Positions 1 through 64,000 of a stretch of DNA of 64,000 nt are shown one piece after another. Source of the DNA: Magnetococcales bacterium (lineage in GTDB: Bacteria > Pseudomonadota > Magnetococcia > Magnetococcales > JADGAQ01); NCBI GenBank assembly GCA_015231925.1, contig JADGAQ010000001.1:18728-82727 (forward strand), in the 5' to 3' direction. The notes below the pieces were generated by a model. That model made no database searches. It had not been told where the DNA came from and saw nothing but the letters and a program-made list of their open reading frames with translations. Both the position numbers and the translations under genes were made by a program. How positions within the stretch are numbered: position 1 is the first letter of the stretch; each line of letters opens with the position of its first letter.

Positions 1-490
1 CCGCCATGATCTCCTCCATCATGGAGATCCCTTTTCCCGCTCCTTTCAGCGGATTGGAAAAGAACATCACCAGAACATCCGCGTGGGTTTCGCAGTCCAG
101 GTTCAGACAGAGATAGTGGACCTTCTCCTCCGGCAGATAGCCTTCCGCATAGGGAGGTTTGGGCTGGTGAATCAGGTTGCGGGCGGCATCGCTCAACTGC
201 TGGCGACGGGGGCCGTGGCTGGAACAGGTGACGTGAATGCGCCGTCGCAGGTAGTGGTTGTAGGCTACCAGTTCGTGTTCCAGATAACTGGCCAGCCAGA
301 TGGAAAAGGCTTCCACCATGGAGGCGAGGTCCAGTTTTTCCGCCAGACGGCTGTGCAATTCGTAGATGCGTGCCAAGCGTTCGTTTTTGATGCGGTAGGA
401 TTCCAGCTCCTCCAAGAGGTTGACCGGCATGGCCAGCCCGCGTCGGCTGCTTTCTCTCCATCTATTCTCATGGCACACGAGAATACTCAT
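1..490 (-). CDS. hypothetical protein, N-terminal part (gene continues beyond the left window edge)
   Basis: My own translation of the minus strand finds an ATG at 490..488 (alternative ATG 430..428). It opens a stop-free frame to position 2 (MSILVCHENRWRESSRRGLAMPVNLLEELESYRIKNERLARIYELHSRLAEKLDLASMVEAFSIWLASYLEHELVAYNHYLRRRIHVTCSSHG...). It is absent from the ORF track because its stop lies outside the window. The listed + ORF 83..586 is its antisense shadow. No domain recognised. Confidence 0.5.
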   Translation of the reverse strand, partial: MSILVCHENRWRESSRRGLAMPVNLLEELESYRIKNERLARIYELHSRLAEKLDLASMVEAFSIWLASYLEHELVAYNHYLRRRIHVTCSSHGPRRQQLSDAARNLIHQPKPPYAEGYLPEEKVHYLCLNLDCETHADVLVMFFSNPLKGAGKGISMMEEIMA

Positions 491-966
491 GCAATCTCCT
501 TGCTGCCCCGTTCCGAGTCGAATCTCCCCGCCGAGTCGTATGAACCTCGATCGGCAGTGCCATCCTTGGGGGGGATTCCTGATTAGGGCTTATTGCGTCC
601 CTGTAACCAACCTGTTCCGGGATCGATCCCGTCTGGGGAAGGACTATTGCCAAGTTCGTGCCAAGCTGGATAGCGGCGGACAAAGGCGGGGAATTGTCGG
701 GTCAACTGACTGATATTTGAAGAACATTACGGCAATTGTCAAATTTGGTCAGTTCGGGAGGATTGTAAAATAGCCGGAGCGGCAGGCCAGTCACGAAATT
801 GGCGAAGGCGGGGGCTGATTTGATCAACTGATTGAAAATAAAGCGATGTGTCTGTTTCGGACGGGTGCGAGCTTCGGAACGGGCTGTTTCAAACCCGTTC
901 CGAGGCCGGCAAGGATGATCCGGCAGCGAGGCGGCAAAAGATTCCGCTTGGCCGGAGGGGAGGGCA

Positions 967-992
967 CTTGCCGGGTTTGGGCTCCCGGCAAG
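967..992 (-). terminator. GC-rich hairpin 36 nt downstream of the flagellin stop (possible terminator, no clear U-tract)
   Basis: CTTGCCGGG-tttgggct-CCCGGCAAG forms a 9-bp perfect stem. A second 9-bp hairpin, CGGAACGGG-n10-CCCGTTCCG, lies at 875-902. Neither is followed by a T-run on the minus strand. Confidence 0.3.
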
Positions 993-1027
993 GTGCAAAC
1001 GGTGCGGAAGCGAAAGGTCAGCACGCC

Positions 1028-1828
1028 CTAAAGCAGGCTGAGTACCTGCTGGGAGAGCAGATTGGCCTGGGAGAGCATGGCCACATGGGCCTGCTGACGG
1101 ATGGCCAGGCTGACCTTGCGGGCGGTTTCGGAGGCCATGTCGGCATCCATGATCCCGGAGCGGGCCTCCTGGGTGGAGAGTCCCTGGTGAGCAAGGGAGT
1201 TGATCGACGACCCCAGTTCGGCTTCCAGCGCGCCGAAACGGGACTGGCTGGCAGAAACCCGGGCCATGTTGTCGTCCAGAATTCCCAGGGCGCTCTCGGC
1301 GCCACTCCGGGTGGAAAGGTCGACGGCGGAGAGGTTCGAGGCCAGATCGTCCAGGGCGAATGGGGTTTGATTGCCGGCATTCGGCCCGGTCTGCAGGGTG
1401 AGGCTGTCGTTGGAGGAGAGGAGGTCGATTTCGTTGAAACGGGTTTCGGCGAGGGCCGTGCCAATTTGGGTTTGCAGTTGCCGGGCCTCCTCGGCCAGAG
1501 CGGCACGGTCCGTATCGTTGAGTCCGCCGCTGGAGGCCTGCACGGCCAACTCCCGCAGGCGCTCCATATTGCCTTGAACCTCCTGAAGGCTTCCCATGGC
1601 CACCTGGGCCAGGGAGACGCCGTCATTGGCGTTGAGGGTGGCCTGATTGATGGCGCGAACCTGGCTGGTCAAGGTGGTGGCCACCGCCAGGAGGGCCGCC
1701 TGATCCTTGCCCTGGGAAACGGACTGCCCCGAAGCGAGCTTGCGAAAGGCTTCAGTCAGGTTGCCTTGTACCTGCCGGGATTGACCCAGAAGGCTTTGGA
1801 TGCCCTTGTCCTGGATGGAGATGGCCAT
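1028..1828 (-). CDS. fliC: flagellin (short, 266 aa)
   Basis: The conserved flagellin N-terminus is present (..LNANDGVSLAQVAMGSLQEVQGNMERLRELAVQASSGGLNDTDRAAL..). So is the C-terminus (..RSGIMDADMASETARKVSLAIRQQAHVAMLSQANLLSQQVLSLL). The variable central region is very short. Confidence 0.9.
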   Translation of the reverse strand: MAISIQDKGIQSLLGQSRQVQGNLTEAFRKLASGQSVSQGKDQAALLAVATTLTSQVRAINQATLNANDGVSLAQVAMGSLQEVQGNMERLRELAVQASSGGLNDTDRAALAEEARQLQTQIGTALAETRFNEIDLLSSNDSLTLQTGPNAGNQTPFALDDLASNLSAVDLSTRSGAESALGILDDNMARVSASQSRFGALEAELGSSINSLAHQGLSTQEARSGIMDADMASETARKVSLAIRQQAHVAMLSQANLLSQQVLSLL

Positions 1829-1893
1829 ATCCTGTATTCCTTGCTACCATGAACGTTGACGGATCCGAAAAAGAAATGCCCCTTTCGACAATC

Positions 1894-1921
1894 TTATCGG
1901 ATGGAAATCGTGTTATCTTTA
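1894..1921 (-). promoter_or_regulatory. sigma-28 (FliA)-type promoter for the flagellin gene
   Basis: The minus strand reads TAAA-n16-TCCGATAA, against the class-3 flagellar consensus TAAA-n15-GCCGATAA. The -10 box sits about 65 nt upstream of the flagellin ATG. Confidence 0.5.
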
Positions 1922-1985
1922 ACATAATTTCGCGTAGGGGGCGAAATATTTTCCGCCCAAAACCCGCACCCATCCGGGGAGAGCC

Positions 1986-2939
1986 ATGATTCAAGCCCTT
2001 CTTAAGAAGTATCCTCTTGAAAATATGCATCTTTTCCTGGGAATGTCCCAGGAGTCGGTGGGCCATTTCCTGGAACATGGGCAAGTGCGTCATTTGGCGG
2101 AAGGGGAGGTTCTCCTGAGGCCCGGTATGACCAACGCCCATCTGTTCATCGTTTTGGCCGGAAGGTTGCGAGTGCATCTGGAAGAGCCGGAGGGCGATCC
2201 CATCGCCTTTCTGGAGAGCGGCGAGTGCGCCGGAGAACTCTCCCTGATCGAGGCCCGTCAGGTATCCGCCTGGGTGCTGGCCGACCGGGAGGTGACCCTG
2301 CTGGCTCTGCCTCACGAGACGGTGTGGGCGTTGGTCAATAATTTCCATGCCATCGCCCGCAACCTGTTGTTGATCCTTTCCCGACGCATTCGCCTGATCA
2401 ACAAGACGCTGGTGGCGGAAAATCAGCGGCTGGCCGCCAGTGAGTACAATGCGCGGGTCGACGCCCTGACCGGCCTTTTCAACCGGCGCTGGCTGGACGA
2501 GGCCCTGGATCGGCTGCTGAAAAGGCAGAGACGAAATGGTTCCGCCCTGGGGGTGGTGTTGATCGACGCGGACCATTTCAAACGCTTCAACGATACCTAC
2601 GGGCACCTTTCGGGAGATTGTGCCCTGAGAACCATGGCGCGCACCATTCGAGACCATCTGCGTCCGGGCGACCACGCAGCCCGCTACGGAGGGGAGGAGA
2701 TGGTGGTCCTTCTGCCCGACTCCAGCCGGGAAGAGGTGGAACGGGTCGGGGAGAGGTTGCGTCAGGCGGTGGAGGAGGCGGCCATCCACGGGGAAGATGG
2801 TCAGCCCTTGCCGGGAATCACCATCTCCTGCGGCATGGCGATTCCGGAAGGGGATCTCACCTCCCTTGAATTGCTGGCGCTGGCCGATTCCGCCCTCTAT
2901 CGCGCCAAAGCAGCCGGGCGCAACCGGGTCTCCTGGTAG
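1986..2939 (+). CDS. diguanylate cyclase with N-terminal cyclic-nucleotide-binding-like domain
   Basis: 317 aa. The N-terminus is CAP-effector-like (..GEVLLRPGMTNAHLFIVLAGRLRV..ESGECAGELSLI..). The C-terminus is a GGDEF domain (DALTGLFNRR, LIDADHFKRFNDTYGHLSGD, RYGGEEMVVLL, LYRAKAAGRNRV). Confidence 0.85.
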   Translation: MIQALLKKYPLENMHLFLGMSQESVGHFLEHGQVRHLAEGEVLLRPGMTNAHLFIVLAGRLRVHLEEPEGDPIAFLESGECAGELSLIEARQVSAWVLADREVTLLALPHETVWALVNNFHAIARNLLLILSRRIRLINKTLVAENQRLAASEYNARVDALTGLFNRRWLDEALDRLLKRQRRNGSALGVVLIDADHFKRFNDTYGHLSGDCALRTMARTIRDHLRPGDHAARYGGEEMVVLLPDSSREEVERVGERLRQAVEEAAIHGEDGQPLPGITISCGMAIPEGDLTSLELLALADSALYRAKAAGRNRVSW

Positions 2940-2942
2940 GTT

Positions 2943-4466
2943 TCAGTTCTCCTGCTCCAGGAAAGGGGCGCTGTATTTCCGGGTGGTGAAGACCTCGAAC
3001 GTGGCTCCCGAGCGCCAGGCGTCCGCAGCCAATCCGGCCTTCCGGGAGAGTTGGGCGAGGGTCTCCTCCCGGCTCCAGCCCTGTTCCGTGGCCACTTCCG
3101 GCAGGAACACCGCCCGGCGGCCCTCTTTGGTGAGCAGGATGCCCTGTTTTCCGACGACGAAGGCTTCCGGTCCCGGGATGGGGCGCAACGGGCTCAGGAC
3201 GCTGACTTCCACCTCCAGTTGAGGCAGCTCCTCGGGCTGCACCGGGCGAAAGCGGGGATCGCGCAGCGCGGCGTTGAGAGCGTTGTCGGCCACGGCGTCC
3301 CACAGAGGCATCACCGGCAGGATGGAGCCGATGCAGCCCCGCAGATCGTGATGTTTCTTGAGGGTGACGAAGGCGCCGGAAAGACGTCGCAAATGGTCCG
3401 GAACCTCGAACCCCCGAGCGATTTCCCGAACGTTGGCGGGGGTTGAACCGGAAGTGACCACCTGTTGCAGAACGCGCCGCGCCAAACGATGCAGCAGGCG
3501 CATGTCGGCTTCCCCAAGGGTATCGGTGTCGTGATCGGGCTGTGTTGACAAGGGGGCCTCCCGGGTGACGGCAATGGCCAGGTAGCTGACCGATAAGGTG
3601 TTGTCGCGGGTCATGCGTCCGGAGGTGTCGTACTCCAGCAGGGTGACCCGGCACTCCGCGTCGAGGAGATTCAGGAGTATCCCTGCCGGGGCGGCGGCGC
3701 AACTGGTGTTTCCGGTTTTTTCGAGGTGGTCTAGGAATCCCTTGGTATCGTGACGTTGCAGGAAGCCGAAGGTGGTCATGTCCATTTCGCGGAGCCGTTC
3801 CGGCAATTGTTCGTTCGCCGGCCAGGGCTGATAGCCGTAGGCGGCGCCGTAGTGGGTGAAATCTCCGGAGATGACCAGCAGGGTCTCCTGGTCCAGCAGG
3901 GGGCGGAGGGCGTCGGCAGCCCGAGCCGCCGTATCGGGCGTGGTGCGTCCCACGATCACCGGCACCAGTTGCCAGGAATCGGGCAGAGCCACCTGCAAAA
4001 GGGGCAATTCAATCTCGATGGCGTGTTCAGTATCGTGGGCTTGAGGGGCGTTGGCAAAAAGGGGTTGCCGGCGCAGGGTATCGAGGGCGGTCAGATCGAG
4101 GGGAATCTCTCCCAGGGGGGTGGCGAAATGGGTCGCCTCCGGGAGGGAGAGGCCGGAAAACCCCACACGATGCGACGGAGACAGAATGACCACCCGGCGG
4201 GGGGGATGATCGCGGAGCAGGGCGAAGCCTCCTGCGGCCACGCCGCCGCTGTACGCCAGCCCCGCGTGGGGCACCACCAGGGCGCGCAACGGCTGGGGGC
4301 CGATCTCCGGATGGGAGGTTTTCTCTTCCAGGAGGCCGCTCACCAGATTGCGCAACGACTCGGCGGAGGCGGGATACCAGCTTCCGGCCAATACCGGTTT
4401 GCGGACCTTGCGCGCCGTGGCGGGATCCATGTTCACGGCGGTCTCTTTCCAGGAGATCCAGACCAT
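2943..4466 (-). CDS. MEMO1-family / AMMECR1 fusion protein (AmmeMemoRadiSam system proteins B+A in one polypeptide)
   Basis: 507 aa. The N-terminal half carries MEMO-type motifs (AGSWYP, VVPHAGLAYSG, ISGDFTHYG). The C-terminal half carries the AMMECR1 signature (GAFVTLKKHHDLRGCIGS, LRDPRFRPV, EVEVSVLS). Confidence 0.85.
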   Translation of the reverse strand: MVWISWKETAVNMDPATARKVRKPVLAGSWYPASAESLRNLVSGLLEEKTSHPEIGPQPLRALVVPHAGLAYSGGVAAGGFALLRDHPPRRVVILSPSHRVGFSGLSLPEATHFATPLGEIPLDLTALDTLRRQPLFANAPQAHDTEHAIEIELPLLQVALPDSWQLVPVIVGRTTPDTAARAADALRPLLDQETLLVISGDFTHYGAAYGYQPWPANEQLPERLREMDMTTFGFLQRHDTKGFLDHLEKTGNTSCAAAPAGILLNLLDAECRVTLLEYDTSGRMTRDNTLSVSYLAIAVTREAPLSTQPDHDTDTLGEADMRLLHRLARRVLQQVVTSGSTPANVREIARGFEVPDHLRRLSGAFVTLKKHHDLRGCIGSILPVMPLWDAVADNALNAALRDPRFRPVQPEELPQLEVEVSVLSPLRPIPGPEAFVVGKQGILLTKEGRRAVFLPEVATEQGWSREETLAQLSRKAGLAADAWRSGATFEVFTTRKYSAPFLEQEN

Positions 4467-4629
4467 TTCATCGCTCCTTTCGGCAGCAGGCGAGGGGGGC
4501 TCCGGTGAAAAGAATGGGACTATCCTCTGTGGAAAGCAACGATTGCCTGGCCGATAACCTTCTTAAGGTTGCGCTGGAGGGCACGGCTTTATACAATCGC
4601 CTATTTTTACCCGTCCAGAATAGCGGCAC

Positions 4630-5733
4630 ATGGCAGAAAAAGGCATCATAATCGCATGGCTCACCCTTCTTCCTGCCGTCGTCCTGGGCGGGGGGTTGGC
4701 CCATGGTGCGCCGCTGGATGAATTTTTGACGGCCCAGCACGGCTATCCTCCCTGGCATGGGGAGTGGGAAGTCGGTATGGATGTCATGAACGGCAAGCTC
4801 GATCTGCTGAATCTGCGCAAAAAGGACCAGGATTTTTCCGGAACCACCGTCGGCGACTATACCGGTTGGCATGCTTTGGGCGGAATAGCCGTAACCCGGC
4901 GGCTCTGGGTCGACGGCGGCGTTTGGGACCGTTCCATCATGACTCCCCTGGATACGGCGGAGAGCGTGGGTTGGCAGGTTGGCGCCCAGTACCAGTTCAC
5001 CGTCAATGTCGACAATCTGCCGGCGCTGGCTTTGCGCTGGACCCGTTGGGGCAACAGCGGCCAGGAGGTGGAGAAGAAGTCCGCCACCACCCTTCGCGGC
5101 ATCACCGCCGATAAGATCGCCATCAAGGGGCCGGGTGATCGCCAGACCCAGATCGACCTTCTGGCCACCTGGATGCGAGGCGAAAACGACAGCTTCTCGT
5201 TGTTTTATGGACAGGGCTGGAGCAAGGTCAACTACGACAAGCTGCTGGTCACCTTGCGGGGGGAGTGTGTCTACGACGTGGATTCTCCCAACCCCCAACA
5301 GTTCAAGGGGTTCCTGGTCAGTGGCGACCCCGATTTTTGCGAGGTGTTGAGTTTCGATCTTCACGATGAGGGGGGGGCTTTTCCGGGGAAGGGCATGGGA
5401 GCGGCTTACGATGCCCGTTATGTCCACTTCGGCGGCATGTACCAGTGGTTGGACGACAAATGGCGCACCCGTCTGGGCATGCGCTTTCAAAAACATGATC
5501 GGGATGTCGAGGATTCGGTGCATCGCTTTGGTCGCACGACTTACGACAATAACCTGACTATTGTCGGCGACGTGGGATACAAGATTTTTAAGGAGAGCGG
5601 TTTGGTTTTTAGGATAGAATTGATGAAGAATCAATTCGTGGGGGACATTCCGTTCACCTACAATACCTTTTCATCCAACCGCTTCAATCGGAAATACGGC
5701 TTTCTGACCATTGCCTGGGTCAGTGGTTTCTGA
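4630..5733 (+). CDS. putative outer-membrane beta-barrel protein
   Basis: 367 aa. It has a signal peptide (IIIAWLTLLPAVVLGGGLAHG/AP), an aromatic/Gly-rich alternating sequence and a C-terminal ..TIAWVSGF ending in Phe, as in OMPs. It lies directly upstream of the polysaccharide exporter. The long antisense ORF 4468..5634 is rejected. Confidence 0.55.
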   Translation: MAEKGIIIAWLTLLPAVVLGGGLAHGAPLDEFLTAQHGYPPWHGEWEVGMDVMNGKLDLLNLRKKDQDFSGTTVGDYTGWHALGGIAVTRRLWVDGGVWDRSIMTPLDTAESVGWQVGAQYQFTVNVDNLPALALRWTRWGNSGQEVEKKSATTLRGITADKIAIKGPGDRQTQIDLLATWMRGENDSFSLFYGQGWSKVNYDKLLVTLRGECVYDVDSPNPQQFKGFLVSGDPDFCEVLSFDLHDEGGAFPGKGMGAAYDARYVHFGGMYQWLDDKWRTRLGMRFQKHDRDVEDSVHRFGRTTYDNNLTIVGDVGYKIFKESGLVFRIELMKNQFVGDIPFTYNTFSSNRFNRKYGFLTIAWVSGF

Positions 5734-5754
5734 CGGTGACAAGGGGATGACGCC

Positions 5755-8700
5755 ATGCGGCGCTTGAGGGCAGTATGGGCTTGCAATCGATGCTTTCCGA
5801 AGGCACGGGATCTTCCGATCCTGTCGGGGTTGTTGTTTCGGACGGCTCTGGCGCTTCTACCGTTGTTTCTGGTCTTCTCCGGGCAATCGTTCGCGGCCTC
5901 CTCTTTCTCGGACCAGTTGGGATCCAACAACCTGCTCAACCGGCTGGATCGCATCAACCGGTTGATGAACGACAAAGAGGATGATGATTCCTCTCCTGCC
6001 GACACGGAGATTCCCGGCAATGGCCAACAGCCGGCCCTGGGAGGAGCGGACCCGAAACAGCCCAAGCAGCAGCCGGTGCAACGCAACGACGAAAAGCTGA
6101 ATAAGGTCCATCCGGCCCGGCCGCGTCCCCAACCGAAAAAAGCGGCGGCTCCCGTCAAGCGGGAGGATAACAAGAGCGGTCGGAGCGGCGCGGAAACCGA
6201 AAAGAAAAATCGCCAGGAAAAGGAAGAGGCCCTGCTGAAGGATGCCCGGGAAAATGAACTGACGCAATTCGGTTACGACTTCTTCGCCAACCAGCCGTCG
6301 ACCTTCTCCCAATCCCGCAGCATGCCGATCCCCAACGACTATGTGATCGGTCCGGACGATGTGTTGCAGGTCAATGTCACCGGCAAGGAGATCAAGAATT
6401 ACAATCTTCGGGTCAACCGGGACGGCATCATCAATCTGACCGGAATCGGGCCCGTTTCCGTGGGGGGCTTGCCCTTCAAGGAGGTGCGCACCATCCTGGA
6501 AAACCTGGTCGAAACCCGTTTCATCGGCATGAAACTGGCGCATCTGTCCATCAGTGCCCTGCGCTCCATTCAAGTCTTTCTGACGGGCGAAACGCAACAA
6601 CCGGGTGCGTTTACGGTCAGCGCGCTGTCCACGGTGACCAATGCGCTGTCGGCCAGCGGGGGGGTCAAGCCCCGGGGCTCGCTGCGCAAGATCGAGTTGC
6701 GTCGTGAAGGGCAGGTCATCGCCACCCTCGACCTGTACAATCTCCTACTGAAGGGCGACAAGAGCGGCGATTTGCGTTTGCAGGGCGGGGACGTCCTCTT
6801 CATTCCCCGGCGCGGGGCCACGGTTGGTCTGGCCGGAGAGGTGCGCAGTCCGGGCATCTACGAACTCAACGGGGAAAAGACCGTCGGCGACGTGGTCAAA
6901 CTGGCGGGAGGGTTGCTGCCCACGGCCTATGCCAACGACTTCGAACTGGAACGGATCCAGCCCGGCAAGGGACGGGTGATGGTGCCCACCCCCTCGGGGA
7001 TGGATCCTTTCATGGCCTTGAAGGTGATGGACGGCGATACGGTGCGCTTCCATCCCGTGCAGGACAAGACCCTGGAGACCGTGGCCCTGATCGGCCATGC
7101 GGAGCAGGAAGGCATTCATCAGTGGAAACCGGGTATGCGCCTGGTCGATCTGCTGCCGAGCCGGGAGCTGTTGCAGCCGGATGCCGACCTGGATTATGTC
7201 CTGATCATGCGCTTCAACAAGGCGACCATGCGTTCCGAAGTCATGGCGACCCGTCTCGGATTGGCCTGGGCCAATCGCAACTCGTCCCACAATCCCGCCT
7301 TGCAGCCCCAGGACGAGATTCTGGTCTTCGGCCTGCACGAAGATCGGGCCGCGACGCTGGTGCCCTACTTGAACCGCCTGCGCCGCCAGACCGGGTCCGC
7401 CGAGCTGGAACCGGTGATTTCGGTGCGGGGTCATGTGCGTTTTCCGGGGGACTATCCCTTCGTGCCGGGGATGCGTCTCTCCGATCTGGTTCATGCCACC
7501 GCAAACATCCGCTCCGGCACCGATCTCGATTATGCCCTTTTGACCCGTGTGGTGGACAAGGACGGGCGCATCGCTCCGGTTTCGGTTCGGCTTCGGGATG
7601 TGCTGGGCGGCGAAGGTTCTCCGGCGGATCTGCCGTTGCAGGGGGAGGACCAGTTGTTGATCTTCCCCAGCAGCCAGTTTTTCGAGGAGCAGCGTAATCT
7701 GGAGGAGCGGGACGGGGTCTTCTCCCGCAAGCTGGAACTTCCGGGACAGGGCGGCTTCCGGGAGGCTTTTCCGGGTGAAAGCCTGGAGGTGAAACAGAAG
7801 GCCGCCTCCCAGGCCGGATACGGTTTCAATGCCAACCTGCAACAGTTCCACTATTCGGGACAGCCAGCCGACAACAAGGTGCCGACGGCTCCTGGCGCCC
7901 CCACCCTGTTCGGCAACAACAGCAGCTCCCGAAAACCGGGCACCAGTGTAACCAGGCTGGGTCCCAACCCGACATTGCCCGATCTGTTGGCGGCCTCCTC
8001 GTTGTCGAAGAGCCAGGAGGAGGGGACCGCCGCGCGTCGCCAGGCGGCTTCTATGCCCGGACTTTTCCCTCAGGCGGGAAAAACGGATGGCAAAGATGGG
8101 GATTTGGAGGGGAAAGAAAAGGAGAAAGGCGGGGAAGAGGGACTGGTCGATTTCGAAACCTATTTTCGCAACGAACGCTTCCGCAAATTCCGTCATGCCG
8201 TGGGGGATTTGCCGGCTTTGATGACCGGCAGCGTCTCCGAAACGAAGCTCGACAAGTTCGAATTTCTCAATGTGCCGCCCAACTCCAAGGAGTTGACGGA
8301 CCACTACCGGCAATGGTCCCGGTATACCCGGGAAGGGCTGTTGGCCCCGGTGATCGAGAAGCTGACCTCCCAGGCCACCATCTTCGAGCCGTCCCGCATC
8401 GTTCAGGTGGCCGGCATGGTGCGGTTTCCCGGCAAGTATCCCCTGGAAGAGGGCATGCGCATCAGCGATCTGGTTCGCGCCGGCGGGCAGATGTCCGAAC
8501 CGGCCTATGGTCTGGAAGGGGAGGTGTCGCGCTACTCCGTCAACCCGCAAGGGGAACGGGAGATCGTGCATCACAAGATCAATCTGGCGCGCATCCTGAC
8601 GGGAGATGTCGGGGCGGACATGGCGTTGCAGCCTTTCGATACCCTGAGTGTCAAGGTGACCCCCGAGTGGAGCGAGGTACGCATGGTCTCCATTCAGGGT

Positions 8701-9492
8701 GAAGTGCGTTTTCCGGGGGTCTATCCGGTGCGCAAGGGGGAGACTCTGATCAATCTGATGGAGCGTGCCGGGGGGTTGACCTCCTACGCCTATCCGGCCG
8801 GAGCCATCTTCCTCCGGGAGAACCTGAAAGAGCGGGAGCGTCAGGAGATGGCGGCCCTGGCGGATCGGGTTGAAATGAGCATCGTCAAGGCCGCTTCAAC
8901 TGTCAGCGGCGAGAATCAGGGTCGTATCGATCCCAACATGGTCATTGGATTGGCCAAAAAGCTTCGGGAGACCGAACCGCATGGCCGCTTGGCCATCGAT
9001 CTGCCGGAGATCCTTTCCGGCAAGCAGCCGGGGGGACAGGCCACCCTGGTCAGTACCTTGCTGGGCAAGGGGGGGGAGCAGGATGTGCCTCAGGTGACCC
9101 TGCGTGACGGCGACCGGTTGCTGATTCCGCAACGCAGTGACGAGGTGACGGTTTTCGGGGAGGTCTATTATCCCACCTCCCACCAGTTCATACCGGGGCG
9201 CAATGCCGAAGAGTATGTCGACATGAGCGGCGGGTTCACCTCCATGGCCGACAAGAAGAACGTCTACGTGGTCAAAGCCAACGGGCGGGTGATCCCTCGC
9301 CATACCCAGAACACCTTCGGCGTCAACTGGTTCCAGTTGGGTTCCCAGGACGTGGGGCCGGGGGATGCGGTGGTGGTTCCGCTCTATCTGGAGCCGACCT
9401 GGACCATGGTGGGCATGATGAAGGAAGTGACGGGCATTCTCTACAATATCAGCGTGACCTTGGCGGCCATCCATGCGGTGGGGGCTATTTGA
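5755..9492 (+). CDS. giant polysaccharide export protein (Wza/KpsD-like Poly_export domain plus about 7 SLBB-like modules)
   Basis: 1245 aa with a signal peptide (ALALLPLFLVFSGQSFA/AS). A Poly_export-type segment is present (GYDFFAN..PNDYVIGPDDVLQVNVTG). Repeated SLBB-like modules are visible (VSVRGHVRFPGDYPF, VQVAGMVRFPGKYPL, VSIQGEVRFPGVYPV, VTVFGEVYYPTSHQF and others). Confidence 0.8.
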   Translation: MRRLRAVWACNRCFPKARDLPILSGLLFRTALALLPLFLVFSGQSFAASSFSDQLGSNNLLNRLDRINRLMNDKEDDDSSPADTEIPGNGQQPALGGADPKQPKQQPVQRNDEKLNKVHPARPRPQPKKAAAPVKREDNKSGRSGAETEKKNRQEKEEALLKDARENELTQFGYDFFANQPSTFSQSRSMPIPNDYVIGPDDVLQVNVTGKEIKNYNLRVNRDGIINLTGIGPVSVGGLPFKEVRTILENLVETRFIGMKLAHLSISALRSIQVFLTGETQQPGAFTVSALSTVTNALSASGGVKPRGSLRKIELRREGQVIATLDLYNLLLKGDKSGDLRLQGGDVLFIPRRGATVGLAGEVRSPGIYELNGEKTVGDVVKLAGGLLPTAYANDFELERIQPGKGRVMVPTPSGMDPFMALKVMDGDTVRFHPVQDKTLETVALIGHAEQEGIHQWKPGMRLVDLLPSRELLQPDADLDYVLIMRFNKATMRSEVMATRLGLAWANRNSSHNPALQPQDEILVFGLHEDRAATLVPYLNRLRRQTGSAELEPVISVRGHVRFPGDYPFVPGMRLSDLVHATANIRSGTDLDYALLTRVVDKDGRIAPVSVRLRDVLGGEGSPADLPLQGEDQLLIFPSSQFFEEQRNLEERDGVFSRKLELPGQGGFREAFPGESLEVKQKAASQAGYGFNANLQQFHYSGQPADNKVPTAPGAPTLFGNNSSSRKPGTSVTRLGPNPTLPDLLAASSLSKSQEEGTAARRQAASMPGLFPQAGKTDGKDGDLEGKEKEKGGEEGLVDFETYFRNERFRKFRHAVGDLPALMTGSVSETKLDKFEFLNVPPNSKELTDHYRQWSRYTREGLLAPVIEKLTSQATIFEPSRIVQVAGMVRFPGKYPLEEGMRISDLVRAGGQMSEPAYGLEGEVSRYSVNPQGEREIVHHKINLARILTGDVGADMALQPFDTLSVKVTPEWSEVRMVSIQGEVRFPGVYPVRKGETLINLMERAGGLTSYAYPAGAIFLRENLKERERQEMAALADRVEMSIVKAASTVSGENQGRIDPNMVIGLAKKLRETEPHGRLAIDLPEILSGKQPGGQATLVSTLLGKGGEQDVPQVTLRDGDRLLIPQRSDEVTVFGEVYYPTSHQFIPGRNAEEYVDMSGGFTSMADKKNVYVVKANGRVIPRHTQNTFGVNWFQLGSQDVGPGDAVVVPLYLEPTWTMVGMMKEVTGILYNISVTLAAIHAVGAI

Positions 9493-9533
9493 GTCCGGGC
9501 AGGCGTTCTTTCCAGAGGGGTTGAGAGGCGGAC

Positions 9534-10391
9534 ATGAGTTCTTCTCCGTGGATCATCGAAGCGAATACACAGAACTTTCGCAGCCAGGTGGTGGAGCGTT
9601 CCCGCACCACGCCGGTACTGGTGGATTTTTGGGCTCCCTGGTGCAATCCCTGCCGCACATTGGGGCCCATTCTGGAGAAGCTGGCCCGTGAGGGTGAGGG
9701 GCGCTTTGTGCTGGCCAAGGTCAACTCCGACCAGAACCCCGATCTGGGGCGCTATTTCCAGGTCAAGAGCATTCCGGCGGTGAAGTTGATCATCAACGGG
9801 CAGGTGGTGGATGAGTTCACCGGGGCGTTGCCGGAGTCGGGGATCCGCAAGTTTCTCGACAAGGCCATTCCCAGCCCGGAGGATCGGCTGGCCGAGCAGG
9901 GTATGATGTTGGAGGAAAGCGGGGATTTGAACCGGGCTGCCGGTTGTTATCAGGCGGTATTGGAGCGCAATGCCGCCCATGCCCCGAGTCTGTTGGGCAT
10001 GGCCCGCATCTACCTTGCGGCAGGGGAGAAGGAGCAGGCCAAGGCGTTTCTGGAAAAACTGCCCGCCAAGGAGGCCGAGTCCCCGGAGGCCAAGTCGCTG
10101 AAGGCGCAGATTGAATTCGATGCCTCCGATCTGGACACCTCGGCGTTGGAGGCGCGTATCGCCGCCGACCCTGGTGATCTTCAGGCCCGTCTGGACCTGG
10201 GACGGGCTCTGGTCGGGGATGAACAGTTCGCTGCGGGCATGGATCAGTTTCTGGCGGTGGTGCGGGCGGATCGCTCCTTCCAGGAGGATGCGGGTCGCAA
10301 GGCGATGCTGCAGGTATTCGATCTTCTCGGTCCGAAACATCCCTTGGTGGTGCAGTATCGCTCAAAGCTCTCCTCGATTCTCTTTTCGTGA
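9534..10391 (+). CDS. thioredoxin-domain protein with C-terminal TPR-like domain (YbbN/CnoX-type co-chaperone)
   Basis: 285 aa. It has a thioredoxin fold with an intact WCNPC active site (VLVDFWAPWCNPCRTLGP). A helical TPR-like C-terminal half follows. Confidence 0.85.
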   Translation: MSSSPWIIEANTQNFRSQVVERSRTTPVLVDFWAPWCNPCRTLGPILEKLAREGEGRFVLAKVNSDQNPDLGRYFQVKSIPAVKLIINGQVVDEFTGALPESGIRKFLDKAIPSPEDRLAEQGMMLEESGDLNRAAGCYQAVLERNAAHAPSLLGMARIYLAAGEKEQAKAFLEKLPAKEAESPEAKSLKAQIEFDASDLDTSALEARIAADPGDLQARLDLGRALVGDEQFAAGMDQFLAVVRADRSFQEDAGRKAMLQVFDLLGPKHPLVVQYRSKLSSILFS

Positions 10392-10402
10392 GGGCGTCGG
10401 AC

Positions 10403-11596
10403 ATGGAGACCGGGCCGAGGGTACTGGTGACGCCGCGCAAGAAGATGCCGTTGACCATTCCCCAGGGCATGACTCCGGTGGAGTTTTACAACAGCGCCGC
10501 CAATCTGAAGAATCTGGCCCGGGAGAATGGTCTGTTGCGTACTCCCGAGGACTTTCTGCTCTATCGCAAGCTGTTGGGCCACAGCATCGAGTTTGACACC
10601 TCCATCATTCTGGATACCTCGCAGCGCATCTTGAATCCCCTGGGCAGACCGGTGCGGCGGGATCAACTGACCCATCAGGAGAAGCGGGTTTGGAGCCGCA
10701 TGACCCAGTTGATTCTGGAAGACATGTTGATGCGTTATCCGGATCCGGGCCAGCATGTCATCTTGTGCGGCGAGGCGAGTCTGGATGCCACCTGGCCTTT
10801 GTCGAAGCCGGGGGTTCCCAGTATTCGCATGATTCACAACCACTTCATCTGTTTTCCGGTCACGGATCTGGCAGCGGCCCGGATGGCGCGGGTGGATGAT
10901 CCCAATCTGACGGACAGCGGGCATCACAGCCTTTTCCTGTCGCGGTTGAGCGCGGTTTACGTGCGTTTTCTGGAGGCCTTGGATCTCAAGCAGTTGCGCC
11001 CGGTGGTGACGCGGGAGGCGCGGTTGTCCTTGACGGGGTATCCCAAGGGATTGCCGAGTTGGGAGGTGGTGGACGGTGTTGCGGCGTTGGGCAGACCGGC
11101 TTTCTGGGCGGAATATGACCGGGTGTTGATGGGTTTCCTGGATTTTTACCGCACCTTTTTCAGCCAGGTTTCCTCACGGGGCGCGGAGGCGGTCGCAGAG
11201 TTGCACTTTCCGGATCATGTGGAAAATATTTTATTGTTTTCCAATGACTTTCATAAGGGGGTGCTGGAGGTTCGCAACCGTATCCTGGCGGACCCGCAGT
11301 TTGCCAACGAGGTGCGTTGGCAGCCGGCGTACAAGCAGATTTTGTATCGGGATGACCGGGGGCGGTTGATTGTGACCATCAGTCAGAACTCGGTGGGCAA
11401 TGCCATTACGGAGTTGTTGGGCATTGTGGTGGAGCGGAAAGAGGATGAAGCGGCTTATCGGGCGGCGGAACCGGGCCTGATCGGCAGGCTGCTGGAGGTG
11501 CGGCGCAAGTTGATGGAGGCGGATTTGGGCAGCCCGATTTCGGCCCCGAACTGGCCGGAAGACACTTTTGTGCCGGATCCTGTATCTGTTCAATAA
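10403..11596 (+). CDS. hypothetical protein (397 aa from ATG 10403; the track ORF starts at GTG 10388)
   Basis: This is a long ORF with genome-typical codon usage. ATG 10403 is preceded by GAGGG. I can assign no family. The only motif noticed is SIRMIHNHFICFP, a weak H-x-H as in HIT/GalT-type nucleotidyl transferases. Confidence 0.6.
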   Translation: METGPRVLVTPRKKMPLTIPQGMTPVEFYNSAANLKNLARENGLLRTPEDFLLYRKLLGHSIEFDTSIILDTSQRILNPLGRPVRRDQLTHQEKRVWSRMTQLILEDMLMRYPDPGQHVILCGEASLDATWPLSKPGVPSIRMIHNHFICFPVTDLAAARMARVDDPNLTDSGHHSLFLSRLSAVYVRFLEALDLKQLRPVVTREARLSLTGYPKGLPSWEVVDGVAALGRPAFWAEYDRVLMGFLDFYRTFFSQVSSRGAEAVAELHFPDHVENILLFSNDFHKGVLEVRNRILADPQFANEVRWQPAYKQILYRDDRGRLIVTISQNSVGNAITELLGIVVERKEDEAAYRAAEPGLIGRLLEVRRKLMEADLGSPISAPNWPEDTFVPDPVSVQ

Positions 11597-11629
11597 AATC
11601 CTTTTATTAATAAAAAGGGTTGGGGGAGT

Positions 11630-11669
11630 TTGAGGGGGAGCTCTGCTGCCCCCTCAAGGTTTTTCTTTT
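11630..11669 (+). terminator. rho-independent terminator after the 402-aa ORF
   Basis: TTGAGGGGG-agctctgctg-CCCCCTCAA forms a 9-bp stem and is followed by GGTTTTTCTTTTC. An additional AT-rich imperfect hairpin precedes it at about 11600-11619. Confidence 0.7.
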
Positions 11670-11670
11670 C

Positions 11671-11799
11671 GTATCTGTTCAGGTATACGGGGTTTTGGGG
11701 GGATTATCCCCACCCCAACGGGTCCAGGGGGCACCCCTGGGACTTTTCCTTGCGCTGTTGACTCCGTCATGTCGCGCTGCACAGGGCCCTGAATAGTTA
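11671..11799 (+). repeat. 129-nt GC-rich structured repeat, copy A (possible ncRNA or mobile-element terminus)
   Basis: It aligns end to end with the reverse complement of 60331..60458, with about 20 differences by hand alignment. Hairpins are visible at about 11697-11716 (GGGGA-tta-TCCCC core) and at 11725-11741 (CCAGGGG-gca-CCCCTGG). Confidence 0.8.
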
Positions 11800-11825
11800 T
11801 TTCTTTTCTATCATCTAATAATATA

Positions 11826-12204
11826 TCAAAAGAAAGCATAATCAATCCGTTCCAGGAAATGAATATCGCTGAAACAAACCCTCAAAATCATCTCCAGTCT
11901 GTCGCGCATCAACGACAACCACAAAGAATGCTCCGCACCGTCATCATAATGCTCAAACGCCGATCCGGTATTATAGGGCGGATCGATGAACACACACTTC
12001 ACCTTGCCGGCGAACTCCTGCTCCAAGGCCTTCAAGGCCAGCAGGGTGTTCCCGAAGATCAGCCGGTTATCGTAAAGGTCCCCTGCGGTCCCCGGTGGCG
12101 GGCATGGTGGGATTTCGTCGCATCTTCCAGCAGAATGCGCGGCTCCGTCGAGGGCGGTACTCCTTGCCGATCCAGGTGAGTTCGAGTTTTGGCTTGTTGT
12201 TCAT
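11826..12204 (-). pseudogene. N6-adenine (DPPY-type) DNA methyltransferase, N-terminal remnant with at least two frameshifts and a 3' truncation
   Basis: The minus strand from ATG 12204..12202 reads MNNKPKLELTWIGKEY. A second frame then reads ..EPRILLED... A third frame reads GDLYDNRLIFGNTLLALKALEQEFAGKVKCVFIDPPYNTGSAFEHYDDGAEHSLWLSLMRDRLEMI and stops at 11826. DPPY is methyltransferase motif IV. Only about 125 codons remain of what is normally a far longer protein. Confidence 0.75.
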
Positions 12205-12809
12205 TGAGAGGAGTCTTTCGTTTGCGGTATGGCATTACGGGATTTATTGACTTTATTAACAACTTGAGACAAAAAACCGACTCGCCATGAATATGCTTCT
12301 GCAAGACCTTGTTCACTAATGGTTAATATATGAGGATTGATCGCTGCCTCGAAGTTTTCTAGCCACCAGTGGTCAATTTTGTGAATAAGGCTCAAGATGG
12401 CTTCTATGTGGCCGATCTCGATCATGGGGGTATGGTCATTAATAAGAATTCGTGTTATCCTATGGGCAATCTCGTTGCGATATTTGCGAAGCTCCTGGAT
12501 TAAGTCTGTTTCTTCATCTGATAGTACTTCCCATTCTTTCCATTGCGCTAATTGCATTTCGAATTGTTTCGTCCCAGAGAACAAATGTGTGTATTTTTCT
12601 TGAACTTTGAACTCAATCTGTCCTGATTCAGAAGATATATCAGAAAAGAAGGTTTCCAAATGCTCGCGTATTGCTGTCTGCAACATTTCCCACGCCAGAA
12701 GATAAAGTCCCGCGAGTTGAATTTGTTGCTCCAGACAACCGTCATCATCTAGAAGAAAGCGGCGCAGTTTATTAAGAGGTTCTTCCGAATCAGACATTAT
12801 CGAGTCCAT
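12201..12809 (-). CDS. HEPN-like (Rx4H) protein, candidate Abi/toxin-type RNase
   Basis: This is a 202-aa ORF in AT-rich DNA with atypical codon usage. It contains ..IQELRKYRNEIAHRITRIL.., where R-N-E-I-A-H is the Rx4H HEPN catalytic motif in the RNxxAH form seen in Abi_2-type proteins. Its TGA overlaps the ATG of the methyltransferase remnant (ATGA at 12201-12204). A TATAAT box on the minus strand (plus-strand 12838-12843) lies about 30 nt upstream of its ATG. Confidence 0.6.
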   Translation of the reverse strand: MDSIMSDSEEPLNKLRRFLLDDDGCLEQQIQLAGLYLLAWEMLQTAIREHLETFFSDISSESGQIEFKVQEKYTHLFSGTKQFEMQLAQWKEWEVLSDEETDLIQELRKYRNEIAHRITRILINDHTPMIEIGHIEAILSLIHKIDHWWLENFEAAINPHILTISEQGLAEAYSWRVGFLSQVVNKVNKSRNAIPQTKDSSQ

Positions 12810-12887
12810 TGTATAGCAAGTTTATTTGGCGTGGCCAATTATACCCTATTTATGAATATCTAACCTGTATAAATTGTTATTACCAGG

Positions 12888-13715
12888 CTAAAGATCCACC
12901 GTCAACACTTCCCCCAAAGCCATCCCACCCAGAAAGCGTTGCGCCACTTCGCGGAAGCGTTCCGCCGTATCGGTGACCATCAGTTGCAACCCCCCTTTGC
13001 GCCGGGCGGGGGCGGGGAAGAGGCGGCTGCCCAGGATGGCGGAAAGCTCTTCCGCCACCGCCTGGGCGGAATCGACCAGATGCACTTTATCCCCCATGAC
13101 CTCCTGGATCAGCGGTTTCAGCAGCGGATAATGGGTGCATCCCAGAATCAGGGTGTCGATCTTCTGCCCCTGTAACGGGGCCAGGGTGTCGGCCACGATC
13201 AGCCGGGTGGCGGCGTGGTCCAGCCAACCCTCCTCGACCAGGGGCACGAAAAGGGGGCATGGCAGGGAAATGGTGCGCAGTCGCTTGTCCAACTGGGAGA
13301 GGGTTGAGGCATAGGCTCCGCTGGCCACGGTGGAGCGGGTGGCGATCACCCCGATGCGTCCGGTTTGGCTGGCAGCCAGGGCCGCCTTGCAGCCCGGCTC
13401 GATCACCCCCACCACCGGGATGGGAATGGTCTCGACCAGAGCGGGCAAGCCCATGGCCGAGGCGGTGTTGCAAGCCACCACCAGAGCCTTGACCTCGCGG
13501 GCCAGAAGATAATCGGCCACCTGCAGGGTGTAACGCGCCACGGTGCGGGCCGATTTGGAACCGTAAGGCACCCGCGCCGTATCCCCCAGATAGAGATACT
13601 GTTCTCCGGGAAGCTGCCCCAGAAGGGCCCGAAGTACCGTCAATCCGCCGATTCCCGAGTCGAAAATGCCGATGGGATGGGGATCCTCACGCCCTGAAAT
13701 GGTGTTTCCTTCCAT
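12888..13715 (-). CDS. murI: glutamate racemase
   Basis: 275 aa with the motifs IGIFDSGIGGLTVL, LVVACNTAS and LILGCTHYPLL. Confidence 0.95.
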   Translation of the reverse strand: MEGNTISGREDPHPIGIFDSGIGGLTVLRALLGQLPGEQYLYLGDTARVPYGSKSARTVARYTLQVADYLLAREVKALVVACNTASAMGLPALVETIPIPVVGVIEPGCKAALAASQTGRIGVIATRSTVASGAYASTLSQLDKRLRTISLPCPLFVPLVEEGWLDHAATRLIVADTLAPLQGQKIDTLILGCTHYPLLKPLIQEVMGDKVHLVDSAQAVAEELSAILGSRLFPAPARRKGGLQLMVTDTAERFREVAQRFLGGMALGEVLTVDL

Positions 13716-13863
13716 GGACCGACCGCTCCTTACCTTTATAACACGGTGTTACGGCCAGGGTACGCCAGGAGCGGAACCCATGCAACCGCATGCATCGCAC
13801 CGATTACGGAACAAAAAACGTTGCATCCTGCCACCGGCTTTTGATACCTTCCCCCCTGCCAGT

Positions 13864-13948
13864 GCGGATGTGGTGGAACTGGTAGACACGCTGTCTTGAG
13901 GGGGCAGTGGCGAGAGTCATGCCGGTTCAAATCCGGCCATCCGCACCA
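13864..13948 (+). tRNA. tRNA-Leu (anticodon GAG), class II with long variable arm, CCA encoded
   Basis: The acceptor stem is GCGGATG/CATCCGC. The anticodon stem is CTGTC/GGCAG with loop TTGAGGG. The T-arm is GCCGG-TTCAAAT-CCGGC. The 3' end is A-CCA. Confidence 0.9.
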
Positions 13949-14037
13949 ATTTACGTTTGCAGGTATTGCATGCAAAGGCCTTTCCGCCCACAATGGCGCA
14001 AAGGCCTTTTTGCTGTCTATCCCCTTGCGGAGCCGGA

Positions 14038-17000
14038 ATGGCCCACGCCCGCTTTGTTCACCTCCATGTGCATACCTGCTATTCGCTGCTCAAGTCCACC
14101 GTTCGCATCGAATCCCTGATCGAACGGGCCAAGAGCTGGCGCATGCCGGCCTTGGCCATTGCGGATCAGGGCAATCTCTTCGCCGCCATCGCCTTCTATA
14201 CCCAGTGCCTCAAGTCGGGGATAAAACCCTTGATGGGGGCGCAGATCCTGGTGGTGCCCGACCGCCTGGAAAAACGCTCCCGGCACGACCGGGAGGTGCG
14301 GGATCAACTGGTACTGTTGTGCCGCAATCAGACTGGTTGGCGCAACCTGCTGGCCATACTCTCCATCGGCTACAACGAAGGCATGCACGGGGCTCCACGG
14401 GTCGATGCCAAGGTGCTGGACGCCCACAGCGAGGGACTGATCGTGCTGTCGGGGGGGCTGAAGGGGGAGGTGGCCCGACATCTGCTGGCCGGTCACGCCG
14501 ACGAGGCTCGCGAGGCGGCCATGCGCTGGGCCACCTGCTTTGCCGGCCGCGACAACCAGCCCAACTTCTACATGGAAATTCAGCGTCACGGCCTGCCCGG
14601 CGAAGAGGGGGTCAACGCCCGACTGGTGGCCTTGGCCCAGGAACTCGATCTGCCCCTGGTGGCCACGGGCGATGTCCACTTCCTGAGACGCGAGGAGCAG
14701 AAAGCCCAGGAGGTTCTGGCCTGCATCGGCCTGGGTTTGACCCTCAACCACGAGGAGCGTCCCCGTCTCGACGAAAGCCACGCCCTGCTGTCCCCTCAGG
14801 AGATGGCGCAACGTTTCGCCGATCTGCCCGAAGCCCTGGAAAACACCCTGCACATCGCCCGACGCTGCAATCTTCAATTGCGTCTGGGCAAACCGATGCT
14901 GCCCCACTACCCCCGGGTGCCCGAGGGCTTGAAGCTGGAAGGCTATCTCTCCGATCTGGCCCGGCAAGGGCTGGAGAGGCGGCTGGCGGAGTACGTCTGC
15001 GTGCAGCTTCCCGAAGAGCTGACGGAAGAGACCGGTCGCGCCTATCGGGACCGGCTCAATTACGAACTTGGCGTCATCGTGCAGATGGGGTTTGCCGGTT
15101 ACTTCCTCATTGTGTCTGACTTCATCCGGCACGCCAAGCACCAGGGGATTCCCGTGGGACCGGGACGCGGATCGGGCGCCGGTTCGCTGGTGGCCTACGC
15201 CCTGGATATCACCGATCTCGATCCCATCGAACACCAGCTTCTTTTCGAACGCTTTCTCAATCCCGAGCGGGTCTCCATGCCCGACTTCGACGTGGACTTC
15301 TGCCAGGACCGGCGCGGGGAGGTCATCGAATACGTCAAGGAGACCTACGGCGCCGATCGGGTGGCCCAGATCATCACCTTCGGCACGTTGATGGCGAGAG
15401 CGGTGCTGCGGGACGTGGGGCGGGTCATGGAGTTTCCCTACAGTCGGGTGGATCGCATCGCCAAACTGGTGCCGCCCACCCTGGGCATCACCTTGAAGGA
15501 CGCCCTGGAGCAGGAGGACAAGCTGCGCCAGATGGTGGCGGAAGATCCCGATGTGGGTTCCCTGGTGGAGATGGCGCTCATTCTGGAGGGCTTGCCCCGT
15601 TCCGCAGGTACCCATGCCGCCGGTGTGGTCATTTCCGATGGTCCCCTGACCGACACGGTGCCCCTCTATCGCGATCCCCGCTCCGACATGCCCGTCACCC
15701 AGTTCAACATGGGGGATGCGGAGAAGGCGGGGCTGGTCAAATTCGACTTCCTGGGGCTGAAGACCCTGACGGTCATCGACCAGACCCTCAAGATGGTCAA
15801 CGCCACCCGAGCCGCGGATGAGGCGGTGGATGTGGCGCTGTTGCCCATGGATGACCGGCCCACCTTCAAACTGCTCTGCGATGGCCATACCCGGGGTGTT
15901 TTCCAGCTGGAATCGTCGGGCATGCGGGAGTTGCTGCGCCGGCTGGCCCCGGACACCTTCGCCGACATCGTGGCTCTGGTGGCTCTCTACCGGCCCGGAC
16001 CCCTCGGGTCGGGCATGGTGGACGATTTCATCAACGGCAAACACGGTCGTGTGGAGGTGCGCTATTTTCTGCCGGAGCTGGAGCCCATTCTCAAGGAGAC
16101 CTACGGGGTAATCCTCTACCAGGAGCAGGTGATGCAGATTGCCCGCGTGCTGGCGGGTTATACCCTGGGGGGGGCCGATCTGTTGCGCCGGGCCATGGGC
16201 AAGAAGAAGCTCTCGGAGATGGCGGCCCAGCGGCAGAGCTTCCTGGAAGGGGCGCGCAACCACCGGGTGCCGGTGGAGATGGCCACCCACATCTTCGAGC
16301 TGATGGAGAAGTTCGCCGGTTACGGCTTCAATAAATCCCACTCCGCCGCCTATGCCCTGATCTCCTATCAAACCGCCTGGTTGAAGGCCCATTATCCCCG
16401 GGAATTCCTGGCCGCGACCCTGACCTGCGACATGGAAAACACCGACAAGGTGATCACCTTCGTGCGGGAGTGTCAGAGTCGGGGCATTCCCGTCCTTTCG
16501 CCGGACTGCAACCGTTCCGGCAAGGGTTTTACCGTGGAGGAGAAGGGCATACGTTTCGGACTGGCGGCCATCAAGAATGTGGGCGAAGGAGCGGTGGACG
16601 CCCTGCTTGCCGCCCGTTCCCAGGGGGGGGCTTTCAAGGATCTGGGAGATCTTTGCCGCCGTAGCGACGCCTCCCGGCTCAACCGGCGGGTTATGGAGAA
16701 CCTGATCAAGTCCGGGGCCTGCGACGCCCTGGGCCCCCATCGCGCCGCTCTGCTGGAAGAGTTGCCCGCGGCCATGGGGGAGGGGGTGCGCCGTCAGGAG
16801 GCCAAGGCCATGGGCCTGCGCAGCCTTTTCGGCGAAGAGGGTGAGGAGACCGTTGCCGAAACGGGCCCGAATCGTCGCAAGGTTCCGCCCTGGACCGACG
16901 CTGTGCAACTGGAAGCGGAAAAAGAGGCGTTGGGCTTTTACATTACCGGCCATCCCCTGCGAAAATATGCCGAGGAGTTTGCCAGCTACGGCCTGGAAAG

Positions 17001-17616
17001 CACCGGTTCCCTGCGGGAGAGGCTCCTGCCCGGCGAGGCTCAGGCCGAAGGGGCGGCCCTGGCCACGACGCTTCAGACCGGCATCGCCGGCCTGGTCATC
17101 GAACGCAAGCTGCACAAGACCCGCAAGGGGGATCGCATGGCCTTCATCACCGTGGAGGACATGGACGGGCAGATCGAGGTGGTGATTTTTCCGGAGGTCT
17201 TCGAGGCCTGCCGGGGGTTGCTGGAAAGCGATGCGGTGGTGGTGGTGGAAGGGGTGGCCGAAGCCGGGGAAGATGCGGTCAAGATGGTGGCGGAGCGGGT
17301 GCAGCCGCTGCAAACCTTTCGCAAGGATCGGGCGCGTTGTCTGATTCTCTCCCTGAACGAAGAGGAGGTGCAGGCAGTGCGTCTGGAGCGCCTGCGCATG
17401 GCCTGGCAACCCTTTCAGGGGGGGGCCTGCCAGATTTTTCTGAAAGTCCGCTTCGAGGTGGCCCACGGCTGGTACAAACTGGGCGAGGCGTGCCGGGTTC
17501 AGCCCGAAGAGGCGTTGCTGACTGCTTTGATCGATGAACTGGGTTCCGGGCGCGCCCTGTTTCGTGGTAGTTTGCCTGCGGATTTGGAAGCCGAATATTC
17601 TCTCAGAAACGGGTAA
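14038..17616 (+). CDS. dnaE: DNA polymerase III alpha subunit
   Basis: The N-terminus from ATG 14038 is canonical (MAHARFVHLHVHTCYSLL, PHP domain). The polymerase core follows (PDFDVDF, GRGSGAGSLVAY, GLVKFDFLGL), then an OB-fold C-terminus. The track start 13957 would begin 8 nt after the tRNA and is rejected. Confidence 0.95.
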   Translation: MAHARFVHLHVHTCYSLLKSTVRIESLIERAKSWRMPALAIADQGNLFAAIAFYTQCLKSGIKPLMGAQILVVPDRLEKRSRHDREVRDQLVLLCRNQTGWRNLLAILSIGYNEGMHGAPRVDAKVLDAHSEGLIVLSGGLKGEVARHLLAGHADEAREAAMRWATCFAGRDNQPNFYMEIQRHGLPGEEGVNARLVALAQELDLPLVATGDVHFLRREEQKAQEVLACIGLGLTLNHEERPRLDESHALLSPQEMAQRFADLPEALENTLHIARRCNLQLRLGKPMLPHYPRVPEGLKLEGYLSDLARQGLERRLAEYVCVQLPEELTEETGRAYRDRLNYELGVIVQMGFAGYFLIVSDFIRHAKHQGIPVGPGRGSGAGSLVAYALDITDLDPIEHQLLFERFLNPERVSMPDFDVDFCQDRRGEVIEYVKETYGADRVAQIITFGTLMARAVLRDVGRVMEFPYSRVDRIAKLVPPTLGITLKDALEQEDKLRQMVAEDPDVGSLVEMALILEGLPRSAGTHAAGVVISDGPLTDTVPLYRDPRSDMPVTQFNMGDAEKAGLVKFDFLGLKTLTVIDQTLKMVNATRAADEAVDVALLPMDDRPTFKLLCDGHTRGVFQLESSGMRELLRRLAPDTFADIVALVALYRPGPLGSGMVDDFINGKHGRVEVRYFLPELEPILKETYGVILYQEQVMQIARVLAGYTLGGADLLRRAMGKKKLSEMAAQRQSFLEGARNHRVPVEMATHIFELMEKFAGYGFNKSHSAAYALISYQTAWLKAHYPREFLAATLTCDMENTDKVITFVRECQSRGIPVLSPDCNRSGKGFTVEEKGIRFGLAAIKNVGEGAVDALLAARSQGGAFKDLGDLCRRSDASRLNRRVMENLIKSGACDALGPHRAALLEELPAAMGEGVRRQEAKAMGLRSLFGEEGEETVAETGPNRRKVPPWTDAVQLEAEKEALGFYITGHPLRKYAEEFASYGLESTGSLRERLLPGEAQAEGAALATTLQTGIAGLVIERKLHKTRKGDRMAFITVEDMDGQIEVVIFPEVFEACRGLLESDAVVVVEGVAEAGEDAVKMVAERVQPLQTFRKDRARCLILSLNEEEVQAVRLERLRMAWQPFQGGACQIFLKVRFEVAHGWYKLGEACRVQPEEALLTALIDELGSGRALFRGSLPADLEAEYSLRNG

Positions 17617-17622
17617 ATTGTT

Positions 17623-18600
17623 ATGTCTCGCACTTTTCTAGACTTCGAACGCCCCATTGGCGAGCTTATGGCCAAGGTGGACGAGTTGCGCGCCCTCTCT
17701 TCCAACAACTCCGAGATACAGATTACCGAAGAGTTGTCCAGTCTGGAAAAGGAGGTTGCCAATCTGACGGAGCGGATCTTCACTAAACTGACGCCCTGGG
17801 AGAAGACCCAGCTCTCCCGGCATCCGGACCGGCCCTATACCAGCGATTATCTGGACTTGATCTTTGCCGACTTCATCGAGTTGCACGGGGATCGCAACTT
17901 CGCCGATGACAAGGCCATCATCGGTGGTTTGGCCGTCCTGGACGGGCAGGAGGTCATGGTCATCGGTCAGGAGAAGGGGCGGGGCACCAAGGAGAAGGTC
18001 TATCGCAACTTCGGCATGCCCCGGCCCGAAGGCTATCACAAGGCGTTGCGCCTGATGCGCATGGCGGAGAAATTCGGCATGCCCATCATCACCTTCATCG
18101 ACACTCCCGGAGCCTATCCCGGCAAAGAGGCGGAGGAGAGGGGGCAGGCGGCGGCTATTGCCGAAAACCTCAAAGCCATGATCGACCTGAAGGTTCCGGT
18201 GATTTCGGTGGTGATCGGGGAGGGCGGCTCGGGTGGAGCCCTCGCCATCGGGGTGGGCAACCGGGTGTTGATGATGCAGTATGCCATCTATTCGGTGATC
18301 TCCCCGGAAGGATGCGCTTCCATACTGTGGAAGGACGCCGCCAAGGCGGAGTTGGCGGCGGAAGCCATGCGGCTGACCGCCGAGGAGATTCTGGAGCTGA
18401 AGGTGATCGACGGAATTGTGCCGGAACCGGTGGGTGGGGCGCATCGGGATCCGGTGAAAGCGGCGCATCTGCTGGGCCTCCATTTGAACCGCGCCCTGCG
18501 GGAGCTGCTCTACATGTCACCGGAGACTTTGGTGCGGCAGCGTTTCGAAAAATATTTTTCCATGGGCTTGATGTTGGGCGGGGGGATGGGGATCGACTGA
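17623..18600 (+). CDS. accA: acetyl-CoA carboxylase carboxyltransferase alpha subunit
   Basis: 325 aa with the motifs [28 protein letters not shown] and [12 protein letters not shown]. Confidence 0.95.
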
Positions 18601-18686
18601 GGATGGCTTGAAAATTGCTAAGATTTCTTGGTGTTTGAGGGAGTTGCAAAACTCCCGCAGCCAAGCCGGGATATATTTATAATCAT

Positions 18687-18871
18687 TTGACTTTCAATAT
18701 TTTACCTTTTAAGTGTCAAAAAAAGAAAATGTTCTATCCTTTGACTTTTTTGAGCCAAGCGCAAAACTGCGAAGTAAGGTGTTGGAGCGATCTAAATATT
18801 TTGGAAATGAAAAATCAACAGACAGAACATTTTCTTTTTTTGATATTTAAAGGATAAAATATTAAAAGTCA
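18687..18871. repeat. AT-rich long-palindrome intergenic element, copy 1 (arms separated by about 58 nt of unrelated sequence; right arm slightly degenerate)
   Basis: The left arm is TTGACTTTCAATATTTTACCTTTTAAGTGTCAAAAAAAGAAAATGTTCTATCCTTTGACTTTTTTG. The right arm is ..CAACAGACAGAACATTTTCTTTTTTTGATATTTAAAGGATAAAATATTAAAAGTCA. It lies between accA and fba. Confidence 0.85.
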
Positions 18872-18904
18872 CTCGCTTCCCGTTTGAGTTTCAGGAGGGT
18901 TATC

Positions 18905-19969
18905 ATGCCTTTGGTCTCCATGCGGCAGCTTCTCGATCATGCGGCGGAACACGGATACGGGCTCCCCGCCTTCAACGTCAATAATATGGAGCAGGTGCGC
19001 GCCATCATGCGCGCCGCCGCCGATACCGACAGCCCCGTGATTTTGCAAGCCTCCGCCGGAGCGCGCAAATACGCCGGCGAACCCTTTCTGCGTCATCAGG
19101 TGCTGGCGGCCCTGGAAGCCTATCCCGATATTCCGGTGGTGATGCATCAGGACCACGGGCAGAGCCCGGCGGTTTGCCTGGGTGCCATTCGCAGCGGCTT
19201 CACCAGCGTGATGATGGACGGCTCCCTGAAGGAAGACGGCAAAACCGCCGCCACCTATGCCTACAACGAAGAGGTCACCCGTCGGGTGGTGGAGATGTCC
19301 CACTGCCTGGGGGTCTCCGTGGAGGGCGAACTGGGGGTGCTGGGTTCCCTGGAGACCGGCAAGGCGGGGGAGGAGGACGGACACGGCGCGGAAGGCCAAT
19401 TCGGCCATGACCGCCTGCTGACGGACCCGGAAGAGGCCGCCCGTTTCGTGGCGGCCACCAAGGTCGATGCCCTGGCCATCGCCATCGGTACCTCCCACGG
19501 GGCCTACAAGTTCAGCCGCAAACCCACCGGTGACATTCTGGCCATCGACCGCATCAAGGAGATCCACGCCCGTCTGCCGGACACCCATCTGGTGATGCAC
19601 GGCTCCTCTTCCGTGCCCCAGGAGCTGCTGGCCATCATCAACGAGTTCGGCGGGGCCATTCCGGAGACCTACGGCGTGCCGGTGGAGGAGATTCAGACCG
19701 GCATTCGCCATGGGGTGCGCAAGATCAATATCGACACCGACCTGAGGCTGGCCATGACAGGAGCCATTCGTCGCGTTTTCGCCAAGGATCCCAAGGAGTT
19801 CGACCCCCGCAAGTACCTCCGTCCGGCGGAAGATGCCGCTTATGCGATCTGCAAGGCCCGGTTCGAACAGTTCGGCACCGCCGGCAACGCCTCCAAACTG
19901 CGGGTGATTCCCCTGGATGAGATGGCCAAACGTTATGCGGCGGGCACTCTGGACCCGCGGATTGCCTGA
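18905..19969 (+). CDS. fba: class II fructose-bisphosphate aldolase (long, Calvin-cycle/CbbA-like subtype)
   Basis: The start [30 protein letters not shown] at ATG 18905 is preceded by AGGAGG. HGSSSVP and a C-terminal extension typical of the roughly 355-aa subtype are present. Confidence 0.92.
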
Positions 19970-19973
19970 GACC

Positions 19974-21548
19974 ATGCCACGCCTCCTCTCCTTTCTGGCC
20001 ATTGCCGCCGTGACGGCGGCCCTCTTCGGGGGACCGTCCCAGGCCTGGGCAGCCAAGCGGGATCCCTGCCCCGTGGCTCGGGAACTGGCCCAGAAGGGCA
20101 TGGATCTCTTCGACGGACAGCAGCGGGAAAAGGGTGTCGCAGCCTTGAAGGAGGCCTACGGCCTCTGCCCCGACGATCTGGATGTGGGCTACAATCTCGG
20201 CCTGGCCCTTTTCCAGACCGATCGCCACGAAGAGGCCCGTTTCACCTGGGAAACGGTGTTGCAGAAACATCCCGAGGATCTGCGCAGCAACGCCAATCTG
20301 GCCTGGTCCTACTTCATGCTGGGGCGGGATGAGGCCGCCCATCTCAAGGCCTTCCAGCAACTGCGCAAGCATCCCGGCCAATTGTCCCTGGCCCATACCG
20401 AGGTCTACGCCCTGTTTCGCATGGGGCGCTATCTGGAGGCCTACGACTGGCTGGATCGGGCCCAGTTGGAAGGGGTGAGGGCGCAACGCTGGCGGGAGCA
20501 GGCCGTCACCTTCGTGGTGGAGGATCTGTGGCGCTCGTTTCGCGAGGGGCGTCGTCTGGAACCCATCCAGGAGGTGGTCAACAAGCTCATCGAAGAGTAT
20601 CCCCAGGAAAAGGCCTTTGTGGCCGCCAAGGACAAGCTGGTGCTGGCGGCGGTGGACCCCGAGGCGGAGGTGCCGTTCCGTCTTGACCTGCCCCACGACT
20701 CCTGGCCCAAAAGCGGCGATGTGGATGACAACCGCGAGGTGCTCGACGATTTCATCCATGCGGTGCCCCCGATGGTCAACTGGAGTCGGCGCACCGACGC
20801 CTTCGGCCTGTTCGCCGGTGTCAAACAGTATCTGCGCACCGGAGGCCATCCTTTTGGCGACCGGGACGCCTCCAATCTGCATCGCTTGTTGACCACTTGG
20901 GGCTACCTGCCCGCCGCCGACGAGCATGCCCGTCTGCGGGTTGACCGGGAGGCCACGGCGCTGAATCTGCGCCAGGATCTGGAGTGGTTGCTGACTCAGG
21001 GTCGGCTGAACCCCAACGCCATGCTGATCTTCTATTTCTCCGGACACGCCATCTCCCGGGAGGGAGCGGCTGCGGGGGAGCGGGAGGTCTGGTTGCTGCC
21101 TTTCGAGGCCCATGCCGATCAGGTCGCCACCCAGGGGGTTTCGCTGAACGCTTTCCGCAACGCCCTGGCAACCCTGCCCAATCGGGAGGTGATGGTCTTG
21201 TTGGATGTTTGCTTTGACGGCTCGCCGCGTTGTGCCGGGTCGAAAACGGTTTCCAGCGCCCCGCCACCCTCCTATTTCGATATCGGCAAACCCTGGGCCG
21301 TGGCCTCCCTGTCGGGACCGGCGAGTTCTTACGGACCGGGGCGACAGGGTGCCTTCAGCTATTTTCTGACCAAAGGCCTGCTGGGTCAGGCCGATGGCAA
21401 GGTGGACGGGCAGACGGACGGTTGGGTCGATCTGGAAGAGGCGCTTTTTTACGCCAAAGAGGCCATGGCTTCCCGCAGTTTGGGGCCGGAGCCGCAACGG
21501 CGTTCCCCGGCCCGCCTGCGTGTGACCCGAGTGGGAGGTGAACAATGA
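19974..21548 (+). CDS. secreted TPR-repeat protein with C-terminal caspase-like (peptidase C14) domain
   Basis: The start is set at ATG 19974, just after the fba stop. The signal peptide is MPRLLSFLAIAAVTAALFGGPSQAWA. TPR-like repeats follow. The caspase catalytic dyad context is present (NAMLIFYFSGHAISREG and REVMVLLDVCFDGS). Confidence 0.75.
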   Translation: MPRLLSFLAIAAVTAALFGGPSQAWAAKRDPCPVARELAQKGMDLFDGQQREKGVAALKEAYGLCPDDLDVGYNLGLALFQTDRHEEARFTWETVLQKHPEDLRSNANLAWSYFMLGRDEAAHLKAFQQLRKHPGQLSLAHTEVYALFRMGRYLEAYDWLDRAQLEGVRAQRWREQAVTFVVEDLWRSFREGRRLEPIQEVVNKLIEEYPQEKAFVAAKDKLVLAAVDPEAEVPFRLDLPHDSWPKSGDVDDNREVLDDFIHAVPPMVNWSRRTDAFGLFAGVKQYLRTGGHPFGDRDASNLHRLLTTWGYLPAADEHARLRVDREATALNLRQDLEWLLTQGRLNPNAMLIFYFSGHAISREGAAAGEREVWLLPFEAHADQVATQGVSLNAFRNALATLPNREVMVLLDVCFDGSPRCAGSKTVSSAPPPSYFDIGKPWAVASLSGPASSYGPGRQGAFSYFLTKGLLGQADGKVDGQTDGWVDLEEALFYAKEAMASRSLGPEPQRRSPARLRVTRVGGEQ

Positions 21549-22435
21549 AGCGCCTGCCTCTCCTGGGACTCGGGCTGGCCCTGTCGATGGGCGTGAGCCA
21601 GCCCGCCTGCGCTTTTCTGATGGATGAGTGGGCACCCATCGCGGCGGAAAGTGGGGACAATACCTCCCGCACTGCGTTGGAGCCGGGGGTTCCCTGGCAG
21701 GAGGGTACCAGCGGCATGCGCTTTCAGTGGATTGCCGCAGCCTGTTACGCCATGGGCAGCCACCCGCAGGTGGAGGACCGGGAGACCGACGAAGGGCCGG
21801 TTCATGAAGTGTGTGTAGACGGCTTCTGGCTGGCGGACCGGGAAGTGACGCAGGGGCAGTGGCGCAGCATCATGCGCACCAACCCCGCCATGTTCCGCAA
21901 AGGGGACGACTACCCCGTGGAGCAGGTGAGTTGGGAGGATGTGGAGGCTTTTCTCAAGCGCATCAACGGCTTGTATGAAAACCGGGCCCACTTTCGTCTG
22001 CCCCGGGAAGCGGAGTGGGAGTTCGCCTGCCGCAACGCCGGGGAACGCATGCGTTATCCCAACGGCGAGTCACCCAACCAGAGCGGCTGGTATGCCGAGA
22101 ACGCCAGCGGGGGCAGTCATCGGGCCGCCACCCTGGCGGCCAATCGCCTGGGGTTGTACGACATGGCGGGCAATGTTTGGGAATGGACCGAGGATGCCTA
22201 TTTCAGTGACGCCTACTCCCGTCATGAGCGGCAAAATCCCCTGGTGACCGGTCGATCCGTCTACCGGGTCATTCGTGGGGGTGGGTGGGGAAGTCAGGCG
22301 GCCAAGCTGCGTTGCGCCAATCGCGGGTTCGAGCTTTTTTCCGTGAAACGTTCCGATCTGGGGTTTCGCCTGGTGGTCGAAAAGGCCATCGAGAAGCCCA
22401 AGCCACCACCGGAGGTCAAGAATCTGCCCTTCTGA
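21545..22435 (+). CDS. formylglycine-generating-enzyme (FGE/SUMF1)-family domain protein, secreted
   Basis: The signal peptide is MKRLPLLGLGLALSMGVSQPACA. FGE-sulfatase signatures are present (WRLPREAEWEFACR, GLYDMAGNVWEWTED, RVIRGGGWGS, LGFRLV). Its ATG overlaps the caspase-gene stop (ATGA). Confidence 0.85.
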   Translation: MKRLPLLGLGLALSMGVSQPACAFLMDEWAPIAAESGDNTSRTALEPGVPWQEGTSGMRFQWIAAACYAMGSHPQVEDRETDEGPVHEVCVDGFWLADREVTQGQWRSIMRTNPAMFRKGDDYPVEQVSWEDVEAFLKRINGLYENRAHFRLPREAEWEFACRNAGERMRYPNGESPNQSGWYAENASGGSHRAATLAANRLGLYDMAGNVWEWTEDAYFSDAYSRHERQNPLVTGRSVYRVIRGGGWGSQAAKLRCANRGFELFSVKRSDLGFRLVVEKAIEKPKPPPEVKNLPF

Positions 22436-22447
22436 GGGAAGAATCGG

Positions 22448-22586
22448 TTGACTTTCAATATGTTCCTTTAAGTATCAAAAAAAGGAAATGTTCTGTCCTT
22501 TGACTTTTTGAAGAAATTCAAGAAAAAGTCAAAGGACAGAACATTTCCTTTTTTTGATATTTAAAAGATAAAATATTGAAAGTCAA
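22448..22586. repeat. AT-rich long-palindrome intergenic element, copy 2 (most perfect copy)
   Basis: TTGACTTTCAATATGTTCCTTTAAGTATCAAAAAAAGGAAATGTTCTGTCCTTTGACTTTTTG - aagaaattc - AAGAAAAAGTCAAAGGACAGAACATTTCCTTTTTTTGATATTTAAAAGATAAAATATTGAAAGTCAA. It sits between two convergent genes. The stop of the radical-SAM gene (22583-22585) lies inside its last motif. Confidence 0.9.
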
Positions 22587-24313
22587 AAATTTATAGTTTG
22601 AGTTTTTGTAACTTCCTGAAAATGCAAAGGATTCTCTTTCAGTAAGCGCCGGGTCAGATGCAGCCTGACCTCGGCGGACTCCGTCAGACGATGCAGCAGA
22701 TGATGGGGACTGGTGGCCGTTCGGGCCACGGCGTCGAGATCCCCCGCACACTCCTGATAAAGGCGGGGAAGACTCGGGTCAAACCCCGCCAGGGCCCGGA
22801 TCAAGGGATCCTTGTCGCGCCGGGCGGCAATCGTTTCCAGCCGCTCCTCTCCAAGCTGTCCCAGGGTTATATGGGTCGCGCCCCCCAGCACCACCTGCCC
22901 ATCCATCCGCACCATGACATCCACTTCGAAGGGATCCCTCGGCGGGATACCCCTTTCCAGGTAAGCCTCCAGTTCCAGAGAGTTGGGCAGCAGCTCCACG
23001 GGGTCGAGTCGTTCCGCCCGGCCCATGCCGTCCACCTGGGCGCTCATCCAGAAGAAGGGTAGTTGTCGGGGATGATCCGTGAGCCGGAACTGGCCCTGTT
23101 GAAACGGATAACCGATGCGATCGGGCCGGGCGGGATCCCGTCGGGCCAGGGAACTCCGGCTCTGGCTGATCCAGTACATGGCCCGGTTGCGTTCGCGCAG
23201 CTCCCGCTGCAGTCGACCCAGAACACCTTCCCGGAATACCGCCTCCGAAAAATTGAGCCGTTCCAGTCGATGCAGCAGGGCAACTTGAATCCGGGGGTCG
23301 GCGGGAACGCTGGTCAGACAATTGGCTATCCAGGCGATGGGAATGCGTTCCTGCAGTCTGCCTTCCGGGGGAGTGGGGTAAATCTCCTGATGAAAGGCAT
23401 CGCAACTGAACTGCAGCAGCAGACCGGCCGGGCGGGCTTTGCGGGGACGTTGGTTCAAGGCCTCCAGGCAGTTCCGGTAGAAAGAGACGACTTCCTCTTC
23501 ACACTTGCCCAGGGTGCCGTTGAGGATGATGGCAAAGGTGGTCACGGCGGGCAGGGTGGCGACGGCCTGCAAGAAGAGGTCGATATGGCGCTCCGCTTCG
23601 CCGCCGGAAAAGAGCAGATGCGGGGCGAAGCGGCTGGCGGCCTGAAGAATCTCCTCCGGGGGACGGGCCTGCCCTTTCAGGGTGGGGCGCCAGGCGAAGA
23701 GACAGTGACGGCAGGATTGGCGGCAGGCCAGAGTGGGCACGATGCCCGCCTTGAGGCTGGGCAGCGGTGAAAGAGAGCCCTTTTTCAAACCGTCCACCAG
23801 GGCGAGGCGTTCCCGGTCCGGACTTCCCCCAACCTGCCGTGCAATCTGTTTCTGCCGTTGACTGAGGCGTCGCAGGGCCGTTTGCTCCTCCTCCGGATGA
23901 TCCGCGGGGCAACAGGCCAGGGCCTGGGAGACGGCCTTGACCGGATCCTCTCCGCCCTGCTGCCACCAGTGCAGCACCGCCTGCCGCCGGGGATCTCCCG
24001 GAGGCTGCTCCCGCCAGAAGGTCAGATATCCCTGCAGAAAGCTGCCGTCACTGACCGCCTGGTTCATGAGGGGGCCAAGGTAGGTTTGGGAAGGGTGGGT
24101 GAAGAGACCTGCCACGGCCTGCCCGCGCCAGCGCACATGAACGAGCCGTTGCAGCTCCCGGTAGGCCTGCAGGCAGCTCAACGGATCCAGGAGGTAGGAG
24201 GGCAACTCCTCTCGACGGGCGCGATCTTCGAGGTGTTGGCTTTCCCGGTTGCACCGGGCGCGAATCCGGCGCAACTGCGCGGCAAGGTACTCCTCCGTCA
24301 GGTCCGGTTTCAT
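22583..24313 (-). CDS. atypical radical SAM-like protein (576 aa) with long N- and C-terminal extensions
   Basis: It contains GIVPTLACRQSCRHCLFAW, the CxxxCxxC cluster motif. About 45 aa later comes LLFSGGEAERH, a GGE-type SAM-binding motif. The first roughly 190 aa and last roughly 250 aa match nothing I recognise. Its ATG overlaps the stop of the upstream glycosyltransferase. Confidence 0.6.
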   Translation of the reverse strand: MKPDLTEEYLAAQLRRIRARCNRESQHLEDRARREELPSYLLDPLSCLQAYRELQRLVHVRWRGQAVAGLFTHPSQTYLGPLMNQAVSDGSFLQGYLTFWREQPPGDPRRQAVLHWWQQGGEDPVKAVSQALACCPADHPEEEQTALRRLSQRQKQIARQVGGSPDRERLALVDGLKKGSLSPLPSLKAGIVPTLACRQSCRHCLFAWRPTLKGQARPPEEILQAASRFAPHLLFSGGEAERHIDLFLQAVATLPAVTTFAIILNGTLGKCEEEVVSFYRNCLEALNQRPRKARPAGLLLQFSCDAFHQEIYPTPPEGRLQERIPIAWIANCLTSVPADPRIQVALLHRLERLNFSEAVFREGVLGRLQRELRERNRAMYWISQSRSSLARRDPARPDRIGYPFQQGQFRLTDHPRQLPFFWMSAQVDGMGRAERLDPVELLPNSLELEAYLERGIPPRDPFEVDVMVRMDGQVVLGGATHITLGQLGEERLETIAARRDKDPLIRALAGFDPSLPRLYQECAGDLDAVARTATSPHHLLHRLTESAEVRLHLTRRLLKENPLHFQEVTKTQTINF

Positions 24314-25335
24314 GGCCGTGAAGCCTCCAGGAGTCGATAGGTTCCCCAGAGCAACCCGAAAAGCAGGAAGGCCAGCACTCCGAAGAGACCGTCAAGAGGC
24401 AGAATACGCAGAGCCGGGGCCAGCAGGTGATCATGCACGACCAGAAGAGGCCTGACCTTGCGAAAAAGGAGAAGATCCAGGAGGAGCAACGGCTGCCACA
24501 GCTCCTGCCGCAGGCAGGATCCCGCCTGGTACCAGAAAGACAGGAAAGACTTCTGTCGGACTTCGTGATGAAAAAGGGCGAAAAAAGGCGCCAGAGCCCG
24601 TTTGGGGTTTCTGCCCTGGGCGCGATAGAGATCCGGTGCCCGGTGCAGAAAATCGGGGCATCCCGCCTGCCAGGCCAACTGGATCAGGGCATTGAGAACC
24701 ATGCGTCCGCTCAGACCTTCCTGTTGAAAGCGTCGTGAGGAGGTGAGCAGATGACCGGGCAGGGTGATCCACCGGCCACGCCGGGCAATACGACGGGCCA
24801 TCTCCTCGTCTTCCATGTAGGGCAGACTTTGGTCGAATGGCCCCAGTTCCCGGAAAAACCCGGTGGAAAGCAGCAGCCCTTGGTCGCCATGGATGGTTCC
24901 CGGTCGATTGCTACGGGTTTTAACCTCCCAATAACGGGGTGGTCGGCCTTTGCCGGGAATGCCGTCGAAAAGAAGCGGAAAGTGACCGGCAATGCGGTCA
25001 TGCCCCGCCAGACGTTGCGCACTCACCAGGCAGGCGATGGCCTTTTCCAGAAGGTCGTGCCGGGGCAGTCGGGAGTCGGCATGAAGAAAGAGCAGAAAAT
25101 CACTCCGGGCCGTTTCGGCTCCCCGGTTCAACTGCCGGGCCCGTCCGGGTGAGCTGGCGAGGAGTCGGCCGTTGCCCTTCCGGGCGATGGCGGCGGTGTC
25201 ATCCACGGATCCCCCGTCGACCAGGCAAATGTCGGCGCTCACCCCCGTCTGCCGATGCAGGTCTTCCAGGAGGCGGGGCAGGGCCTCGGCTTCATTCAGA
25301 ACCGGAACGATGATGGAGAGCGAGTAGGGGGACAT
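24310..25335 (-). CDS. family-2 glycosyltransferase with C-terminal membrane segment
   Basis: The start is set at MSPYSLSIIVPVLNEAEALPRLLEDL (ATG 25335). DGGSVDDT and FLHADSRLP motifs are present. The C-terminus is hydrophobic (LLLLDLLLF..GLFGVLAFLLFGLLW). The 94-codon upstream extension in the track ORF is rejected. Confidence 0.8.
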   Translation of the reverse strand: MSPYSLSIIVPVLNEAEALPRLLEDLHRQTGVSADICLVDGGSVDDTAAIARKGNGRLLASSPGRARQLNRGAETARSDFLLFLHADSRLPRHDLLEKAIACLVSAQRLAGHDRIAGHFPLLFDGIPGKGRPPRYWEVKTRSNRPGTIHGDQGLLLSTGFFRELGPFDQSLPYMEDEEMARRIARRGRWITLPGHLLTSSRRFQQEGLSGRMVLNALIQLAWQAGCPDFLHRAPDLYRAQGRNPKRALAPFFALFHHEVRQKSFLSFWYQAGSCLRQELWQPLLLLDLLLFRKVRPLLVVHDHLLAPALRILPLDGLFGVLAFLLFGLLWGTYRLLEASRP

Positions 25336-25468
25336 GGCCCTTCTTCGGGATGTAAATTCGCCCGGCAGGCGGCCTCGGGCATCGAGAGGGCATGACAAGA
25401 TGGCCCTTCTTGCCCTATTGTGACAGAAACGAGGGGGCCTCCTCCAGGAAAAGGGCGCGTGGTCGAAA

Positions 25469-25873
25469 ATGGTACAGGCCAAGGTGTTCGTTGTCATCGT
25501 CGGGCTGTTGGCTTTCATGGGTTCGCCGGGAGCGGCGGAGAGCCCATACGGCCAGTTGGTGGTATTCGAGAATCCGGGTTGCGGTACCTGTCTCCTCTTC
25601 GAAAAGGAGATCGGCAAAGCTTACCCGCGCACCGAGTTGGGACAGGAATTGCCACTGGTGCGGGTGAATACCTTTTCGGTACCGGAGGAGTGGACGCCGT
25701 TGGCGCAGACAGTCTGCTTCACGCCGACGTTTTTGATCCTCGACCGGGAGGGACAGGTGCGGGGGCGCTGGATCGGCTATCGTGGCGACGAGTTCTTCTG
25801 GAGCAATCTGGAAAAAGAGGTGGCTCTGTTGCGTCGGGAACAGCGGCGGGGTGAATCGGTACTGGCCCGCTGA
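25469..25873 (+). CDS. secreted thioredoxin-fold protein (CxxC)
   Basis: 134 aa. The signal peptide is VFVVIVGLLAFMGSPGAAES. A VVFENPGCGTCLLFEKEIG motif and a cis-Pro-type segment (FTPTFLILD) are present. Confidence 0.6.
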   Translation: MVQAKVFVVIVGLLAFMGSPGAAESPYGQLVVFENPGCGTCLLFEKEIGKAYPRTELGQELPLVRVNTFSVPEEWTPLAQTVCFTPTFLILDREGQVRGRWIGYRGDEFFWSNLEKEVALLRREQRRGESVLAR

Positions 25874-25879
25874 GTCGGG

Positions 25880-26824
25880 ATGAGGGGAGAGAGGGCAGTG
25901 GAGGAGAAGAAAGGCTTTTTCAGCCGGTTGAAGGAGGGTTTGAGCAAGACCCGGGAAAGTTTCGTGCGGCGCATGGACGCCATTCTGACCGGGCGCAAGG
26001 TGGACCAGGAGCTTCTGGAAGAGCTGGAGGCCCTGCTGATTACCGCCGATTTCGGTGTGGAAGTGACCCGGAAAATCCTCACCCAGGCCGAGGAGAAGGC
26101 CAAACGGGAGAAGATCGTCGACGGGGAGGCCTTTCGCGGCGTGTTGCGGCAGGTGATCGAGGAGCAGCTCTCCTGGCCGGAGCTCGATCTGGAGCAAAGT
26201 CCCCATAAACCGCATGTTCTTCTGGTCGTCGGGGTTAACGGGGTGGGCAAAACCACCACCATCGGGAAACTTGCCGCCCAGTTGGGCGAAGGGGGCCGCA
26301 AGGTCATGCTGGCCGCCGGGGATACCTTCCGGGCGGCGGCGGTCGATCAGTTGCGTCGCTGGGGGGAACGGGCCGGATGTCCGGTAGTGGCCCAGGAGGG
26401 GTCCGCCGATCCGGCAGCGGTCATTTACGACGCCTATTCCGCCGCCAAATCCCGACAGATGGATTTTCTCATTGCCGATACCGCCGGTCGTCTGCATACC
26501 AAGTCCAACCTGATGGAAGAGCTGCGCAAGATCAAACGGGTACTGGGACGGCAGGATCCGGCGGTCCCCCAGGATATCTGGCTGGTTCTGGATGCCACCA
26601 CCGGACAGAATGCCGTCAATCAGGTTCGTCTGTTCCATGAGTCCATGGGGCTGTCCGGCCTGGTGATGACCAAGATGGATGGTACCGCCAAGGGGGGGGT
26701 GCTGGTTGGTCTGGCCTCGCAGTTCGGCATTCCGGTACGCTATATCGGAGTGGGTGAAGGCGTCCGGGATCTGCGTCCATTCGAGGCGAACGCTTTCGTG
26801 CGGGCCTTGTTCGAGCAATCGTGA
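25880..26824 (+). CDS. ftsY: signal recognition particle receptor
   Basis: 314 aa with SRP-GTPase motifs: VVGVNGVGKTTTIGKLA, DTFRAAA, IADTAGRLH, TKMDGTAKGG. Confidence 0.93.
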   Translation: MRGERAVEEKKGFFSRLKEGLSKTRESFVRRMDAILTGRKVDQELLEELEALLITADFGVEVTRKILTQAEEKAKREKIVDGEAFRGVLRQVIEEQLSWPELDLEQSPHKPHVLLVVGVNGVGKTTTIGKLAAQLGEGGRKVMLAAGDTFRAAAVDQLRRWGERAGCPVVAQEGSADPAAVIYDAYSAAKSRQMDFLIADTAGRLHTKSNLMEELRKIKRVLGRQDPAVPQDIWLVLDATTGQNAVNQVRLFHESMGLSGLVMTKMDGTAKGGVLVGLASQFGIPVRYIGVGEGVRDLRPFEANAFVRALFEQS

Positions 26825-26833
26825 GGAATCGAC

Positions 26834-28843
26834 ATGCGGTTTCATAACCCAGGGAAGGGGCTGCGGACCAGATGCCTGGCCGCGCTGGCAGGGGTGGGGC
26901 TCTGGATGACCCCGCTGTGCGGCTGGTCGGAAGAGGCCGATCTGGCCAAATTTCGGGAGCTGTTTACCGAATTGGAACAGGCGGACACCCTGGGCAGCGT
27001 GCTGAACCGGGAAAACTGGCCGGCGGATGATCATCTGCGCTCCTATCTGGAACTGGAGCTGCTTTTCCACCCCCGGTATCAGGTCACTTTTGCCCGATTG
27101 TGGGATTTCTTCCGGCGCTGGCCGGATCATCCCCACATGGATCGGGTGGCCAAGGTGATGACCCCGAAGATCCTCAAAGAAGGCAGCCAGGAGGTCTTCA
27201 TGGCTTGGTTCAAGGTGCGGGAGATGCCGGAGGAAGATATCCGCAGCCGGTACCTGAAAGGGTTGATTCAGGCCAACCGCCGCCAGGAGGCCGTTCCCCT
27301 GCTGAAACAGATGTATCGCTTGGGGGACGAGTCCCTGGGCAGCGCCTTCAACTGGCTGGGCAGCGCCGCACCCACCCTGGTTCGCGAAGATCACGAAGTA
27401 CGCGCCCGCGCGTTGGTGGACAAGGGCAACTGGAAAGAGTTTCTGGAGGTGACCGCCCAACTTCCCGAGAGTTTTCGGTCCTATCTGAGGGCGCTGGATG
27501 CCGCCAAACGGGCCGATAAGAGCTTTGAGGAGCGATTCCAGGATCTGACGGAGGAGGACAAACGCTCCCCGGAGCTGTGGAAGGAGCGTATCGACGGTCT
27601 GCGCCGCAAGGGCTTGCGGGAGCGGGCCACCATCCTGTTGACCGGAGCGGAGGGCAAGTTCCTCAATCAGGCGGATCGCCTCATGCTGCGTTTTCGCATC
27701 GGTCGGGACCTAGTGGAGGAGCGATCCTTCGAAAGGGGGTTGACCCTGCTGAAGGCCAATATCGAGGAAGCCGGGGGCAAACTCGACGAGTCGGCTTGGC
27801 TGGCGGGTTGGTCCTCCCTGAAATTGGGGCGGCGTCAGGATGCCCTGGAGATTTTAAGCCGTCTGGGCGCGGACGGACAAAATCCGTTGCTGCGCTCACA
27901 GGGGGCCTATTGGGCCTCGCGCATTCTGCGGGTGGAAGGTCGGGATCCGCTGCCCATGCTCAATCTGGCGGCCCAGTTGCCCGATACCTTCTATGGCCAG
28001 TTGGCCATGGAGGAGCGGGATGGTCAACCTCCCAGTCTGTCGGGTTCCACCGCACTGCCCTGTCGCTCACTGGAGGGCATTCCCGGACTGGAAAGCGGAT
28101 TGCGCCGTCTGGAACGGCTGCAAGCCGTGCGACGCTCCTTCTATAATCGGGAGGAGATTCCCTGGCTGGCCAAGCGACACAATCTGACGGTCATCGATCA
28201 GCTATGCCTCACGGAACGCTATGGTGCGCCCGATCAGGCCATTCGTCTGGCCGAGCCGCGTCGCAAGGAGGGGGAAATTCTCTGGCGCGGGCTCTATCCC
28301 ATTCCCCCCTGGACACCGATCGGGGGCTGGACCTTGGACCCACCGTTGGTGTGGGGCGTCGGTCGGCAGGAGAGCCTCTTCTTCCATCGGGTGGAATCCT
28401 CCGCCGGAGCGCGCGGCATTCTGCAACTGATGCCGGCAACCGCTCTGGAAGAGTCCCGCATCCTGGGCATGTCCGCTGCCAACAAACACCGGCTGCAATT
28501 TCCCTCTTACAACATGGCTCTGGGTCAGTCCTACCTGAAACGCCAGTTGGGCGTGGTCAAAGGGGATCTGGTGCAGGCTCTGGTATCGTACAACGCCGGG
28601 CCACGGCGGGCCAAACAGTGGGAGGAGACGCGCCGCACCACCGACCCGATACTCTATATCGAGGAGATTCCCATCGCCGAAACCCGGGAATACGTCAAAC
28701 GGGTCATTCGCGGCTTCGTTTTCTATCGCATGATGTTGGGCAAGCCCATCTCCATTCGCAACCTGATCGCGCCGGGAAAACCCGGTGTGGAGGCCTTGCT
28801 GGCCTCGGACAGCTATCGCTTCGATTTCCAGCCGACCAAATGA
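26834..28843 (+). CDS. slt: soluble lytic murein transglycosylase (Slt70-like)
   Basis: 669 aa with a signal peptide and a long superhelical N-terminal region. The C-terminal SLT domain is present (VWGVGRQESLFFHRVESSAGARGILQLMPATA, SYNAGP). Confidence 0.85.
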   Translation: MRFHNPGKGLRTRCLAALAGVGLWMTPLCGWSEEADLAKFRELFTELEQADTLGSVLNRENWPADDHLRSYLELELLFHPRYQVTFARLWDFFRRWPDHPHMDRVAKVMTPKILKEGSQEVFMAWFKVREMPEEDIRSRYLKGLIQANRRQEAVPLLKQMYRLGDESLGSAFNWLGSAAPTLVREDHEVRARALVDKGNWKEFLEVTAQLPESFRSYLRALDAAKRADKSFEERFQDLTEEDKRSPELWKERIDGLRRKGLRERATILLTGAEGKFLNQADRLMLRFRIGRDLVEERSFERGLTLLKANIEEAGGKLDESAWLAGWSSLKLGRRQDALEILSRLGADGQNPLLRSQGAYWASRILRVEGRDPLPMLNLAAQLPDTFYGQLAMEERDGQPPSLSGSTALPCRSLEGIPGLESGLRRLERLQAVRRSFYNREEIPWLAKRHNLTVIDQLCLTERYGAPDQAIRLAEPRRKEGEILWRGLYPIPPWTPIGGWTLDPPLVWGVGRQESLFFHRVESSAGARGILQLMPATALEESRILGMSAANKHRLQFPSYNMALGQSYLKRQLGVVKGDLVQALVSYNAGPRRAKQWEETRRTTDPILYIEEIPIAETREYVKRVIRGFVFYRMMLGKPISIRNLIAPGKPGVEALLASDSYRFDFQPTK

Positions 28844-28871
28844 GGATGGGGCGAACGGGGGAGGGTTATTT

Positions 28872-29741
28872 TCAGGAAGCCAGGCAGAAGACATCCGGCG
28901 CCACGGGATAGAGCGGCGCCTGGCTGATTTGCAGGTTTTCCCCCGTTCCGGTGAAGAGAAACGCTCCCGGTTCCATGAGGTTGCACATGGCGGTCAGGGC
29001 GGCTTCACGGGTGGGAGTGTCGAATTGGCACAGGACGTTACGGCAAAAGATGAGGTCCATCTTCTCTCGAAGGAACAGACCCTCCTGACGCAAATCCAAC
29101 AGGCGGAACTTGGCCATGTTGCGCAGTTCGGGGACGATGCGCACCTGCTGGCTGGCGGCGCTCTTGCTGCGCAGAAGATACTTTTTCTTCAGAGCCAGCG
29201 GAATGGGACGCACCCGGTCCAGACCATATATGGCGGTGCGGGCTTTGTCCAGCAGGCTGTTGGAGATATCGGTGGCCAGGATCTGGGAGCGGAAATTGAA
29301 GCCCGGGAAACGCTCGGCAAATTCACAAAAGACCATGGCCAGGGTGTAGGACTCTTCACCCGTCGAACATCCGGCGCTCCAGGCCATCAACGGTCGTTTG
29401 ACCCCGACGCCGGCATTTTTGATCAAATCCGGCAAGGCCGATTTCATCAAAAACTCGAACTGGGCGGGATCGTGGAAGAACTCGGTGCGGTGGGCCAGAA
29501 GGAAGTCCAGCAGAATCGGCAGTTCTCCGGGCCCGGTCTCCTCATGCTGCAGCAGCTCGATGTAGGCTTTCAGTGAGGTGATGCCCAGGGTTCTGGCACG
29601 GCGCGTGGCCCGACCCAGGAGGTAGGTCTCCCGGTTGGGGGGAAAGTCCATGCCCTCCTGCTCCAGCAGAATGTCTCGCAGCAGACGATACTCCGGCGAG
29701 CCGGAATCCGATCCAGGGGGTGCCTTGGAACTCCTGTCCAT
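28872..29741 (-). CDS. cheR: chemotaxis protein methyltransferase
   Basis: 289 aa with the motifs TEFFHDP, AWSAGCSTGEE.YTLAM, ILATDIS and IFCRNVL. Confidence 0.9.
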   Translation of the reverse strand: MDRSSKAPPGSDSGSPEYRLLRDILLEQEGMDFPPNRETYLLGRATRRARTLGITSLKAYIELLQHEETGPGELPILLDFLLAHRTEFFHDPAQFEFLMKSALPDLIKNAGVGVKRPLMAWSAGCSTGEESYTLAMVFCEFAERFPGFNFRSQILATDISNSLLDKARTAIYGLDRVRPIPLALKKKYLLRSKSAASQQVRIVPELRNMAKFRLLDLRQEGLFLREKMDLIFCRNVLCQFDTPTREAALTAMCNLMEPGAFLFTGTGENLQISQAPLYPVAPDVFCLAS

Positions 29742-29753
29742 GGTATGTCCGAC

Positions 29754-30992
<1,239 letters not shown>

Positions 30993-31001
30993 TCATGGGC
31001 G

Positions 31002-33113
31002 TCAGGCGACGGCTTCCATGGACTCTTCAGATTCGACGAAGCGAACCATTTTTTGCAGATCCAGAATCAGGGCGACGGAGCCGTCACCCAGAATGGTGGC
31101 TCCCGAGAACTCTTCCGAGTGTTTGAAGTGCTTGCCCAGACTCTTGATGACGGTCTGATGCTGGCCGATGACGCTGTCGACGACAAAGCCGACCCGTTTT
31201 TCCTCGACTTCGGAGATGACGATCTGCTCCACATCCGGGGGATCACCCTGGATGTCGAAGCGGTCGCGAATGCGGATGTAGGGCACGATGCTGCCGCGCA
31301 CGTTGATGACGTGGCGACCGTGGGTGCGTGCGACATCGTTGCGGGTCAACTCCACGCACTCCTCGACGGCGGCCAGCGGCAGAACGAAATACTCCTTGGC
31401 GATACGTACCAGCAAGCCTTCGATGATGGCCAGGGTCAGGGGCAGCTTGAGGGTGATGATGGTTCCTTCCCCCAGCTTGCTCTGTACGTCGATGGTGCCG
31501 CGAAGGGCATCGATGGAGCGGCGGGCCACGTCCATGCCGACACCCCGACCGGAGACATTGGTGATCTTGGCGGCAGTGGAGAAACCGGGGGCGAAGATGA
31601 GTTGGAAGGCCTCTTTGTCGGTGATTTCCGCATCCGGGGGAAGAATGCCTTTTTCGATGGCTTTGCTCTTCAGGACTTCCGGATTCAGGCCCTTGCCGTC
31701 GTCCTCCACGCGGATCAGCACGCTGGCTCCGGAGTGAAGGGCGGAGAGGTGAATGGTTCCCACCAGCGGTTTGCCGGACTGTTTGCGCACTTCGGGTGCT
31801 TCGATGCCATGGTCGATACTGTTGCGGATGATGTGGACCAAAGGATCGTTCAGCTGATCGATGACCGTTTTGTCGAGTTCGGTCTCCTCGCCCAGGGTGG
31901 TCATTTCGATCTCTTTGCCCAACTCCTTGGAGAGATCGCGCACCAGACGACGGAACTTCTGGAAGGTGGTGCCGATGGCCAGCATGCGGATGCTCATGGT
32001 GTTGTCGCGCAGTTCGCTGGTCAGTCGCTCGACCTCTTCGGCCACCAGTTGCAAATTATGGTCGCTGAGGGAGAAGCTGGTTTGGGTCAAGCGGGCCTGC
32101 ACGGTCACCAGTTCCCCGACCAGGTCCACCAGTTTGTCGAGTTTTTCGGAAGGCACGCGGACGCTGGCCGCCTCGCCCTGGGCTTTTTTGGTATCACGCT
32201 TCTGGTTGACCGCCTGTTGCTCGATGAGGGCGGCTTCGACCTGTCCCTTGGAAACCAGTCCGGCCTCGACCAGCCGGGTGCCGATGGGTTTGGTGACCAC
32301 TTCCAGGTCTTCGCGTTTGACCGCGCCACGTTCCACCAGGATGTCACCCAGTTTCTTTTCCTGGCCCTCCTCCAGGTGGTCTTCGCGGTCCAGGAGGCGC
32401 ACATTCAGTTCACAGGCGTCTTCGACGAAGATGAAGACATCCCGGATCTCGTTTTCGTGGGCCTCGGTGGTCAGGAAGATTTCCCAAACCGTGTAGCAGC
32501 TCTCGGCATCCATATCCTCCAGGTGGGGGATATGGTCGGTCATGGCCACGATGCGGGCGGAACCCAGGCCTTGAAGTTCCTGAAGGAGGAGCAGCGGATT
32601 GGTTCCGGTGGAGAAGAGTTCCGGATGGGGTTTGAAGCGCACCCGGAAGATGTGCGGTCCGGCCACCTCGGCTTCCGGAGGGGGCTGGCCCGGTTTGCCG
32701 TGTCCGCCGCCGCCGCCGCTATCTCCGCCCTGACCGGGCACCAGGCTGCGCAACCCCGCGATGATGGTCTGAGCCCGGCTCATGTCCGGGGCTTCCTTGG
32801 AGGCGGCAGCGTCCAGCATGGAGCGAATCTGGTCTCTGGCGCCAAGGGTCAGGTCGATCAGCTTTTTGGTTACCGGAATGGTGCCGTTTCGCGCCAGATC
32901 GAAGACCGTTTCCACTTCGTGGGTGAAGGCGGCGACATCTTCGAAGCCGAACATGGCGCCACTGCCCTTGATGGTATGCATGGCACGGAAAACGCGGCTG
33001 ATAAGCTCCTTGTCCGTGGGTGACTCCTCCAGTTCCAGGAGCGAATTCTCCAGTTCGGAGAGGAGTTCATAGGCCTCTTCGGTAAAGGCGCTTGTGTCGA
33101 ATTCCATGGCCAA
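31002..33113 (-). CDS. cheA: chemotaxis histidine kinase CheA
   Basis: 703 aa. It has an HPt domain (FRAMHTIKGSGAMFGF), a dimerisation/ATPase core (DPLVHIIRNSIDHGIE, DDGKGL, SGRGVGMDVV-like) and a C-terminal CheW-like domain. Confidence 0.95.
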   Translation of the reverse strand: MAMEFDTSAFTEEAYELLSELENSLLELEESPTDKELISRVFRAMHTIKGSGAMFGFEDVAAFTHEVETVFDLARNGTIPVTKKLIDLTLGARDQIRSMLDAAASKEAPDMSRAQTIIAGLRSLVPGQGGDSGGGGGHGKPGQPPPEAEVAGPHIFRVRFKPHPELFSTGTNPLLLLQELQGLGSARIVAMTDHIPHLEDMDAESCYTVWEIFLTTEAHENEIRDVFIFVEDACELNVRLLDREDHLEEGQEKKLGDILVERGAVKREDLEVVTKPIGTRLVEAGLVSKGQVEAALIEQQAVNQKRDTKKAQGEAASVRVPSEKLDKLVDLVGELVTVQARLTQTSFSLSDHNLQLVAEEVERLTSELRDNTMSIRMLAIGTTFQKFRRLVRDLSKELGKEIEMTTLGEETELDKTVIDQLNDPLVHIIRNSIDHGIEAPEVRKQSGKPLVGTIHLSALHSGASVLIRVEDDGKGLNPEVLKSKAIEKGILPPDAEITDKEAFQLIFAPGFSTAAKITNVSGRGVGMDVARRSIDALRGTIDVQSKLGEGTIITLKLPLTLAIIEGLLVRIAKEYFVLPLAAVEECVELTRNDVARTHGRHVINVRGSIVPYIRIRDRFDIQGDPPDVEQIVISEVEEKRVGFVVDSVIGQHQTVIKSLGKHFKHSEEFSGATILGDGSVALILDLQKMVRFVESEESMEAVA

Positions 33114-33217
33114 ATCCCCATTTTCCCCGATTGGTTCCGCATGGAAACCAGATATTAATAAATTTCACGACATCGGATCGAGAAGAGACCGGATGCCGAA
33201 CGGCGTCCGCCTCGGAA

Positions 33218-33559
33218 TCACGTCGCTTTGAGGCCTTGCCAGATCGTGGTGGTGTCGCCGGACTCGACACAACCCTGGAAACCCGCCAGATGAACGACCT
33301 CCATGAAGGCGCGGGAGGGTTCCCCGGCCAGGGAGATTCTTTTGCCGCTGGAGAGAATGGCGCGATGTCCGGCGCAAAGAACCTGCAGCGCGGCCACGTC
33401 CACCCGATCGACCCGCCCCAGATCGAGAACCAGATGATCGGTCTTCTGCATGGCGTCGATGAAGGCGTTGCGAAGCTCCTGGGCGTGCTGCACCAGTACA
33501 TCGTCGACGAGAACCAGACTGCCCTGATCCGAGCCTTCGTTCATGGAAAATTCAATCAT
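33218..33559 (-). CDS. STAS-domain protein (anti-sigma-factor-antagonist-like), first gene of the che operon
   Basis: 113 aa, with ..LVLDLGRVDRVDVAALQVLCAGHRA.. typical of SpoIIAA/STAS folds. I could not identify the canonical phosphorylatable Ser with confidence. Confidence 0.65.
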   Translation of the reverse strand: MIEFSMNEGSDQGSLVLVDDVLVQHAQELRNAFIDAMQKTDHLVLDLGRVDRVDVAALQVLCAGHRAILSSGKRISLAGEPSRAFMEVVHLAGFQGCVESGDTTTIWQGLKAT

Positions 33560-33750
33560 GGTTTGCTCCCTCCCCCCCGATAACCGTCCAGCGTCAAACC
33601 ATCATAGGCTACCCGCTTTTGACGTACCAGGATAGAACAAATTGCGAGTTCCCGAAACCGTCTTTGTCTAACACAATCAAAAGCACTATTCAATTTTTGC
33701 CGCCGTCCGGTAACGGTTACGCCCATCTTTTTGTGTTTTGAAGGCTCTTT

Positions 33751-34383
33751 TCACGGTATGATGCGTCGGCAGAGGTGGCGTGTAACCGATTCCGGGTCGG
33801 AATTTTCCAGAATGGCCCGAATCAGCGCCACGCCGTGGGCCCCGTTTTCGATGGCCTGAGGGGCATTGTCGGCGGTGATTCCCCCCAGTGCCAGACAGGG
33901 TCCGTTCGCCTGCCGGCATAATTGAGCGAAGACTTCAAGCCCCAGTGCCGGAGCCCCCGGATGCGAGGCTGTGGAAAAAAGGGGGGAGAGGGTTACGTAA
34001 TCGGCTCCTTCTCCGAAGGCCACACGCATCTCGCGCGAGGTGTGGCAGGATCTGCCCAGCAGTCGCTCCGGGCCGAGGATGGCCCGGGCCTGACGGGTCG
34101 GCATGCCGTTTCCGGGCAGGTGGCAACCCGCATGGGGCAGCGTGAGGGCCAGTTCCACCCGGGCATGGATCAGAAAGGTCACTTTGCGCGGCATCAGCAG
34201 CCCCAGCAGTTCGATGGCCAGGGACTGCAACCGCCGATGATCGAGGGAGGGTTCACGCAGCAGGAAGGCGGGCAGACCGCCCCGGCAGCCGGCTTCCACC
34301 TTGTCGGGAAGGGCGGGGTCGGCCAGACCGTCGGAGATCAGCAGCAATCGCGGCACCGGGGGCTTCACGGCAGGCCCAGCCAT
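33751..34383 (-). CDS. thiE: thiamine-phosphate synthase-like protein
   Basis: 210 aa from ATG 34383 (MAGPAVKPPVPRLLLISD..). The TMP-TENI fold end is ..GADYVTLSPLFST.S....ALGLE......GPCLALGGI. Its start overlaps the queE 3' end by 19 nt. The 169-codon N-terminal extension of the track ORF is rejected. Confidence 0.75.
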   Translation of the reverse strand: MAGPAVKPPVPRLLLISDGLADPALPDKVEAGCRGGLPAFLLREPSLDHRRLQSLAIELLGLLMPRKVTFLIHARVELALTLPHAGCHLPGNGMPTRQARAILGPERLLGRSCHTSREMRVAFGEGADYVTLSPLFSTASHPGAPALGLEVFAQLCRQANGPCLALGGITADNAPQAIENGAHGVALIRAILENSDPESVTRHLCRRIIP

Positions 34384-34985
34384 TTGTGAATCTGCAGGGA
34401 GAGGCGCAAGCGTCCCTCCGAGGCCAGTACCAGTTTCAGACAGCGTTCCCGAGCCGAGGCAACCATCTTTCCTCCCTGGGAGCGGGGTTGGACCAGAACC
34501 AGATGGTGGAGGCGACTCCACTCCAGAATGAAGCCCTCCTCCTCCTTGTTTTCTCCGGGCCCCAGTACGAACTTCACCTCGTCGGCACGGCGAAAGTGGT
34601 CTTCCGGCAGGACCGTTTTGGGAGAAAGGGTGATCCAGTCCAGTCCATCGGGGAACGGCCCGCCTTCGCCGCTGGTCTCCATGGCCAGGGAGTATCCCCG
34701 GCCCCGGAAGTGGTCCACAAGCCCCTGCAAACCCGCAACCGCCAGCGGTTCCCCTCCGGTCAGCAACAGATGCGGGTTGCCCCCGGCCAAACGATTGATC
34801 TTCTCGTCGAGTCTTTCCAGTGAGAGATCCTGCCGCGTTGCCGGATCCCGATGCCGTGGTTCGTCGCACCAGGGACAGCGCAGGGGACAACCCCAGAAGC
34901 GCAGAAAGGTCATGGGCATCCCGGCGCGGGAACCCTCTCCCTGCAGTGAATGAAACAGGTCGCAGACCGGAAAGGTGGTCATCAC
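34365..34985 (-). CDS. queE: 7-carboxy-7-deazaguanine synthase
   Basis: 206 aa with FHSLQGEGSRAGMPMTFLRFWGCPLRCPWCDEP, the radical-SAM QueE signature. Confidence 0.9.
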   Translation of the reverse strand: MMTTFPVCDLFHSLQGEGSRAGMPMTFLRFWGCPLRCPWCDEPRHRDPATRQDLSLERLDEKINRLAGGNPHLLLTGGEPLAVAGLQGLVDHFRGRGYSLAMETSGEGGPFPDGLDWITLSPKTVLPEDHFRRADEVKFVLGPGENKEEEGFILEWSRLHHLVLVQPRSQGGKMVASARERCLKLVLASEGRLRLSLQIHKWLGLP

Positions 34986-34989
34986 GGCG

Positions 34990-35430
34990 TCAGGGCAGGG
35001 GAAGCCCCCGGGGAAAGAGTTGACGGGCCTCCTCGGGAGTGGCTTCCGCCATGGAACGGGGCGTTTCCCAAAGTCTTACCCGAGTCACCCCCGCCCGACC
35101 CAGAAGTTCCCCGAGGGGGGCATGATCCAGACACCAGACCAGAATCCAGGCAGCCAGCCGCTCGGCGGAAGGGTAGAGGATGCCGGGCAGATGGTCGTTG
35201 AGGTACTGATGATCCAACCAGGGTTCCAGCAGGTCGCCTTTGATCAAGCGGTCCAACAGGCCGAAATCGACCACGAACCCCGACTGGGGATCCTCCGGAC
35301 GGACCGGTCGAACCGGACCCTGGAGCTCCAGTTCCAGATGATAGGTATGACCGTGCAAACGCCGACAGGCCCCGTCGTGATAGGGCAGTTGGTGAGCAGC
35401 CTCGAATTTGAAACGGCGTGCGATTTTCAT
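34990..35430 (-). CDS. queD: 6-carboxy-5,6,7,8-tetrahydropterin synthase
   Basis: 146 aa with the motifs FKFEAAHQLPYHDGACRRLHGHTY and ETP. Confidence 0.9.
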   Translation of the reverse strand: MKIARRFKFEAAHQLPYHDGACRRLHGHTYHLELELQGPVRPVRPEDPQSGFVVDFGLLDRLIKGDLLEPWLDHQYLNDHLPGILYPSAERLAAWILVWCLDHAPLGELLGRAGVTRVRLWETPRSMAEATPEEARQLFPRGLPLP

Positions 35431-35534
35431 GAGCGTATCTTATTTCAGGAAGGGCTTGAGAATCAACGCTTGCACGGGATCACCTTCCGTCCTACCCTGA
35501 CGGCAATGGCAGGGCGGGTCAAGGGAATGGGTGA

Positions 35535-37487
35535 GTGGGTGTGAACATCGAAGAGGAAGTCAATAAACTGCTGGGCCCCGAAAGTCCGTGGGCTCGGGCT
35601 CACGGGGGTTACGAGCCCCGTCCCGCCCAGTGGCGCATGGCTACCGGGGTCATACGGACCATTGCCGAGCCTCGGGTCTTCCTGGTGGAAGCGGGCACCG
35701 GCACCGGCAAGACCGTAGCCTATCTGCTTCCGCTGTTGAGCCGTTCCAGTAAGGCCATCATTTCCACGGCCACCAAAGCGCTCCAGGATCAGATCATGGA
35801 GCAGGAGCTGCCAAAACTCCAGGCGGCGCTGGGGGCCAACCTGAATGTGGCCCTGCTCAAGGGTCGGGCCAACTATCTCTGTCTCTACCGTCTGCGCCAG
35901 TTCCGCACCCATTATCCTTTGCTGCGAGGGGCCGACCGCCGCTGGTTCGAGGTTCTGGACCGATGGAGCAACACCTCCTCGACCGGGGATCGCGACGAGA
36001 TCAACGGTCTCCCGGAGAGCCTGCCCATGTGGGGGGCGCTGCATGCCGGAGGAGAGCGTTGCCTGGGCAAGGGGTGTCCCGACTATGACGACTGTTTCCT
36101 GCTCAAGGCCCGGGAGAGGGCTCTCAAGGCCCGATTGGTGGTGGTCAACCACCACCTGTTCTTTGCGGATCTCTCCCTGAAAGAGGAGGGCTTCGGCGAG
36201 TTGCTGCCCAAGTGCGATCTGGTGGTATTCGATGAGGCCCATCAGTTACCCGATGTGGTGACCCGTTTTTTCTGTTGGGAATTGAGCAATTTCCGTTTGA
36301 TGGAACTGGCGCGGGATACCCGCGCCGAGTTTCAGGAGGCGGCGGACGATACCCGGGTGTCGGAAGCGGCGACCGTGTTGGAAGAGGCGGCTACGGTGTT
36401 GCGCAACGCCTTTCCCGCCGAAGACAACAAGAAAGGCCTGGAACCGGAGGATATGAACCGGGAGCCCGGCAGGGCCCTGATCAAATGCGAGTCGGCGCTG
36501 CAGGAGTTGATGCAGGCCCTGGAACCCCACCGCAGTCGGGGAACGGGCATCGCCGCCTGTGGTCGACGCGCCGAAGAGCTTCTGGAGGTGGCGGGCCATC
36601 TGCGTACTCTGGATGACCCCGAACGGGCCTACTGGTGGGAGAGCCGGGGCAAGGGCATCCTGTTGCAGGCGGCTCCTCTGTCGGTGGCCGATACCCTGAA
36701 GGACAATCTCTTCCCTCGTTTCAAAAGCCTGATTTTCACCAGCGCCACCTTGGCTACCAGCCAGGGGGCCGACGCTTTTCAGTATCAGATACGGCAATTG
36801 GGATGCGAACCGGAGAAGACGGCCACGGAACAGTTGGCCACCAGTTTCGACTGGTCTCGCCAGACCCTGCTCTACGTGCCCGGTGAGTTCGTGGAACCGG
36901 ACCACCCCTCCTATCCCCAGGCGGTGGCGGAGGAGCTGAAACGCCTGTTGCAGGCCAGCCGGGGACGGGCCCTCTGTCTTTTCACCAGCTTTCGCATGCT
37001 GGAAGGGGTGCGCCAGGAGTTGTTGAAGTCGCTGCCCTATCCGTTGCTCTGGCAGGGACAGAGCGCAAAACGGGAACTGCTCGATCAGTTCCGTCGGGAA
37101 GAGGCCTCGGTGTTGCTCGGTACCGGAACCTTCTGGGAAGGGGTCGATGTACCGGGAGCGGCCTTATCCCTGGTGGTGGTCGACCGGCTGCCCTTTCCCT
37201 CGCCGGGCGATCCGCTGATTGCCGCCCGCTCCCGTTACATCCGCCACCAAGGGGGGGATCCCTTTCGGGATCTGTCGTTACCCAAGGCGGTCTTGACCCT
37301 GAAACAGGGGTTGGGCCGCCTGTTGCGGCGCAAGGATGATCGGGGCGCCATGGCCATTCTCGACGTGCGCTTCATGAACCGGCCCTACGGTCGGCAATTC
37401 CGCGCCGGGTTGCCTCCGGTACGCATCACCCGTGATCTGGAGGAGATGCGGCGCTTTTTCCATGTCGATCCGCCTCCACAGGGGTGA
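35535..37487 (+). CDS. dinG: DinG/XPD-family ATP-dependent DNA helicase
   Basis: 650 aa. Motifs are Walker A VEAGTGTGKTVAYLLP and a DEAH box VVFDEAHQL. The Fe-S Cys cluster region is YLCLYRL..GERCLGKGCPDYDDCF. The C-terminal helicase motifs are GTGTFWEGVDVPG and RLLRRKDDRG. Confidence 0.85.
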   Translation: MGVNIEEEVNKLLGPESPWARAHGGYEPRPAQWRMATGVIRTIAEPRVFLVEAGTGTGKTVAYLLPLLSRSSKAIISTATKALQDQIMEQELPKLQAALGANLNVALLKGRANYLCLYRLRQFRTHYPLLRGADRRWFEVLDRWSNTSSTGDRDEINGLPESLPMWGALHAGGERCLGKGCPDYDDCFLLKARERALKARLVVVNHHLFFADLSLKEEGFGELLPKCDLVVFDEAHQLPDVVTRFFCWELSNFRLMELARDTRAEFQEAADDTRVSEAATVLEEAATVLRNAFPAEDNKKGLEPEDMNREPGRALIKCESALQELMQALEPHRSRGTGIAACGRRAEELLEVAGHLRTLDDPERAYWWESRGKGILLQAAPLSVADTLKDNLFPRFKSLIFTSATLATSQGADAFQYQIRQLGCEPEKTATEQLATSFDWSRQTLLYVPGEFVEPDHPSYPQAVAEELKRLLQASRGRALCLFTSFRMLEGVRQELLKSLPYPLLWQGQSAKRELLDQFRREEASVLLGTGTFWEGVDVPGAALSLVVVDRLPFPSPGDPLIAARSRYIRHQGGDPFRDLSLPKAVLTLKQGLGRLLRRKDDRGAMAILDVRFMNRPYGRQFRAGLPPVRITRDLEEMRRFFHVDPPPQG

Positions 37488-37489
37488 CC

Positions 37490-38191
37490 ATGAACATTCT
37501 GGTGCTGGATGCCGGCTTCGGACCCGCAGGCGCGGCCATTGCCCGGACCGGTTCGCCGTTGCTCTCCGAACGTCTGGAGGGTACCTTGACCAGCTCCTCC
37601 AGCGGCCTGGCTTTGCTGGTGCATCGTCTGCTGGAGAAGGCGGAACTCACTCCCGACCGGCTCGATCGCATCGGGTTGACGGCGGGGCCCGGTTCCTTCA
37701 CCGGTTTGCGGGTGGCGTTGGGTCTGGCCAAGGGCCTGGCATTTTCCCGAGGAACCCCACTGGCCCTCTTGTCCACACTGAGTCTGCACGCCGCCATGTA
37801 TCACGGGGCCCCGCAGGCCCTTTCGAAGGTGGCGGTGGTACTCGATGCCCGACGTGGCGAGGTTCACGGGGCGCTCTTCGACTGTGCCGCCCCCATTCCC
37901 CGGACTCTTTGGCCCGCCCGCCTGTGGCATCCGCATCCCTTGGGCGAGGCGTTGTCGGCATTTGCCGCCACGGAGGGCCAACTGGCGGTGGTGGGCGATG
38001 GCAGCCCGCTGCTCGGGGAGGGCGATCCCCTTCCCGGACTCATTTTTCCGCTTCAGCAGCCGTGGGTGGATCTGGATCGATTGGCCCGGTTGACGGCCCT
38101 GTTGCCGGACGATGAACTGCTTTCTCCCTGGGATCCTTGTGAACCCCTCTATCTGCGACCTCCCCAGATTACCCTCGCTGCGGCGAAATGA
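37490..38191 (+). CDS. tsaB: tRNA t6A37 biosynthesis protein TsaB
   Basis: MNILVLDAG.., GPGSFTGLRVALGLAKGLA. ATG 37490 lies just after the dinG stop. The gene is followed by rimI, as is usual. Confidence 0.85.
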   Translation: MNILVLDAGFGPAGAAIARTGSPLLSERLEGTLTSSSSGLALLVHRLLEKAELTPDRLDRIGLTAGPGSFTGLRVALGLAKGLAFSRGTPLALLSTLSLHAAMYHGAPQALSKVAVVLDARRGEVHGALFDCAAPIPRTLWPARLWHPHPLGEALSAFAATEGQLAVVGDGSPLLGEGDPLPGLIFPLQQPWVDLDRLARLTALLPDDELLSPWDPCEPLYLRPPQITLAAAK

Positions 38192-38670
38192 TCGTTCTGC
38201 GCGGCATGACGGAGGCGGATTGCCCCGGGTTGGCCGGGATCGAGGCCCGGATCGGTTCTCCGCCGTGGAAGGCGCGGCAATTTCAAGAGGAGTTGCTCGA
38301 AAAGGCCCTGACAAGGGTGGCCTGCACCGCGAGCGGAGAGGTGATCGGCTATGCCGTGGCGCGCCGGCAATGCGACTGGTGGCAATTGATGATCCTCGGT
38401 GTCACCCCGGATTGGCAGGGCAGGGGGGTGGGCAAACGGCTGTTGCTCGACCTGCTTGAGAAGGCATGCGCTCAAGGGGGGGAGGGTATGGAACTGGAGG
38501 TGCGCGCTTCCAACGGCCCAGCCCTTGGCTTGTATGAACGGTGCGGGTTTTCACGCCAGGGGGAACGCCCCGGCTACTACCTCACCTCGGCGGCAAGAGA
38601 ACCGGCCGTGCTCATGGGATATGCTTTTCGCAGGGAATCGGGAACCAAGACTGCCGGCGATTGTCCATAA
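38188..38670 (+). CDS. rimI: ribosomal-protein-alanine N-acetyltransferase
   Basis: 160 aa. A GNAT core is present (VTPDWQGRGVGKRLLLDLL, LEVRASNGPALGLYERCGF). Its ATG overlaps the tsaB stop. Confidence 0.85.
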   Translation: MIVLRGMTEADCPGLAGIEARIGSPPWKARQFQEELLEKALTRVACTASGEVIGYAVARRQCDWWQLMILGVTPDWQGRGVGKRLLLDLLEKACAQGGEGMELEVRASNGPALGLYERCGFSRQGERPGYYLTSAAREPAVLMGYAFRRESGTKTAGDCP

Positions 38671-38702
38671 AGCGCATTACGCTTCGTTCATTCAGGAGAG
38701 AA

Positions 38703-39383
38703 ATGGAAGAGCGCACTCCACCGGATGCATTATTGGTCGTTGCGCCGGGGTGTCCCCACTGCGGCATGGTGCTGGAGGGCATGAGCCGCTTGTTGAAAGA
38801 GGGCAGGCTCTCTTCGTTGCAGGGTTTGCAGGCCCCGTATCATGCCGGGGAGGTCTCCCGGTTGGGCATTCGCAGCGTGCCCTGGTACCGCATCGGTCCG
38901 TTTGTCTTTGAGGAGGCGCAGGGCTATGCCGAGCTGTTGCGCTGGGCTGAACGGGCTGACCATATTCGGGGCATGGCCGTCTACTTCGAGGATCGTCTCA
39001 ATCGCGGTCAGCGCCACCGGGTTTTGGCCATGGTCCGCGAAGATCCGGCCCGACTGCAGGCTTTCGCCTTGCTGATGGCCGATGTCGAGGTCGGACTGCA
39101 GACCCGCCTGGGCATGGGGGTGGTATTGGAGGAGTTGCAGGGCAGCGGATTGGCCGTCGGCCTTTTGTCTGCCCTGGAAAGACTGGTGCAGCATCCCGAG
39201 GCGCGGATGCGCGGGGATGCCTGCCATTTTCTCTCCCTGATCGATTGTCCCCGAAGCGCCTTGCGCCTTTTGGAAAAATCCCTGGACGATCCCGATCCCA
39301 TGGTTCGCGAAGTGGCGGGGGATCTGCTGGAGGAGATGAAGAGTCAAGCGGGGTGGGAACCGGAGTATGATTCCCTTCCTTGA
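38703..39383 (+). CDS. thioredoxin-fold (CPHC) protein with HEAT-like C-terminal repeats
   Basis: The start at ATG 38703 is preceded by AGGAGA. The N-terminus reads LLVVAPGCPHCGMVLEGM. The C-terminal helical repeats end in ..DDPDPMVREVAGDLLEE, which is HEAT/PBS-lyase-like. The upstream 54 codons of the track ORF overlap rimI and are rejected. Confidence 0.55.
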   Translation: MEERTPPDALLVVAPGCPHCGMVLEGMSRLLKEGRLSSLQGLQAPYHAGEVSRLGIRSVPWYRIGPFVFEEAQGYAELLRWAERADHIRGMAVYFEDRLNRGQRHRVLAMVREDPARLQAFALLMADVEVGLQTRLGMGVVLEELQGSGLAVGLLSALERLVQHPEARMRGDACHFLSLIDCPRSALRLLEKSLDDPDPMVREVAGDLLEEMKSQAGWEPEYDSLP

Positions 39384-39517
39384 CTCGACCCGGAAAAGGG
39401 GCGGACAATTTCGCCTCGTCTTGGCAGAAATTTATGAATAAGACGGGGTGGCTCCTTGGATAGAAACCAAAAACCCCACGGCCGTTCTGGCCATCATTTG
39501 CATGAAAGGATCAGGCA

Positions 39518-39973
39518 ATGCTCGTCAAGGAAGTGATGATCAAAGAGGTACGAACCACCCGCCCCGACGATACGGTACGCAACGTAGCCGCCGTCATCTG
39601 CACCAACAAGATCAGCGGGTTGCCCGTGGTGGACGAGGAGCAGGCCCTTATCGGCATCATCTCCGAAAAGGATATCCTCAACTGCCTGTTGCCCAGCTAT
39701 GCCGATTTCCTCAACGATCCTCTGCGCGGTCGGGATTTCGAAACCATGGAACACTCTTACGCCGATGTCATGTCCAAAACGGTGCGGGAGTTGATGACGG
39801 CCAAGGTCTTCACCGTCAATCAGGATGAGCCCATCATGAAAGCCGCTTCCTACATGGCGCTGCACAGCTTTCGGCGCATTCCCGTGGTCGATGAGGAGAA
39901 CAAGCTCGTCGGCATCGTCAGCCTGGGAGACATTCACAAGGCGATATTCAAGCGGGAACTCTCCATGAAGTAG
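39518..39973 (+). CDS. stand-alone CBS-pair domain protein
   Basis: 151 aa with two CBS motifs (ISGLPVVDEEQALIGIISEKDIL and FRRIPVVDEENKLVGIVSLGDI). Confidence 0.85.
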   Translation: MLVKEVMIKEVRTTRPDDTVRNVAAVICTNKISGLPVVDEEQALIGIISEKDILNCLLPSYADFLNDPLRGRDFETMEHSYADVMSKTVRELMTAKVFTVNQDEPIMKAASYMALHSFRRIPVVDEENKLVGIVSLGDIHKAIFKRELSMK

Positions 39974-40033
39974 GGTTTCCTTCTCCGGGCTTCCCGGCGG
40001 CAGGCTCCTTCGTGCTGGTTATTCGGAGACTTC

Positions 40034-40780
40034 ATGAGCAGACTGGTGATACTGGCGGGACCTTCCTGCGCCGGGAAGAATGCCCTTTACAAGGCGATGC
40101 GGCGTTTTTATCCCGATTTGGTGGGCTCGTTCCAGCAACTGGTACTCTTCAATGACCGGGCTCCGCGGCCTGGTGAGGAGGATGGGCGGGACTACTTTTT
40201 CCGCCCCCGTGGTGAGATCGAAGCCATGGCGGGAAAGGACAACCATATCCTGGCCAATGTGCGTGGGGATCTGCAGGCCCTCAATGTGACTCAGATTGCC
40301 ACCATCCTGGCCCAGGGGAAGGTGGCCTTCTACGAGGGTAACTCCTTCGTGCCGGTGAAAATGCGGGAGATGGGATTCTGGCAACGCTTTCCCACCTTGT
40401 CCATCTTCCTCTCTCCGCTGTCGATGCAGGAGATTCTCTATCTGAAGGAGGCGGACAAACGGGTCGATCTGGGACGATTCGTGGCTGATGTGCAGCGCCG
40501 TAAACTGTTGCACCGCACCCGCAAGTTCAAGGGGAACCTCTCCCTTCCGGATCTGGAGGAGATCGAACGTCGCAGCGTCGCCGTCATCCTGGAAATGAGG
40601 GAGGCCTGGAAGTTCGATTACGTTCTGCCCGTCTACGACGGGGAGGGGCACGACAACTGGGATGGTTTCTACTATCCCATCGGCAGCGCCTGGCAGGCGA
40701 TGACGGCATTCGCTTCGTTGCTGCGTGGTGAAAGTCCCGCCCGTGGCGCTGAAAAATGGCCGGAGGATTTGGTACCCTGA
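40034..40780 (+). CDS. guanylate-kinase-like P-loop protein with divergent C-terminal half
   Basis: 248 aa. A P-loop (LAGPSCAGKNAL) and RAPRPGEEDGRDYFF, which is close to the GMP-kinase TTRxPRxGExDGxDYxF motif, are present. The C-terminal roughly 120 aa do not look like canonical Gmk. Confidence 0.65.
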   Translation: MSRLVILAGPSCAGKNALYKAMRRFYPDLVGSFQQLVLFNDRAPRPGEEDGRDYFFRPRGEIEAMAGKDNHILANVRGDLQALNVTQIATILAQGKVAFYEGNSFVPVKMREMGFWQRFPTLSIFLSPLSMQEILYLKEADKRVDLGRFVADVQRRKLLHRTRKFKGNLSLPDLEEIERRSVAVILEMREAWKFDYVLPVYDGEGHDNWDGFYYPIGSAWQAMTAFASLLRGESPARGAEKWPEDLVP

Positions 40781-40809
40781 ACACGGGGTGCCTTCAGGGG
40801 GAGGAAACA

Positions 40810-41283
40810 GTGGCAAAGGAAATCGAACGGAAGTTTTTGGTTCGTGGAGAGGCTTGGCGTCATCTGGGTGAAGTTTCGGAATATCGCCAGGGATTCCTCT
40901 CCACGGTACGGGAACGGGTGGTGCGCGTGCGCATTGCCGGGGACAAGGGTACCCTGACCATCAAGGGCGTGACCCGGGGCGTGACCCGCTCGGAATTCGA
41001 ATACCCCATTCCCCTTGAAGATGCCCGCATCCTGCTGCAGGAAATTTGCGAACGGCCCCTGATCGAGAAGAAACGCCATCGTATTCCGCAGGGGGAGTTG
41101 GTCTGGGAGGTCGATGAGTTCTTCGGTGAAAACGAGGGGCTGATCCTGGCCGAAGTCGAGTTGCGGGACGAACACCAGGAAGTCACCCTGCCGGATTGGG
41201 TGGGACGGGAAGTTTCCGACGATCCGCGCTATTTCAACGCCAATCTTGTGGCCAATCCGTTCAAGAATTGGGGAAAATCCTAG
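40810..41283 (+). CDS. CYTH-domain triphosphate tunnel metalloenzyme
   Basis: GTG 40810 is preceded by GGGGAGGA. The N-terminus VAKEIERKFLV carries the ExExK signature. TLTIKG, EFEYPI, WEVDEFFGENEGLILAEVEL and the C-terminal Y.N follow. An alternative ATG 40756 would overlap the upstream gene. Confidence 0.85.
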   Translation: MAKEIERKFLVRGEAWRHLGEVSEYRQGFLSTVRERVVRVRIAGDKGTLTIKGVTRGVTRSEFEYPIPLEDARILLQEICERPLIEKKRHRIPQGELVWEVDEFFGENEGLILAEVELRDEHQEVTLPDWVGREVSDDPRYFNANLVANPFKNWGKS

Positions 41284-41454
41284 GGTGTGTTGACATTTGC
41301 CTGATTTTGGTTCCTGGCAAGGCGCAAGATGGTGAGGAAGCGGAATGTAGTTCGCCTACATGACATTCCGAACCGGGTTGCAACGCCGCCAGGGACCAAT
41401 AGATGGTGAATGTCAAACGCCCCAACAGTGACGGCTACTTTCCGGGAGAGTGCG

Positions 41455-42318
41455 ATGGCCATCTTCGCCATTGGGGACATTCACGGTTGCTTCGACGAGC
41501 TTGAGCAATTGCTGAAGGTCATCGACTTCACCCGAGGGCGGGACCGCTTGTGGTTCGTCGGCGATCTGTTGAGCCGTGGCCCCAAGTCGATGGAAGTGTT
41601 GAACCGGGTGCGCGGCCTCGGCGAGGATGCGGTTTGTGTATTGGGCAACCACGATCTGCGCGCCATTTCCGTCCTGGCGGGGGTTCATCCCGGTGGCGGC
41701 GGGGCCTGGTTCGAGTGGTTGCAGAACGCGCCGGATCGGCAGGAGTTGCTGCAATGGCTCTCCGGTTTGCCGTTCATGCATCGCGATGACGCTTTGGGCT
41801 GGAGCATGGTGCATGCGGGCATTGCTCCCGGATGGAGTCTGGATGAGGCGATGGCCCGCTCCAGGGCCGCCTCGGCGGTTCTGGGGAATCCGGAACACAC
41901 CGCATCGGTATTCGACGGCCAGTGGGGCCATCTGCCGGTGAAGGAGCCTCCCCCTTCCGAGGCCCGGATGCGCCTTTGGTACGACATCACCGTTTTTACC
42001 CGGATTCGGGTTTGCGCCGCCGATGGGAGTATGGTCTGGCCGGGCATGCTGCGAAAGTCGGGGTTGGCCCATCCCTTCATGTTGCCGCCACCGGAGTCTC
42101 CGGTTCAGCCCTGGCATAGCTATCGCCATTGGTCTCCGGAAGAGAAGATGGTCTTCGGCCATTGGGCGGGGGCGGGGGTGCAGTTGAGTCAACACGCCGT
42201 TGGTTTGGACGGGGCTTGTGTTTACGGGCGGCGCTTGGTGGCCATGCGTCTGGACGCTCCAGGCAACCCTTTGTATCACGTTCCCTGTCCCTGCTACAGT
42301 AAACCGGAAGAGTCCTGA
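41455..42318 (+). CDS. apaH: symmetrical bis(5'-nucleosyl)-tetraphosphatase
   Basis: The start is MAIFAIGDIHGCFDELEQLL at ATG 41455. Metallophosphoesterase motifs are present (GDLLSRGP, LGNHD, HAG). Confidence 0.9.
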   Translation: MAIFAIGDIHGCFDELEQLLKVIDFTRGRDRLWFVGDLLSRGPKSMEVLNRVRGLGEDAVCVLGNHDLRAISVLAGVHPGGGGAWFEWLQNAPDRQELLQWLSGLPFMHRDDALGWSMVHAGIAPGWSLDEAMARSRAASAVLGNPEHTASVFDGQWGHLPVKEPPPSEARMRLWYDITVFTRIRVCAADGSMVWPGMLRKSGLAHPFMLPPPESPVQPWHSYRHWSPEEKMVFGHWAGAGVQLSQHAVGLDGACVYGRRLVAMRLDAPGNPLYHVPCPCYSKPEES

Positions 42319-42330
42319 CGCTGTTTTGTG

Positions 42331-42496
42331 TTTTATATTTTCAATATTTTGTCTTTTAAGTATCAAAAAAAGAAAATGTTCTGTCTTTTGACTTGTTTAT
42401 TGATTCTATGAAAATTTATTAAATGTATTATTATAAAATAAAAAGTCAAAACATTTTCTTTTTTTGATACTTTAAAGGAAACATGTTGAAAGGCAA
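42331..42496. repeat. AT-rich long-palindrome intergenic element, copy 3 (outer ends degenerate, 7-nt deletion in right arm)
   Basis: The left arm reads ..TTTCAATATTTTGTCTTTTAAGTATCAAAAAAAGAAAATGTTCTGTCTTTTGACTTG. An AT-rich centre follows. The right arm reads AAAAGTCAAAACATTTTCTTTTTTTGATACTTTAAAGGAAACATGTTGAAAGGCAA. It lies between convergent apaH and the DUF790-like gene. Confidence 0.8.
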
Positions 42497-42519
42497 ATAT
42501 TCAAACCTGGACTTCATCA

Positions 42520-43740
42520 TCAGGCCAACGTCTCATTCAAAATCTTCACCACCCGGCCCACAGGCGGCATCTCGCTGAACAGAAAACCCTTTTTGCCAAA
42601 ACAGGCCGATCCCTGCAACAGACTCATCATCTCCGGGCGGCGGGAGAGACTGCGGTCCACCCCCAGCAGCAGGGTTGCCGAAGCGGTGGACCCCTTCTCC
42701 AGAGCCGTCAACCTGCGGGTCAGCGGGCCGGCGTGCCAGGGGTGAAAAAGCTCCAGGTGAACCTCCTTGCCCGAACGATGCCGAAAGGTGAAATCCGGGA
42801 CACATAACTCCTGCCCCCCTAAATCGAGCAAAGCGACTTGCTCCTCCAACAGTTGCCACTCCGAATCGGCATCCAGGAAAGCCTTGGCAAAGAGATCGAT
42901 CCCTTCCGGTCGATAGGTGCCGAGGTGTCGGTGCGGGGGCCGGAGGGGCGAGGTTTCATCCAAGGTCAGGGTCATGACGGGCTTTTCAGGCCATTTTACC
43001 GTCACTTCGAGCCGCCAGTGGGTCAGAAGGGTGACGATGGGAAAAAAACAGGCCAGTTGAAAGCCGTATTTCTGCGTCTGTTCCAAAATGGACAGGGGAC
43101 CATCCACCACAACGTCGTAACGATTGGCTGAAAGGGGGTGGATGCGTACCAGCAGGCGAAAGAATTTGAGAGCGCGCAACACCTGACGTAACCGCCCGAC
43201 CTGCTCATCTTCCAGGGTCAGGGTCAGGGAGCCCGCCGTGATCAGGATGCCTTGAACCTGGGCCAGATTGTAACGATTGAGCAGTTCCACAGGCGTGAGG
43301 TCATCGAAGGCGAGCAGCGTCAGACGTTGCGGAAGGTCGCCGTAAAGCCGTTCGGAAAGTTCGTCGGGAGAGGTGTCGAACGCTTTGGCCACCTCGGCGC
43401 GAAAGGCTTCCAGATGGCCCATGCCGGGTTGACCGATCAGGCGGGCGGAGTGGGCCAGAATCTCCTCCCGCAGGCGCATGACGGCATCGTCCGCAGATTT
43501 GAATTGACAACGGTCCTGAACCAGTTTCAGCAACCCTCTGGCCACCTTGGGACTGCGGCTGGCATTGACCAGGGTGTCGGCGGCGTCTTCAAGCTCTTCA
43601 CTGGTTTGGCCGAGGCCTTCTCGATGCAAGGTGATCAGGTCGTCTCCGAGATTGAGCAGACTCTGATCCGTCAGGTCCACGAAGCGGGGAGTGAGCTGCT
43701 GATTGCGAATGGCAAAACGCAACAAGTCCCGAGTCAGCAT
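42520..43740 (-). CDS. DUF790-like protein (Bax1-type nuclease partner of XPB helicases)
   Basis: 406 aa. The N-terminus MLTRDLLRFAIRNQQLTPRFVD and the overall size and position match the DUF790 family as I remember it. It overlaps the 3' end of an XPB-like helicase gene by 7 nt. The family call is from memory and not verified. Confidence 0.6.
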   Translation of the reverse strand: MLTRDLLRFAIRNQQLTPRFVDLTDQSLLNLGDDLITLHREGLGQTSEELEDAADTLVNASRSPKVARGLLKLVQDRCQFKSADDAVMRLREEILAHSARLIGQPGMGHLEAFRAEVAKAFDTSPDELSERLYGDLPQRLTLLAFDDLTPVELLNRYNLAQVQGILITAGSLTLTLEDEQVGRLRQVLRALKFFRLLVRIHPLSANRYDVVVDGPLSILEQTQKYGFQLACFFPIVTLLTHWRLEVTVKWPEKPVMTLTLDETSPLRPPHRHLGTYRPEGIDLFAKAFLDADSEWQLLEEQVALLDLGGQELCVPDFTFRHRSGKEVHLELFHPWHAGPLTRRLTALEKGSTASATLLLGVDRSLSRRPEMMSLLQGSACFGKKGFLFSEMPPVGRVVKILNETLA

Positions 43741-45209
43741 GCCTCCTCCTGGCGCTGATAGGCCAGATGCTGACGGCGTCTGGCGCTGGTGAAGGTTTCC
43801 GCCGTATCCGAGGAGACCAGTTCATAGAGAATGGCCTGTTTGCCTTTGGCCGGTCGCAGAATGCGCCCCAGTCGCTGCACATGCTCCCGCACGCTGCCGG
43901 TGCCCGAAACGATGATGCCTACCGCCACTTCGGGAACATCCACACCTTCGTTGAGAACCCGTGAAGAGACCATGACCGACCAAGCCCCGGAACGGAAGGC
44001 ATCCATGAAGCGTTTGCGTTCGGAAACCTTGGTGCGATGGGTGATGACCGGCAGGAAAAAGGTCTCCCCGATGGTGTAGGCGGTGGCGTTGTCGTCGGTG
44101 AAAATCAGGATGCGCTCCTGCCGATGACGACGCAGCAACTCCCACAAGGAGCGCAACTTGGATCGGGAGGCCCGGGCGATACGTTTTTGCACACGCCAGG
44201 CTTCCATGGCCGCACGTCCTTCCCGGGAACGGGCGGAAATCTGGATGAAGCGACTCCAGCCGCCGGGATCCTTCAAGGAGATACCCTGTTCCTTGATGAA
44301 CTGGCGATAGTGGGCATAAGAGCTTTCGTAGGCCTCGCGCTCGTCGGCATCCAGCTCGATGGCGACCTGTTCCCAGCGGTAGGGGGCCAGAAAGGAACCT
44401 TCGAGTTCGGGAATTTCGGTGCGATGACACAGGGGTCCCAACAGGTCGAAAAGCTGCTGCTCCCCCCCGTCCGCCCTTTCCGGCGTGGCGGAAAGACCCA
44501 GCCGGAAGGGCGCGATACACAGGGTGGCCGCCAGACGGGTGGAGGGTGTCGGCAGATGGTGGCATTCGTCACAGACCAGAAAGCCGAAGCGATTGCCGAT
44601 GCGCTCCATGTGGATCACGGCGGAATCGTAGGTGGAGACGGTTATGGGCTCGACCAGACGATCACCGCCTCCCAGCAGGCCGATGGGTTGCGCAAAGACT
44701 CGGGACAACTGTTCATACCATTGATGCATCAGATCCAGGGTGGGAACCAGGATCAGCGTGTCCCGTTGCACCAGGCACATGGCCCTTCGGGCCAGCAAGC
44801 TTTTCCCGGCGCCGGTTGGCAATACCACCACACCCTTGCAGCCCTGTTTGTTCCAGGCGTTCAAGGCCTCTTGCTGGTGAGGGCGCATGGGCGGTTCGCC
44901 TCTGGCGCGAAAGTCTCGGGTGGAAAATTGCCGGGCCTGGTCTTGAAAGGGAATCTTGCGTTGGTGCAGATTCAATAAAATAGGTCCGTAATGACGGGCC
45001 TGGGTGCGAAAAGCGTTGGCCCTCGGATCCCATTGCACCAGATGAACCAGTGGCGCCATGTCGGCTGAACCGGCTTGAATAAGGAGGGTGCCCTGGTCGA
45101 AGGTGACCTGAATCGGCGTGGGGACACACCGCTCCGGAGGTGCCGAAACGGTCACCTCCGGAGCGGATGTCTCCTCAAAGGACGCTTTTTTCATGCAGAT
45201 AGAGGCCAA
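43734..45209 (-). CDS. XPB/ERCC3-like superfamily-2 DNA helicase
   Basis: 491 aa. Motifs are RPHQQEALNAW, Walker A VVLPTGAGKS, a DExH box LVCDECHH, LGLSATPER and a C-terminal RecA2 domain (ILIFTDD, VSSRVLNEGVDVPE, QRLGRILR). The start may be ATG 45194 (MKKASFEET). Confidence 0.85.
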   Translation of the reverse strand: MASICMKKASFEETSAPEVTVSAPPERCVPTPIQVTFDQGTLLIQAGSADMAPLVHLVQWDPRANAFRTQARHYGPILLNLHQRKIPFQDQARQFSTRDFRARGEPPMRPHQQEALNAWNKQGCKGVVVLPTGAGKSLLARRAMCLVQRDTLILVPTLDLMHQWYEQLSRVFAQPIGLLGGGDRLVEPITVSTYDSAVIHMERIGNRFGFLVCDECHHLPTPSTRLAATLCIAPFRLGLSATPERADGGEQQLFDLLGPLCHRTEIPELEGSFLAPYRWEQVAIELDADEREAYESSYAHYRQFIKEQGISLKDPGGWSRFIQISARSREGRAAMEAWRVQKRIARASRSKLRSLWELLRRHRQERILIFTDDNATAYTIGETFFLPVITHRTKVSERKRFMDAFRSGAWSVMVSSRVLNEGVDVPEVAVGIIVSGTGSVREHVQRLGRILRPAKGKQAILYELVSSDTAETFTSARRRQHLAYQRQEEAC

Positions 45210-45612
45210 AGGCGCGGTCGGCCCGATGGATGTGATCCATCAGCCAGGTATGAAGAAAACGGACCATCTCCTCCACAACCCGCATTTGCGCACCCGAACT
45301 TTCGGATTGGTCGAACTGGCGACGCAATTTGTTGAAGTCTCCGCGAATCTGATGGTGCAGTGCGGCGTGACCTTCCAGGTCGGGATAGTCGTTGTTTTTC
45401 ATCAGCATCTCCTCGTAGCGGAAATGACAGGCCATATAGCCTTTCAGTCGCAACAGGAAGGTCGCCATCGATTCGATGCCGGTGCCCTGGGCCACCGAGG
45501 CATTGAGTTCGTCAAAAATCTGAAACAGGCGCCGATGCTGACCGTCCACCTCGGGAATGCCCAGGCAATAAGCGTCCGACCACGGCACGGGGTTCGTCAC
45601 GGGGCTCTCCAC
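45175..45612 (-). CDS. bacteriohemerythrin
   Basis: 145 aa. The motifs are WSDAYCLGIPEVDGQHRRLFQIFDEL, HFRYEE and WLMDHIHRAD, which supply the His/Glu/Asp iron ligands. Confidence 0.85.
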   Translation of the reverse strand: MESPVTNPVPWSDAYCLGIPEVDGQHRRLFQIFDELNASVAQGTGIESMATFLLRLKGYMACHFRYEEMLMKNNDYPDLEGHAALHHQIRGDFNKLRRQFDQSESSGAQMRVVEEMVRFLHTWLMDHIHRADRAFGLYLHEKSVL

Positions 45613-45663
45613 GGGTGATCGGGTTGAGGACTCCCTGCACTGTTGGCCAACCTCCGAAAAATG

Positions 45664-46749
45664 TCAAGCGTGACGTTTCTCGAAATCCTGCATGAAGGCG
45701 ACCAGGGCTTCCACCCCCTCTTCCGGCATGGCGTTGTAGATGGAGGCGCGCATGCCGCCGACCGAGCGATGCCCTTCCAGGGTGACCAGTCCGGCCACCT
45801 TGGCTTCCGCCAGGAAGGTCTTTTCCAGATCGGGCTTGGCCAAGGTGAAGGGGACATTCATGCGGGACCGGCTCTCCGGTTCGTTGGGATTGCGGTAGAA
45901 ACTGGAAGAGTCGATGGCCTGATAGAGGCGATTGGCTTTGCGAATGTTGCGCGCTTCGATGGCGGCGACGCCCCCGGCCTCCTTCACCCATTGCAGCACC
46001 AGTCCCAGGATATAGATGGCATAGGTGGGCGGGGTGTTGAGCATGGAGCCGTTTTCCACCTGGGGCTTGTAGTCCATCATGGTGGGCAGTTTGGCGGCGG
46101 TGCGTCCCACCAGATCGTCCCGGATGATGACCACCGTGACACCGCTGGGACCAAGATTCTTTTGGGCGCCGGCGTAGAGGATGCCGTAGCGGGAGACATC
46201 CACGGGGCGGGAGAGGATATTGGAGGACATGTCCGCCACCAACGGCACGTCGCCGGTTTCGGGCACATAGTTGAATTCGGTGCCGAAGATGGTGTTGTTG
46301 GAGGTCATATGAACGTAACAGGCTTTGGGATCGAGATTCAGCTCCGCCTGTTGCGGAATACGGTTGAAATTGGTCGATTCGGAGGAGGCGGCCACCTGTA
46401 CCTTGGCGAACTTGGCGGCTTCCTTGGCGGCTTTCTGCGCCCACATGCCGGTCAGGATATAATCCACCGGGGTGGTGCTGTCGGCGACCAGGTTCATGGG
46501 CACCATGGCGAACTGGAGGGTGGCCCCCCCCTGCAGGAAGAGAACCTTGTAGTTGGCGGGGATGCCCATCAACTCGCGGAGCAGGGCTTCGGCCTCGGCG
46601 ATGATGGCCATGTAGACCTTGGAGCGATGGCTCATCTCCATGACGGACATGCCGCTGCCCTGGTAATCCAGCATCTCATTGCGGGCGCGTTCGAGGACCG
46701 GCACAGGCAGAACGGCCGGGCCTGCGCTGAAGTTGTAAACACGAGCCAT
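45664..46749 (-). CDS. serC: phosphoserine aminotransferase
   Basis: The start is MARVYNFSAGPAVLP at ATG 46749. The motifs FLQGGATLQF, AGAQKNLGPSG and GGMRASIYNAMP are present. Confidence 0.95.
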   Translation of the reverse strand: MARVYNFSAGPAVLPVPVLERARNEMLDYQGSGMSVMEMSHRSKVYMAIIAEAEALLRELMGIPANYKVLFLQGGATLQFAMVPMNLVADSTTPVDYILTGMWAQKAAKEAAKFAKVQVAASSESTNFNRIPQQAELNLDPKACYVHMTSNNTIFGTEFNYVPETGDVPLVADMSSNILSRPVDVSRYGILYAGAQKNLGPSGVTVVIIRDDLVGRTAAKLPTMMDYKPQVENGSMLNTPPTYAIYILGLVLQWVKEAGGVAAIEARNIRKANRLYQAIDSSSFYRNPNEPESRSRMNVPFTLAKPDLEKTFLAEAKVAGLVTLEGHRSVGGMRASIYNAMPEEGVEALVAFMQDFEKRHA

Positions 46750-46868
46750 GGCGATAATCTCCTGCAGGGTGAAAGGAACAACAACGGGCGGCACGCACCC
46801 CCGATCCAGGGGCAATATTGGACCAAAGCCGGGGCGTCAGGTCAATGCTTCAACCGAAATCCATAAAG

Positions 46869-46896
46869 AAAAAGCCGGTCTTGCGACCGGCTTTTT
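46869..46896 (-). terminator. rho-independent (bidirectional-looking) terminator after the pilin gene
   Basis: AAAAAGCCGGTC-ttgc-GACCGGCTTTTT. The GC-rich 7-bp core stem is flanked by an A-run and a T-run, 28 nt downstream of the pilin stop. Confidence 0.75.
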
Positions 46897-46923
46897 CAAA
46901 CAGATGATTCGGAAAATTCCGAA

Positions 46924-47598
46924 TTACTGGGTCATCTTCCACCAAGCGGTGACGCCGACTTCGTTGTCATTTTCTTCCTGGGTGCGAGCGAAATCAGCTT
47001 CGGTACGGAAGTTGCCCGCGCTGTAGCCGATCTCACCGTCGATCAGGGAGTCCATGGTGCTGGCCAACTGGGGAGCCACATCCTGGATCTTCATCAGATT
47101 GCCGACCAAGTTGCCGCCGGAATTAGCCGCGCGCAAATTCTGGTAGATGAAGGAGACCAACAGGGTGTGGGGACGACCGGCGGTGTCATGATAGGTCAGA
47201 CGGGTACGACCCACGCCATCGGGAGCGCCACCGTCGCCCAGGGGAACCTTGATACCCCAGGAGTTCATCTCCCCGGAGAGGGTGGCCCCGGACCACTCGG
47301 AACCGTTGGTGCCGGTACGACCGCCGACTTTACCGGTGGGGGTGGTCTCGTTGTCGGCGAGAACCAGACCGGTACGCTCGTAGTACTGGTTGTAGGCCTG
47401 AGCCCACTGGCCGACGAACTTGTTGATGATCTGCTTGTAGTTGGCGTTCCGCTGCAGGTCCTTACCAACGGACAGGGCCGAAAGGATCAAGCCGATGATG
47501 ACCAGGACGATGGCCATTTCAACGAGCGTGAAACCCTTCTCGCGGCGAGTTTTGAGGACGGATTGGAATTTGTGCACCGTGTTGTCTCCCTTAATCAT
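46924..47598 (-). CDS. type IV pilin / pseudopilin-like protein with a long leader peptide
   Basis: The start is set at ATG 47598, giving leader MIKGDNTVHKFQSVLKTRREKG / FTLVEMAIVLVIIGLILSAL. This is the prepilin peptidase G/F site with Glu at +5. The mature part is about 202 aa and contains no cysteine. Confidence 0.85.
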   Translation of the reverse strand: MIKGDNTVHKFQSVLKTRREKGFTLVEMAIVLVIIGLILSALSVGKDLQRNANYKQIINKFVGQWAQAYNQYYERTGLVLADNETTPTGKVGGRTGTNGSEWSGATLSGEMNSWGIKVPLGDGGAPDGVGRTRLTYHDTAGRPHTLLVSFIYQNLRAANSGGNLVGNLMKIQDVAPQLASTMDSLIDGEIGYSAGNFRTEADFARTQEENDNEVGVTAWWKMTQ

Positions 47599-47636
47599 GT
47601 GAATCAGGATGGAGTTTGAAATTTCCCTATAATACA

Positions 47637-47659
47637 CCCTCATGCAACATGCATGAGGG
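47637..47659. promoter_or_regulatory. perfect 10-bp inverted repeat (candidate operator) just upstream of the pilin gene
   Basis: CCCTCATGCA-aca-TGCATGAGGG lies 39-61 nt upstream of pilin ATG 47598. On the minus strand it is immediately followed by GTGTATTATAGGG, a -10-like TATTAT with an upstream TG. Confidence 0.4.
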
Positions 47660-47806
47660 CAACAGGAAGCTGGATCTATTGTACGCCCTTATAGTGGGCT
47701 ATTTCGGCCCGAGCGTCAACCCCCGCATATAAGATCCCCCAATCGGGGGAGGAGGCCCGTTCCATTTCCCCGTTGCCGGGCTCTGGATTCACACCTTCTG
47801 ATAGGA

Positions 47807-47823
47807 TGGATCAGAATTTGCAT
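47807..47823 (+). promoter_or_regulatory. sigma-54-like -24/-12 element facing the 48103 operon
   Basis: In TGGATCAGAATTTGCAT, GG and GC are separated by 10 nt and there is a full TTGCA -12 box (consensus TGGCACG-n4-TTGCW). It lies about 280 nt upstream of ATG 48103. This is a single-site match, and no enhancer-binding protein gene is adjacent. Confidence 0.3.
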
Positions 47824-48102
47824 GTGAAGTGCCTGTTCCCTCGGGGCGAGCCGATATTGCAGTAGCTAATCCTATCAATACCATCAGTGGGTGAAGAAGG
47901 TCAATGGTTTGCGATTCCCCTGCTTTCGGGGCGGGGAACAAGAGGGCAAGGAGGTGGGAAAAAATTCACAAGCGCTTCGGTTGATCTTGATCACTGATCG
48001 AGGTAAAGTCATGCTCCATTGTAAAAAGTGCCGGATACCCGCGACGAGAGGTAGATCCATGCGGTTGAGCGGTTGCCATGGTGATAGGGGGATGGTCTTG
48101 TC

Positions 48103-48600
48103 ATGAAGATTTTATACCGGTTCCTGCTGCTGGTGCTGGCGGTGGTCGCTGGGGGGCTGATGCCCTTCCAGATGACGGATGGCGTCTCTGCTTACACCCG
48201 TTATCAAGAGGCGAAGAAGAAGCTGGAAGAATCACGGCGGATTCAAAGCGAAATGGCAGGGTATCGCAAGCGGGTGGAGGTCTACGGGGCCTTCTCCGAG
48301 CAGGTGCGCCAGTATTTGCAATCGGCACGTTCGGCAGGGGTGGATCCCGTGCATTGGAGCACCTACGCCGTGGATATTCGCGATCAGGCGATGAGTGTCG
48401 CTCAGATGCGGACGATTTTGGACAACGCCCGGCATGGTGGGAACTACTACTTCCAGCCGGTCACCTTCAGCATGGTGTCCCCCACCCTCCAGGGCATGGA
48501 TCCGAAACAGGCTGCCGCCCTGCAGAAGGCGGTACAGGGCGAAGTGGGTAACTCCGTGGTGGTCAATCTCAAAGGCTCCTATCTGGTGTATCGCAAATGA
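48103..48600 (+). CDS. small bitopic membrane protein with coiled coil (PilO-like architecture)
   Basis: 165 aa. It has an N-terminal TM helix (ILYRFLLLVLAVVAGGLMPF), a charged coiled-coil segment (YTRYQEAKKKLEESRRIQSEMAGYRKRVE) and a roughly 90-aa globular C-terminus. Its stop overlaps the next ATG. Confidence 0.5.
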   Translation: MKILYRFLLLVLAVVAGGLMPFQMTDGVSAYTRYQEAKKKLEESRRIQSEMAGYRKRVEVYGAFSEQVRQYLQSARSAGVDPVHWSTYAVDIRDQAMSVAQMRTILDNARHGGNYYFQPVTFSMVSPTLQGMDPKQAAALQKAVQGEVGNSVVVNLKGSYLVYRK

Positions 48601-50030
48601 ACAAATCGTTCCAGGATCACCTCCTCCTCGAATTGGACGGCAAGTCTTATCTCGTCGGTCGTCGCAAGGCCATACCCGTGGAGGATCTGTCACTGATCCA
48701 TGGCGACAAATGGTTCGTGACGGATTTTCAGGGGTGCCCACCGCGAACCATGGTGGTGGATGCCCCGGTGCGCTACGCCGAGGTCGTGCTGCGACGCAAA
48801 TTGCAGGATATCGGTGAAGCGGGCGCCTCCGCCAATGTTTTGACCCAGTGGAAACGTTCTCGGGGGCGGGGGACGACCGATATCGCCTACACCGTCGTGG
48901 AGCAGGAGCGTTTCGGTCCCTATCTGGACCGGGTGTATACGGATGCAAGCCACCACTTGGTCTTCTCGACCAACGCCATCCTCTACGGAATCCTGCGTCG
49001 ACTGGGACGGACCGAAAATCTGGCCGTGCTTTTCGAACACGATCGCCATGTCGACCTGATGGTTGGACGGAGCGGGAAGGTTTACGGGGCCAACCGGCTC
49101 TCTTCCTATTCCACCGACGAGGAAGCCCGGGCAACTCTTTCCCATTCGGCGGCGGACGAGATTCGCGGCATCATGAGCCGGAACAAGATCAAAGTCGACC
49201 GGTTGGTCTATTTCAACTGGTGGCCCTTCAAGGAAAAGAAGGAGTCAACCACCACCTCTGTCTCCCTTTCCGGTTTCGGTGACACCGATTCGGCCAAGGA
49301 CAACACCCAGAGCGGCTGGGCGGACACTTCCAAATCTCAGGATGTGGAAGAGGCTGCCTTGCTCGCTCCCGCCTGGGTCGTCAACCTCTCCGAAACGGTC
49401 GGCATTCCCCACCAGTTCCTCAAGGGGCAACGTCTGGATGTCGAGGAAGGCGAGGCCGTCATGACCTCCCTTCCCTCCGCCATGCGCTATCTTGAAGATT
49501 CCGACAGCGTCTCCGGCTGGATGAATATCGCCAGCTATCGTACCCAGCACATGATTCTTCCGATTCTGGCGGTGGCTTGGGTGCTGGTGACCATCCTGTT
49601 CTTCGGTCAGGCCTGGCTCAACAACGAAGCCGACGCCATGACCGCCGAATACGACAAGAGCGCCCGCGAAATCGCGGTGTTGGAATCGGTCAAGGCAGTG
49701 GGCAAGGAAGAGTTGGATGTGGTGGCCTTCTCCAAGCGACTGAGCGAAATTCGGGAAATTCCTCCCATCGGGCGGATTCTTTCCGATTTGACCAGTGCTC
49801 GTGAAGGGCGCATGTTCTTGGACAAGGTGGAGGTTTCGTTCGCCAATATGACCATGCCTACGGTTGAAGTTGTGGGGCGTGTCGTCGGTGGTTTTGACGA
49901 AACCAGCATGCACCACGGCAAGTTCCTCGCGAATCTTCGGGGGATGAAGTACGAAGTTGAGAAAAGCAACTTTGGTACAAACATACAGGAACTGAGTTTT
50001 CAATTGACGCTGAAGCGGAGTCCATCGTGA
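48597..50030 (+). CDS. PilM/PilN-fusion-like (MshI-like architecture) pilus assembly protein candidate
   Basis: 477 aa. It has a roughly 330-aa cytoplasmic part, a single TM helix (MILPILAVAWVLVTILFFGQAW) and a roughly 115-aa periplasmic coiled-coil plus alpha/beta part. The architecture, not sequence motifs, suggests PilM+PilN. It is 4-nt coupled on both sides. Confidence 0.45.
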   Translation: MNKSFQDHLLLELDGKSYLVGRRKAIPVEDLSLIHGDKWFVTDFQGCPPRTMVVDAPVRYAEVVLRRKLQDIGEAGASANVLTQWKRSRGRGTTDIAYTVVEQERFGPYLDRVYTDASHHLVFSTNAILYGILRRLGRTENLAVLFEHDRHVDLMVGRSGKVYGANRLSSYSTDEEARATLSHSAADEIRGIMSRNKIKVDRLVYFNWWPFKEKKESTTTSVSLSGFGDTDSAKDNTQSGWADTSKSQDVEEAALLAPAWVVNLSETVGIPHQFLKGQRLDVEEGEAVMTSLPSAMRYLEDSDSVSGWMNIASYRTQHMILPILAVAWVLVTILFFGQAWLNNEADAMTAEYDKSAREIAVLESVKAVGKEELDVVAFSKRLSEIREIPPIGRILSDLTSAREGRMFLDKVEVSFANMTMPTVEVVGRVVGGFDETSMHHGKFLANLRGMKYEVEKSNFGTNIQELSFQLTLKRSPS

Positions 50031-50836
50031 AACAAAAATATCTTGGACTTGTTTCGGTCTCGGTTTTGGGGCTGGGCATGGCGGGTATGATTGCCGTCAG
50101 CGGAGCAGACCTGGTTCCTCTCCTGATCGCCTTCCAAAAAAAGGCGGCACAGTCGGGAGTCGTGACAGGTTCGGCGCCGGGGGACCTTGCCAAAAAAATT
50201 CCCGCGATCGACCCGGTGGTGCAGGAGAGCATCCTGAAGTTGGCTCCCAATCTGTTGAGCTTGCGCAGTCCGAGCAAAAGCAGTCTGGGTGATATCAAAC
50301 TGCAGATGCTTGGCTATTCATCCGAAGCGGTGACAATGGACGAGGTAGCCATCAATACCCCGTCGGAGAGTTTTGATCGTCTGGTCATCACCATGGCTTT
50401 CGTATCCGGCGACAAGAAGTATGTCGTGCTGGATGGGCGCTTCTATCAGGAAGGCGACCAGATCGGGGAGTCCGGGGCCAGCATTCGCACCATCACGCCC
50501 GAGAAGGTGCTGCTGGCCGGTCGGGAAGTAAGGCAATGGATCAAGGTGCAGAATCCCATGGCCGAAGCCCCCAAAGGCAAGGCTGATAACTTGCAGAACG
50601 TCGATCCGGAACTGTTGCGTCAGCAACAGGCCGCCGCCGCCGCGCGGAATGCCACTCCTCAGCAGGGGGTTCCCAATCTGGGAGCGGGGGCTTTGGGGGG
50701 GCTCGGTGGCCTGGTGGGTTTGTCGAATGCCATGGGTGCGGCTGCCGGTGGTCAGGCGGCTCCTGCAGGAGGCAATCCCAAGGATGCCTTCCAGGGCCTG
50801 GGCACCATGATGAACCAGTTGCGTAGCGGGCAGTAG
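50027..50836 (+). CDS. PilP/GspC/MshK-like periplasmic protein candidate with Gly/Ala/Gln-rich tail
   Basis: 269 aa with an N-terminal TM/signal anchor (YLGLVSVSVLGLGMAGMIAVSG). The segment KKYVVLDGRFYQEGDQIGESGASIRTITPEKVLLAGREVRQWIKV resembles the small beta-domain of PilP/GspC/GspB-type proteins. The tail is low complexity (LGAGALGGLGGLVGLSNAMGAAAGGQAAPAGG). Confidence 0.45.
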   Translation: MKQKYLGLVSVSVLGLGMAGMIAVSGADLVPLLIAFQKKAAQSGVVTGSAPGDLAKKIPAIDPVVQESILKLAPNLLSLRSPSKSSLGDIKLQMLGYSSEAVTMDEVAINTPSESFDRLVITMAFVSGDKKYVVLDGRFYQEGDQIGESGASIRTITPEKVLLAGREVRQWIKVQNPMAEAPKGKADNLQNVDPELLRQQQAAAAARNATPQQGVPNLGAGALGGLGGLVGLSNAMGAAAGGQAAPAGGNPKDAFQGLGTMMNQLRSGQ

Positions 50837-51036
50837 CGTTCCGACGATATTGATCTGAGCGGCTTTCTGAACAGGGCTCGAATGGCCCAGTTCCGGAAGC
50901 CGGCAGATCAACCGGAACCGCCTGCCGGGATGGCCGGGAGGTTCCGCTCCGAGGAAGAGTCGAGCGTCAATACAGATCGGCAGGTGGGGAGAAAACCGCG
51001 ATCGGGCATTGGTTTCCGTTGAGTGGGGTTTGAAAC

Positions 51037-53415
51037 ATGGAACCAGTCCAGTTGCCTGCCAGATCCAGCCTACCCGTATCCGGCGACGATCTTCAGGAGA
51101 GGGAGTGGGTCAAACCGGGGGCCTGTCCCCTTGGTTTTGATGAAAAAGGGGCCCTCTGGCATCCGGATGATGTTGTTGAGTTGGCCTCTCGTGGTGAATG
51201 GAAGCGCCGGGGCCGTCACGTTCTCCACCATGCGGTCCCTCTCTTCAGCCCCTCCGATGTTGCCCGCCAAACGCCTTTGATTGCCGCGTGCGAAACCCTG
51301 GATGAAGCGGAATACCGGGTCTATCGTCTGCACCGGTTGGGAATCAAGACGGATCGGTGGCACAAAGCCATCCAGCGGTTGAAGTCCCATCTGTCTCGCG
51401 TGATGACCTCTCTCCAGGATATCCGACAGGTTGCCGCAACCCAGTCTGCCGTCGAAGCGGTGCTGCAAACCCGTGAGCGGCTGGCCCGGGAGGCAACGCA
51501 GCTCCGCCAGGAGGCCGCCTCGATCGGGGAGCCGCAGGCCTTTGTCCCCGAGGAATCCGAGTCCATAGGGGTTGACCGGCTGCTGTTACGTTTTCGTGAA
51601 GCCCGACTAGCCTCCGTTCTGAGCGAAAACAGCCTGGAGAACGACGAAATCGTCGTGGCCGCGGATCGGGAACTCGGGCTTCAAGAGGAACGGGATGCCC
51701 GCCTTCTGGGCTATTGGGAGTATTATGGCCGCTTCACTCGTTTGTACGAGAGCGGCCAGTTGGAAAAACGGGCGACCGAAGTCACCGGCGTCCGCTCCTT
51801 TCATTCACTCTTCCCGGCACGGGAACGACAACGGCATTTTCATCTGTTTCTGGGGCCCACCAATTCGGGAAAAACCTATCAAGCCCTGCAAAAACTGATT
51901 TCGGCCCGTAACGGCATTTATCTGGCTCCGTTGCGACTGCTGGCCCAGGAGGTTGCGGCGACCCTCAACGAGTGGGGCTTCCCCTGCGACATGATTACCG
52001 GGGAGGAGCAGATTCGCATGGAGGGTGCCCGTCATGTGGCTTCAACCATCGAAATGTTGCCATTGCATCGCTCCTTCGAGGTGTGTGTCATCGATGAAGC
52101 GCAGATGCTGGGGGACAGTCAGCGCGGCTGGGCCTGGACCCAGGCCATACTGGGCGTTCAGGCCGATCTGGTCTGTGTCGTCGGGGCGCCCGAATCGCGT
52201 CCTGTGCTGATGAAGTTGCTCGCCCTGACCGGTGAGACCTGGCAGGAGACCCTTCTGGAAAGAATGGTGCCTTTGGAAGTGCTGCCCCATCCGGTGGCCA
52301 CGTTCGCCGAGTTGCAGCCGGGAACGGCTCTGGTAGCCTTTTCCCGTTCCGCCGTACTGGATTTGAAACGGCGTATCGAAGCCAACACCCGGCGCCAGAC
52401 CGCAGTGGTCTACGGCGCCTTGCCTCCCGAGGTCAGGCGGGAGCAGGCGCGGCTTTTCGCCAGTGGCGAAGCCTCGTTTCTGGCCTCGACGGACGCCATC
52501 GGCATGGGTTTGAATCTGCCGATACGCACCCTGTTGTTTGCCCAGGATCGCAAGTTCATCGATCGTCAGGAGGTTCCCCTGACAGCGATGGAGATCCGGC
52601 AGATAGCCGGTCGGGCCGGTCGGTTCGGCAAAAACGAAGTGGGTTTCGTCGGCACCTTTCATCTGCCGGTGGAGCCTATTCGCAAGGGTCTGCAAGCCAA
52701 TCCCCCTCCGATTTCGCTGGCGCCCATGGCGCCCAATCTGGAACAGCTTCTGGCCTTGGCCGATGTGGAGGATCGCAAGGATCCCAGTCTGGCGCGGTTG
52801 TTGACCCTGTTTGTCCGCACGGTGCGACCGGACCCGGAGGTCTACCGCCTGTCCGATCTGGACGATCAGATTGCCCTGGCCCGGATGACCGACCGTTACC
52901 GGCAGCTCGATCTGTCGATTCGTTTCACGCTGTCGGCGGCGCCGGTTTCCCTGCGCAGCCTGGAAGCTGTCAGGGCTTTTCAAACCATGGTTCAAAGTGT
53001 GGCCCGGGGTAAACATCTGGCCTTGGAGGAGGTATTGCCCCGGGCTCTGCCGGGACCGGGTGAAATGCGTGGACTGGACCACCTGGAAGAGTCCATGCGT
53101 GTGGTGAACCTTTACTCCTGGTTACACTATCGGTTCAGTGACACCTTTCCGGAACTGGAGGAGGCGGCGTGGCTCCGGAAAGAGATCAACGGGGGTATAC
53201 TGCAGCGCCTGAAGCGTATGCGTTCCTCCGAGGCTTCCGGCAAGCCGGGAGGGGCCCGTTTCGGGGGATCGGGAAGCGGTGGGGGAAGAACGGAGGGAAA
53301 AGCTCGGCCCAAAGGGGCAGCCGAATCGGGTTCTCCGAAGGAGGCGACCTTCCGCCCCGGGCGCGCTCGGGGCAAAAACGGCTTTCGTACCCGCAGGACG
53401 CCGGGTTGTTCCTGA
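51037..53415 (+). CDS. SUV3-like superfamily-2 (RNA) helicase with about 260-aa N-terminal extension and basic C-terminal tail
   Basis: 792 aa. Motifs are Walker A FLGPTNSGKTYQALQKL, VIDEAQMLGD, VAFSRSAVLDLKRRIE and AVVYGALPPEVRREQARLFASGEASFLASTDAIGMGLNLPIRTLLF, which is very like the Suv3 family. The C-terminus is a Gly/Arg/Lys-rich tail. Confidence 0.75.
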   Translation: MEPVQLPARSSLPVSGDDLQEREWVKPGACPLGFDEKGALWHPDDVVELASRGEWKRRGRHVLHHAVPLFSPSDVARQTPLIAACETLDEAEYRVYRLHRLGIKTDRWHKAIQRLKSHLSRVMTSLQDIRQVAATQSAVEAVLQTRERLAREATQLRQEAASIGEPQAFVPEESESIGVDRLLLRFREARLASVLSENSLENDEIVVAADRELGLQEERDARLLGYWEYYGRFTRLYESGQLEKRATEVTGVRSFHSLFPARERQRHFHLFLGPTNSGKTYQALQKLISARNGIYLAPLRLLAQEVAATLNEWGFPCDMITGEEQIRMEGARHVASTIEMLPLHRSFEVCVIDEAQMLGDSQRGWAWTQAILGVQADLVCVVGAPESRPVLMKLLALTGETWQETLLERMVPLEVLPHPVATFAELQPGTALVAFSRSAVLDLKRRIEANTRRQTAVVYGALPPEVRREQARLFASGEASFLASTDAIGMGLNLPIRTLLFAQDRKFIDRQEVPLTAMEIRQIAGRAGRFGKNEVGFVGTFHLPVEPIRKGLQANPPPISLAPMAPNLEQLLALADVEDRKDPSLARLLTLFVRTVRPDPEVYRLSDLDDQIALARMTDRYRQLDLSIRFTLSAAPVSLRSLEAVRAFQTMVQSVARGKHLALEEVLPRALPGPGEMRGLDHLEESMRVVNLYSWLHYRFSDTFPELEEAAWLRKEINGGILQRLKRMRSSEASGKPGGARFGGSGSGGGRTEGKARPKGAAESGSPKEATFRPGRARGKNGFRTRRTPGCS

Positions 53416-53486
53416 AGAAAGCAATCTGCTAATATGCCCGTTCAAAAGAGACAATCAGCGAGGCTTTCCGGAAGGGTGGTCGAATC

Positions 53487-56400
53487 ATGAGTGGCAAGGA
53501 TCGGGAAACGGGCTTGGGTGGTGGTGCTGGTGGAAACCGGAACACCGGTGATGACGATGCCGTGACCATCCTGGGTAGTGGCTTGCGCCTGGTGCCGGCG
53601 GATGAACCCGACAAGAGCGGGATTGCCGAGGAGGAGGATGCACCGACGGTGCTGGGCCTTCTTGTCACGCCGCCACCTTCACCGGTGGACGACGAGGATG
53701 CCCCGACGGTGCTGGGCCTTCCTGTCATGCCGCCTCCTTCCTCGGTGGACGACGAGGATACCCCGACGGTGTTGAGCCGTCCGGTCCATACCGGGGGTGT
53801 CCGCTATGATCTGTCGGACTCTGGCCGGGGAAGTGCGCCTCAGGAAGAAGACGATGCAGCGACGGTGATGGCGGTCGTTCCTCCTGCAGCGCCCACCACC
53901 CGGCCAAAGGCCGTGGTCGACGAGGCGGCTACGGTATTGGCAGTTTCGCTACCTGGCGGGGGGAATGAGGCGACTCTCCTGGCAACAGGTGAAGCAACCA
54001 CCGAATCGGAGAAGACCTCCGCCACGGATGACACCGACGGTTCGGTTTTGAAACCGGCGGTGGTGGAGCATCCGGCGGACGCTTTGCCCATCGGACAGAT
54101 GCTGTTGTGGTACAAGATCGTCAAGGTGCTGGGCCAGGGTGGTTTTGGTATGACCTACAAGGCCCACGATACGCGACTCGACAATTATGTCGCCTTGAAG
54201 GAGTTCCTTCCGACCCAGTTGGCCAGCCGGCGGCCCGACAAAACGATTCAGGCAAAATCGTCGGAGGCCGAACCTCTGTTCATCAAAGGGCGGCAGCGCT
54301 TTCTTGACGAAGCCCGGACTCTGGCCAAGTTCAAACATCCCTCCCTGGTTCGGGTGACCACCTTCTTCGAAGAGTACAATACCGCCTACATGGCGATGGA
54401 GTTCGAGGACGGTGAATCGTTGGCCGCCTTGCTGAAAGCCAAGAAGACCCTGGACGAAAAGGAGTTGCTGGGGGTCATGATGCCCCTGATGCAGGGTATT
54501 CAGGTTTTGCACGAAGCCCAGTATATCCATCGGGACATCAAGCCGGATAATATCTTCATTCGGGCCAAGGACAACACCCCCGTGTTGTTGGACTTTGGTT
54601 CGGCCCGCAGGGCATCCGGGGAGGATGGCGGCCACATGACGGCCATGTTGACTCCCAACTACGCGCCGATGGAGCAGTATTTCGAGGATGCCAGCCGCCA
54701 GGGCCCCTGGACCGATATCTATGCCCTGGGTGCGGTGATGTATCGCTGTATCAGCGGACGCAAGCCCATCGGGGCGCCGCAACGCAGCAATGCCTTGATG
54801 CGGCAGCAGCCCGATCCCTTGAAGCCCGCATTGGAAATTGGACAGGGTCATTATTCCGAAGCGGTTCTCAAGGCTATTGATCTGGCCTTGCGGGTCATCG
54901 AGACGGAACGTCCCAAATCGATTCCGGACTGGTTGAAGGCGGTCCAATCGGAGAAGGGGGGCGAGGACAGCGACCTGATCTCCATGCTGGAGACGGCGGC
55001 GGGTGCCAAGACCACCCCACCGCAACGCATCGCGGTACTGGCGACGGGGGCGGTGGCCATTCTCGGCGCGGGTCTGTTTCTGTGGAACACCCTGGCGGTC
55101 AAACTGCCTTCCCCCGAGGAGGTGGCCCGCGAGAAGGCGGCTGTGGAGTTCAAAAGCCTTCAGGAAAAGAGCATCCAGGGAGACGGTCAGGCCATGCTGG
55201 ATCTGGCTGGTCGTTATCAGGAAGGTCGGGGTGTGGCCCAGGATCCCTTTCAGAGTCTGGAGTGGTACACCAAAGCGGCCCAGAAGGGCATGCAAGAGGC
55301 ACAGTATCGTCTGGGTCTGATCTACCTTCAGGGGTTGGGAACACCGCGCAGCTCCGTCAAGGCGGTGGAGTGGTTTCAGGCTGCGGCCAAACAGGGACAT
55401 GTCGAAAGCATGTTTCAGCTTGGCAAGGCGCTGGAAATGGGGGCCGGCGTCAAGGTGGACAACAAGGCGGCCCTGGATTGGCATCAGAAGGCTGCCGAGC
55501 TGGGCCATGTCGAGGCGGGGTACCGTATTGGCGTGGCCATGGAGCAGGGGCAGTTGATGCCTCAGGATCTCAAGGGCGCCTTCGATCGATTCGTCAAGGC
55601 GGCGGAGAAGGGTGTGCCCGAAGCCCAGTATCGCCTGGGCAGCATGTTTCGGGACGGGCGCGGGATTGAAGCCGATGCCGCCAATGCCACCCGCTATTTC
55701 CGTCGGGCCGCTGCCCAGGGGCACATGGAATCCCAGTTCATCCTGGCGCAACGCCTTTTCAAGGGTGAAGGCGGCAAAGCGGACCATATCGAGGCGGCGG
55801 ATTGGTTGCGCAAGGCGGCTGAGTCCGGCCATGCGGAGGCCCAGTTCGATTTGGGCCGTGCCTATGAAAAGGGTGATGGCGTTCCTCTGGATGGCATGGC
55901 GGCATTGAAGTGGTATTCCACGGCGGCTGAAAAAGGGTTTCTGAACGCCCAGTTGATGCTTGCCGGAAAGTTTTTGTATGGGGACGGTGTTCCGGAAGAC
56001 CACAAATCGGCTGCCAAATGGTTTCAAAAGGCGGCGGAGCAGGGCAACGCCATTGCCCAAACCAACCTGGCCAAGCTCTATCGACTGGGGCTTGGCGTGG
56101 ATGTCGATTACCACAATGCCTTGCGCTGGTTTTTGGAAGCCGCCAAGCAGGGTAATGCCGAGGCCCAGAACAGTCTGGGTTCCATGCTGGAGAATGGTCA
56201 AGGGGTGGACCAGGATCTGAAATCCTCCTTCATGTGGTATCAGAAGGCGGCGGACCAGGGTGAATCCAGCGCCATGTACAATCTGGGCTGGATGTACGAG
56301 GAGGGGCGCGGAGTCGATCGCAATATTCAGGAGGCGGCGAAATGGTACGCCAGGGCGGCCTCCAAAGGCCATTCCCGGGCCCAAAACAGCCTGGGATGGA

Positions 56401-56612
56401 TGTATGAGGAGGGGAGGGGGGTACGCAAGAGTCAGTTGAAGGCCTATTTCTGGTACTCCCTTTCGGCGGTACAGGGAGACAAGGATGCCTTGAAAAATCT
56501 GCAGATGCTGAGTCGCCAACTGACCAAGGAGCAGATTCGTCAGGTGCAGGAAGAGGCGCGTATCTGGCTGGAGAAGCAGGGCAGTGGTGTTGAGGTCAAG
56601 TTGGACGAGTAG
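53487..56612 (+). CDS. receptor-type Ser/Thr protein kinase with extracytoplasmic Sel1-like repeats
   Basis: 1041 aa. The N-terminus is an acidic repeat region. The Hanks kinase domain shows GQGGFGMTYKA, VALKEF, HRDIKPDNIF, DFGSAR and YAPME. A single TM helix follows (IAVLATGAVAILGAGLFLW). I then count 12 Sel1-like repeat starts of the type (W/F)(Y/F)xKAAxxG. Confidence 0.9.
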   Translation: MSGKDRETGLGGGAGGNRNTGDDDAVTILGSGLRLVPADEPDKSGIAEEEDAPTVLGLLVTPPPSPVDDEDAPTVLGLPVMPPPSSVDDEDTPTVLSRPVHTGGVRYDLSDSGRGSAPQEEDDAATVMAVVPPAAPTTRPKAVVDEAATVLAVSLPGGGNEATLLATGEATTESEKTSATDDTDGSVLKPAVVEHPADALPIGQMLLWYKIVKVLGQGGFGMTYKAHDTRLDNYVALKEFLPTQLASRRPDKTIQAKSSEAEPLFIKGRQRFLDEARTLAKFKHPSLVRVTTFFEEYNTAYMAMEFEDGESLAALLKAKKTLDEKELLGVMMPLMQGIQVLHEAQYIHRDIKPDNIFIRAKDNTPVLLDFGSARRASGEDGGHMTAMLTPNYAPMEQYFEDASRQGPWTDIYALGAVMYRCISGRKPIGAPQRSNALMRQQPDPLKPALEIGQGHYSEAVLKAIDLALRVIETERPKSIPDWLKAVQSEKGGEDSDLISMLETAAGAKTTPPQRIAVLATGAVAILGAGLFLWNTLAVKLPSPEEVAREKAAVEFKSLQEKSIQGDGQAMLDLAGRYQEGRGVAQDPFQSLEWYTKAAQKGMQEAQYRLGLIYLQGLGTPRSSVKAVEWFQAAAKQGHVESMFQLGKALEMGAGVKVDNKAALDWHQKAAELGHVEAGYRIGVAMEQGQLMPQDLKGAFDRFVKAAEKGVPEAQYRLGSMFRDGRGIEADAANATRYFRRAAAQGHMESQFILAQRLFKGEGGKADHIEAADWLRKAAESGHAEAQFDLGRAYEKGDGVPLDGMAALKWYSTAAEKGFLNAQLMLAGKFLYGDGVPEDHKSAAKWFQKAAEQGNAIAQTNLAKLYRLGLGVDVDYHNALRWFLEAAKQGNAEAQNSLGSMLENGQGVDQDLKSSFMWYQKAADQGESSAMYNLGWMYEEGRGVDRNIQEAAKWYARAASKGHSRAQNSLGWMYEEGRGVRKSQLKAYFWYSLSAVQGDKDALKNLQMLSRQLTKEQIRQVQEEARIWLEKQGSGVEVKLDE
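53634..53783 (+). repeat. 60-bp tandem repeat (2.5 units) inside the kinase gene
   Basis: Units start at 53634, 53694 and 53754 (GAGGATGC[A/C]CCGACGGTGCTGGGCCTTC..GGTGGACGAC). Units 1 and 2 differ at about 6 of 60 positions. Each encodes EDAPTVLGL(L/P)V(T/M)PPPS(P/S)VDD. Confidence 0.9.
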
Positions 56613-56619
56613 GCGGGTC

Positions 56620-57525
56620 ATGACCTGCGACTATCGTTTGGGCATTGATCTGGGCGGCACCAAGATCGAGGGGTGTGTTCTGGATGGGGCTGGGAAGATG
56701 GTCGCCCGGCGGCGTGTGCCCACGCCTCAGGGCCAATATCGGCAGACGGTTGAGACGATTGCCTCGCTTGTTTTCGCATTGGAGGAGGAGAGTGGTCATT
56801 CGGGGCTTCCGGTGGGGGTGGGGACTCCGGGCGCTTTGATACCGGGTAGCGGGATTCTGAAAAACGCCAATTCGGTTTGTCTGATCGGTCAACCGCTGGG
56901 GGCGGATTTGGCATCGGTTCTGGGACGACCCGTGCGTCTGGCCAATGATGCCGATTGTTTTGCTCTGTCGGAAGCGGTGGACGGGGCGGGTCGTGGGTAC
57001 GACACTCTGTTCGGTGTCATTTTGGGGACAGGTGTGGGAGGGGGGATCGTTATCGGCGGGCGGTTGCTGCAGGGGCCCAACGCCATTGCCGGGGAATGGG
57101 GGCATAATCCGTTGCCCTGGCCGCGTGAGGACGAGCTTCCGGGACCGGCTTGTTACTGTGGTCGGCGGGGCTGTGTCGAAACGTTTTTGTCCGGTCACGG
57201 TTTGGCTGCCTGGTGGCGGGTTCGAGGGGGAGCGCCCTGTTCTGCCGAAGAGATTGCCGCTCTGCACCATCGGGACTCCCTGGCGGACCATTGTCTGCAA
57301 GCCTACTGCGACCGACTGGCCCGTGCCTTGTCCGTGGTCATCAATATACTCGATCCCCATGTCATTGTCCTGGGAGGGGGGCTTTCCCGGATGACGTTCC
57401 TTTATGATCTGGTTCCGGCTTTGTGGTCCCGGTATGTCTTTTCTAATTCCGTGCTGACGGCGTTGCTGCCGGCACGCTTCGGGGATGCCAGCGGGGTCAG
57501 GGGGGCGGCCCGGCTGTGGCCATGA
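56620..57525 (+). CDS. ROK-family sugar kinase (N-acetylglucosamine kinase / fructokinase-like)
   Basis: The start is MTCDYRLGIDLGGTKIEG at ATG 56620. The motifs LANDADCFALSEA, ILGTGVGGG, GEWGH and the zinc motif CYCGRRGCVETFLSG are present. Confidence 0.88.
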   Translation: MTCDYRLGIDLGGTKIEGCVLDGAGKMVARRRVPTPQGQYRQTVETIASLVFALEEESGHSGLPVGVGTPGALIPGSGILKNANSVCLIGQPLGADLASVLGRPVRLANDADCFALSEAVDGAGRGYDTLFGVILGTGVGGGIVIGGRLLQGPNAIAGEWGHNPLPWPREDELPGPACYCGRRGCVETFLSGHGLAAWWRVRGGAPCSAEEIAALHHRDSLADHCLQAYCDRLARALSVVINILDPHVIVLGGGLSRMTFLYDLVPALWSRYVFSNSVLTALLPARFGDASGVRGAARLWP

Positions 57526-57534
57526 AGTTGTCTT

Positions 57535-57685
57535 TTGACGTTTAATATTTAGTCTTTAAAAAATCAAAAAAAGAAAATGTTCTGTCCTTTGACTTTTTTG
57601 TACTTTAATAATATCTTTTAAAGAAAAGTCAAAGGACAGAACATTTTCTTTTTTTGATTTTTTAAAGGATTAAAATATTAAAAAG
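57535..57685. repeat. AT-rich long-palindrome intergenic element, copy 4
   Basis: TTGACGTTTAATATTTAGTCTTTAAAAAATCAAAAAAAGAAAATGTTCTGTCCTTTGACTTTTTTG - centre - AAGAAAAGTCAAAGGACAGAACATTTTCTTTTTTTGATTTTTTAAAGGATTAAAATATTAAAAAG. It lies between the ROK kinase and the MBL-fold gene. Confidence 0.85.
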
Positions 57686-57735
57686 AATTCCCCAATCTGG
57701 TGGTATCGTCTCCTTCGACGAAACGGAAAAAGGCC

Positions 57736-58488
57736 ATGCGGTTAACCGTGTTGGGCAGTGGCACCGGGATTCCCTCGGCACGACGCAACGCGCCGGGCTA
57801 CCTTCTGGAAACAGGGGGGGGCCAAACAGTGCTGCTGGATTGCGGATCCGGCACTCTGCGCCAGATGGAACGGTTCGGCCACTCTTTCGCCACCTTGGCC
57901 GGGGTTTGCATCACCCATCAGCATCCGGATCATATCGGCGATCTGGTCTCCTTGCTGCACGCCTGCCGCTTGCCGGGGCTGCAACGCCGGGAACCGTTGC
58001 CCATCTACGGTCCCGCCGGTTTCGGCCGGTTTTATGAACAGTTCATCCTGCCGGTATCCGGACTGCCTTCCCAGTTCGAGGTCCGGATGCAGGAGACCCA
58101 CCAACCTTTCGAACTGGGCGGCATGCAGGTTCGCTTCGCGCCGACGGTTCATTCGGAGCGATTTGCCAGTCAGGGCTATCGCTTCGAGGCGGACGGCCGG
58201 GTTGTGGTCTGTTCCGGGGATTGCGATTGGGGGGAGGCGATTCTGGAGTTGGCAAAAGGGGCGGATCTGCTGGTTCTGGATTGCTCGACTCTGCAGGCCA
58301 ACAAGGCTCCGGGACATCTTTCCGCCTTGCAATGCGGTCTGCTGGCGCAACAGGCTGGAGTGGCCAGGGTTCTGCTCAGCCACTTCTATCCCATCGAGGG
58401 GCCCGACGAGCTGCGCCGCACCGAATGCGCCGTTTCCTACTCCGGAGAGTGCCTGCTTGCCGAAGATGGCATGGTGGTGGCGTTGTGA
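57736..58488 (+). CDS. MBL-fold metallo-hydrolase (RNase Z/BN-like)
   Basis: The start is MRLTVLGSGTGIPS at ATG 57736. The motifs LLDCGSG, ITHQHPDHIGDL (HxHxDH) and a late GHLS are present. Confidence 0.85.
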   Translation: MRLTVLGSGTGIPSARRNAPGYLLETGGGQTVLLDCGSGTLRQMERFGHSFATLAGVCITHQHPDHIGDLVSLLHACRLPGLQRREPLPIYGPAGFGRFYEQFILPVSGLPSQFEVRMQETHQPFELGGMQVRFAPTVHSERFASQGYRFEADGRVVVCSGDCDWGEAILELAKGADLLVLDCSTLQANKAPGHLSALQCGLLAQQAGVARVLLSHFYPIEGPDELRRTECAVSYSGECLLAEDGMVVAL

Positions 58489-58517
58489 GGTGAACTGGGA
58501 AGCGATACCGGGAGAGT

Positions 58518-58591
58518 TGGCTGGCGGACTAGGACTCGAACCTAGACTAGCGGAGCCAGAGTCCGCCGTCCTGCCATTAGACGATCCGCCA
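58518..58591 (-). tRNA. tRNA-Gln (anticodon CUG), CCA encoded
   Basis: The minus strand reads TGGCGGA TC GTCT AATGGCA GGAC G GCGGA CTCTGGC TCCGC TAGT CTAGG TTCGAGT CCTAG TCCGCCA G CCA. The U1-A72 pair is typical of tRNA-Gln. Confidence 0.9.
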
Positions 58592-58786
58592 ACAGGTGCG
58601 CCATGATGCGCCCGCTTCATCGCCTTGTCAACGGTCACCGGAAGCGGGCAGCAATCTTTATGCGGACTTTTTCGTCGGTGGGTATGGCGATATGTAGCCG
58701 TTACCGTTATCCTCTTGACAACCGGGGCAAACACAAGACCCCGCGGCGGATGCGTCCAATCGAGGGGGAAAAACGTGACAGGAGAA

Positions 58787-59815
58787 ATGGTGCTGATCGC
58801 CATCACGATTGTGGCGGTGCTGGGGTTTGACTTCACCAACGGTTTTCATGATGCGTCCAATATGACAGCTTCCGCCGTGGCCTGTGGGGCCATGACGCCA
58901 ATCAAGGCGGTCGTTCTGGTCAGCATCTTTACCTTTGTCGGTCCCCTGTTGGGGGGAACGGCGGTAGCCAACACCATCGGCAAAATCGTGACCATCCACG
59001 ATCAGGCGCCACTCTTTTCGACTACAGTCATCCTGAGTGGCATGCTCTCAGCGATTTTCTGGAATCTGTTGACCTGGTGGAAGGGGATGCCTTCCTCCTC
59101 GTCTCACGCCCTGGTGGGTGGCATGGTTGGGGCGACGGCGGTTGCCGTGGGGGGGGATCACGTCATTTGGGGGTTCGATACCCTGTTCCACGAAGGACAT
59201 CTGACGGGGTTTGCCAAGGTTCTGGTTTCGTTGTTGATTTCGCCGCCCATCGGCTTTCTCATGGGATTGTTGGTGCAACGGGTCATGCTTTTTCTGCTCG
59301 GCACTCTGGCGACTCCCAGCATCAACCGTCCGTTGCGCTATTTTCAATATGTCACGACCTCCGGACTGGCTTTCGCGCATGGCACCAACGATGCCCAGAA
59401 AAGCATGGGCATCATCGCCCTGGTGCTGTTTCTGAACGGCATATCCCCGACTTTTGAAGTACCGTGGTGGGTGATGCTGGTCTGTGCCCTGGCCATAACC
59501 CTGGGCACCCTCTTCGGTGGCTGGCGAATTGCCCGGACTCTGGCTTTCGATATTTACAAACTTCGATCCGTCCATGCCCTGGATTCCCAATTGGCATCCA
59601 GCCTGGTGGTGTTGGGAGCCTCTCATTTGGGGGCGCCGGTTTCGACCACCCATGTGGTGGGTTCGACCATCATGGGGATCGGAACCGCCGAGTATCCCAA
59701 ACGGGTGCGCTGGGCCATGGCCTTTGAAATCGTGGCAACCTGGATGATTACCATTCCCTGTTCGGCGTTGGTTGCGGTATTGTTCTGGTACAGTCTGGAA
59801 TGGGTGGTTCGCTGA
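58787..59815 (+). CDS. pit: PiT-family inorganic phosphate transporter
   Basis: The start is MVLIAITIVAVLGFDFTNGFHDASN at ATG 58787 after GGAGA. The second PiT signature is AFAHGTNDAQKSMGII. The sequence is multi-TM. The upstream 54 codons of the track ORF run almost to the tRNA and are rejected. Confidence 0.9.
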   Translation: MVLIAITIVAVLGFDFTNGFHDASNMTASAVACGAMTPIKAVVLVSIFTFVGPLLGGTAVANTIGKIVTIHDQAPLFSTTVILSGMLSAIFWNLLTWWKGMPSSSSHALVGGMVGATAVAVGGDHVIWGFDTLFHEGHLTGFAKVLVSLLISPPIGFLMGLLVQRVMLFLLGTLATPSINRPLRYFQYVTTSGLAFAHGTNDAQKSMGIIALVLFLNGISPTFEVPWWVMLVCALAITLGTLFGGWRIARTLAFDIYKLRSVHALDSQLASSLVVLGASHLGAPVSTTHVVGSTIMGIGTAEYPKRVRWAMAFEIVATWMITIPCSALVAVLFWYSLEWVVR

Positions 59816-59828
59816 AGGAGGCAATACC

Positions 59829-60314
59829 GTGTTCTTGAAAACCCTGGCAACCGTAATGGGGAATTTTTTCCGGGGGCGCTCGCTGCCGGCTCATAATCGA
59901 CGCCAGGGGGATCGCTACCGCGCGGAAAACCGGCAGCGTCCGGGGGTTGTCGAGACGGCGACGGGGCTGCAGTACGAGGTTTTGCACCAGGGCGATGGTC
60001 CCAAACCCGAGGTACTGCACCTGTTGACGGTGCATTACCGGGGCACTCTGATCAACGGTGTGGAATTCGACAGCTCCTATGGACGGGGTGTGCCTCTCGA
60101 CATCCACCTTTACGAGGTTATTCCCGGATGGCGGGAAGGCATGGTCCTCATGCCGGTGGGCAGTCGCTATCGTTTCGTCATCCCTCCTGAGCTGGCTTAC
60201 GGCAACCGCAAGATGGGGCTTCTGTTGGGGCCGGAGTCAACTCTTATTTTCGATGTTGAGCTGCTTAACGCCGAGAAAGAAAAGAGAAATACAGAGTGTA
60301 AACAATTAATATAA
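59829..60314 (+). CDS. FKBP-type peptidyl-prolyl cis-trans isomerase
   Basis: GTG 59829 lies 8 nt after GGAGG (alternative ATG 59856). The motifs are GLQYEVLHQGDG, VHYRGTLINGVEFDSSY, VIPGWREGM, IPPELAYG and LIFDVELL. The last 13 codons (AEKEKRNTECKQLI) are AT-rich and not part of the FKBP fold. Confidence 0.88.
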   Translation: MFLKTLATVMGNFFRGRSLPAHNRRQGDRYRAENRQRPGVVETATGLQYEVLHQGDGPKPEVLHLLTVHYRGTLINGVEFDSSYGRGVPLDIHLYEVIPGWREGMVLMPVGSRYRFVIPPELAYGNRKMGLLLGPESTLIFDVELLNAEKEKRNTECKQLI

Positions 60315-60330
60315 TAAAAATTAAACACTG

Positions 60331-60458
60331 TAACTATTCAGGCCCTTGCACAGCGCGGCATGATCGTGTCAACAGCGAAAGGAAAAGTCCCAGGGCGCTG
60401 CCCTGGACCCGTCGGGGGGGATAATCCCCCCCGAACCCCCGTATACCTGAACAGATAC
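60331..60458 (-). repeat. 129-nt GC-rich structured repeat, copy B (inverted relative to copy A)
   Basis: Its reverse complement aligns with 11671..11799. Its hairpins are CGGGGGGGA-tta-TCCCCCCCG and CCAGGGC-agc-GCCCTGG. Confidence 0.8.
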
Positions 60459-60501
60459 AAAACACTTAAAACTTAGCCGAAGTGATATTGTTTTTCAATA
60501 G

Positions 60502-61389
60502 TTAAGGTGCAAGAGTGATGCGGTTGCGACCATTCTGTTTTGATTGATAGAGTGCGGCATCGGCCCGACTCAACAGGCTCTCTTCGCTTTCCCCTTCTGC
60601 CAGGACGGCCAAACCAAAACTGGCGGTTTTGTGGCCTACACCGACAAAAAGGTGCTGCTCGATATAGCTCCGGATTTTTTCGATATGAATCCAGGCCCCC
60701 TCTTGGTTTGATTCGGGAAGAATCAGGGCGAATTCTTCCCCGCCGTAACGGAAACAGAGATCCGATTCCCGGCTGTTTTCCCGCAAAATCTGGCCTAATT
60801 CACGCAGCACCCGGTCTCCGGTGGCATGGCCAAAAACATCGTTTACGGCTTTGAAGTGGTCCAGATCCATCATCACCAGGACCAGATCCCGTTTGTAGCG
60901 CATGGCGCGGTCACACTCCCGAACCAGGGCGGCATCGAAAGCGCGACGGTTGTTCAAACCGGTCAGCGCATCGGTTTGGGCCAGATTACGGTCTTCCACG
61001 GCTTGTCGACGTTTGCGGGCTTCGTCGACGCCCCTTTCGATCTGAACCACGAGTAGCTCGGGATCGAAGGGTTTGGTGACGTAGAGATCGATTCCGGTGC
61101 GCAACCCGGTGATCTGGTCGCTGGTGTTGCCCTTGGCGGTCAACATAATGAGGTAAATCGAGTCGTTTTTTGCGTTTTCCCGCAGGGAGCGCGCCACTTG
61201 GGGCCCCTCCATGCCCGGCATCATCCAGTCGAGGAGCATCAGCTCCGGGGTGTTTTGTTCAAGGTATTGCAGAGCGGCAGGACCATTTTCCGCCTGCACG
61301 ACCGTATAACCGGCCAATTCCAGATGCAGGGCCAGCATTTGACGGATATCTGCCGAATCATCCACGATCAACACGGTACCTGGGTCCAT
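60502..61389 (-). CDS. response regulator with GGDEF output (PleD-like, single REC)
   Basis: 295 aa. The REC domain shows [23 protein letters not shown] and LTAKG. The GGDEF domain shows DALTGLNNRR, MMDLDHFKAVND and RYGGEEFALIL. Confidence 0.9.
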   Translation of the reverse strand: MDPGTVLIVDDSADIRQMLALHLELAGYTVVQAENGPAALQYLEQNTPELMLLDWMMPGMEGPQVARSLRENAKNDSIYLIMLTAKGNTSDQITGLRTGIDLYVTKPFDPELLVVQIERGVDEARKRRQAVEDRNLAQTDALTGLNNRRAFDAALVRECDRAMRYKRDLVLVMMDLDHFKAVNDVFGHATGDRVLRELGQILRENSRESDLCFRYGGEEFALILPESNQEGAWIHIEKIRSYIEQHLFVGVGHKTASFGLAVLAEGESEESLLSRADAALYQSKQNGRNRITLAP

Positions 61390-61390
61390 A

Positions 61391-63997
61391 TCACTTCTCC
61401 AAAGGGGTTGTATTCGGAGTTGAACGCGGATCGGGGGCCACGGCGGGAATTGTAAAGGAAAAGACCGTACCTTCTCCGAAACGGCTTGTCACGCTGATCT
61501 GCCCACCATGGAGTTCCACCAACTGTCGCGTGATGGTCAATCCCAGTCCGGTTCCTCCTGCTTTGCGAGTGGCGGAGCTGTCCACTTGATGGAACCGGTC
61601 GAAAACGTGATCCAATTCACCTCCCGGGATACCGCATCCGGTATCGGCAACCCGGAATTCCACAATCTTTTCGGCACTCCGGGCGGAAAGGGTGATGCTT
61701 CCCGCCTCGGTGAATTTCACGGCGTTGCCGACCAGGTTTAGCAGGATTTGGCGGAGACGGACCCTGTCGGCGTAGACCACCGCCGTTGTGGGTTCCCGGA
61801 TGATGAGTAGTTTTTTCTCTGAGGCCAGGGTTTGCAGCCCGGTGGCCACCTCCTGAAGAAGCGGGTCGGCATCGAGGAGGTTGCATTGGAGTTGCAATTT
61901 TCCTGCTTCAATTTTGGAAATATCCAGCAGGTCGTTGATGAGGGTCAACAGGTGGGAGCCGTTGCGTTTCATCTCCTCGGCCATTTTCCGGATCATGGCG
62001 AAGAGTTTGCGGAGGTCGTCGAGGCTCTGCGCCCGATCTTCGAGAGAGGCGGCAATCTTTTTGGCCAGGGGGACTTTGGCATCCAGGTCAATGAGCAGCG
62101 GCAGGTAGCCCAGGATGACCGTCAGAGGGGTGCGCAGTTCATGGCTCATGACATTCAGGAAATCCGATTTCGCCTGGTTGGCCCTTTCGGCGGCCTCTTT
62201 GGCGGAGATCAGTACCTGTTCGGCTTCCTTGCGCAGGGTGATGTCTTCCTGCAGGGAGACATAGCCGGAAATCTGTCCATCCTCCTGACGAATGGGCGCA
62301 ATGGCCACGGTAGCCCAATAGGTGGCGCCGTTTTTACGCCGGTTTTGCATTTCGCCCCGCCAGATCTCCCCCTTTTGCAGCAGGGACCAGAGGTGGCGGT
62401 ATTCTTCTGCGTCGGTATGACCGGTTTTGAGGAAGCGTGGGTTTTTCCCCCGAACCTCTTCGGCCGGATATCCGGTAACCTCGCTGAAACGGGGATTGGT
62501 GTAAATGATGCGTCCTTCAGTATCGGCAATGATGACGACGCTTGGGCTTTGTTCCACGGCCAATGAGAGTTTGCGAATTTCCTTCAGGTTTTGTTTGTGT
62601 TCGGTCATGTCGACGATACTGCCGACAAAGAGCCAGCCCCGGCCGGAACGCGCCGCACCGACGGAGAGCCAGAGGGGGAATTGGCTGCCATCCGCTTTCA
62701 GTCCGACGACTTCCCTGTCCATTCCGATAATATGGGCCTCTTCCGTGGCGATATAACGGGAGAGGTAGCCGTCATGGGCCGAATGGTAAGGTTCAGGCAT
62801 GAGCATTTTAACGTTATTACCCAGCAATTGCCGGGAGGAGTAGCCAAAAAGCTGTTCCGTGGCCGGATTGCAGGAGAGGATGCTGCCGCGTTCGTTGATG
62901 GTGATGATGGCGTGGCGCGCGATTCTTTGAACGGTGCGAAGGTGGCGTTCGCTGTTTTGCTGTGAAAACGACAGATTCTGGGATAACCCGAAGAGTAGAA
63001 GGCTGCCGATCAAACCGCCAATAAGAACGAATCGGGGTTTGTCGAAGTCGATGCTTGCTTCGAAGAGAGGTGTGCTTTTGAAATCGAGACGCCATTGGCG
63101 ACCGGCTATGGAGAGGGTCTCCTGGTGGTGAAATATCGGGGGTGTTTCATAATGGAGAATTCCGTCCGAATCGAAGAGAAGGGACTCGGCGTTATCCGAA
63201 TGGTCGTAGATGTGCAGATCCACGAAGGGAAACTGCGAGCCGAGAATTTTTTCAAGGAGGTCATCCATGCGAAACGGTGCATAGACGAAGCCGATAACAG
63301 CCTCTTGGCGTTGGGCGACATCCAGCAATGGAAGTCCGTTATGGTAGACGGGCAGGTAGAGAAGAACTCCGGCTTGAGGTTTCTCCCCGGTTTCCTGAAC
63401 CAGCTTGACTTTTCCGGAAAGGGTGGGTTCACCACTGTCCCGAGCCTGGCTCATGGCGAGACGACGTACCGGTTCGGAGAACATGTCGTAGCCGAAGGCG
63501 CGTTGATTTCGCCAGTCGAAAGGTTCCAGGAAGAGGATCGAGGTGTAGATATCGCGGGGGCCTTCAGGCCTTGGTGTGTAGTCGGGAAAGCCCGATTCCC
63601 GAATGCGTCGTATATGGTTCTCCATTTCCGGGGGAGCGATGAAAACCGACCAGCCTACTCCTTGTATTCCCGGAAAGTTTTTTTCAAGCTGTAAATATTT
63701 GACGAAAATTCGCCAATCTTCCCGGCTGACGGAATCTTTCGTATTGAAAAGGGCGACACCACTGCGCAGAACCTGGATGTAATTGTCCATGCGGGATTTG
63801 ATGGCGGAAACATGCTGTTCAACCCCGGAGTGAAACGTGTTTCGTGTATGCTCCAAGACCTCTCTACGCATCGAATCCCAGCCGTAAAATGTTGCAAGAA
63901 GGGTCATCGAGAGGAGCAGCCAGGGAAACGCGGCAGCGAAATTGATCTTTGGAAGGATTTTATTGAAATTTATTATCATCATTAGAATAAGTATCAT
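61391..63997 (-). CDS. hybrid-less sensor histidine kinase: CHASE - TM - 2x PAS - HisKA - HATPase
   Basis: 868 aa. The periplasmic CHASE domain shows GVGWSVFI..YTSILFLEPFDWRNQRAFGYDMFSEPVRRLAMSQARDSGEPTLSGKV. The PAS domains show FGYSSRQLLG and EVTGYPAEEVRG. The H-box is MSHELRTPL, and the N/G boxes are NLVGNAVKF, DTGCGI and GGTGLGL. The ATG at 63997 is 3 nt from the window edge, so the true start could lie outside. Confidence 0.88.
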   Translation of the reverse strand: MILILMMIINFNKILPKINFAAAFPWLLLSMTLLATFYGWDSMRREVLEHTRNTFHSGVEQHVSAIKSRMDNYIQVLRSGVALFNTKDSVSREDWRIFVKYLQLEKNFPGIQGVGWSVFIAPPEMENHIRRIRESGFPDYTPRPEGPRDIYTSILFLEPFDWRNQRAFGYDMFSEPVRRLAMSQARDSGEPTLSGKVKLVQETGEKPQAGVLLYLPVYHNGLPLLDVAQRQEAVIGFVYAPFRMDDLLEKILGSQFPFVDLHIYDHSDNAESLLFDSDGILHYETPPIFHHQETLSIAGRQWRLDFKSTPLFEASIDFDKPRFVLIGGLIGSLLLFGLSQNLSFSQQNSERHLRTVQRIARHAIITINERGSILSCNPATEQLFGYSSRQLLGNNVKMLMPEPYHSAHDGYLSRYIATEEAHIIGMDREVVGLKADGSQFPLWLSVGAARSGRGWLFVGSIVDMTEHKQNLKEIRKLSLAVEQSPSVVIIADTEGRIIYTNPRFSEVTGYPAEEVRGKNPRFLKTGHTDAEEYRHLWSLLQKGEIWRGEMQNRRKNGATYWATVAIAPIRQEDGQISGYVSLQEDITLRKEAEQVLISAKEAAERANQAKSDFLNVMSHELRTPLTVILGYLPLLIDLDAKVPLAKKIAASLEDRAQSLDDLRKLFAMIRKMAEEMKRNGSHLLTLINDLLDISKIEAGKLQLQCNLLDADPLLQEVATGLQTLASEKKLLIIREPTTAVVYADRVRLRQILLNLVGNAVKFTEAGSITLSARSAEKIVEFRVADTGCGIPGGELDHVFDRFHQVDSSATRKAGGTGLGLTITRQLVELHGGQISVTSRFGEGTVFSFTIPAVAPDPRSTPNTTPLEK

Positions 63998-64000
63998 CCA

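Follow-up and report, generated by a model that had tools for sequence, protein, structure and literature searches.

Among the small mobile repeats described in bacteria, one of the closest to the element considered here is MITEAba12 of Acinetobacter, a 113-bp sequence with 16-bp terminal inverted repeats (TIRs) and 9-bp target duplications, which is mobilised by the insertion sequence (IS) ISAba12 (PMC6382973). Other small intergenic repeats, such as SPRITE, BOX and RUP of Streptococcus pneumoniae and the QMITEs of Coxiella, give stem-loop transcripts, and intergenic AT-rich sites are regarded as the usual location of MITEs in general (reviewed in PMC10969869). With regard to full insertion sequences, ISDge4 of Deinococcus geothermalis belongs to the ISBst12 group of the IS66 family, and shows TIRs GTGACTACTCAGCA and GTAACTGCTCAGCA together with an 8-bp direct repeat (PMC12898284). 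A literature search found no paper on MITEs of the single-ORF branch of IS66.

In this work, we describe two copies (A and B) of an element of about 130 bp in a 64-kb window, the whole stretch of 64,000 nucleotides of a Magnetococcales bacterium genome that was analysed, and we argue that they are very probably copies of a non-autonomous transposon, that is, an IS66-type MITE of the ISBst12/ISGka4 branch. Similar to MITEAba12, these copies are non-coding sequences in the range of 110-130 bp, with inverted ends that are short and imperfect and with a duplicated target, and in both systems the likely mobilising IS is deduced from the ends and from the duplication length. However, MITEAba12 is 78% AT, its transposition has been observed experimentally, its parent IS is co-resident in the genome, and this proposed parent, ISAba12, is not a member of the IS66 family, whereas A and B have 58% GC and three hairpins, and no parent IS was found for them in the window or in the sampled relatives. 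As for SPRITE, BOX, RUP and the QMITEs, the two copies have no sequence relationship to any of them.

An earlier sequence-only reading of this DNA had presented A and B as inverted copies that align end to end with about 20 differences, and the alignments bear out this description: blastn gives 84.6% identity across 130 columns, and a near-ungapped MAFFT alignment leaves 23 differing columns, one indel among them. The positions then given were right, with the sole correction that homology at the 3′ side reaches one base further (Table 1). The alignment runs from GTATCTGTTCAGGTATACGGGG to CCTGAATAGTTA and ends exactly at the boundaries of the target site duplications (TSDs), beyond which the flanks of A and B are unrelated; the final base is T in A, and C in both B and a relative from Magnetococcus sp. 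MYC-9 described below. Exactly two occurrences in the window were counted for the 22-mer GTATCTGTTCAGGTATACGGGG, common to both copies, and likewise for an internal block of 24 nt, GGGACTTTTCCTTNCGCTGTTGAC, with none in 100 shuffles, and a covariance model built from the A and B pair and run with filters off matches A and B only within the 64 kb. Additional copies may exist beyond the window. Exact 18-mer scans of GTDB representative genomes and JGI metagenomes gave only chance matches, as checked with blastn, two exact-word scans of IMG/VR gave no further copies, and distant blastn searches against plasmids and phages returned noise; because the words used in the scans extend into the interior specific to A and B, relatives of the MYC-9 kind would escape them. 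Reading frames are not conserved between the copies, as already noted in the earlier reading, since no ORF of at least 50 aa spans B, and a six-frame protein search with the concatenated A and B frames (eight open, two truncated by stops) gave no match at E<=1.

Table 1. Positions within the window of the two copies, their ends, duplications and hairpins, and of one solitary end-like sequence.
Feature	Sequence	Position	Strand	Remarks
Copy A, probable MITE		11671..11800	+	130 nt; covariance-model score 154 bits
Left TIR of A	GTATCTGTTCAGG	11671..11683	+	12-nt core same as ISGka4-like IS ends
Right TIR of A	ATAACTATTCAGG (reading inward, ATAAC...)	11788..11800	-	
Left TSD of A	TTCTTTTC	11663..11670	.	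Identical to 11801-11808
Right TSD of A	TTCTTTTC	11801..11808	.	8/8 vs left TSD
Hairpin 1 of A		11689..11716	+	GGGGU/ACCCC plus GGGGG/UCCCC, bulged; MFE fold
Hairpin 2 of A	followed by ACTTTTCCTT	11720..11745	+	Terminator-like flag at 11723-11741
Hairpin 3 of A		11748..11786	+	Imperfect; MFE fold
Copy B, probable MITE		60330..60458	-	129 nt; covariance-model score 140.5 bits
Left TIR of B	GTATCTGTTCAGG	60446..60458	-	
Right TIR of B	GTAACTATTCAGG (reading inward)	60330..60342	+	
TSD of B, element 5′ side	AGTGTTTT (element strand)	60459..60466	.	7/8 vs 60322-60329
TSD of B, element 3′ side	AGTGTTTA (element strand)	60322..60329	.	
Hairpin 1 of B		60412..60434	-	Perfect 10-bp stem, UUA loop; 25/28 identical to MYC-9 element
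Hairpin 2 of B	followed by ACTTTTCCTTT	60385..60410	-	Terminator-like flag at 60407-60389
Hairpin 3 of B		60344..60382	-	MFE fold
Solo TIR-like sequence	GTATCTGTTCAAT	11582..11594	+	11/13; first 11 nt (GTATCTGTTCA, 11582-11592) same as left end

Both insertions sit between convergent genes. Copy A lies between a gene for a 402-aa protein and a frameshifted, truncated methyltransferase pseudogene, and copy B between a REC-GGDEF and an FKBP gene, where it starts 43 nt past the end of the REC-GGDEF reading frame. The protein encoded by the 402-aa ORF is 100% identical to a hypothetical protein from a Magnetococcales metagenome-assembled genome (HQL56_00125, 397 aa in its NCBI form), while its next-best homologues are about 70% identical and come from genomes that are not syntenic at A or B.

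Each copy is bounded by 13-bp TIRs, GTAWCTRTTCAGG, whose 12-nt core TAWCTRTTCAGG is found in the window, with at most one mismatch allowed, at the four element ends only, against 0.25 occurrences expected by chance. The TIRs are directly abutted by 8-bp duplications, which are rare in the background of the same DNA: an 8/8 repeat at the spacing of A occurs at 6 of 63,854 positions (9e-5), and a repeat of at least 7/8 at the spacing of B at 21 of 63,855 (~3e-4). The background rates for the duplications of A, B and the MYC-9 element range from 5e-5 to 3e-4. A duplication of 9 bp (9/9 in A, 7/9 in B) was considered and dropped, because a terminal C mismatches the upstream flank in B, in the MYC-9 element and in an IS of plasmid pHTA426 (see below), which makes an 8-bp TSD around an element with G...C termini the simpler solution. 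It follows from the 8-bp TSD that a T-rich target was duplicated, one half being the T-run upstream of the element and the other the first bases downstream. Two observations of the sequence-only reading have to be reworded accordingly. The hairpin plus T-run after which both copies were said to begin is a strong, terminator-like hairpin at A and a weak one at B, and the T-run itself belongs to the TSD; likewise, the first bases of the AT-rich DNA noted on the distal side of both copies are the second half of the duplicated target. When A is excised in silico together with one repeat, a hairpin followed by TTTTTCTTTTCTATC (GAGGGGGAGCTCTGCTGCCCCCTCAAGGTTTTTCTTTTCTATC) is restored, which gives a terminator-like site after the 402-aa gene.

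The origin of these ends is indicated by insertion sequences of distant hosts. The IS66 family is listed in ISfinder with “GTAA” ends, and the termini found here, GTAWCTNNTCAG, are of this type. An ISGka4-like IS in plasmid pHTA426 of Geobacillus kaustophilus (positions 14107-15741) has ends GTATCTATTCAGCCC and GTAACTATTCAGCCC and an 8/8 duplication, GACGAGTT, and encodes a transposase of 485 aa with the domains DDE_Tnp_IS66 (PF03050), zf-IS66 and DUF6444. Left and right ends of our element each match those of this IS at 12 of 13 positions, and the IS (GTATCTATTCAG / GTAACTATTCAG) resembles A and B also in that its two ends differ at position 4, T against A. Further IS66-type ISs, picked as transposase homologues at about 36-41% identity, were found in Bacillus thuringiensis (ends GTAACTACTCAGCTT, duplication CAAAATTT, 8/8), Acaryochloris marina (ends GTTACTGCCCAGG, duplication ACAAATGC, 8/8) and Oceanisphaera (ends GTAACTATTCAGCTT, no duplication seen). 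A duplication of 8 bp is common to A, B, the MYC-9 element, the ISs of pHTA426, B. thuringiensis and Acaryochloris, and ISDge4. The sub-family label is unsettled, because the G. kaustophilus paper places ISGka4 under ISLre2, with 9-bp repeats; that case is a single site with a repeat starting with C, where 8 bp followed by a terminal C would fit as well, and the transposase is nonetheless of the IS66 type. The ISGka4-like IS and ISDge4, both single-ORF ISs of this family, have near-identical termini and 8-bp TSDs, as A and B do, but they are 1.4-1.7 kb long and encode a transposase of 450-485 aa, in contrast to some 130 bp devoid of genes. Moreover, their similarity to our copies does not go past the first 12-13 nt, and their hosts are Firmicutes and Deinococcus, not Magnetococcales.

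Since 13-bp ends and 8-bp TSDs match those of IS66-family ISs, A and B appear as an ordinary kind of selfish DNA. Their size (130 and 129 bp), lack of genes, TIRs and abutting TSDs are all those of a MITE. Neither the window nor the ~100 kb sampled from other Magnetococcales contains a full-length IS with matching ends, and tblastn with four IS66-type transposases detects no such transposase in either, so that the element is non-autonomous and its partner, if present, would be located elsewhere in the genome. There, the single-ORF branch of IS66 could be represented by a DDE transposase that recognises the 13-bp ends in trans; the target would be cut with a stagger of 8 bp at integration, and repair of the gaps would leave it duplicated. 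A and B would represent two independent insertions into T- or AT-rich spacers between convergent genes, with A presumably landing in the T-tract of the terminator-like site that follows the 402-aa gene. Other features fit a MITE less well. Typical MITEs are AT-rich, whereas this element is GC-rich, and its core is formed by three separate hairpins, not by one long stem. In addition, the last base of copy A departs from the C of the family consensus. Against this interpretation may also be set the small number of visible copies, two in the 64-kb window, which makes a high copy number no more than presumptive.

A relative of the element in another genome allowed a comparison of sites. We sampled about 100 kb around the orthologues of the 402-aa gene in six other Magnetococcales assemblies, where the TIR pattern was searched in all six loci and the covariance model in the first three (63.5 kb). 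The best match of the model among these three loci is a 252-nt element in Magnetococcus sp. MYC-9 (L016:11180-11431), which begins 15 nt past the stop codon of the 402-aa orthologue, has ends GTAACTGTTCAGG ... CTGAATAGTTAC, and is flanked by an 8/8 duplication, AAAGCGCG. Its left end, GTAACTGTTCAGG, agrees with that of ISDge4, GTAACTGCTCAGC, at 11 of 13 positions, and an internal block of 28 nt, GGGGGTYCGGGGGRGATTATCYCCCCCG, is identical to hairpin 1 of B at 25 of them. The MYC-9 element is like A and B in its 13-bp ends, 8-bp duplication, hairpin-1 block and site just after the stop codon of that gene, but it has twice their length, its subterminal arms are AT-rich and its internal GC hairpins are not those of A and B; the fold predicted for it (-145 kcal/mol, z = -10.7) is far more stable than theirs, and it is an independent insertion, flanked by another duplication. 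In DMHC-8, the syntenic spacer is 57 nt and lacks the element, with the same two genes downstream and a flanking orthologue that is 87% identical. Judging from these two sequences, MYC-9 and DMHC-8 provide a filled and an empty site for the element family. A comparison of synteny in related genomes, as the earlier reading had called for, is thus available for the MYC-9 relative.

Regardless of how it moves, the element is predicted to form a defined structure. For both copies, the fold predicted on the element strand consists of a closing stem of 9-10 bp, made of the paired ends, around three hairpins, with MFE values of -57.2 and -57.3 kcal/mol and z scores of about -2.5 against dinucleotide shuffles, while the complementary strand gives weaker folds (-48.7 and -51.4 kcal/mol). 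Both details of the hairpins pointed out from the sequence were confirmed: hairpin 1 is bulged in A and perfect in B, where its stem has 10 bp, and at the innermost position of hairpin 2, a G:C pair in A corresponds to C:G in B, according to the MFE folds and the alignment. Clean double compensations between A and B are this change and a U:A to G:C change in hairpin 1, two further one-sided changes preserve pairing, and the comparison of B with the MYC-9 relative adds a G:C to A:T compensation in the stem of hairpin 1, all of them read from two or three sequences. Simulations in which A received as many random changes as were observed yielded MFE values of -43.5 +/- 5.5 kcal/mol, compared with -57.3 kcal/mol for the real B. 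Since the real value was reached in only 21 of 2000 simulations, and in 27 of 2000 in the reverse test, the structure has been retained beyond neutral drift, at about the 1% level.

The proposal that selection on nucleic-acid structure produced this pattern stands, then, as far as a modest retention beyond neutrality is concerned, and it does not extend to the demonstration of an RNA gene. The change in hairpin 2 is a block of five adjacent differences, which suggests a single complex event; apparent compensation can arise without any selection when the template is switched inside a palindrome. Retention of the hairpins fits either structural constraint or hairpin-templated mutation, neither of which is proof of an RNA gene, and a constraint could act on DNA, through the binding of a transposase or a host factor, as easily as on RNA.

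The sequence-only reading had offered three candidate explanations, namely a small RNA gene, a remnant close to an att site and a single-stranded DNA recombination site, and had itself listed membership of a known IS family as an outcome contrary to a structured RNA. This is the outcome obtained, and none of the three gives the best account of TIRs, TSDs and ends that match a known IS family. An independently transcribed family of structured small RNAs, with a functional four-way-junction fold and the C/U-rich ACUUUUCCUU as an anti-Shine-Dalgarno seed, would explain why folding is more stable on the element strand than on the complementary one (-57 vs -49 to -51 kcal/mol), with conserved G-U pairs, why so few of the mutation simulations reach the real fold, and why hairpins 1 and 2 carry compensatory changes; it would also accommodate the fact that both copies are oriented like their upstream gene. 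Nevertheless, the fold z-scores are modest, agreement of two orientations has a chance probability of 0.25, and the terminator-like hairpin occupies a central position instead of closing the 3′ end. The MYC-9 relative resembles A and B in its ends and in hairpin 1 but does not share the complete fold, and TIRs with TSDs demand an origin by transposition in any case. Because the Rfam scan gave no match at gathering thresholds, and nothing but noise even at E<=10, and because there is no promoter-like site on the element's own strand within it, nor any shared one in the unrelated upstream flanks, a stand-alone small RNA gene is quite unlikely, although the element itself may be transcribed. A tRNA-like gene was rejected as well, since ARAGORN and Rfam find only tRNA-Leu and tRNA-Gln in the window, both away from the element.

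Still less probable, in our opinion, is the terminus or att remnant of a decayed integrative element, or a single-stranded DNA recombination site of the attC or IS200/IS605/REP type. Such an origin could be suspected at A, which adjoins a low-GC islet, near tRNA-Leu, with a HEPN gene and a DNA methyltransferase that is frameshifted and truncated, and where the stop codon of the gene upstream overlaps an 11-nt copy of the element 5′ end. However, there is no islet beside B, no integrase adjoins either copy among the flanking ORFs scanned, and each copy is complete, with a duplication of its own at which the homology stops exactly. Integron attC sites have core sites of the form RYYYAAC ... GTTRRRY and produce no target duplication; here, GTTATTT and GTTACAG stand at the 3′ junctions of A and B, respectively, in place of GTTRRRY, and both copies lie between direct repeats. 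To our knowledge, elements mobilised by HUH (Y1) enzymes and REPs have neither target duplications nor terminal inverted repeats, and REP/BIME or IS200/IS605 palindromes are ruled out by the TIRs and 8-bp duplications. A composite transposon bounded by A and B was also discarded, as each copy has its own duplication. The slimmest chance of all corresponds to a role of the two copies, as inverted repeats 48.5 kb apart, in flipping the dnaE-containing segment between them, as had been suggested from the sequence. At 84.6% identity, their longest perfect run is 22 bp, a poor substrate for RecA by minimal homology lengths, and a single exchange between A and B would leave mismatched flanks. Inversion through A and B is thus disfavoured because both TSD pairs, 8/8 in A and 7/8 in B, are intact, and one exchange would have split them.

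With transposition of an IS66-type MITE as the preferred interpretation, the remaining interest of the element lies in its conserved hairpin module and a possible role of it as a terminator. Hairpin 2 is followed in both copies by ACUUUUCCUU and is flagged as terminator-like, and with its U-rich run it may cause transcripts that read through from the upstream gene to end there, or make them more stable. Some repeats of the SPRITE, BOX, RUP and QMITE type hold hairpins resembling Rho-independent terminators, with which the predicted one can be compared. Because no strong terminator lies in the 43 nt between the REC-GGDEF stop codon and B, this copy may end or stabilise the REC-GGDEF mRNA. In a broader sense, the hairpins could affect 3′-end formation of both adjoining genes, REC-GGDEF and the 402-aa gene. 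It is even conceivable, although we consider it improbable, that the GC-rich hairpin core would be a selected cargo, and that this MITE family would equip the 3′ ends of Magnetococcales genes with modules that terminate transcription or stabilise RNA, maybe favouring particular gene ends, given that the window and MYC-9 each have an element directly downstream of one and the same orthologous gene, whose stop codon in the window is also overlapped by a solitary end. Such an idea is based on hairpin 1, kept at 25 of 28 positions with compensation between genera whose proteins are about 70% identical, and on the terminator-like hairpin 2 and its U-run.

From an evolutionary point of view, the element is a new family in an uncultured Magnetococcales lineage, of a kind already known, and no long-standing question hinges on it. 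It constitutes a small data point on the capacity of the single-ORF IS66 branch to spawn non-autonomous derivatives. For annotation, its value is that a structured repeat of an uncultured magnetotactic bacterium is explained as selfish DNA and not as a new RNA gene, and GTAWCTRTTCAGG together with an 8-bp duplication offers usable ends with which Magnetococcales genomes can be searched for the family and for its parent of the IS66 type.

There may be a further trace of the element close to A. A solitary TIR-like sequence (Table 1) is found 79 nt upstream of A, in overlap with the stop codon that ends the 402-aa gene, and the protein tail that it encodes (VSVQ*) is missing from the homologues of the 402-aa protein. 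We also considered whether positions 11582-11670 and the DNA beyond A could form an older, longer element of the MYC-9 kind, and rejected it, as only the 11-nt end aligns, with a score within the range of shuffles. Matches to the TIR with at most two mismatches are rare across the window, and this solitary sequence may be the stump of an older copy, as a putative member of the family. Together with the MYC-9 insertion, in a sampling that was centred on this very gene, it hints at a preferred site after the 402-aa orthologue.

The gene that lies upstream of copy A of the ~130-nt IS66-type MITE codes for a protein of 402 aa in which no Pfam domain was found. This protein is strongly conserved, with 62-71% identity over ~97% of its length, and the gene is widespread, with homologues in Magnetococcales, large sulfur bacteria (Thiomargarita and Beggiatoa-like), Candidatus Kentrum and Magnetoovum. 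In Magnetococcus sp. MYC-9, the stop codon of its orthologue is found 15 nt upstream of a longer MITE, which is flanked by an 8/8 target duplication, AAAGCGCG, and shows an extremely stable fold (z = -10.7). The syntenic spacer of strain DMHC-8 spans 57 nt and does not carry this 252-nt element. That the MYC-9 MITE and copy A both follow the same gene could be due to chance, or the elements could prefer this site.

At the 3′ end of the 402-aa gene lies a solitary sequence resembling the terminal inverted repeat (TIR) of the MITE, which overlaps the stop codon and encodes the C-terminal VSVQ* tail of the protein, a tail that the homologues lack. This sequence may be the stump of an older insertion.

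Features in the window and in the MYC-9 relative
Feature	Position	Strand	Remarks
252-nt MITE, Magnetococcus sp. MYC-9	JAMOAY010000008.1 (locus L016), 11180-11431		same ends as the window MITE
402-aa protein gene	10388-11596	+	upstream of MITE copy A
Solo TIR-like sequence, GTATCTGTTCAAT	11582-11594		first 11 nt equal the MITE left end
Low-GC islet	11826-12809	-	~40% GC vs ~60% for the window
Methyltransferase pseudogene pieces	12067-12204, 12059-12316, 11826-12035	-	
AT-rich long palindrome, four copies	18683-18891, 22442-22605, 42330-42515, 57531-57705		

The low-GC islet is flanked by the MITE on one side and by a glutamate racemase gene and a tRNA-Leu on the other. It carries a frameshifted and 3′-truncated pseudogene of an N6/N4 DNA methyltransferase, together with a 202-aa ORF with a HEPN domain, and looks like the decayed remnant of a defence or restriction-modification system.

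The ISGka4-like element of the Geobacillus kaustophilus plasmid pHTA426 (L020:14107-15741), with its ends set as GTATC...GTTAC, has an 8-bp repeat, GACGAGTT, on either side, and it encodes a transposase that clearly belongs to the DDE_Tnp_IS66/zf-IS66 type. ISGka4 is described in the literature with a 9-bp repeat and as a member of the ISLre2 family. Both the published repeat length and the family label may need revisiting.

The AT-rich palindromes of the window (n=4, ~170-210 nt each) form a second family, unrelated to that of the MITE. Their arms of ~45-80 nt reach up to 96% complementarity; TCAAAAAAAGAAAATGTTCTGTCCTTTGACTTTT is their core, TTGACTTTCAATATT...AATATTGAAAGTCAA are the outer ends, and inspection by eye of the four window copies revealed no obvious target duplication. 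These palindromes could be either a further MITE-like element or a shared regulatory palindrome. Separately, a tandem pair of 60-nt units that are 87% identical occurs at 53628-53747, with a third, weaker match at 30433-30492; the tandem units are probably a coding repeat within a gene.

Follow-up and report, generated by a model that had tools for sequence, protein, structure and literature searches.

The locus described here lies in a 64,000-nucleotide stretch of DNA, which we refer to as the window, from a Magnetococcales bacterium, a magnetotactic coccus. It consists of two genes, A and B (Table 1). We found that the stop codon of A and the start codon of B overlap as ATGA (21545-21548), as the first-pass annotation of this DNA had reported. 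The SD-like motif GGGAGGT (21533-21539, with a GGAGG core) lies inside A, 5 nt 5' of the ATG of B, and its codons encode the ...GGE tail of A. On the upstream side, 4 nt separate the end of fba (19969) from gene A, and the two genes probably share a transcript. The start codon of A is the ATG at 19974; if A began instead at the in-frame ATG at 19917, it would run into fba. The start at 19974 is supported by an NCBI-derived protein (P0001, 'caspase family protein [Magnetococcales bacterium]') that is 100% identical to A over 524 aa.

Table 1. Features of the A-B locus (coordinates of the window) and outgroup loci of the cluster type defined here.
Feature	Position	Strand	Basis or remark
fba, class II fructose-bisphosphate aldolase	18884..19969	+	ORF; usual upstream neighbor across Magnetococcales
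Gene A, secreted (predicted) TPR + caspase-fold protein, orthocaspase-type, 524 aa	19974..21548	+	ORF, Pfam
Signal peptide of A (predicted Sec), aa 1-26, cleavage after AWA	19974..20051	+	Read by eye from sequence
TPR-like helical region of A, aa 27-225	20052..20648	+	TPR families match aa ~40-130 (Pfam)
Caspase-fold domain of A, aa 271-505	20784..21488	+	Pfam, AlphaFold, Foldseek
Coupling junction A/B	21533..21548	+	SD-like GGGAGGT in last codons of A, then ATGA
Gene B, secreted (predicted) stand-alone FGE-fold (C-type-lectin-like) protein, 296 aa	21545..22435	+	ORF, PF03781
Signal peptide of B (predicted Sec), aa 1-23, cleavage after ACA, without lipobox	21545..21613	+	Read by eye from sequence
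Motif FLMDEWAP at predicted mature N-terminus of B, aa 24-31	21614..21637	+	Orthologue alignment; consensus (F/Y)LINEWEP
Degenerate FGE active-site loop of B, RGGGWGSQAAKLRCANRG, aa 244-261	22274..22327	+	BLASTP vs human FGE fragment, 53-orthologue alignment
Palindromic intergenic element copy 1, AT-rich	18688..18871		Upstream of fba
Palindromic intergenic element copy 2, AT-rich	22448..22586		Between B and convergent radical-SAM-like gene
TPR-orthocaspase + 'NEW-motif' FGE-fold cluster (defined here), outgroup loci	L036, L041, L043, L044/45, L048, L050-L053, L055-L057, L069, L077

Upstream of the pair lie dnaE, accA and fba, and downstream of it rSAM-like, GT2, ftsY, SLT and cheR/B/A genes. 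The 10 neighboring genes included in a Pfam scan were housekeeping or unannotated, and four genes lie between the pair and the SLT gene (26834-28843). Beyond the second palindromic element, the radical-SAM-like/GT2 pair is convergent to A-B; this arrangement, and the position of the pair beside fba, are as originally described. The second palindrome is probably the 3' boundary of an fba-A-B unit, where it may serve as a terminator; a simple terminator scan found nothing at this element. We found no sulfatase signature (PROSITE PS00523) in the six frames of the 64-kb window, in agreement with the initial claim that it contains no sulfatase. The window also contained no YxDD-containing ORF of >200 aa, which might have indicated a reverse transcriptase, and no template repeat, that is, no repeat of gene B of >28 nt. 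The genes flanking the pair encode no NTPase, vWA, MoxR, TIR or effector-associated domains, and there are no siderophore or secondary-metabolite genes near the pair.

A and B appear to be exported. Judged by eye, the N-terminus of A (MPR, then LLSFLAIAAVTAALF, then GGPSQAWA, with cleavage before Ala) and that of B (MKR, then LPLLGLGLALSMGV, then SQPACA, with cleavage before Phe) are predicted signal peptides, as first proposed, and the N-termini of the A and B orthologues are equivalent to those here.

The domains first assigned to the two proteins, TPR repeats followed by peptidase-C14 in A and a stand-alone FGE-type domain in B, agree with Pfam, and all of the motifs quoted in support were found. 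In A, the match to Peptidase_C14 (PF00656) covers aa 296-474 (E = 1.7e-9; 38.1 bits vs a cut-off of 21.4). An AlphaFold model of aa 225-524 had a pLDDT of 85 and a pTM of 0.87, and its top Foldseek matches were MALT1, metacaspases and caspase-9 (E = 3e-9, TM ~0.55). A therefore has the caspase-haemoglobinase fold of peptidase family C14. In the TPR region, Cys32 and Cys65 are invariant and Asn74 and Asn108 are conserved in the orthologue alignment. The mature form of A contains exactly 4 Cys in 44/54 orthologues. In 75 of A's nearest caspase relatives, the 25 commonest Pfam families do not include FGE-sulfatase, and the A-B pair is therefore not a split fusion.

We found that the His/Cys dyad of A, originally described as intact, is intact in this protein but not across its orthologues. 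The motifs IFYFSGHAI, with His358 (codon 21045-21047), and LLDVCFDGS, with Cys413 (21210-21212), can be aligned with the corresponding SGHG and DxC dyad motifs in a canonical secreted bacterial caspase, and A has both residues. To judge from these motifs, proteolysis by A is possible in this organism. Among the Magnetococcales orthologues, the His position is occupied by His in 24/60 proteins and by Leu, Trp, Gln or Arg in the remaining ~60%. At least 5 changes at this position were mapped on the tree. The wider family beyond these orthologues keeps both the His and the Cys. Because the His is lost in ~60% of orthologues, proteolysis is not the conserved function of A. His-less A orthologues are still under purifying selection: dN/dS in the His-less clades was 0.07-0.21 for A and 0.09-0.19 for B.

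The Cys of the dyad is invariant (60/60), and so is a second Cys 7 residues downstream, Cys420 (21231-21233). Cys420 is lineage-specific and was missing in 15/16 outgroup homologues. Since A is apparently exported, the Cys413 nucleophile may be locked in a Cys413-Cys420 disulfide.

B has the FGE fold. Its match to FGE-sulfatase (PF03781) covers aa 68-277 (E = 4e-41) and includes the motifs RVIRGGGWGS and GNVWEWTED; its scores are below the cut-off of every NCBIfam model. A predicted model of B had a pLDDT of 89.9. The nearest structures found by Foldseek were PvdO (TM 0.71/0.80) and TvpA, followed by the true FGEs of human, T. curvata and S. coelicolor (E ~1e-18, TM 0.6-0.65).

Public records label B 'formylglycine-generating enzyme family protein'. 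We compared B by BLASTP with a fragment of human FGE (checked beforehand to be 100% identical to 1Y1E). The equivalent of human Cys336 falls within a 3-residue deletion in B, and the equivalent of Cys341 is Ala. B thus lacks the catalytic copper-binding Cys pair that defines a strict FGE/SUMF1 enzyme. None of the 53 B orthologues has a Cys in the former active-site loop, the structural Cys257 aside, which B retains. With both catalytic Cys missing, B, to judge from its sequence, cannot be a formylglycine-generating enzyme. The counterpart of human Cys346 is kept. Cys346 pairs with Cys235 in FGE structures, and the counterpart of Cys235 would presumably be Cys162 of B. Mature B has 4 Cys in 53/53 orthologues. 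Purifying selection acts on B, many of whose residues are invariant; the former active-site loop is the most variable part of its domain, and the five residues after the Trp of the loop differ among orthologues.

The association of A and B is conserved across the order and is more than a matter of chance. B follows A in 33/33 Magnetococcales loci that contain both genes, with a gap between the stop of A and the start of B of 0 nt in 20 loci, -4 in 8, -1 in 4 and +2 in 1. In 32/33 loci, B is preceded by an SD-like motif. The pair is single-copy and its position is syntenic (dnaE-accA-fba-A-B) in the 33 genomes; fba is directly upstream of A in ~22/33 loci. The complete genome of M. marinus MC-1 has the identical A-B arrangement, 3 nt from an fba gene whose product matches PF01116. 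The trees of A and B are also correlated: in a mirror-tree analysis r(A,B) was 0.90, and the partial r given fba was 0.66, a value reached in 0/2000 permutations, although the control fba is slow-evolving and shared rate variation can inflate the value.

The association extends beyond the order. Distant full-length TPR-caspases (29-39% identity), one of them from Maridesulfovibrio frigidus, adjoin FGE-fold genes (L036, L041, L043 and L044/45). In metagenome loci, one to four FGE-fold genes were adjacent to 10/14 full-length TPR-caspases, vs 1/64 caspase-domain-only relatives (Fisher p = 8e-9). Four of the 14 full-length-type loci had no FGE gene, most of them on short contigs. Because inheritance keeps A and B together as a fixed pair throughout the order, and in unrelated bacteria as well, we conclude that the pair is a real cell-envelope module, and not a sulfatase pathway or a mobile defense island. 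Outside Magnetococcales, the clusters usually contain a third gene, encoding a secreted FlgO-like + DUF4384 protein, which is missing at the locus in the window. For this reason, a model with two genes may be incomplete.

The N-terminus of B contains a short motif that distinguishes it from other FGE homologues. Trp29, within the motif, is invariant in 53/53 orthologues, and aa 21-40 form a low-confidence, flexible segment in the predicted model (pLDDT 51-68). The pattern (I/L)(N/D)xEW was present in 19-22/27 Magnetococcales B proteins, vs 1-2/84 other close FGE homologues. Some of the FGE proteins that partner distant TPR-caspases also have it, at their predicted mature N-terminus or close by (L043, L048, L051-L053, L056a, L069 and L077); L041 has the variant YFIEGF. 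The window pair and the Magnetococcales loci (33/33) belong to a cluster type that we define here as the TPR-orthocaspase/'NEW-motif' FGE-fold cluster, in which a full-length secreted TPR-caspase adjoins an FGE-fold gene with this motif. The four FGE paralogues at L041 share their N-terminal ~100 aa and differ in the C-terminal half. Stand-alone B-like proteins elsewhere adjoin TPR proteins with other output domains. We propose that the N-terminal motif of B is a linear docking peptide for the TPR region of A.

Based on these results we suggest, giving it about an even chance of being correct, that A and B are two subunits of a periplasmic module in which a non-enzymatic B sits on the TPR domain of A and serves for recognition. 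A single transcript, probably fba-A-B, and coupled translation would give A and B in a fixed proportion, and both proteins would be exported by Sec and stabilized by disulfides. B would act as a C-type-lectin/FGE-fold binding module and not as an FGE-type enzyme. Its flexible N-terminal 'ΦΦ(N/D)xEW' peptide would contact A by docking into the TPR groove, and its degenerate loop would form the surface that recognizes a ligand or substrate, the same face that is varied by DGRs in TvpA-type proteins. A would be a TPR-scaffolded orthocaspase that, with His358 and Cys413 kept here, may still cleave what B recruits. The His was repeatedly lost in Magnetococcales, where Cys413 is probably in a disulfide with the invariant Cys420. 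These two features suggest that the conserved job of A-B would be envelope binding or scaffolding, not proteolysis.

A broader proposal is possible, and we make it only tentatively. The pair may belong to an undescribed, widespread extracytoplasmic system in which a TPR-orthocaspase works with one to four interchangeable FGE-fold 'receptors', tethered by the (I/L)(N/D)xEW peptide, and, outside Magnetococcales, with the FlgO-like/DUF4384 protein. This system would have become fixed in the Magnetococcales core genome behind fba and been turned repeatedly into a non-proteolytic pseudo-caspase complex, with its nucleophile tied up in, or redox-gated by, the Cys413-Cys420 disulfide.

Our results might also indicate that B is an enzyme with a chemistry other than that of FGE, for example a PvdO-like periplasmic oxidoreductase whose substrate would be a small molecule or peptide; A would then be the TPR chaperone or the processing partner of B. 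Absence of the Cys pair need not make an FGE-fold protein non-catalytic, because PvdO, the closest structure to B and itself periplasmic, is named dihydropyoverdine dehydrogenase by NCBIfam, and B matches that model (NF051459) at E = 2e-18. The purifying selection and invariant residues of B fit an enzyme as well. However, B scores 66.4 bits against this model, far from its cut-off of 500, and has no siderophore or secondary-metabolite genes nearby. The variability of the former active-site loop is a better fit to a binding surface than to a catalytic center, and where 2-4 paralogues stand in an array, diverging in their C-terminal halves, they look like specificity variants. We regard an enzymatic B as unlikely, though it is the rival that fares best.

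A more specific form of the two-subunit module is that it remodels the envelope. The ligand of B would be a glycan or an envelope protein, which the caspase would cleave in the lineages that keep the His, so that cell-wall or outer-membrane proteins are trimmed. The logic would be that of NlpI-Prc, in which a periplasmic TPR module brings a protease together with a selected substrate. The likeness is one of logic only, with no homology; here the TPR and protease folds are fused and the FGE-fold protein is the third element. This idea is consistent with the apparent export of all components and with the FlgO-like/DUF4384 secreted protein of the outgroup clusters. In addition, a secreted caspase-FGE fusion (P0120) lies in a cluster with SpoIID, SLH, DUF4384 and TPR genes, and prokaryotic metacaspases are also fused to peptidoglycan-binding, amidase and polysaccharide-deacetylase domains (PMC3501461). 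In contrast, no conserved cell-wall gene adjoins the pair in Magnetococcales, the SLT gene being four genes away, and the loss of the catalytic His in most A orthologues speaks against a core function in proteolysis. A trimming role thus seems to us rather unlikely.

The first-pass annotation had stressed that FGE-type domains are recurrent partners of caspase-like proteases and kinases in predicted conflict and signaling systems, acting as binders. This reading of the literature is accurate (PMC3501461; PMC7159879; 10.1101/2025.01.12.632604, the last for kinase-FGE fusions), and its interpretation of A and B as a system is supported both by the missing FGE catalytic residues of B and by the conserved linkage, but the copy in the window is not a conflict island. 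An anti-phage or programmed-cell-death system of the caspase + FGS-domain kind would be consistent with the co-occurrence of FGS domains and caspase-like peptidases in predicted systems (PMC7159879; 10.1101/2023.09.22.558884), where FGS domains recur as non-enzymatic binders (PMC7159879). A matches a PADLOC model, but only the generic 'caspase' one (E = 1.8e-10), and the outgroup locus L041, with its four FGE paralogues, has a DUF4062-NACHT gene nearby. However, the pair occupies one syntenic core position order-wide and evolves under purifying selection, with neither an NTPase partner nor another conflict-type domain in its flanking genes and no reverse transcriptase motif or template repeat in the window. 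B has no PADLOC match, the putative effector has lost its catalytic His in most lineages, and both products appear to lie in the periplasm, unlike the largely cytoplasmic systems described so far. We therefore consider a conflict system improbable. That B is a true FGE for sulfatases encoded elsewhere, with its adjacency to A incidental, is suggested by its public-record name and PF03781 match, but this is contradicted by the missing Cys pair in B and 53/53 orthologues, the lack of a sulfatase signature in the window, and the translationally coupled linkage to A in every Magnetococcales locus with both genes, and we dismiss it as highly improbable.

Catalogues have listed the association between caspase homologues and FGE-sulfatase domains since 2012, but with no functional explanation, and recent reports also describe FGE-like domains that act as sensors in bacterial immune proteins. 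The locus described here is a clean, minimal form of the association, with two separate (predicted) exported proteins, presumably stoichiometric expression and a candidate docking peptide, and with natural 'mutants' that lack the catalytic His yet keep the partnership. This minimal form makes the question of what an FGE-fold protein does for a caspase directly testable. Our results also correct a systematic annotation error, as B-type proteins are labeled formylglycine-generating enzymes but cannot be.

PvdO, TvpA and PorK/GldK are all extracytoplasmic proteins. They are the closest solved relatives of B by structure and sequence (PDB 5HHA for PvdO, 2Y3C for TvpA, 9MZU and others for PorK/GldK). 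PvdO, TvpA and PorK, like B, lack the FGE catalytic Cys pair, and none acts as a formylglycine-generating enzyme. The likeness to PvdO is structural only, with no pyoverdine context here. B is also not a GldK/PorK protein: it scores 99.6 bits against TIGR03525 (cut-off 350), has no lipobox, and is 296 aa long vs ~490 aa for PorK chains. With no reverse transcriptase motif or template repeat in the window, it does not qualify as a DGR variable protein of the TvpA/Mtd type, and its orthologues are under purifying selection. Unlike all of these relatives, B carries a partner-specific N-terminal motif.

Most Magnetococcales A orthologues resemble the pseudo-orthocaspases (Klemenčič et al. 2019, PMC6426788) in being conserved without the catalytic His. 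TPR-linked pseudo-orthocaspase variants are known, but with the TPR C-terminal, vs N-terminal in A (PMC6426788). The commonest dyad substitutions of pseudo-orthocaspases are Tyr-Ser, Tyr-Ala and Phe-Ser (PMC6426788), whereas in A orthologues the His is changed, the Cys is invariant and there is a new Cys at +7. The A protein in the window differs further in that it keeps the His-Cys dyad, appears secreted, and has an FGE-fold partner.

VMAP/iSTAND ternary systems (Kaur et al. 2020, PMC7159879) also combine a non-enzymatic FGE/C-type-lectin-fold sensor or binder with TPR and a caspase-like peptidase, and STAND proteins with FGE-like sensors (PMC13581612) have a non-enzymatic FGE-fold sensor, as proposed for B. 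In contrast to these NTPase-centered systems, which have a linked MoxR/vWA or STAND/GTPase core, effector-associated domains and a patchy, mobile distribution, the pair has no MoxR, vWA, STAND NTPase or effector-associated domains, and both products appear exported. A and B form a single-copy, syntenic pair in unicellular cocci, and the pair shows vertical inheritance and purifying selection.

Among the nearest known counterparts are the orthocaspase/metacaspase-FGE fusions, which likewise combine a C14 caspase fold with PF03781 and whose FGE part is seen as serving for binding or specificity. C14-FGE-sulfatase fusions make up 4.9% of prokaryotic metacaspases (PMC3501461; Asplund-Samuelsson et al. 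2012). Two fusions, P0106 and P0120, have FGE domains that share 48-49% identity with B, and P0120 is itself secreted. The caspase domain of A, in contrast, is only remotely related to theirs (E = 3e-4). Here there are two separate, translationally coupled proteins, a TPR array precedes the caspase domain of A, and most A orthologues can do without the catalytic His. Cyanobacterial orthocaspase-CLec proteins are diversified by DGR (PMC7517822), whereas there is no DGR signal in the window. We regard the A-B pair as a so far undescribed variant of the known orthocaspase/FGE-domain association.

We found that A and B are real ORFs that form a tightly spaced pair. A encodes a TPR-caspase protein and B, beside it, a protein with the fold of formylglycine-generating enzyme (FGE). 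Each product is 100% identical to an NCBI protein of "Magnetococcales bacterium", and the window comes from a metagenome-assembled genome of Magnetococcales. The two genes overlap by ATGA, and GGGAGGT lies within A, 5 nt upstream of the B ATG. The ORFs, the overlap and both folds bear out the gene pair described in the first-pass annotation.

A starts 4 nt after the end of fba (class II fructose-bisphosphate aldolase). Housekeeping genes flank the A-B pair: murI, dnaE, accA and fba upstream, with ftsY, SLT and cheR/B/A downstream. This ~60% GC window has four copies of an intergenic palindrome that is AT-rich and spans about 125-185 bp. Its arms are 42-62 nt long with 85-96% complementarity, and its core, GAAAATGTTCTGTCCTTTGACTTTTT, has 6 matches in the window (0 expected). 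Copies 1 and 2 flank fba-A-B on both sides, so the transcription unit is likely fba-A-B. A simple promoter/terminator scan of 17500-22800 gave nothing useful. The element may be REP/MITE-like or a bidirectional terminator.

Two features nearby were also noted. A radical-SAM-like gene and a GT2 gene overlap by 4 nt; the former is a neighbour of B in just three further Magnetococcales loci (L002, L003 and L006), and the GT2 gene is near B in L003 alone of those three. An ORF of 202 aa gave no Pfam match and has a GC3 of 0.40, where the genes around it have about 0.75; it is either of foreign composition or not a real gene.

Coordinates of the features described (window positions unless another sequence is named)
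Feature	Sequence	Position	Strand	Remarks
Gene A	window	19974-21548	+	ORF with coding-type GC3
Gene B	window	21545-22435	+	ORF with coding-type GC3
A tail and B ribosome-binding site	window	21513-21545		one stretch, both constraints
Signal peptide of A	protein A	aa 1-26		Sec-type, cleavage between AWA and A; predicted by reading the sequence
TPR-like helical region of A	protein A	aa 40-130		Pfam TPR; helical-repeat-like up to about aa 225
Caspase-fold domain of A	protein A	aa 296-474		Pfam Peptidase_C14, E 1.7e-9
Signal peptide of B	protein B	aa 1-23		predicted; cleavage between ACA and F, without lipobox
Palindromic element, copy 1	window	18688-18871		upstream of fba
Palindromic element, copy 2	window	22448-22586		downstream of B
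Palindromic element, further copy	window	42353-42477
Palindromic element, further copy	window	57545-57676
Radical-SAM-like gene	window	22583-24313	-	576 aa; weak match, E 1e-5, below cut-off; no NCBIfam match
GT2 gene	window	24310-25617	-	TIGR04283 'arsenosugar biosynthesis glycosyltransferase', 198 bits (cut-off 182)
Low-GC3 ORF	window	12201-12809	-
Insertion between accA and fba	MC-1 (L035, CP000471.1)	1474-5135
FGE paralogue array, TPR-caspase and DUF4062-NACHT gene	L041	357-4507 and 8963-11566
FGE-fold and guanylate-cyclase-TPR genes	L039	3056-5825
FGE-fold gene flanked by TPR genes	L040	2820-7206
Third secreted gene	L043	2414-3415		adjoining or shortly downstream of TPR-caspase
Third secreted gene	L044	6570-7667		adjoining or shortly downstream of TPR-caspase

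We found that B follows A throughout Magnetococcales. Scanning GTDB with a single genome for each species gave 33 Magnetococcales loci and one remote caspase-only match. B was downstream of A in all 31 loci in which the sequence continues; the other two contigs stop first. The gene upstream of A was fba, accA or dnaE. Across 33 loci, a count that takes in the window and M. marinus MC-1 (complete genome), the distance from the A stop to the B start was 0 nt in 20, -4 in 8, -1 in 4 and +2 in 1. In 32/33 the last codons of A contain an SD-like motif. The C-terminal "GGE" tail of A is conserved because the SD of B lies there, and it is largely absent where the partner gene does not abut the homologue. 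The same DNA is thus constrained both as the A tail and as the B ribosome-binding site (32/33 loci). Distances among A and among B proteins were correlated (r = 0.90; partial correlation given fba 0.66, reached by 0/2000 permutations), which is supportive of pairing, not decisive. In MC-1, a DUF4276 and AAA_15/AAA_21 ATPase gene pair and a DDE_5 transposase lie between accA and fba, the sole break in accA-fba-A-B synteny that we observed.

The pairing extends beyond Magnetococcales. With only the caspase domain as query, a word-indexed search found one protein and an exhaustive HMMER search 5740 relatives. Secreted proteins of 500-520 aa make up the nearest group outside the orthologues; they align with A over the full length (29-39% identity), and FGE-fold genes were beside all four that we looked up. 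In L036 the FGE gene begins directly after the TPR-caspase stop codon; L041 has four tandem FGE-fold paralogues, L043 has one FGE gene and L044/L045 has two (TPR-caspase WP_031480107.1, Maridesulfovibrio frigidus). Confinement of A to Magnetococcales therefore holds only for close orthologues, as full-length relatives occur elsewhere, including M. frigidus. Among metagenome loci with a full-length-type match, 10/14 had a same-strand FGE-fold gene within about 2 kb, compared to 1/64 of those matching the caspase domain alone (Fisher p = 8e-9). Conserved linkage, which the first-pass annotation set as a test of its reading, is found in the 31 Magnetococcales loci with downstream sequence and in distant relatives. 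The pair is not simply a split version of the common caspase-FGE fusion: the caspase domain of A is only remotely similar to those of the fusions, and FGE-sulfatase is outside the 25 commonest Pfam families of 75 of the nearest caspase relatives of A.

Several of these loci have further genes. A third secreted gene (333-365 aa) is present in seven metagenome clusters (L048, L050-L054 and L056) and in L043 and L044/L045. The two copies scanned have a FlgO-like N-terminal domain (PF17680), with a weak DUF4384 match in the L044 copy; no homologue was found in the window. A DUF4062-NACHT (STAND) gene lies 2.4 kb from the L041 array, which looks like a set of specificity variants; no reverse transcriptase was found within 11.5 kb. 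In L039 an FGE-fold protein is encoded directly behind a guanylate-cyclase-TPR protein, and in L040 one is flanked by TPR proteins. These stand-alone FGE-fold proteins are about 45% identical to B and are without its N-terminal motif (below). They hint that TPR and FGE-fold proteins may be partners more widely, with other output domains.

We found that A has a caspase fold, joined to the TPR-like region by a linker (read from the sequence). A sequence search of solved structures found no caspase. AlphaFold modelled aa 225-524 with confidence (pLDDT 85, pTM 0.87), and the best structural matches to this model were MALT1 paracaspase, metacaspases of fungi and plants, and caspase-9 (E 3e-9 to 1e-7, TM about 0.5-0.55). 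In a BLASTP alignment with P0120, a canonical secreted bacterial caspase (fused to FGE), FYFSGHA aligned with FFYAGHG and LLDVCFD with VLDACRD, placing His358 and Cys413 in the dyad positions.

The "intact dyad" reported in the first-pass annotation holds for A of the window and not across its orthologues. We compared 60 orthologues, drawn from 33 genomic loci and from database entries. At the catalytic His position 24 have His, 31 have Leu, 3 have Trp, and Gln and Arg occur once each; Gly357, Cys413 and Cys420 (+7 from Cys413) were kept in 60/60. The His-bearing proteins, among them A of the window and those of Magnetofaba australis IT-1 and M. massalia MO-1, fall into a single group of clades by neighbour-joining, and parsimony requires at least five changes at this position. 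In the Leu/Trp clades dN/dS was 0.07-0.21 for A and 0.09-0.19 for B (about 0.045 for fba), so the His-less genes are not decaying. All more distant full-length homologues retain FYFSGHG and DACFSGxG(K/R)S, and all but one are missing the second Cys. The mature protein contains exactly four Cys (32, 65, 413 and 420) in 44/54 orthologues of A and six in nine others. This pattern, together with predicted export, suggests that A would carry two consecutive disulfides, with Cys413 tied to Cys420. The Cys413 context is CFDGSPRC in the window and CFNxxxxC in orthologues. Conversion of Cys413 to formylglycine by B was rejected, as there is no CxPxR context and B is without the catalytic Cys pair.

B has an FGE-fold domain (PF03781, E 4e-41; model pLDDT 89.9) behind a flexible N-terminal segment (aa 21-40, pLDDT 51-68). 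No NCBIfam model of an FGE-fold family, GldK, PvdO and EgtB included, gave it a score above the curated cut-off, and an exact-sequence look-up gave no record. We aligned B to the C-terminal 134 residues of human FGE (100% identical to PDB 1Y1E). Cys336 falls within a 3-residue deletion and Cys341 is Ala; the structural Cys346 is retained as Cys257. None of 53 B orthologues has a Cys in the former active-site loop, and four other Cys are invariant. The missing catalytic pair and the Cys-free loop show that B is not a formylglycine-generating enzyme, in agreement with the earlier view of FGE-type domains as non-enzymatic modules. Its nearest solved relatives are PvdO (TM 0.71/0.80), TvpA and then FGEs by structure, and TvpA, PorK and then true FGEs by sequence. 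B might still be an enzyme of some other, PvdO-like kind. Orthology to PorK/GldK or PvdO itself was rejected on scores far under the curated cut-offs, the lack of a lipobox and the wrong gene context. A DGR target, considered since TvpA is the best PDB sequence match, was ruled out because the window lacks both a reverse-transcriptase-like ORF and any repeat of B usable as a template, and B is under purifying selection. A true FGE serving a sulfatase regulon is ruled out by the missing Cys pair and by the absence of any sulfatase signature in the window, as first noted.

We found a motif near the predicted mature N-terminus of B that is specific to partners of TPR-caspases. Predicted mature B starts FLMDEWAP (Magnetococcales consensus (F/Y)LINEWEP), and the Trp is invariant (53/53). 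The L043 partner starts YLVDEWEP, and those in L051, L052, L056, L069 and L077 start SMINEWWLWEEE. The L048 and L053 partners have IDLEWRPI and LNLEWRPI a few residues in from the start, and the L041 partners start YFIEGF(D/E)P. The motif was present in 1-2/84 close FGE homologues without a TPR-caspase partner, compared to 19-22/27 Magnetococcales orthologues. Over the N-terminal ~100 residues the four L041 paralogues are nearly identical, but their C-terminal halves, with the RGGSW loop, diverge. Extended peptides are typically bound in TPR domains by conserved asparagines of the groove. Asn74 of A is unchanged throughout the family, and Asn108 is invariant among the aligned Magnetococcales orthologues. 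Based on the groove asparagines, the partner-specific motif and the L041 divergence, we propose that the N-terminal peptide of B would tether it to the TPR groove of A, and that the variable loop face of its FGE fold may bind a target.

The conflict or signalling reading of the first-pass annotation is supported with corrections. The Magnetococcales copy is not an NTPase-centred conflict system of the FGS + caspase type (PMC7159879), given its housekeeping flanks, synteny and purifying selection. PADLOC gave a generic caspase domain match and nothing beyond. In the literature, which we covered incompletely, we found no description of the Magnetococcales pair and none of a periplasmic cluster that joins a TPR-orthocaspase with FGE. 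A 2012 count put FGE-sulfatase fusions at 33 of 671 prokaryotic metacaspases and left them unexplained (PMC3501461). Such fusions are seen again among archaeal orthocaspases (PMC6426788) and among cyanobacterial proteins diversified by DGRs (PMC7517822), and kinase-FGE and kinase-DUF4384 architectures are known (10.1101/2025.01.12.632604). Pseudo-orthocaspases (PMC6426788) differ from the A orthologues in their substitutions and contexts. The A-B pair is not a new kind of system. It is a variation on the known caspase-FGE association that is split, apparently exported and translationally coupled, with a partner-specific motif as candidate docking peptide and a catalytic His that has been lost repeatedly. 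It offers a well-defined, experimentally tractable entry to the old question of caspase-FGE associations.

Follow-up and report, generated by a model that had tools for sequence, protein, structure and literature searches.

Here, we describe an AT-rich palindromic repeat in a 64-kb window (the whole stretch of DNA that was analysed) from an uncultured Magnetococcales MAG. The repeats probably constitute a new, lineage-restricted family of non-autonomous, non-coding elements of the REPIN/BIME/MITE-like kind, whose transcripts would form terminator-type hairpins at their 3′ ends. The element is repeated and palindromic, occurs in a second genome, is missing from orthologous sites in relatives and carries an A7-stem-T7 design that is preferentially conserved. 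In organisation it appears closest to REP doublets (REPINs or BIMEs) and to foldback-type MITEs.

The first-pass annotation had listed four dispersed copies sharing one arm. All four are present within 1-3 nt of where it had placed them, and its arm consensus agrees with that of our alignment. An nhmmer search with the arm profile recovered exactly eight arms in the 64 kb and nothing else (E = 9e-19 to 5e-15), and a repeat search of the window returned the four copies as its two top direct-repeat families. The arms, of about 62-65 nt, form four inverted pairs around mutually unrelated centres of 13-60 nt, in elements of 139-186 nt. Complementarity of the inverted repeats is 96% in W2 (22464-22509/22523-22568), 90% in W4 (57545-57602/57619-57676), 85% in W1 (18688-18749/18810-18871) and 84% in W3 (42339-42394/42436-42491). 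The individual features are these:

W1 left arm, 18687-18750, plus strand: outer end TTGACTTTCAATA, A7 at 18718-18724, nhmmer E = 3.4e-18.
W1 centre, 18751-18808: about 58-60 nt, 41% GC, unmatched by any other centre or locus.
W1 right arm, 18809-18872, minus strand: T7 at 18835-18841, nhmmer E = 4.7e-17.
W2 left arm, 22447-22509, plus strand: A7 at 22477-22483, nhmmer E = 1.9e-18.
W2 centre, 22510-22522: 13 nt (GAAGAAATTCAAG).
W2 right arm, 22523-22586, minus strand: T7 at 22549-22555, nhmmer E = 8.6e-19.
W2 AT-rich flank, 22587-22640, minus strand: degenerate outer-end motif (AATCCTTTGCATTTTC, minus strand), by direct reading.
W3 left arm, 42334-42396, plus strand: A7 at 42365-42371, outer TTGAC degenerate, nhmmer E = 3.6e-17.
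W3 centre, 42397-42434: unique, AT-rich, about 38-41 nt, 11% GC.
W3 right arm, 42435-42496, minus strand: T7 at 42459-42465, nhmmer E = 2.5e-15.
W4 left arm, 57535-57598, plus strand: A7 at 57566-57572, nhmmer E = 1.6e-17.
W4 centre, 57599-57622: unique, AT-rich, 24 nt.
W4 right arm, 57623-57688, minus strand: T7 at 57649-57655, outer TTGAC degenerate, nhmmer E = 5.1e-15.

The most diverged arm is the right arm of W3, from which a GGACAGA segment is missing. The flank of W2, passed over by nhmmer, is probably a decayed partial arm, a tentative identification; it adds 17 C-terminal residues to the radical-SAM-like ORF, and an orthologue is without them. The copies are indeed AT-rich in a GC-rich genome, as the 200-nt windows at W1 and W2 have a GC content of 0.32-0.37, against 0.60-0.70 in the surroundings, and the flanking sequence differs at each copy. 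The basic unit would be 54 nt long, bounded by the direct repeat TCCTTTGACTTT. An arm would then amount to about 1.2 units, and a full element to two inverted arms and a freely varying centre (13-215 nt), which could itself take in other small elements.

Further copies were sought beyond the window and are present in a second MAG, with 13 more full arms on contigs JADGAP010000044 and JADGAP010000238, as well as one decayed copy made of a partial arm core and a right-arm fragment. The full arms occur as pairs (four loci), as a threefold tandem array (period 54) and as three solo arms:

Solo arm, locus L002, positions 716-778.
Solo arm, locus L003, positions 3300-3362.
Solo arm, locus L003, positions 7097-7160.

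The arms do not group by genome. Identity across genomes reaches 97% (W2R against N3R; the W2 right arm is 97% identical to the solo arm at L003:7097-7160), compared with 65-78% for housekeeping proteins; AccA and ROK of the core contigs of the second assembly are 75% and 65% identical to those of the window. Contig 44 belongs to a different genome from the window, since its GC3 (0.83 against 0.735) differs from that of the window and agrees with the core contigs of its bin. Tetranucleotide profiles of the second-assembly contigs and the window gave no clear species separation. The bin of the second genome is contaminated, as it holds two pyrB genes, which leaves it uncertain to which host contig 238 belongs. 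A single study produced both MAGs, from short reads, and the copy number is known only for the 64 kb and about 20 kb of further sequence. A wider scan with the exact 23-mer core covered genome representatives, metagenomes and viral contigs. Among the representatives the core occurred in JADGAP01 contigs and in two core-only matches (L001, L004); the metagenomes gave one core-only match (L006), and the viral contigs none. The three core-only matches, devoid of extended similarity and of a palindrome, were set aside as chance. The distribution is thus patchy, confined to two assemblies in a set of 185,579 species representatives.

Pfam and homologue searches bore out the gene contexts first described. 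W1 and W4 lie between co-directional genes (accA>fba and ROK>MBL), and W2 and W3 lie in convergent junctions (FGE-like/radical-SAM-like and metallophosphatase/DUF790), the radical-SAM assignment being sub-threshold in Pfam (26.3 bits against a cutoff of 29.5). W1 is found 86 nt past the accA stop and about 33 nt ahead of the fba ATG, and W2 starts 12 nt past the FGE-like stop (22435). The left arm of W3 lies 13-16 nt beyond the metallophosphatase stop (42318) and its right arm 24 nt from the DUF790 stop (42520); W4 lies 9 nt beyond the ROK stop (57525) and 48 nt from the MBL-hydrolase ATG (57737). The radical-SAM-like ORF does end inside the terminal TTGAC motif of W2 (TGA at 22583-22585, minus strand), and the TGA of this motif ends three flanking ORFs. 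All loci are intergenic, with copies 0-86 nt from stop codons. Of about 11 loci, nine have co-directional genes on either side, and at least six of these nine are inside operons, namely pyr (pyrR-pyrB-pyrC), gsp type II secretion and ROK-MBL; none of the roughly 11 loci is at a divergent-gene junction.

How did the copies come to lie there? All six orthologous junctions that could be tested in relatives are empty, and the loci L007-L011 hold no arm. The accA-fba junction is without an element in two relatives, the FGE/radical-SAM junction of L007 is empty and 49 nt long, L009 has empty pyrR-pyrB (21 nt) and pyrB-pyrC (112 nt) junctions, and in L011 the ROK and MBL genes overlap by 10 nt with no element. 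Because all six junctions are empty, we regard the copies as lineage-specific insertions. They would be gained at new intergenic sites, typically 0-25 nt from a stop codon, sometimes providing the stop. Together, dispersed non-coding repeats, conserved arms with free centres, copies in a second MAG and empty orthologous junctions agree with the MITE/REP/ERIC-type element first proposed. Of the two outcomes that the first-pass annotation had named as fatal to this proposal, a lack of further copies and an origin from coding remnants, neither was found.

No target-site duplication had been seen at first, and none emerged here for sizes of 3-12 nt: direct repeats at the flanks reach 3-5 nt at best, no better than in random window pairs (P 0.24-0.97). 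A GCCCT pair at copy N5a of L005, considered as a duplication, is probably due to chance (P = 0.24). This lack of duplication suggests an enzyme that acts in trans, from a gene elsewhere in the genome, for which a hairpin- or single-strand-type transposase (Y1/RAYT- or IS200/IS605-like), or another non-duplicating one, would be the candidate. Against a mobile repeat stand the failure to find a mobilising enzyme in the loci scanned and the fact that excision and insertion were not directly observed. Indeed, neither Y1_Tnp nor any other transposase was found among about 50 window ORFs or in the scanned second-assembly and related loci, and the elements adjoin no integrase, their neighbours being syntenic housekeeping genes. 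No parent insertion sequence with matching termini was found in the window, the loci, plasmids, phages or viral contigs; BLAST gave a single 33-nt chance match against plasmids and none against phages. The view that the repeat belongs to no known family agrees with Rfam, where the only matches of the window at gathering score are two tRNAs; a permissive scan of L002 gave only far-sub-threshold matches to microRNA-precursor hairpins. As far as we found, such repeats are undescribed in the literature for Magnetococcales.

Could the copies be remnants of a duplicated gene fragment, or errors of assembly or binning? The MAGs are built from short reads in the same study and one bin is demonstrably mixed. 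However, each copy has different flanks, and the housekeeping genes on either side of the copies are intact and syntenic, both on a 97-kb contig and in an independent assembly. Nor do they contain an ORF, as already noted at first: the consensus has stops in five of the six frames and the arms differ by frame-breaking indels, so that no coding is conserved. We consider the artefact or gene-remnant origin effectively refuted and give it practically no credence.

Whole copies fold, as predicted, into long hairpins (-47 to -80 kcal/mol, z -7.4 to -17.8, none of 200 shuffles as good). In contrast, the small hairpin that had been proposed inside each arm (AAAGGA-n9-TCCTTT) did not hold up. Single arms fold like their shuffles (z -1.3 to +0.6), and this mini-terminator was abandoned for a stem between the arms. 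In all eight paired elements, both strands read A7-G[long stem]C-T7-GAT, with a run of 9-29 perfect pairs at the base of the stem and, where the centre is below 110 nt, stem energies of -12 to -42 kcal/mol. The elements hold eight of the window's twelve A7/T7 runs, of which about 1.4 were expected window-wide. The bidirectional terminator first suggested thus stands for its architecture, an inter-arm stem with A7/T7 on both strands in 8/8 pairs, and falls for its intra-arm hairpin.

Transcribed from either side, the arms would pair into an inner stem preceded by A7 and directly followed by U7, the architecture of a bidirectional intrinsic terminator or of a hairpin protecting the 3′ end. Transcription through the element, termination and stabilisation of the upstream transcript may all occur; the expected effect would be partial termination and/or stabilisation, as for REP/BIME and ERIC, and not an absolute stop. 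Strong, selected termination is unlikely, since most copies lie between co-directional genes and several are operon-internal; a strong terminator inside the pyr, gsp or ROK-MBL operons would be harmful. The stems are moreover AT-rich and far longer than usual, with loops of up to about 200 nt, and a simple consensus terminator scan did not report the elements.

The A/T tract and the base of the stem are the most conserved part of the arm. For the conservation of PREFERENTIAL, we counted 17/525 substitutions (3%) in the core ATCAAAAAAAGAAAATGTTCTGTCC against 98/672 (15%) in the outer arm (Fisher p = 5e-12). Between arms, 95.3% of cells are paired, and nine pairs are altered on both sides, compared with 5.2 +/- 1.5 in shuffles (reached in 4/500). 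Covariation is nonetheless weak, as the similarity of partner arms reached only p about 0.09 by permutation.

The same conservation can be read without any role in transcription. In a purely selfish repeat, the 25-nt core (GTATC-A7-GAAAATGTTCTGTCC) and the TCCTTTGACTTT motifs would be recognition sites of a transposase or recombinase, and the A7/T7 symmetry would be incidental to an A-run in a palindrome. The solo arms, which have no partner, keep a core as intact as that of paired arms. In 20 of 21 arms the A-run counts exactly seven residues; this points to constrained spacing, and such a fixed length seems to fit spacing or protein recognition at least as well as a U-tract. Moreover, each element contains TCCTTTGACTTT four times, and some arms have additional incomplete copies beside them, in the manner of subterminal binding sites; operon-internal copies are frequent, and the near-identical arms in divergent genomes suggest a shared active source or horizontal transfer. 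Yet no transposase was found in the loci scanned, no locus sits at a divergent (promoter) junction, and the partner-arm covariation, modest as it is, would not be needed for recognition of single arms. We hold the purely selfish repeat to be possible but doubtful; it is compatible with a side effect at the RNA level, and the two are not exclusive.

The core could alternatively be bound by a host protein (IHF/HU, an AT-tract-binding silencer or gyrase) ordering the nucleoid or supercoiling at gene ends, in parallel with the E. coli BIMEs or the IHF site of the Correia element. By direct reading, TATCAA followed by an A-tract in the core matches the stronger of the two halves of the E. coli IHF consensus, WATCAANNNNTTR; the TTR half is absent, however, and replaced by AGA. 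Against a genome of 60% GC, the elements stand out as AT-rich islands, with 32-37% GC at the copies profiled, and 25 nt of the arm are under strong position-specific conservation. Nevertheless, the protein is a candidate predicted from sequence, and lineage-specific insertions with a patchy distribution are easier to reconcile with a mobile element than with a host regulon. We find this quite improbable.

The outward promoter that had been put forward for the distal arm failed. W1 and W2 are without a consensus sigma-70 match, and W3 and W4 show scattered 9/12 matches under lenient settings, inconsistent from one to the other in the part of the arm concerned. Could such a promoter (TTGATA, 18 nt, GAAAGT/GAAAAT) restart the downstream gene after the hairpin stop, so that each copy is an insulator and is therefore tolerated inside operons? 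TTGATA directly follows T7 in nearly all arms, and a hexamer containing A2/T6 lies 18 nt beyond it, both by direct reading. The lenient scan accepts one site of this kind (42366-42337, minus strand, 9/12), and the 40-60 kb region has 11 promoter-like matches against 5.6 +/- 2.2 expected, five of them in W3/W4. But those in W3/W4 mostly point inward, the second hexamer of the consensus arm agrees at 3/6 consensus positions, and matches of this kind arise readily in AT-rich DNA. An insulator of this design is very unlikely in our view.

One element centre contains a nested, TA-flanked, GC-rich repeat, another holds GC-rich hairpins and a microsatellite, and at L003 a HigBA and HEPN-like island lies between an arm and a decayed copy. 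Two AT-rich ORFs near the repeats, 12201-12809 in the window and 4229-4804 in L003, each have a weak HEPN-family match; considered as homologues, they proved unrelated by BLASTP. The nested repeat, the hairpins with microsatellite and the island raise the idea that the hairpin tip is a preferred landing pad for other small elements, and perhaps for gene cassettes, within a self-contained mobile 'transcription punctuation' cassette, a bidirectional terminator with weak outward promoters moved horizontally among distant Magnetococcales. We consider it unlikely; if true, the elements would actively rewire operons (pyr, gsp, ROK-MBL) rather than merely be tolerated there.

A REPIN-like family with a hairpin-forming transcript, the reading that we prefer, can be set against the known systems. 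REPINs are inverted doublets with a less conserved spacer, accompanied by singlets and tandem clusters, and they show compensatory changes (PMC3116915). As in REPINs, REP doublets and BIMEs of Pseudomonas and Enterobacteria, which RAYT tyrosine transposases mobilise, a conserved inverted pair forms a hairpin around a less conserved spacer at all eight paired loci. The copies are likewise strictly extragenic, often operon-internal and at 3′ ends, and singlets and tandem clusters (here three solo arms and one threefold array) occur beside doublets; compensatory hairpin changes and the lack of a target-site duplication are also shared (PMC3116915). However, the unit is AT-rich in a GC-rich genome, the spacing varies from 13 to 215 nt where that of REPINs is of fixed length, and no RAYT was found among the genes scanned (64 kb). 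A REP unit is an imperfect palindrome of about 20-40 nt with a GTAG or CGTC tag at one end (PMC3733652). Compared with that description, the Magnetococcales unit differs in its length (54-65 nt), in not being self-palindromic, its single arms folding no better than shuffles, and in having no consistent GTAG/CGTC tag, GACG being found in a minority of arms.

Like the Correia/NEMIS, RUP, ERIC/IRU and YPAL MITEs, the elements are below about 200 bp, non-coding and A+T-rich, with inverted termini and long RNA hairpins (PMC2229807). As with classical MITEs, they are intergenic, have empty sites in relatives and can change the 3′ ends of neighbouring ORFs (PMC2229807). Unlike these, they show neither TA termini nor a target-site duplication, the whole arm, and not a 10-30-bp terminus, is the inverted repeat, and the copies share no internal sequence. 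A second repeat of the window (11672-11799, 60330-60458) does have classical MITE ends, with 12-nt inverted termini flanked by TA. The pneumococcal BOX element (boxA-boxBn-boxC) is modular: a module of roughly 45-55 nt is present in varying number, and the termini pair into a stem-loop. The modular build and the paired termini are common to both, but BOX has three different modules in fixed order, against a single unit here, direct or inverted, and there is no sequence similarity.

Conserved terminator repeats have been described, such as the mycobacterial TRIT (mentioned in PMC3384566), and so have long-stem terminators (PMC10325885). An A-tract upstream and a U-tract downstream on both strands recall bidirectional intrinsic terminators, and two of the four window copies are convergent. 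In contrast to the G+C-rich stem of about 5-14 bp and the loop of 3-8 nt of intrinsic terminators, these stems are AT-rich with up to about 25-30 continuous pairs, around centres of 13-215 nt. Unlike terminators and TRIT, most copies are co-directional and operon-internal, and their likeness to terminators is a predicted one. The integron attC site is also an imperfect palindrome with conserved ends and a variable centre at gene 3′ ends, but the Magnetococcales elements have no GTTRRRY/RYYYAAC core sites (their ends being TTGAC...GTCAA), no cassette array and no integrase.

Small palindromic intergenic repeat families are common in bacteria, and one more is not surprising. This family is nevertheless a clean diagnostic marker for a group of uncultured magnetotactic cocci, in which the repeats are a likely cause of assembly breaks. 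The excess of arm identity (up to 97%) over that of housekeeping proteins points either to a small mobile system that has passed horizontally between co-occurring Magnetococcales or to an unusually strong constraint. The two-way-terminator design at operon-internal sites also offers a simple test case for how far hairpins stop or stabilise transcripts. Finally, if the mobilising enzyme were found, the range of REPIN/RAYT-like systems could extend to much longer, AT-rich units.

Direct reading of the regions and a repeat search both recover the four AT-rich palindromic copies (W1 to W4) that the first-pass annotation had described.

AT-rich copies in the window, with their spacing from the upstream stop codon
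18687-18872, W1, between co-directional genes, 86 nt
22447-22586, W2, between convergent genes, 12 nt
42334-42496, W3, between convergent genes, 13-16 nt
57535-57688, W4, between co-directional genes, 9 nt

The left and right arms of these copies form the two largest direct-repeat families of the window, and each copy contains one inverted repeat (four in all, 84-96% complementary, with 13-60 nt separating the arms). The consensus of the eight aligned arms, TTTGACTTTCAATATTTTATCTTTTAAGTATCAAAAAAAGAAAATGTTCTGTCCTTTGACTTTTTT, is essentially the one first proposed, and when the 64 kb are searched with a profile built from this alignment, exactly these eight are found (E = 9e-19 to 5e-15) and no further solo or degenerate arm. 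W1 and W2 are AT islands, at 32-37% GC against a background of 60-70% (profiled over 17.5-23.5 kb; whole-window GC is 59.6%). The centres are mutually unrelated: the short ones are AT-rich, and the long ones harbour hairpins of high GC content, a microsatellite or the nested copy of a different family.

As had been predicted, all four copies fold as whole hairpins far beyond shuffled controls: W2 at -79.9 and -77.2 kcal/mol on its two strands (z about -17.5), W4 at -68 and -66 kcal/mol (z about -15), W1 at -66.8 kcal/mol (z -9.3) and W3 at -47.1 kcal/mol (z -7.4). Single arms folded alone show no significant structure (z -1.3 to +0.6), and we therefore reject the small hairpin that had been drawn inside each arm. 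The alternative that the copies are remnants of a duplicated gene fragment also fails, because the consensus arm has stops in five of the six frames and indels distinguish the arms.

Most of the neighbouring genes were correctly named. Pfam supports the class II aldolase, FGE-sulfatase-like, metallophosphatase, DUF790, ROK kinase and MBL hydrolase assignments, and a homologue search that of the acetyl-CoA carboxylase alpha subunit (AccA, 17623-18600, identical to MBF0307925.1, which a Magnetococcales MAG carries on a 97-kb contig; among other AccA proteins the closest reach 78% and 75% identity). The radical SAM neighbour is present as an ORF, but its Pfam score is sub-threshold. No transposase, recombinase or Y1/RAYT protein was found among the approximately 50 window ORFs scanned. 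Adjoining W3 (42520-45209, minus strand), the DUF790 protein is directly preceded by a helicase of the XPB type with ResIII, XPB_DRD and ERCC3 C-terminal domains, the gene order of the XPB-Bax1 helicase-nuclease pair.

Further copies, for which the first-pass annotation had proposed a search, do exist. When a 23-nt invariant core was scanned against one genome per species (185,579 species), the only true family members outside the window lay on two contigs (JADGAP01) of GCA_015231965.1 (bin nNGHbin13), and the same core scan found none in the metagenome and viral collections. Three other loci (L001, L004 and L006) matched in the core only, without a palindrome, and were taken as chance.

Arms in the second assembly (L002, contig 238; L003 and L005, contig 44)
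L002:716-778, solo arm
L002:1428-1607, inverted pair, centre 53-56 nt
L002:2628-3041, pair with a long centre of 183 nt
L002, after the 183-nt-centre element, head-to-tail array of three right arms (period 54 nt) that stops 8 nt upstream of the pyrC ATG
L003:3300-3362, solo arm
L003:5156-5515, decayed copy
L003:7097-7160, solo arm
L005:464-646, inverted pair, centre 53-56 nt
L005:6500-6839, pair with a long centre of 215 nt, a different repeat nested inside

The tandem array and the flanks show that the arm is built as one 54-nt unit with the direct repeat TCCTTTGACTTT at both ends. The 183-nt centre (L002:2689-2871) contains the perfect GC-rich hairpins GTCGTTGCCTTGGCCAATC...GATTGGCCAAGGCAACGAC and GCCCTCTTTTCGGG...CCCGAAAAGAGGGC, together with a (AGAGGATT)x4 microsatellite. 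In L003 the solo left arm and the decayed copy enclose, at L003:3553-4804, a toxin-antitoxin pair resembling HigB/HigA and an AT-rich ORF that matches HEPN weakly; foreign genes seem to sit here between arms.

The conservation argument depends on the identity of the second host, which we therefore tested. The bin holds two different pyrB genes (MBF0285391 on a 9.7-kb contig and MBF0285960 on contig 238, 72% identical), the coverage of contig 238 is 5.8x against 17x for contig 44, and its GC3 (0.71) is below that of the core contigs. The host assignment of contig 238 is thus doubtful, and a second Magnetococcales genome has probably contaminated the bin. The GC3 of contig 44 (0.83 ± 0.04) agrees with that of the core contigs (0.84 for contig 11, 0.81 for contig 3) but not with that of the window genes (0.735 ± 0.048, n = 28), so that contig 44 and the window belong to different genomes. 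AccA and ROK from the core contigs of the contig 44 genome are 75% and 65% identical to the window proteins, and the PyrB of contig 238 shares no more than 78% identity with any other PyrB in the database. Despite this host divergence the arms do not cluster by genome: the W2 right arm shares 97% identity with the solo arm L003:7097-7160 of contig 44, and 91-92% with three more arms of that contig. Averaged over all pairs of arms, identity is about 82%.

All six orthologous junctions recovered from relatives lack the element, and the arm profile finds no arm over these loci (L007-L011). The copies are therefore lineage-specific gains.

Orthologous junctions in relatives
accA-fba, L007 (JADGBX01), empty, other intergenic sequence
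accA-fba, L008 (JADGAP01 contig 11), empty, other intergenic sequence
FGE/radical-SAM-like, L007, empty, just 49 nt
pyrR-pyrB, L009, empty, 21 nt
pyrB-pyrC, L009, empty, 112 nt
ROK-MBL, L011 (JADGAP01 contig 3), empty, genes overlapping by 10 nt

In at least three cases the copies split tightly packed operons. The insertions adjoin or overlap stop codons; indeed, the TGA of the terminal TTGAC motif is the stop codon of three ORFs, namely the window radical-SAM-like ORF, whose stop had rightly been placed inside the terminal motif of W2 (17 extra residues relative to its orthologue), pyrR on L002 (one extra residue) and gspK on L005. No target-site duplication is detectable at the copies.

The layout A7-G-stem-C-T7-GAT is found on both strands in eight of eight paired elements, the stem enclosing the centre and having 9-29 bp of uninterrupted perfect pairs at its base. 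Eight of the 12 A7/T7 runs of the window lie in elements, where composition predicts about 1.4 window-wide. Substitutions are much rarer in the 25-nt core ATCAAAAAAAGAAAATGTTCTGTCC (17 in 525 positions) than in the outer 32 nt of the arm (98 in 672; Fisher p = 5e-12). Partner arms covary modestly: both members are altered in nine pairs, where shuffling gives 5.2 ± 1.5 (4 of 500 shuffles reach nine), and 95.3% of cells are paired; a cruder permutation test gave p about 0.09.

This preferentially conserved A7-stem-T7 design has the form of a bidirectional intrinsic terminator or a protective 3′ hairpin. Short canonical terminator-like sites are no commoner in window positions 1-60000 than in shuffled sequence (21, 12 and 27 found against 19, 20 and 22 expected); the genome seems to rely little on standard hairpin-plus-U-tract terminators, a background from which the element design stands out. 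The proposed terminator role has support in architecture, through the inter-arm stem, but much speaks against strong termination. Co-directional genes flank nine of about 11 loci, among them three in a single type II secretion operon (gspD|E, K|L and L|M), both pyrR-pyrB-pyrC junctions and ROK|MBL (L003 and L005 do not overlap, and a split gspL reading frame suggests that they abut). Partial termination and/or stabilisation of upstream messages would be the most likely molecular effect. That the family is a purely selfish repeat seems rather unlikely to us, but this reading deserves weight because the core persists in solo arms, which have no partner, and because recognition by a protein would fit the fixed length of the A-run equally well. 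The support for an outward promoter, also suggested earlier, proved weak and inconsistent.

A second repeat family, of about 125 nt and GC-rich, with 12-nt terminal inverted repeats TAWCTRTTCAGG, is present in both genomes.

Copies of the second repeat family
11672-11799, plus strand, window
60330-60458, minus strand, window
L003:6808-6978
L005:3536-3721
L005:6641-6768

It is bordered by TA at either end, contains the hairpins G7ATTATC7 and CCAGGG...CCCTGG, and has the appearance of a classical TA-duplicating MITE. Its copies are 88-93% identical between the two genomes and just 77% between the two window copies, and the centre of an AT-rich element has one nested inside it. A third shared piece, the GC-rich hairpin GAGGGGGAGCTCTGCTGCCCCCTC adjoining AAAAAGGGTTGGGGGAG (11601-11669 and L003:5445-5513, there inside the decayed AT-rich element), is 85% identical between genomes. 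Adjoining these repeats is a small AT-rich island (11860-12850) with a DNA methyltransferase remnant on its minus strand (IDPPYNTG motif, about 11950-11990); the island also contains an AT-rich ORF (12201-12809, GC3 0.40) with weak HEPN-family matches and no homology to the AT-rich ORF of L003, and it resembles the remains of a defence or toxin module. Elsewhere, two tandem 60-nt repeats (53628-53747, 87% identical) lie inside the gene of a 1041-residue Ser/Thr kinase with ten Sel1 repeats, and a third, more distant match is at 30433-30492.

Unlike the second family, the AT-rich element lacks the classical MITE end design, and it fails two defining tests of a MITE, having neither a duplication nor a shared interior. 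It behaves like REP doublets/REPINs and BIMEs, as compared with the REPIN description in PMC3116915: conserved units in inverted orientation around a less constrained spacer, singlets, tandem clusters, compensatory changes, and a strictly extragenic location, often within operons, without duplication. However, its unit is much longer and not self-palindromic, its composition is AT-rich, its spacing is variable, and it has no known associated transposase (on the scan of about 50 window ORFs). Rfam, plasmid, phage and literature searches returned no match. The family thus appears to be undescribed, yet of a well-known kind; its interest lies in its conservation across genomes, in a two-way terminator design placed within operons, and in a centre that accepts other elements.
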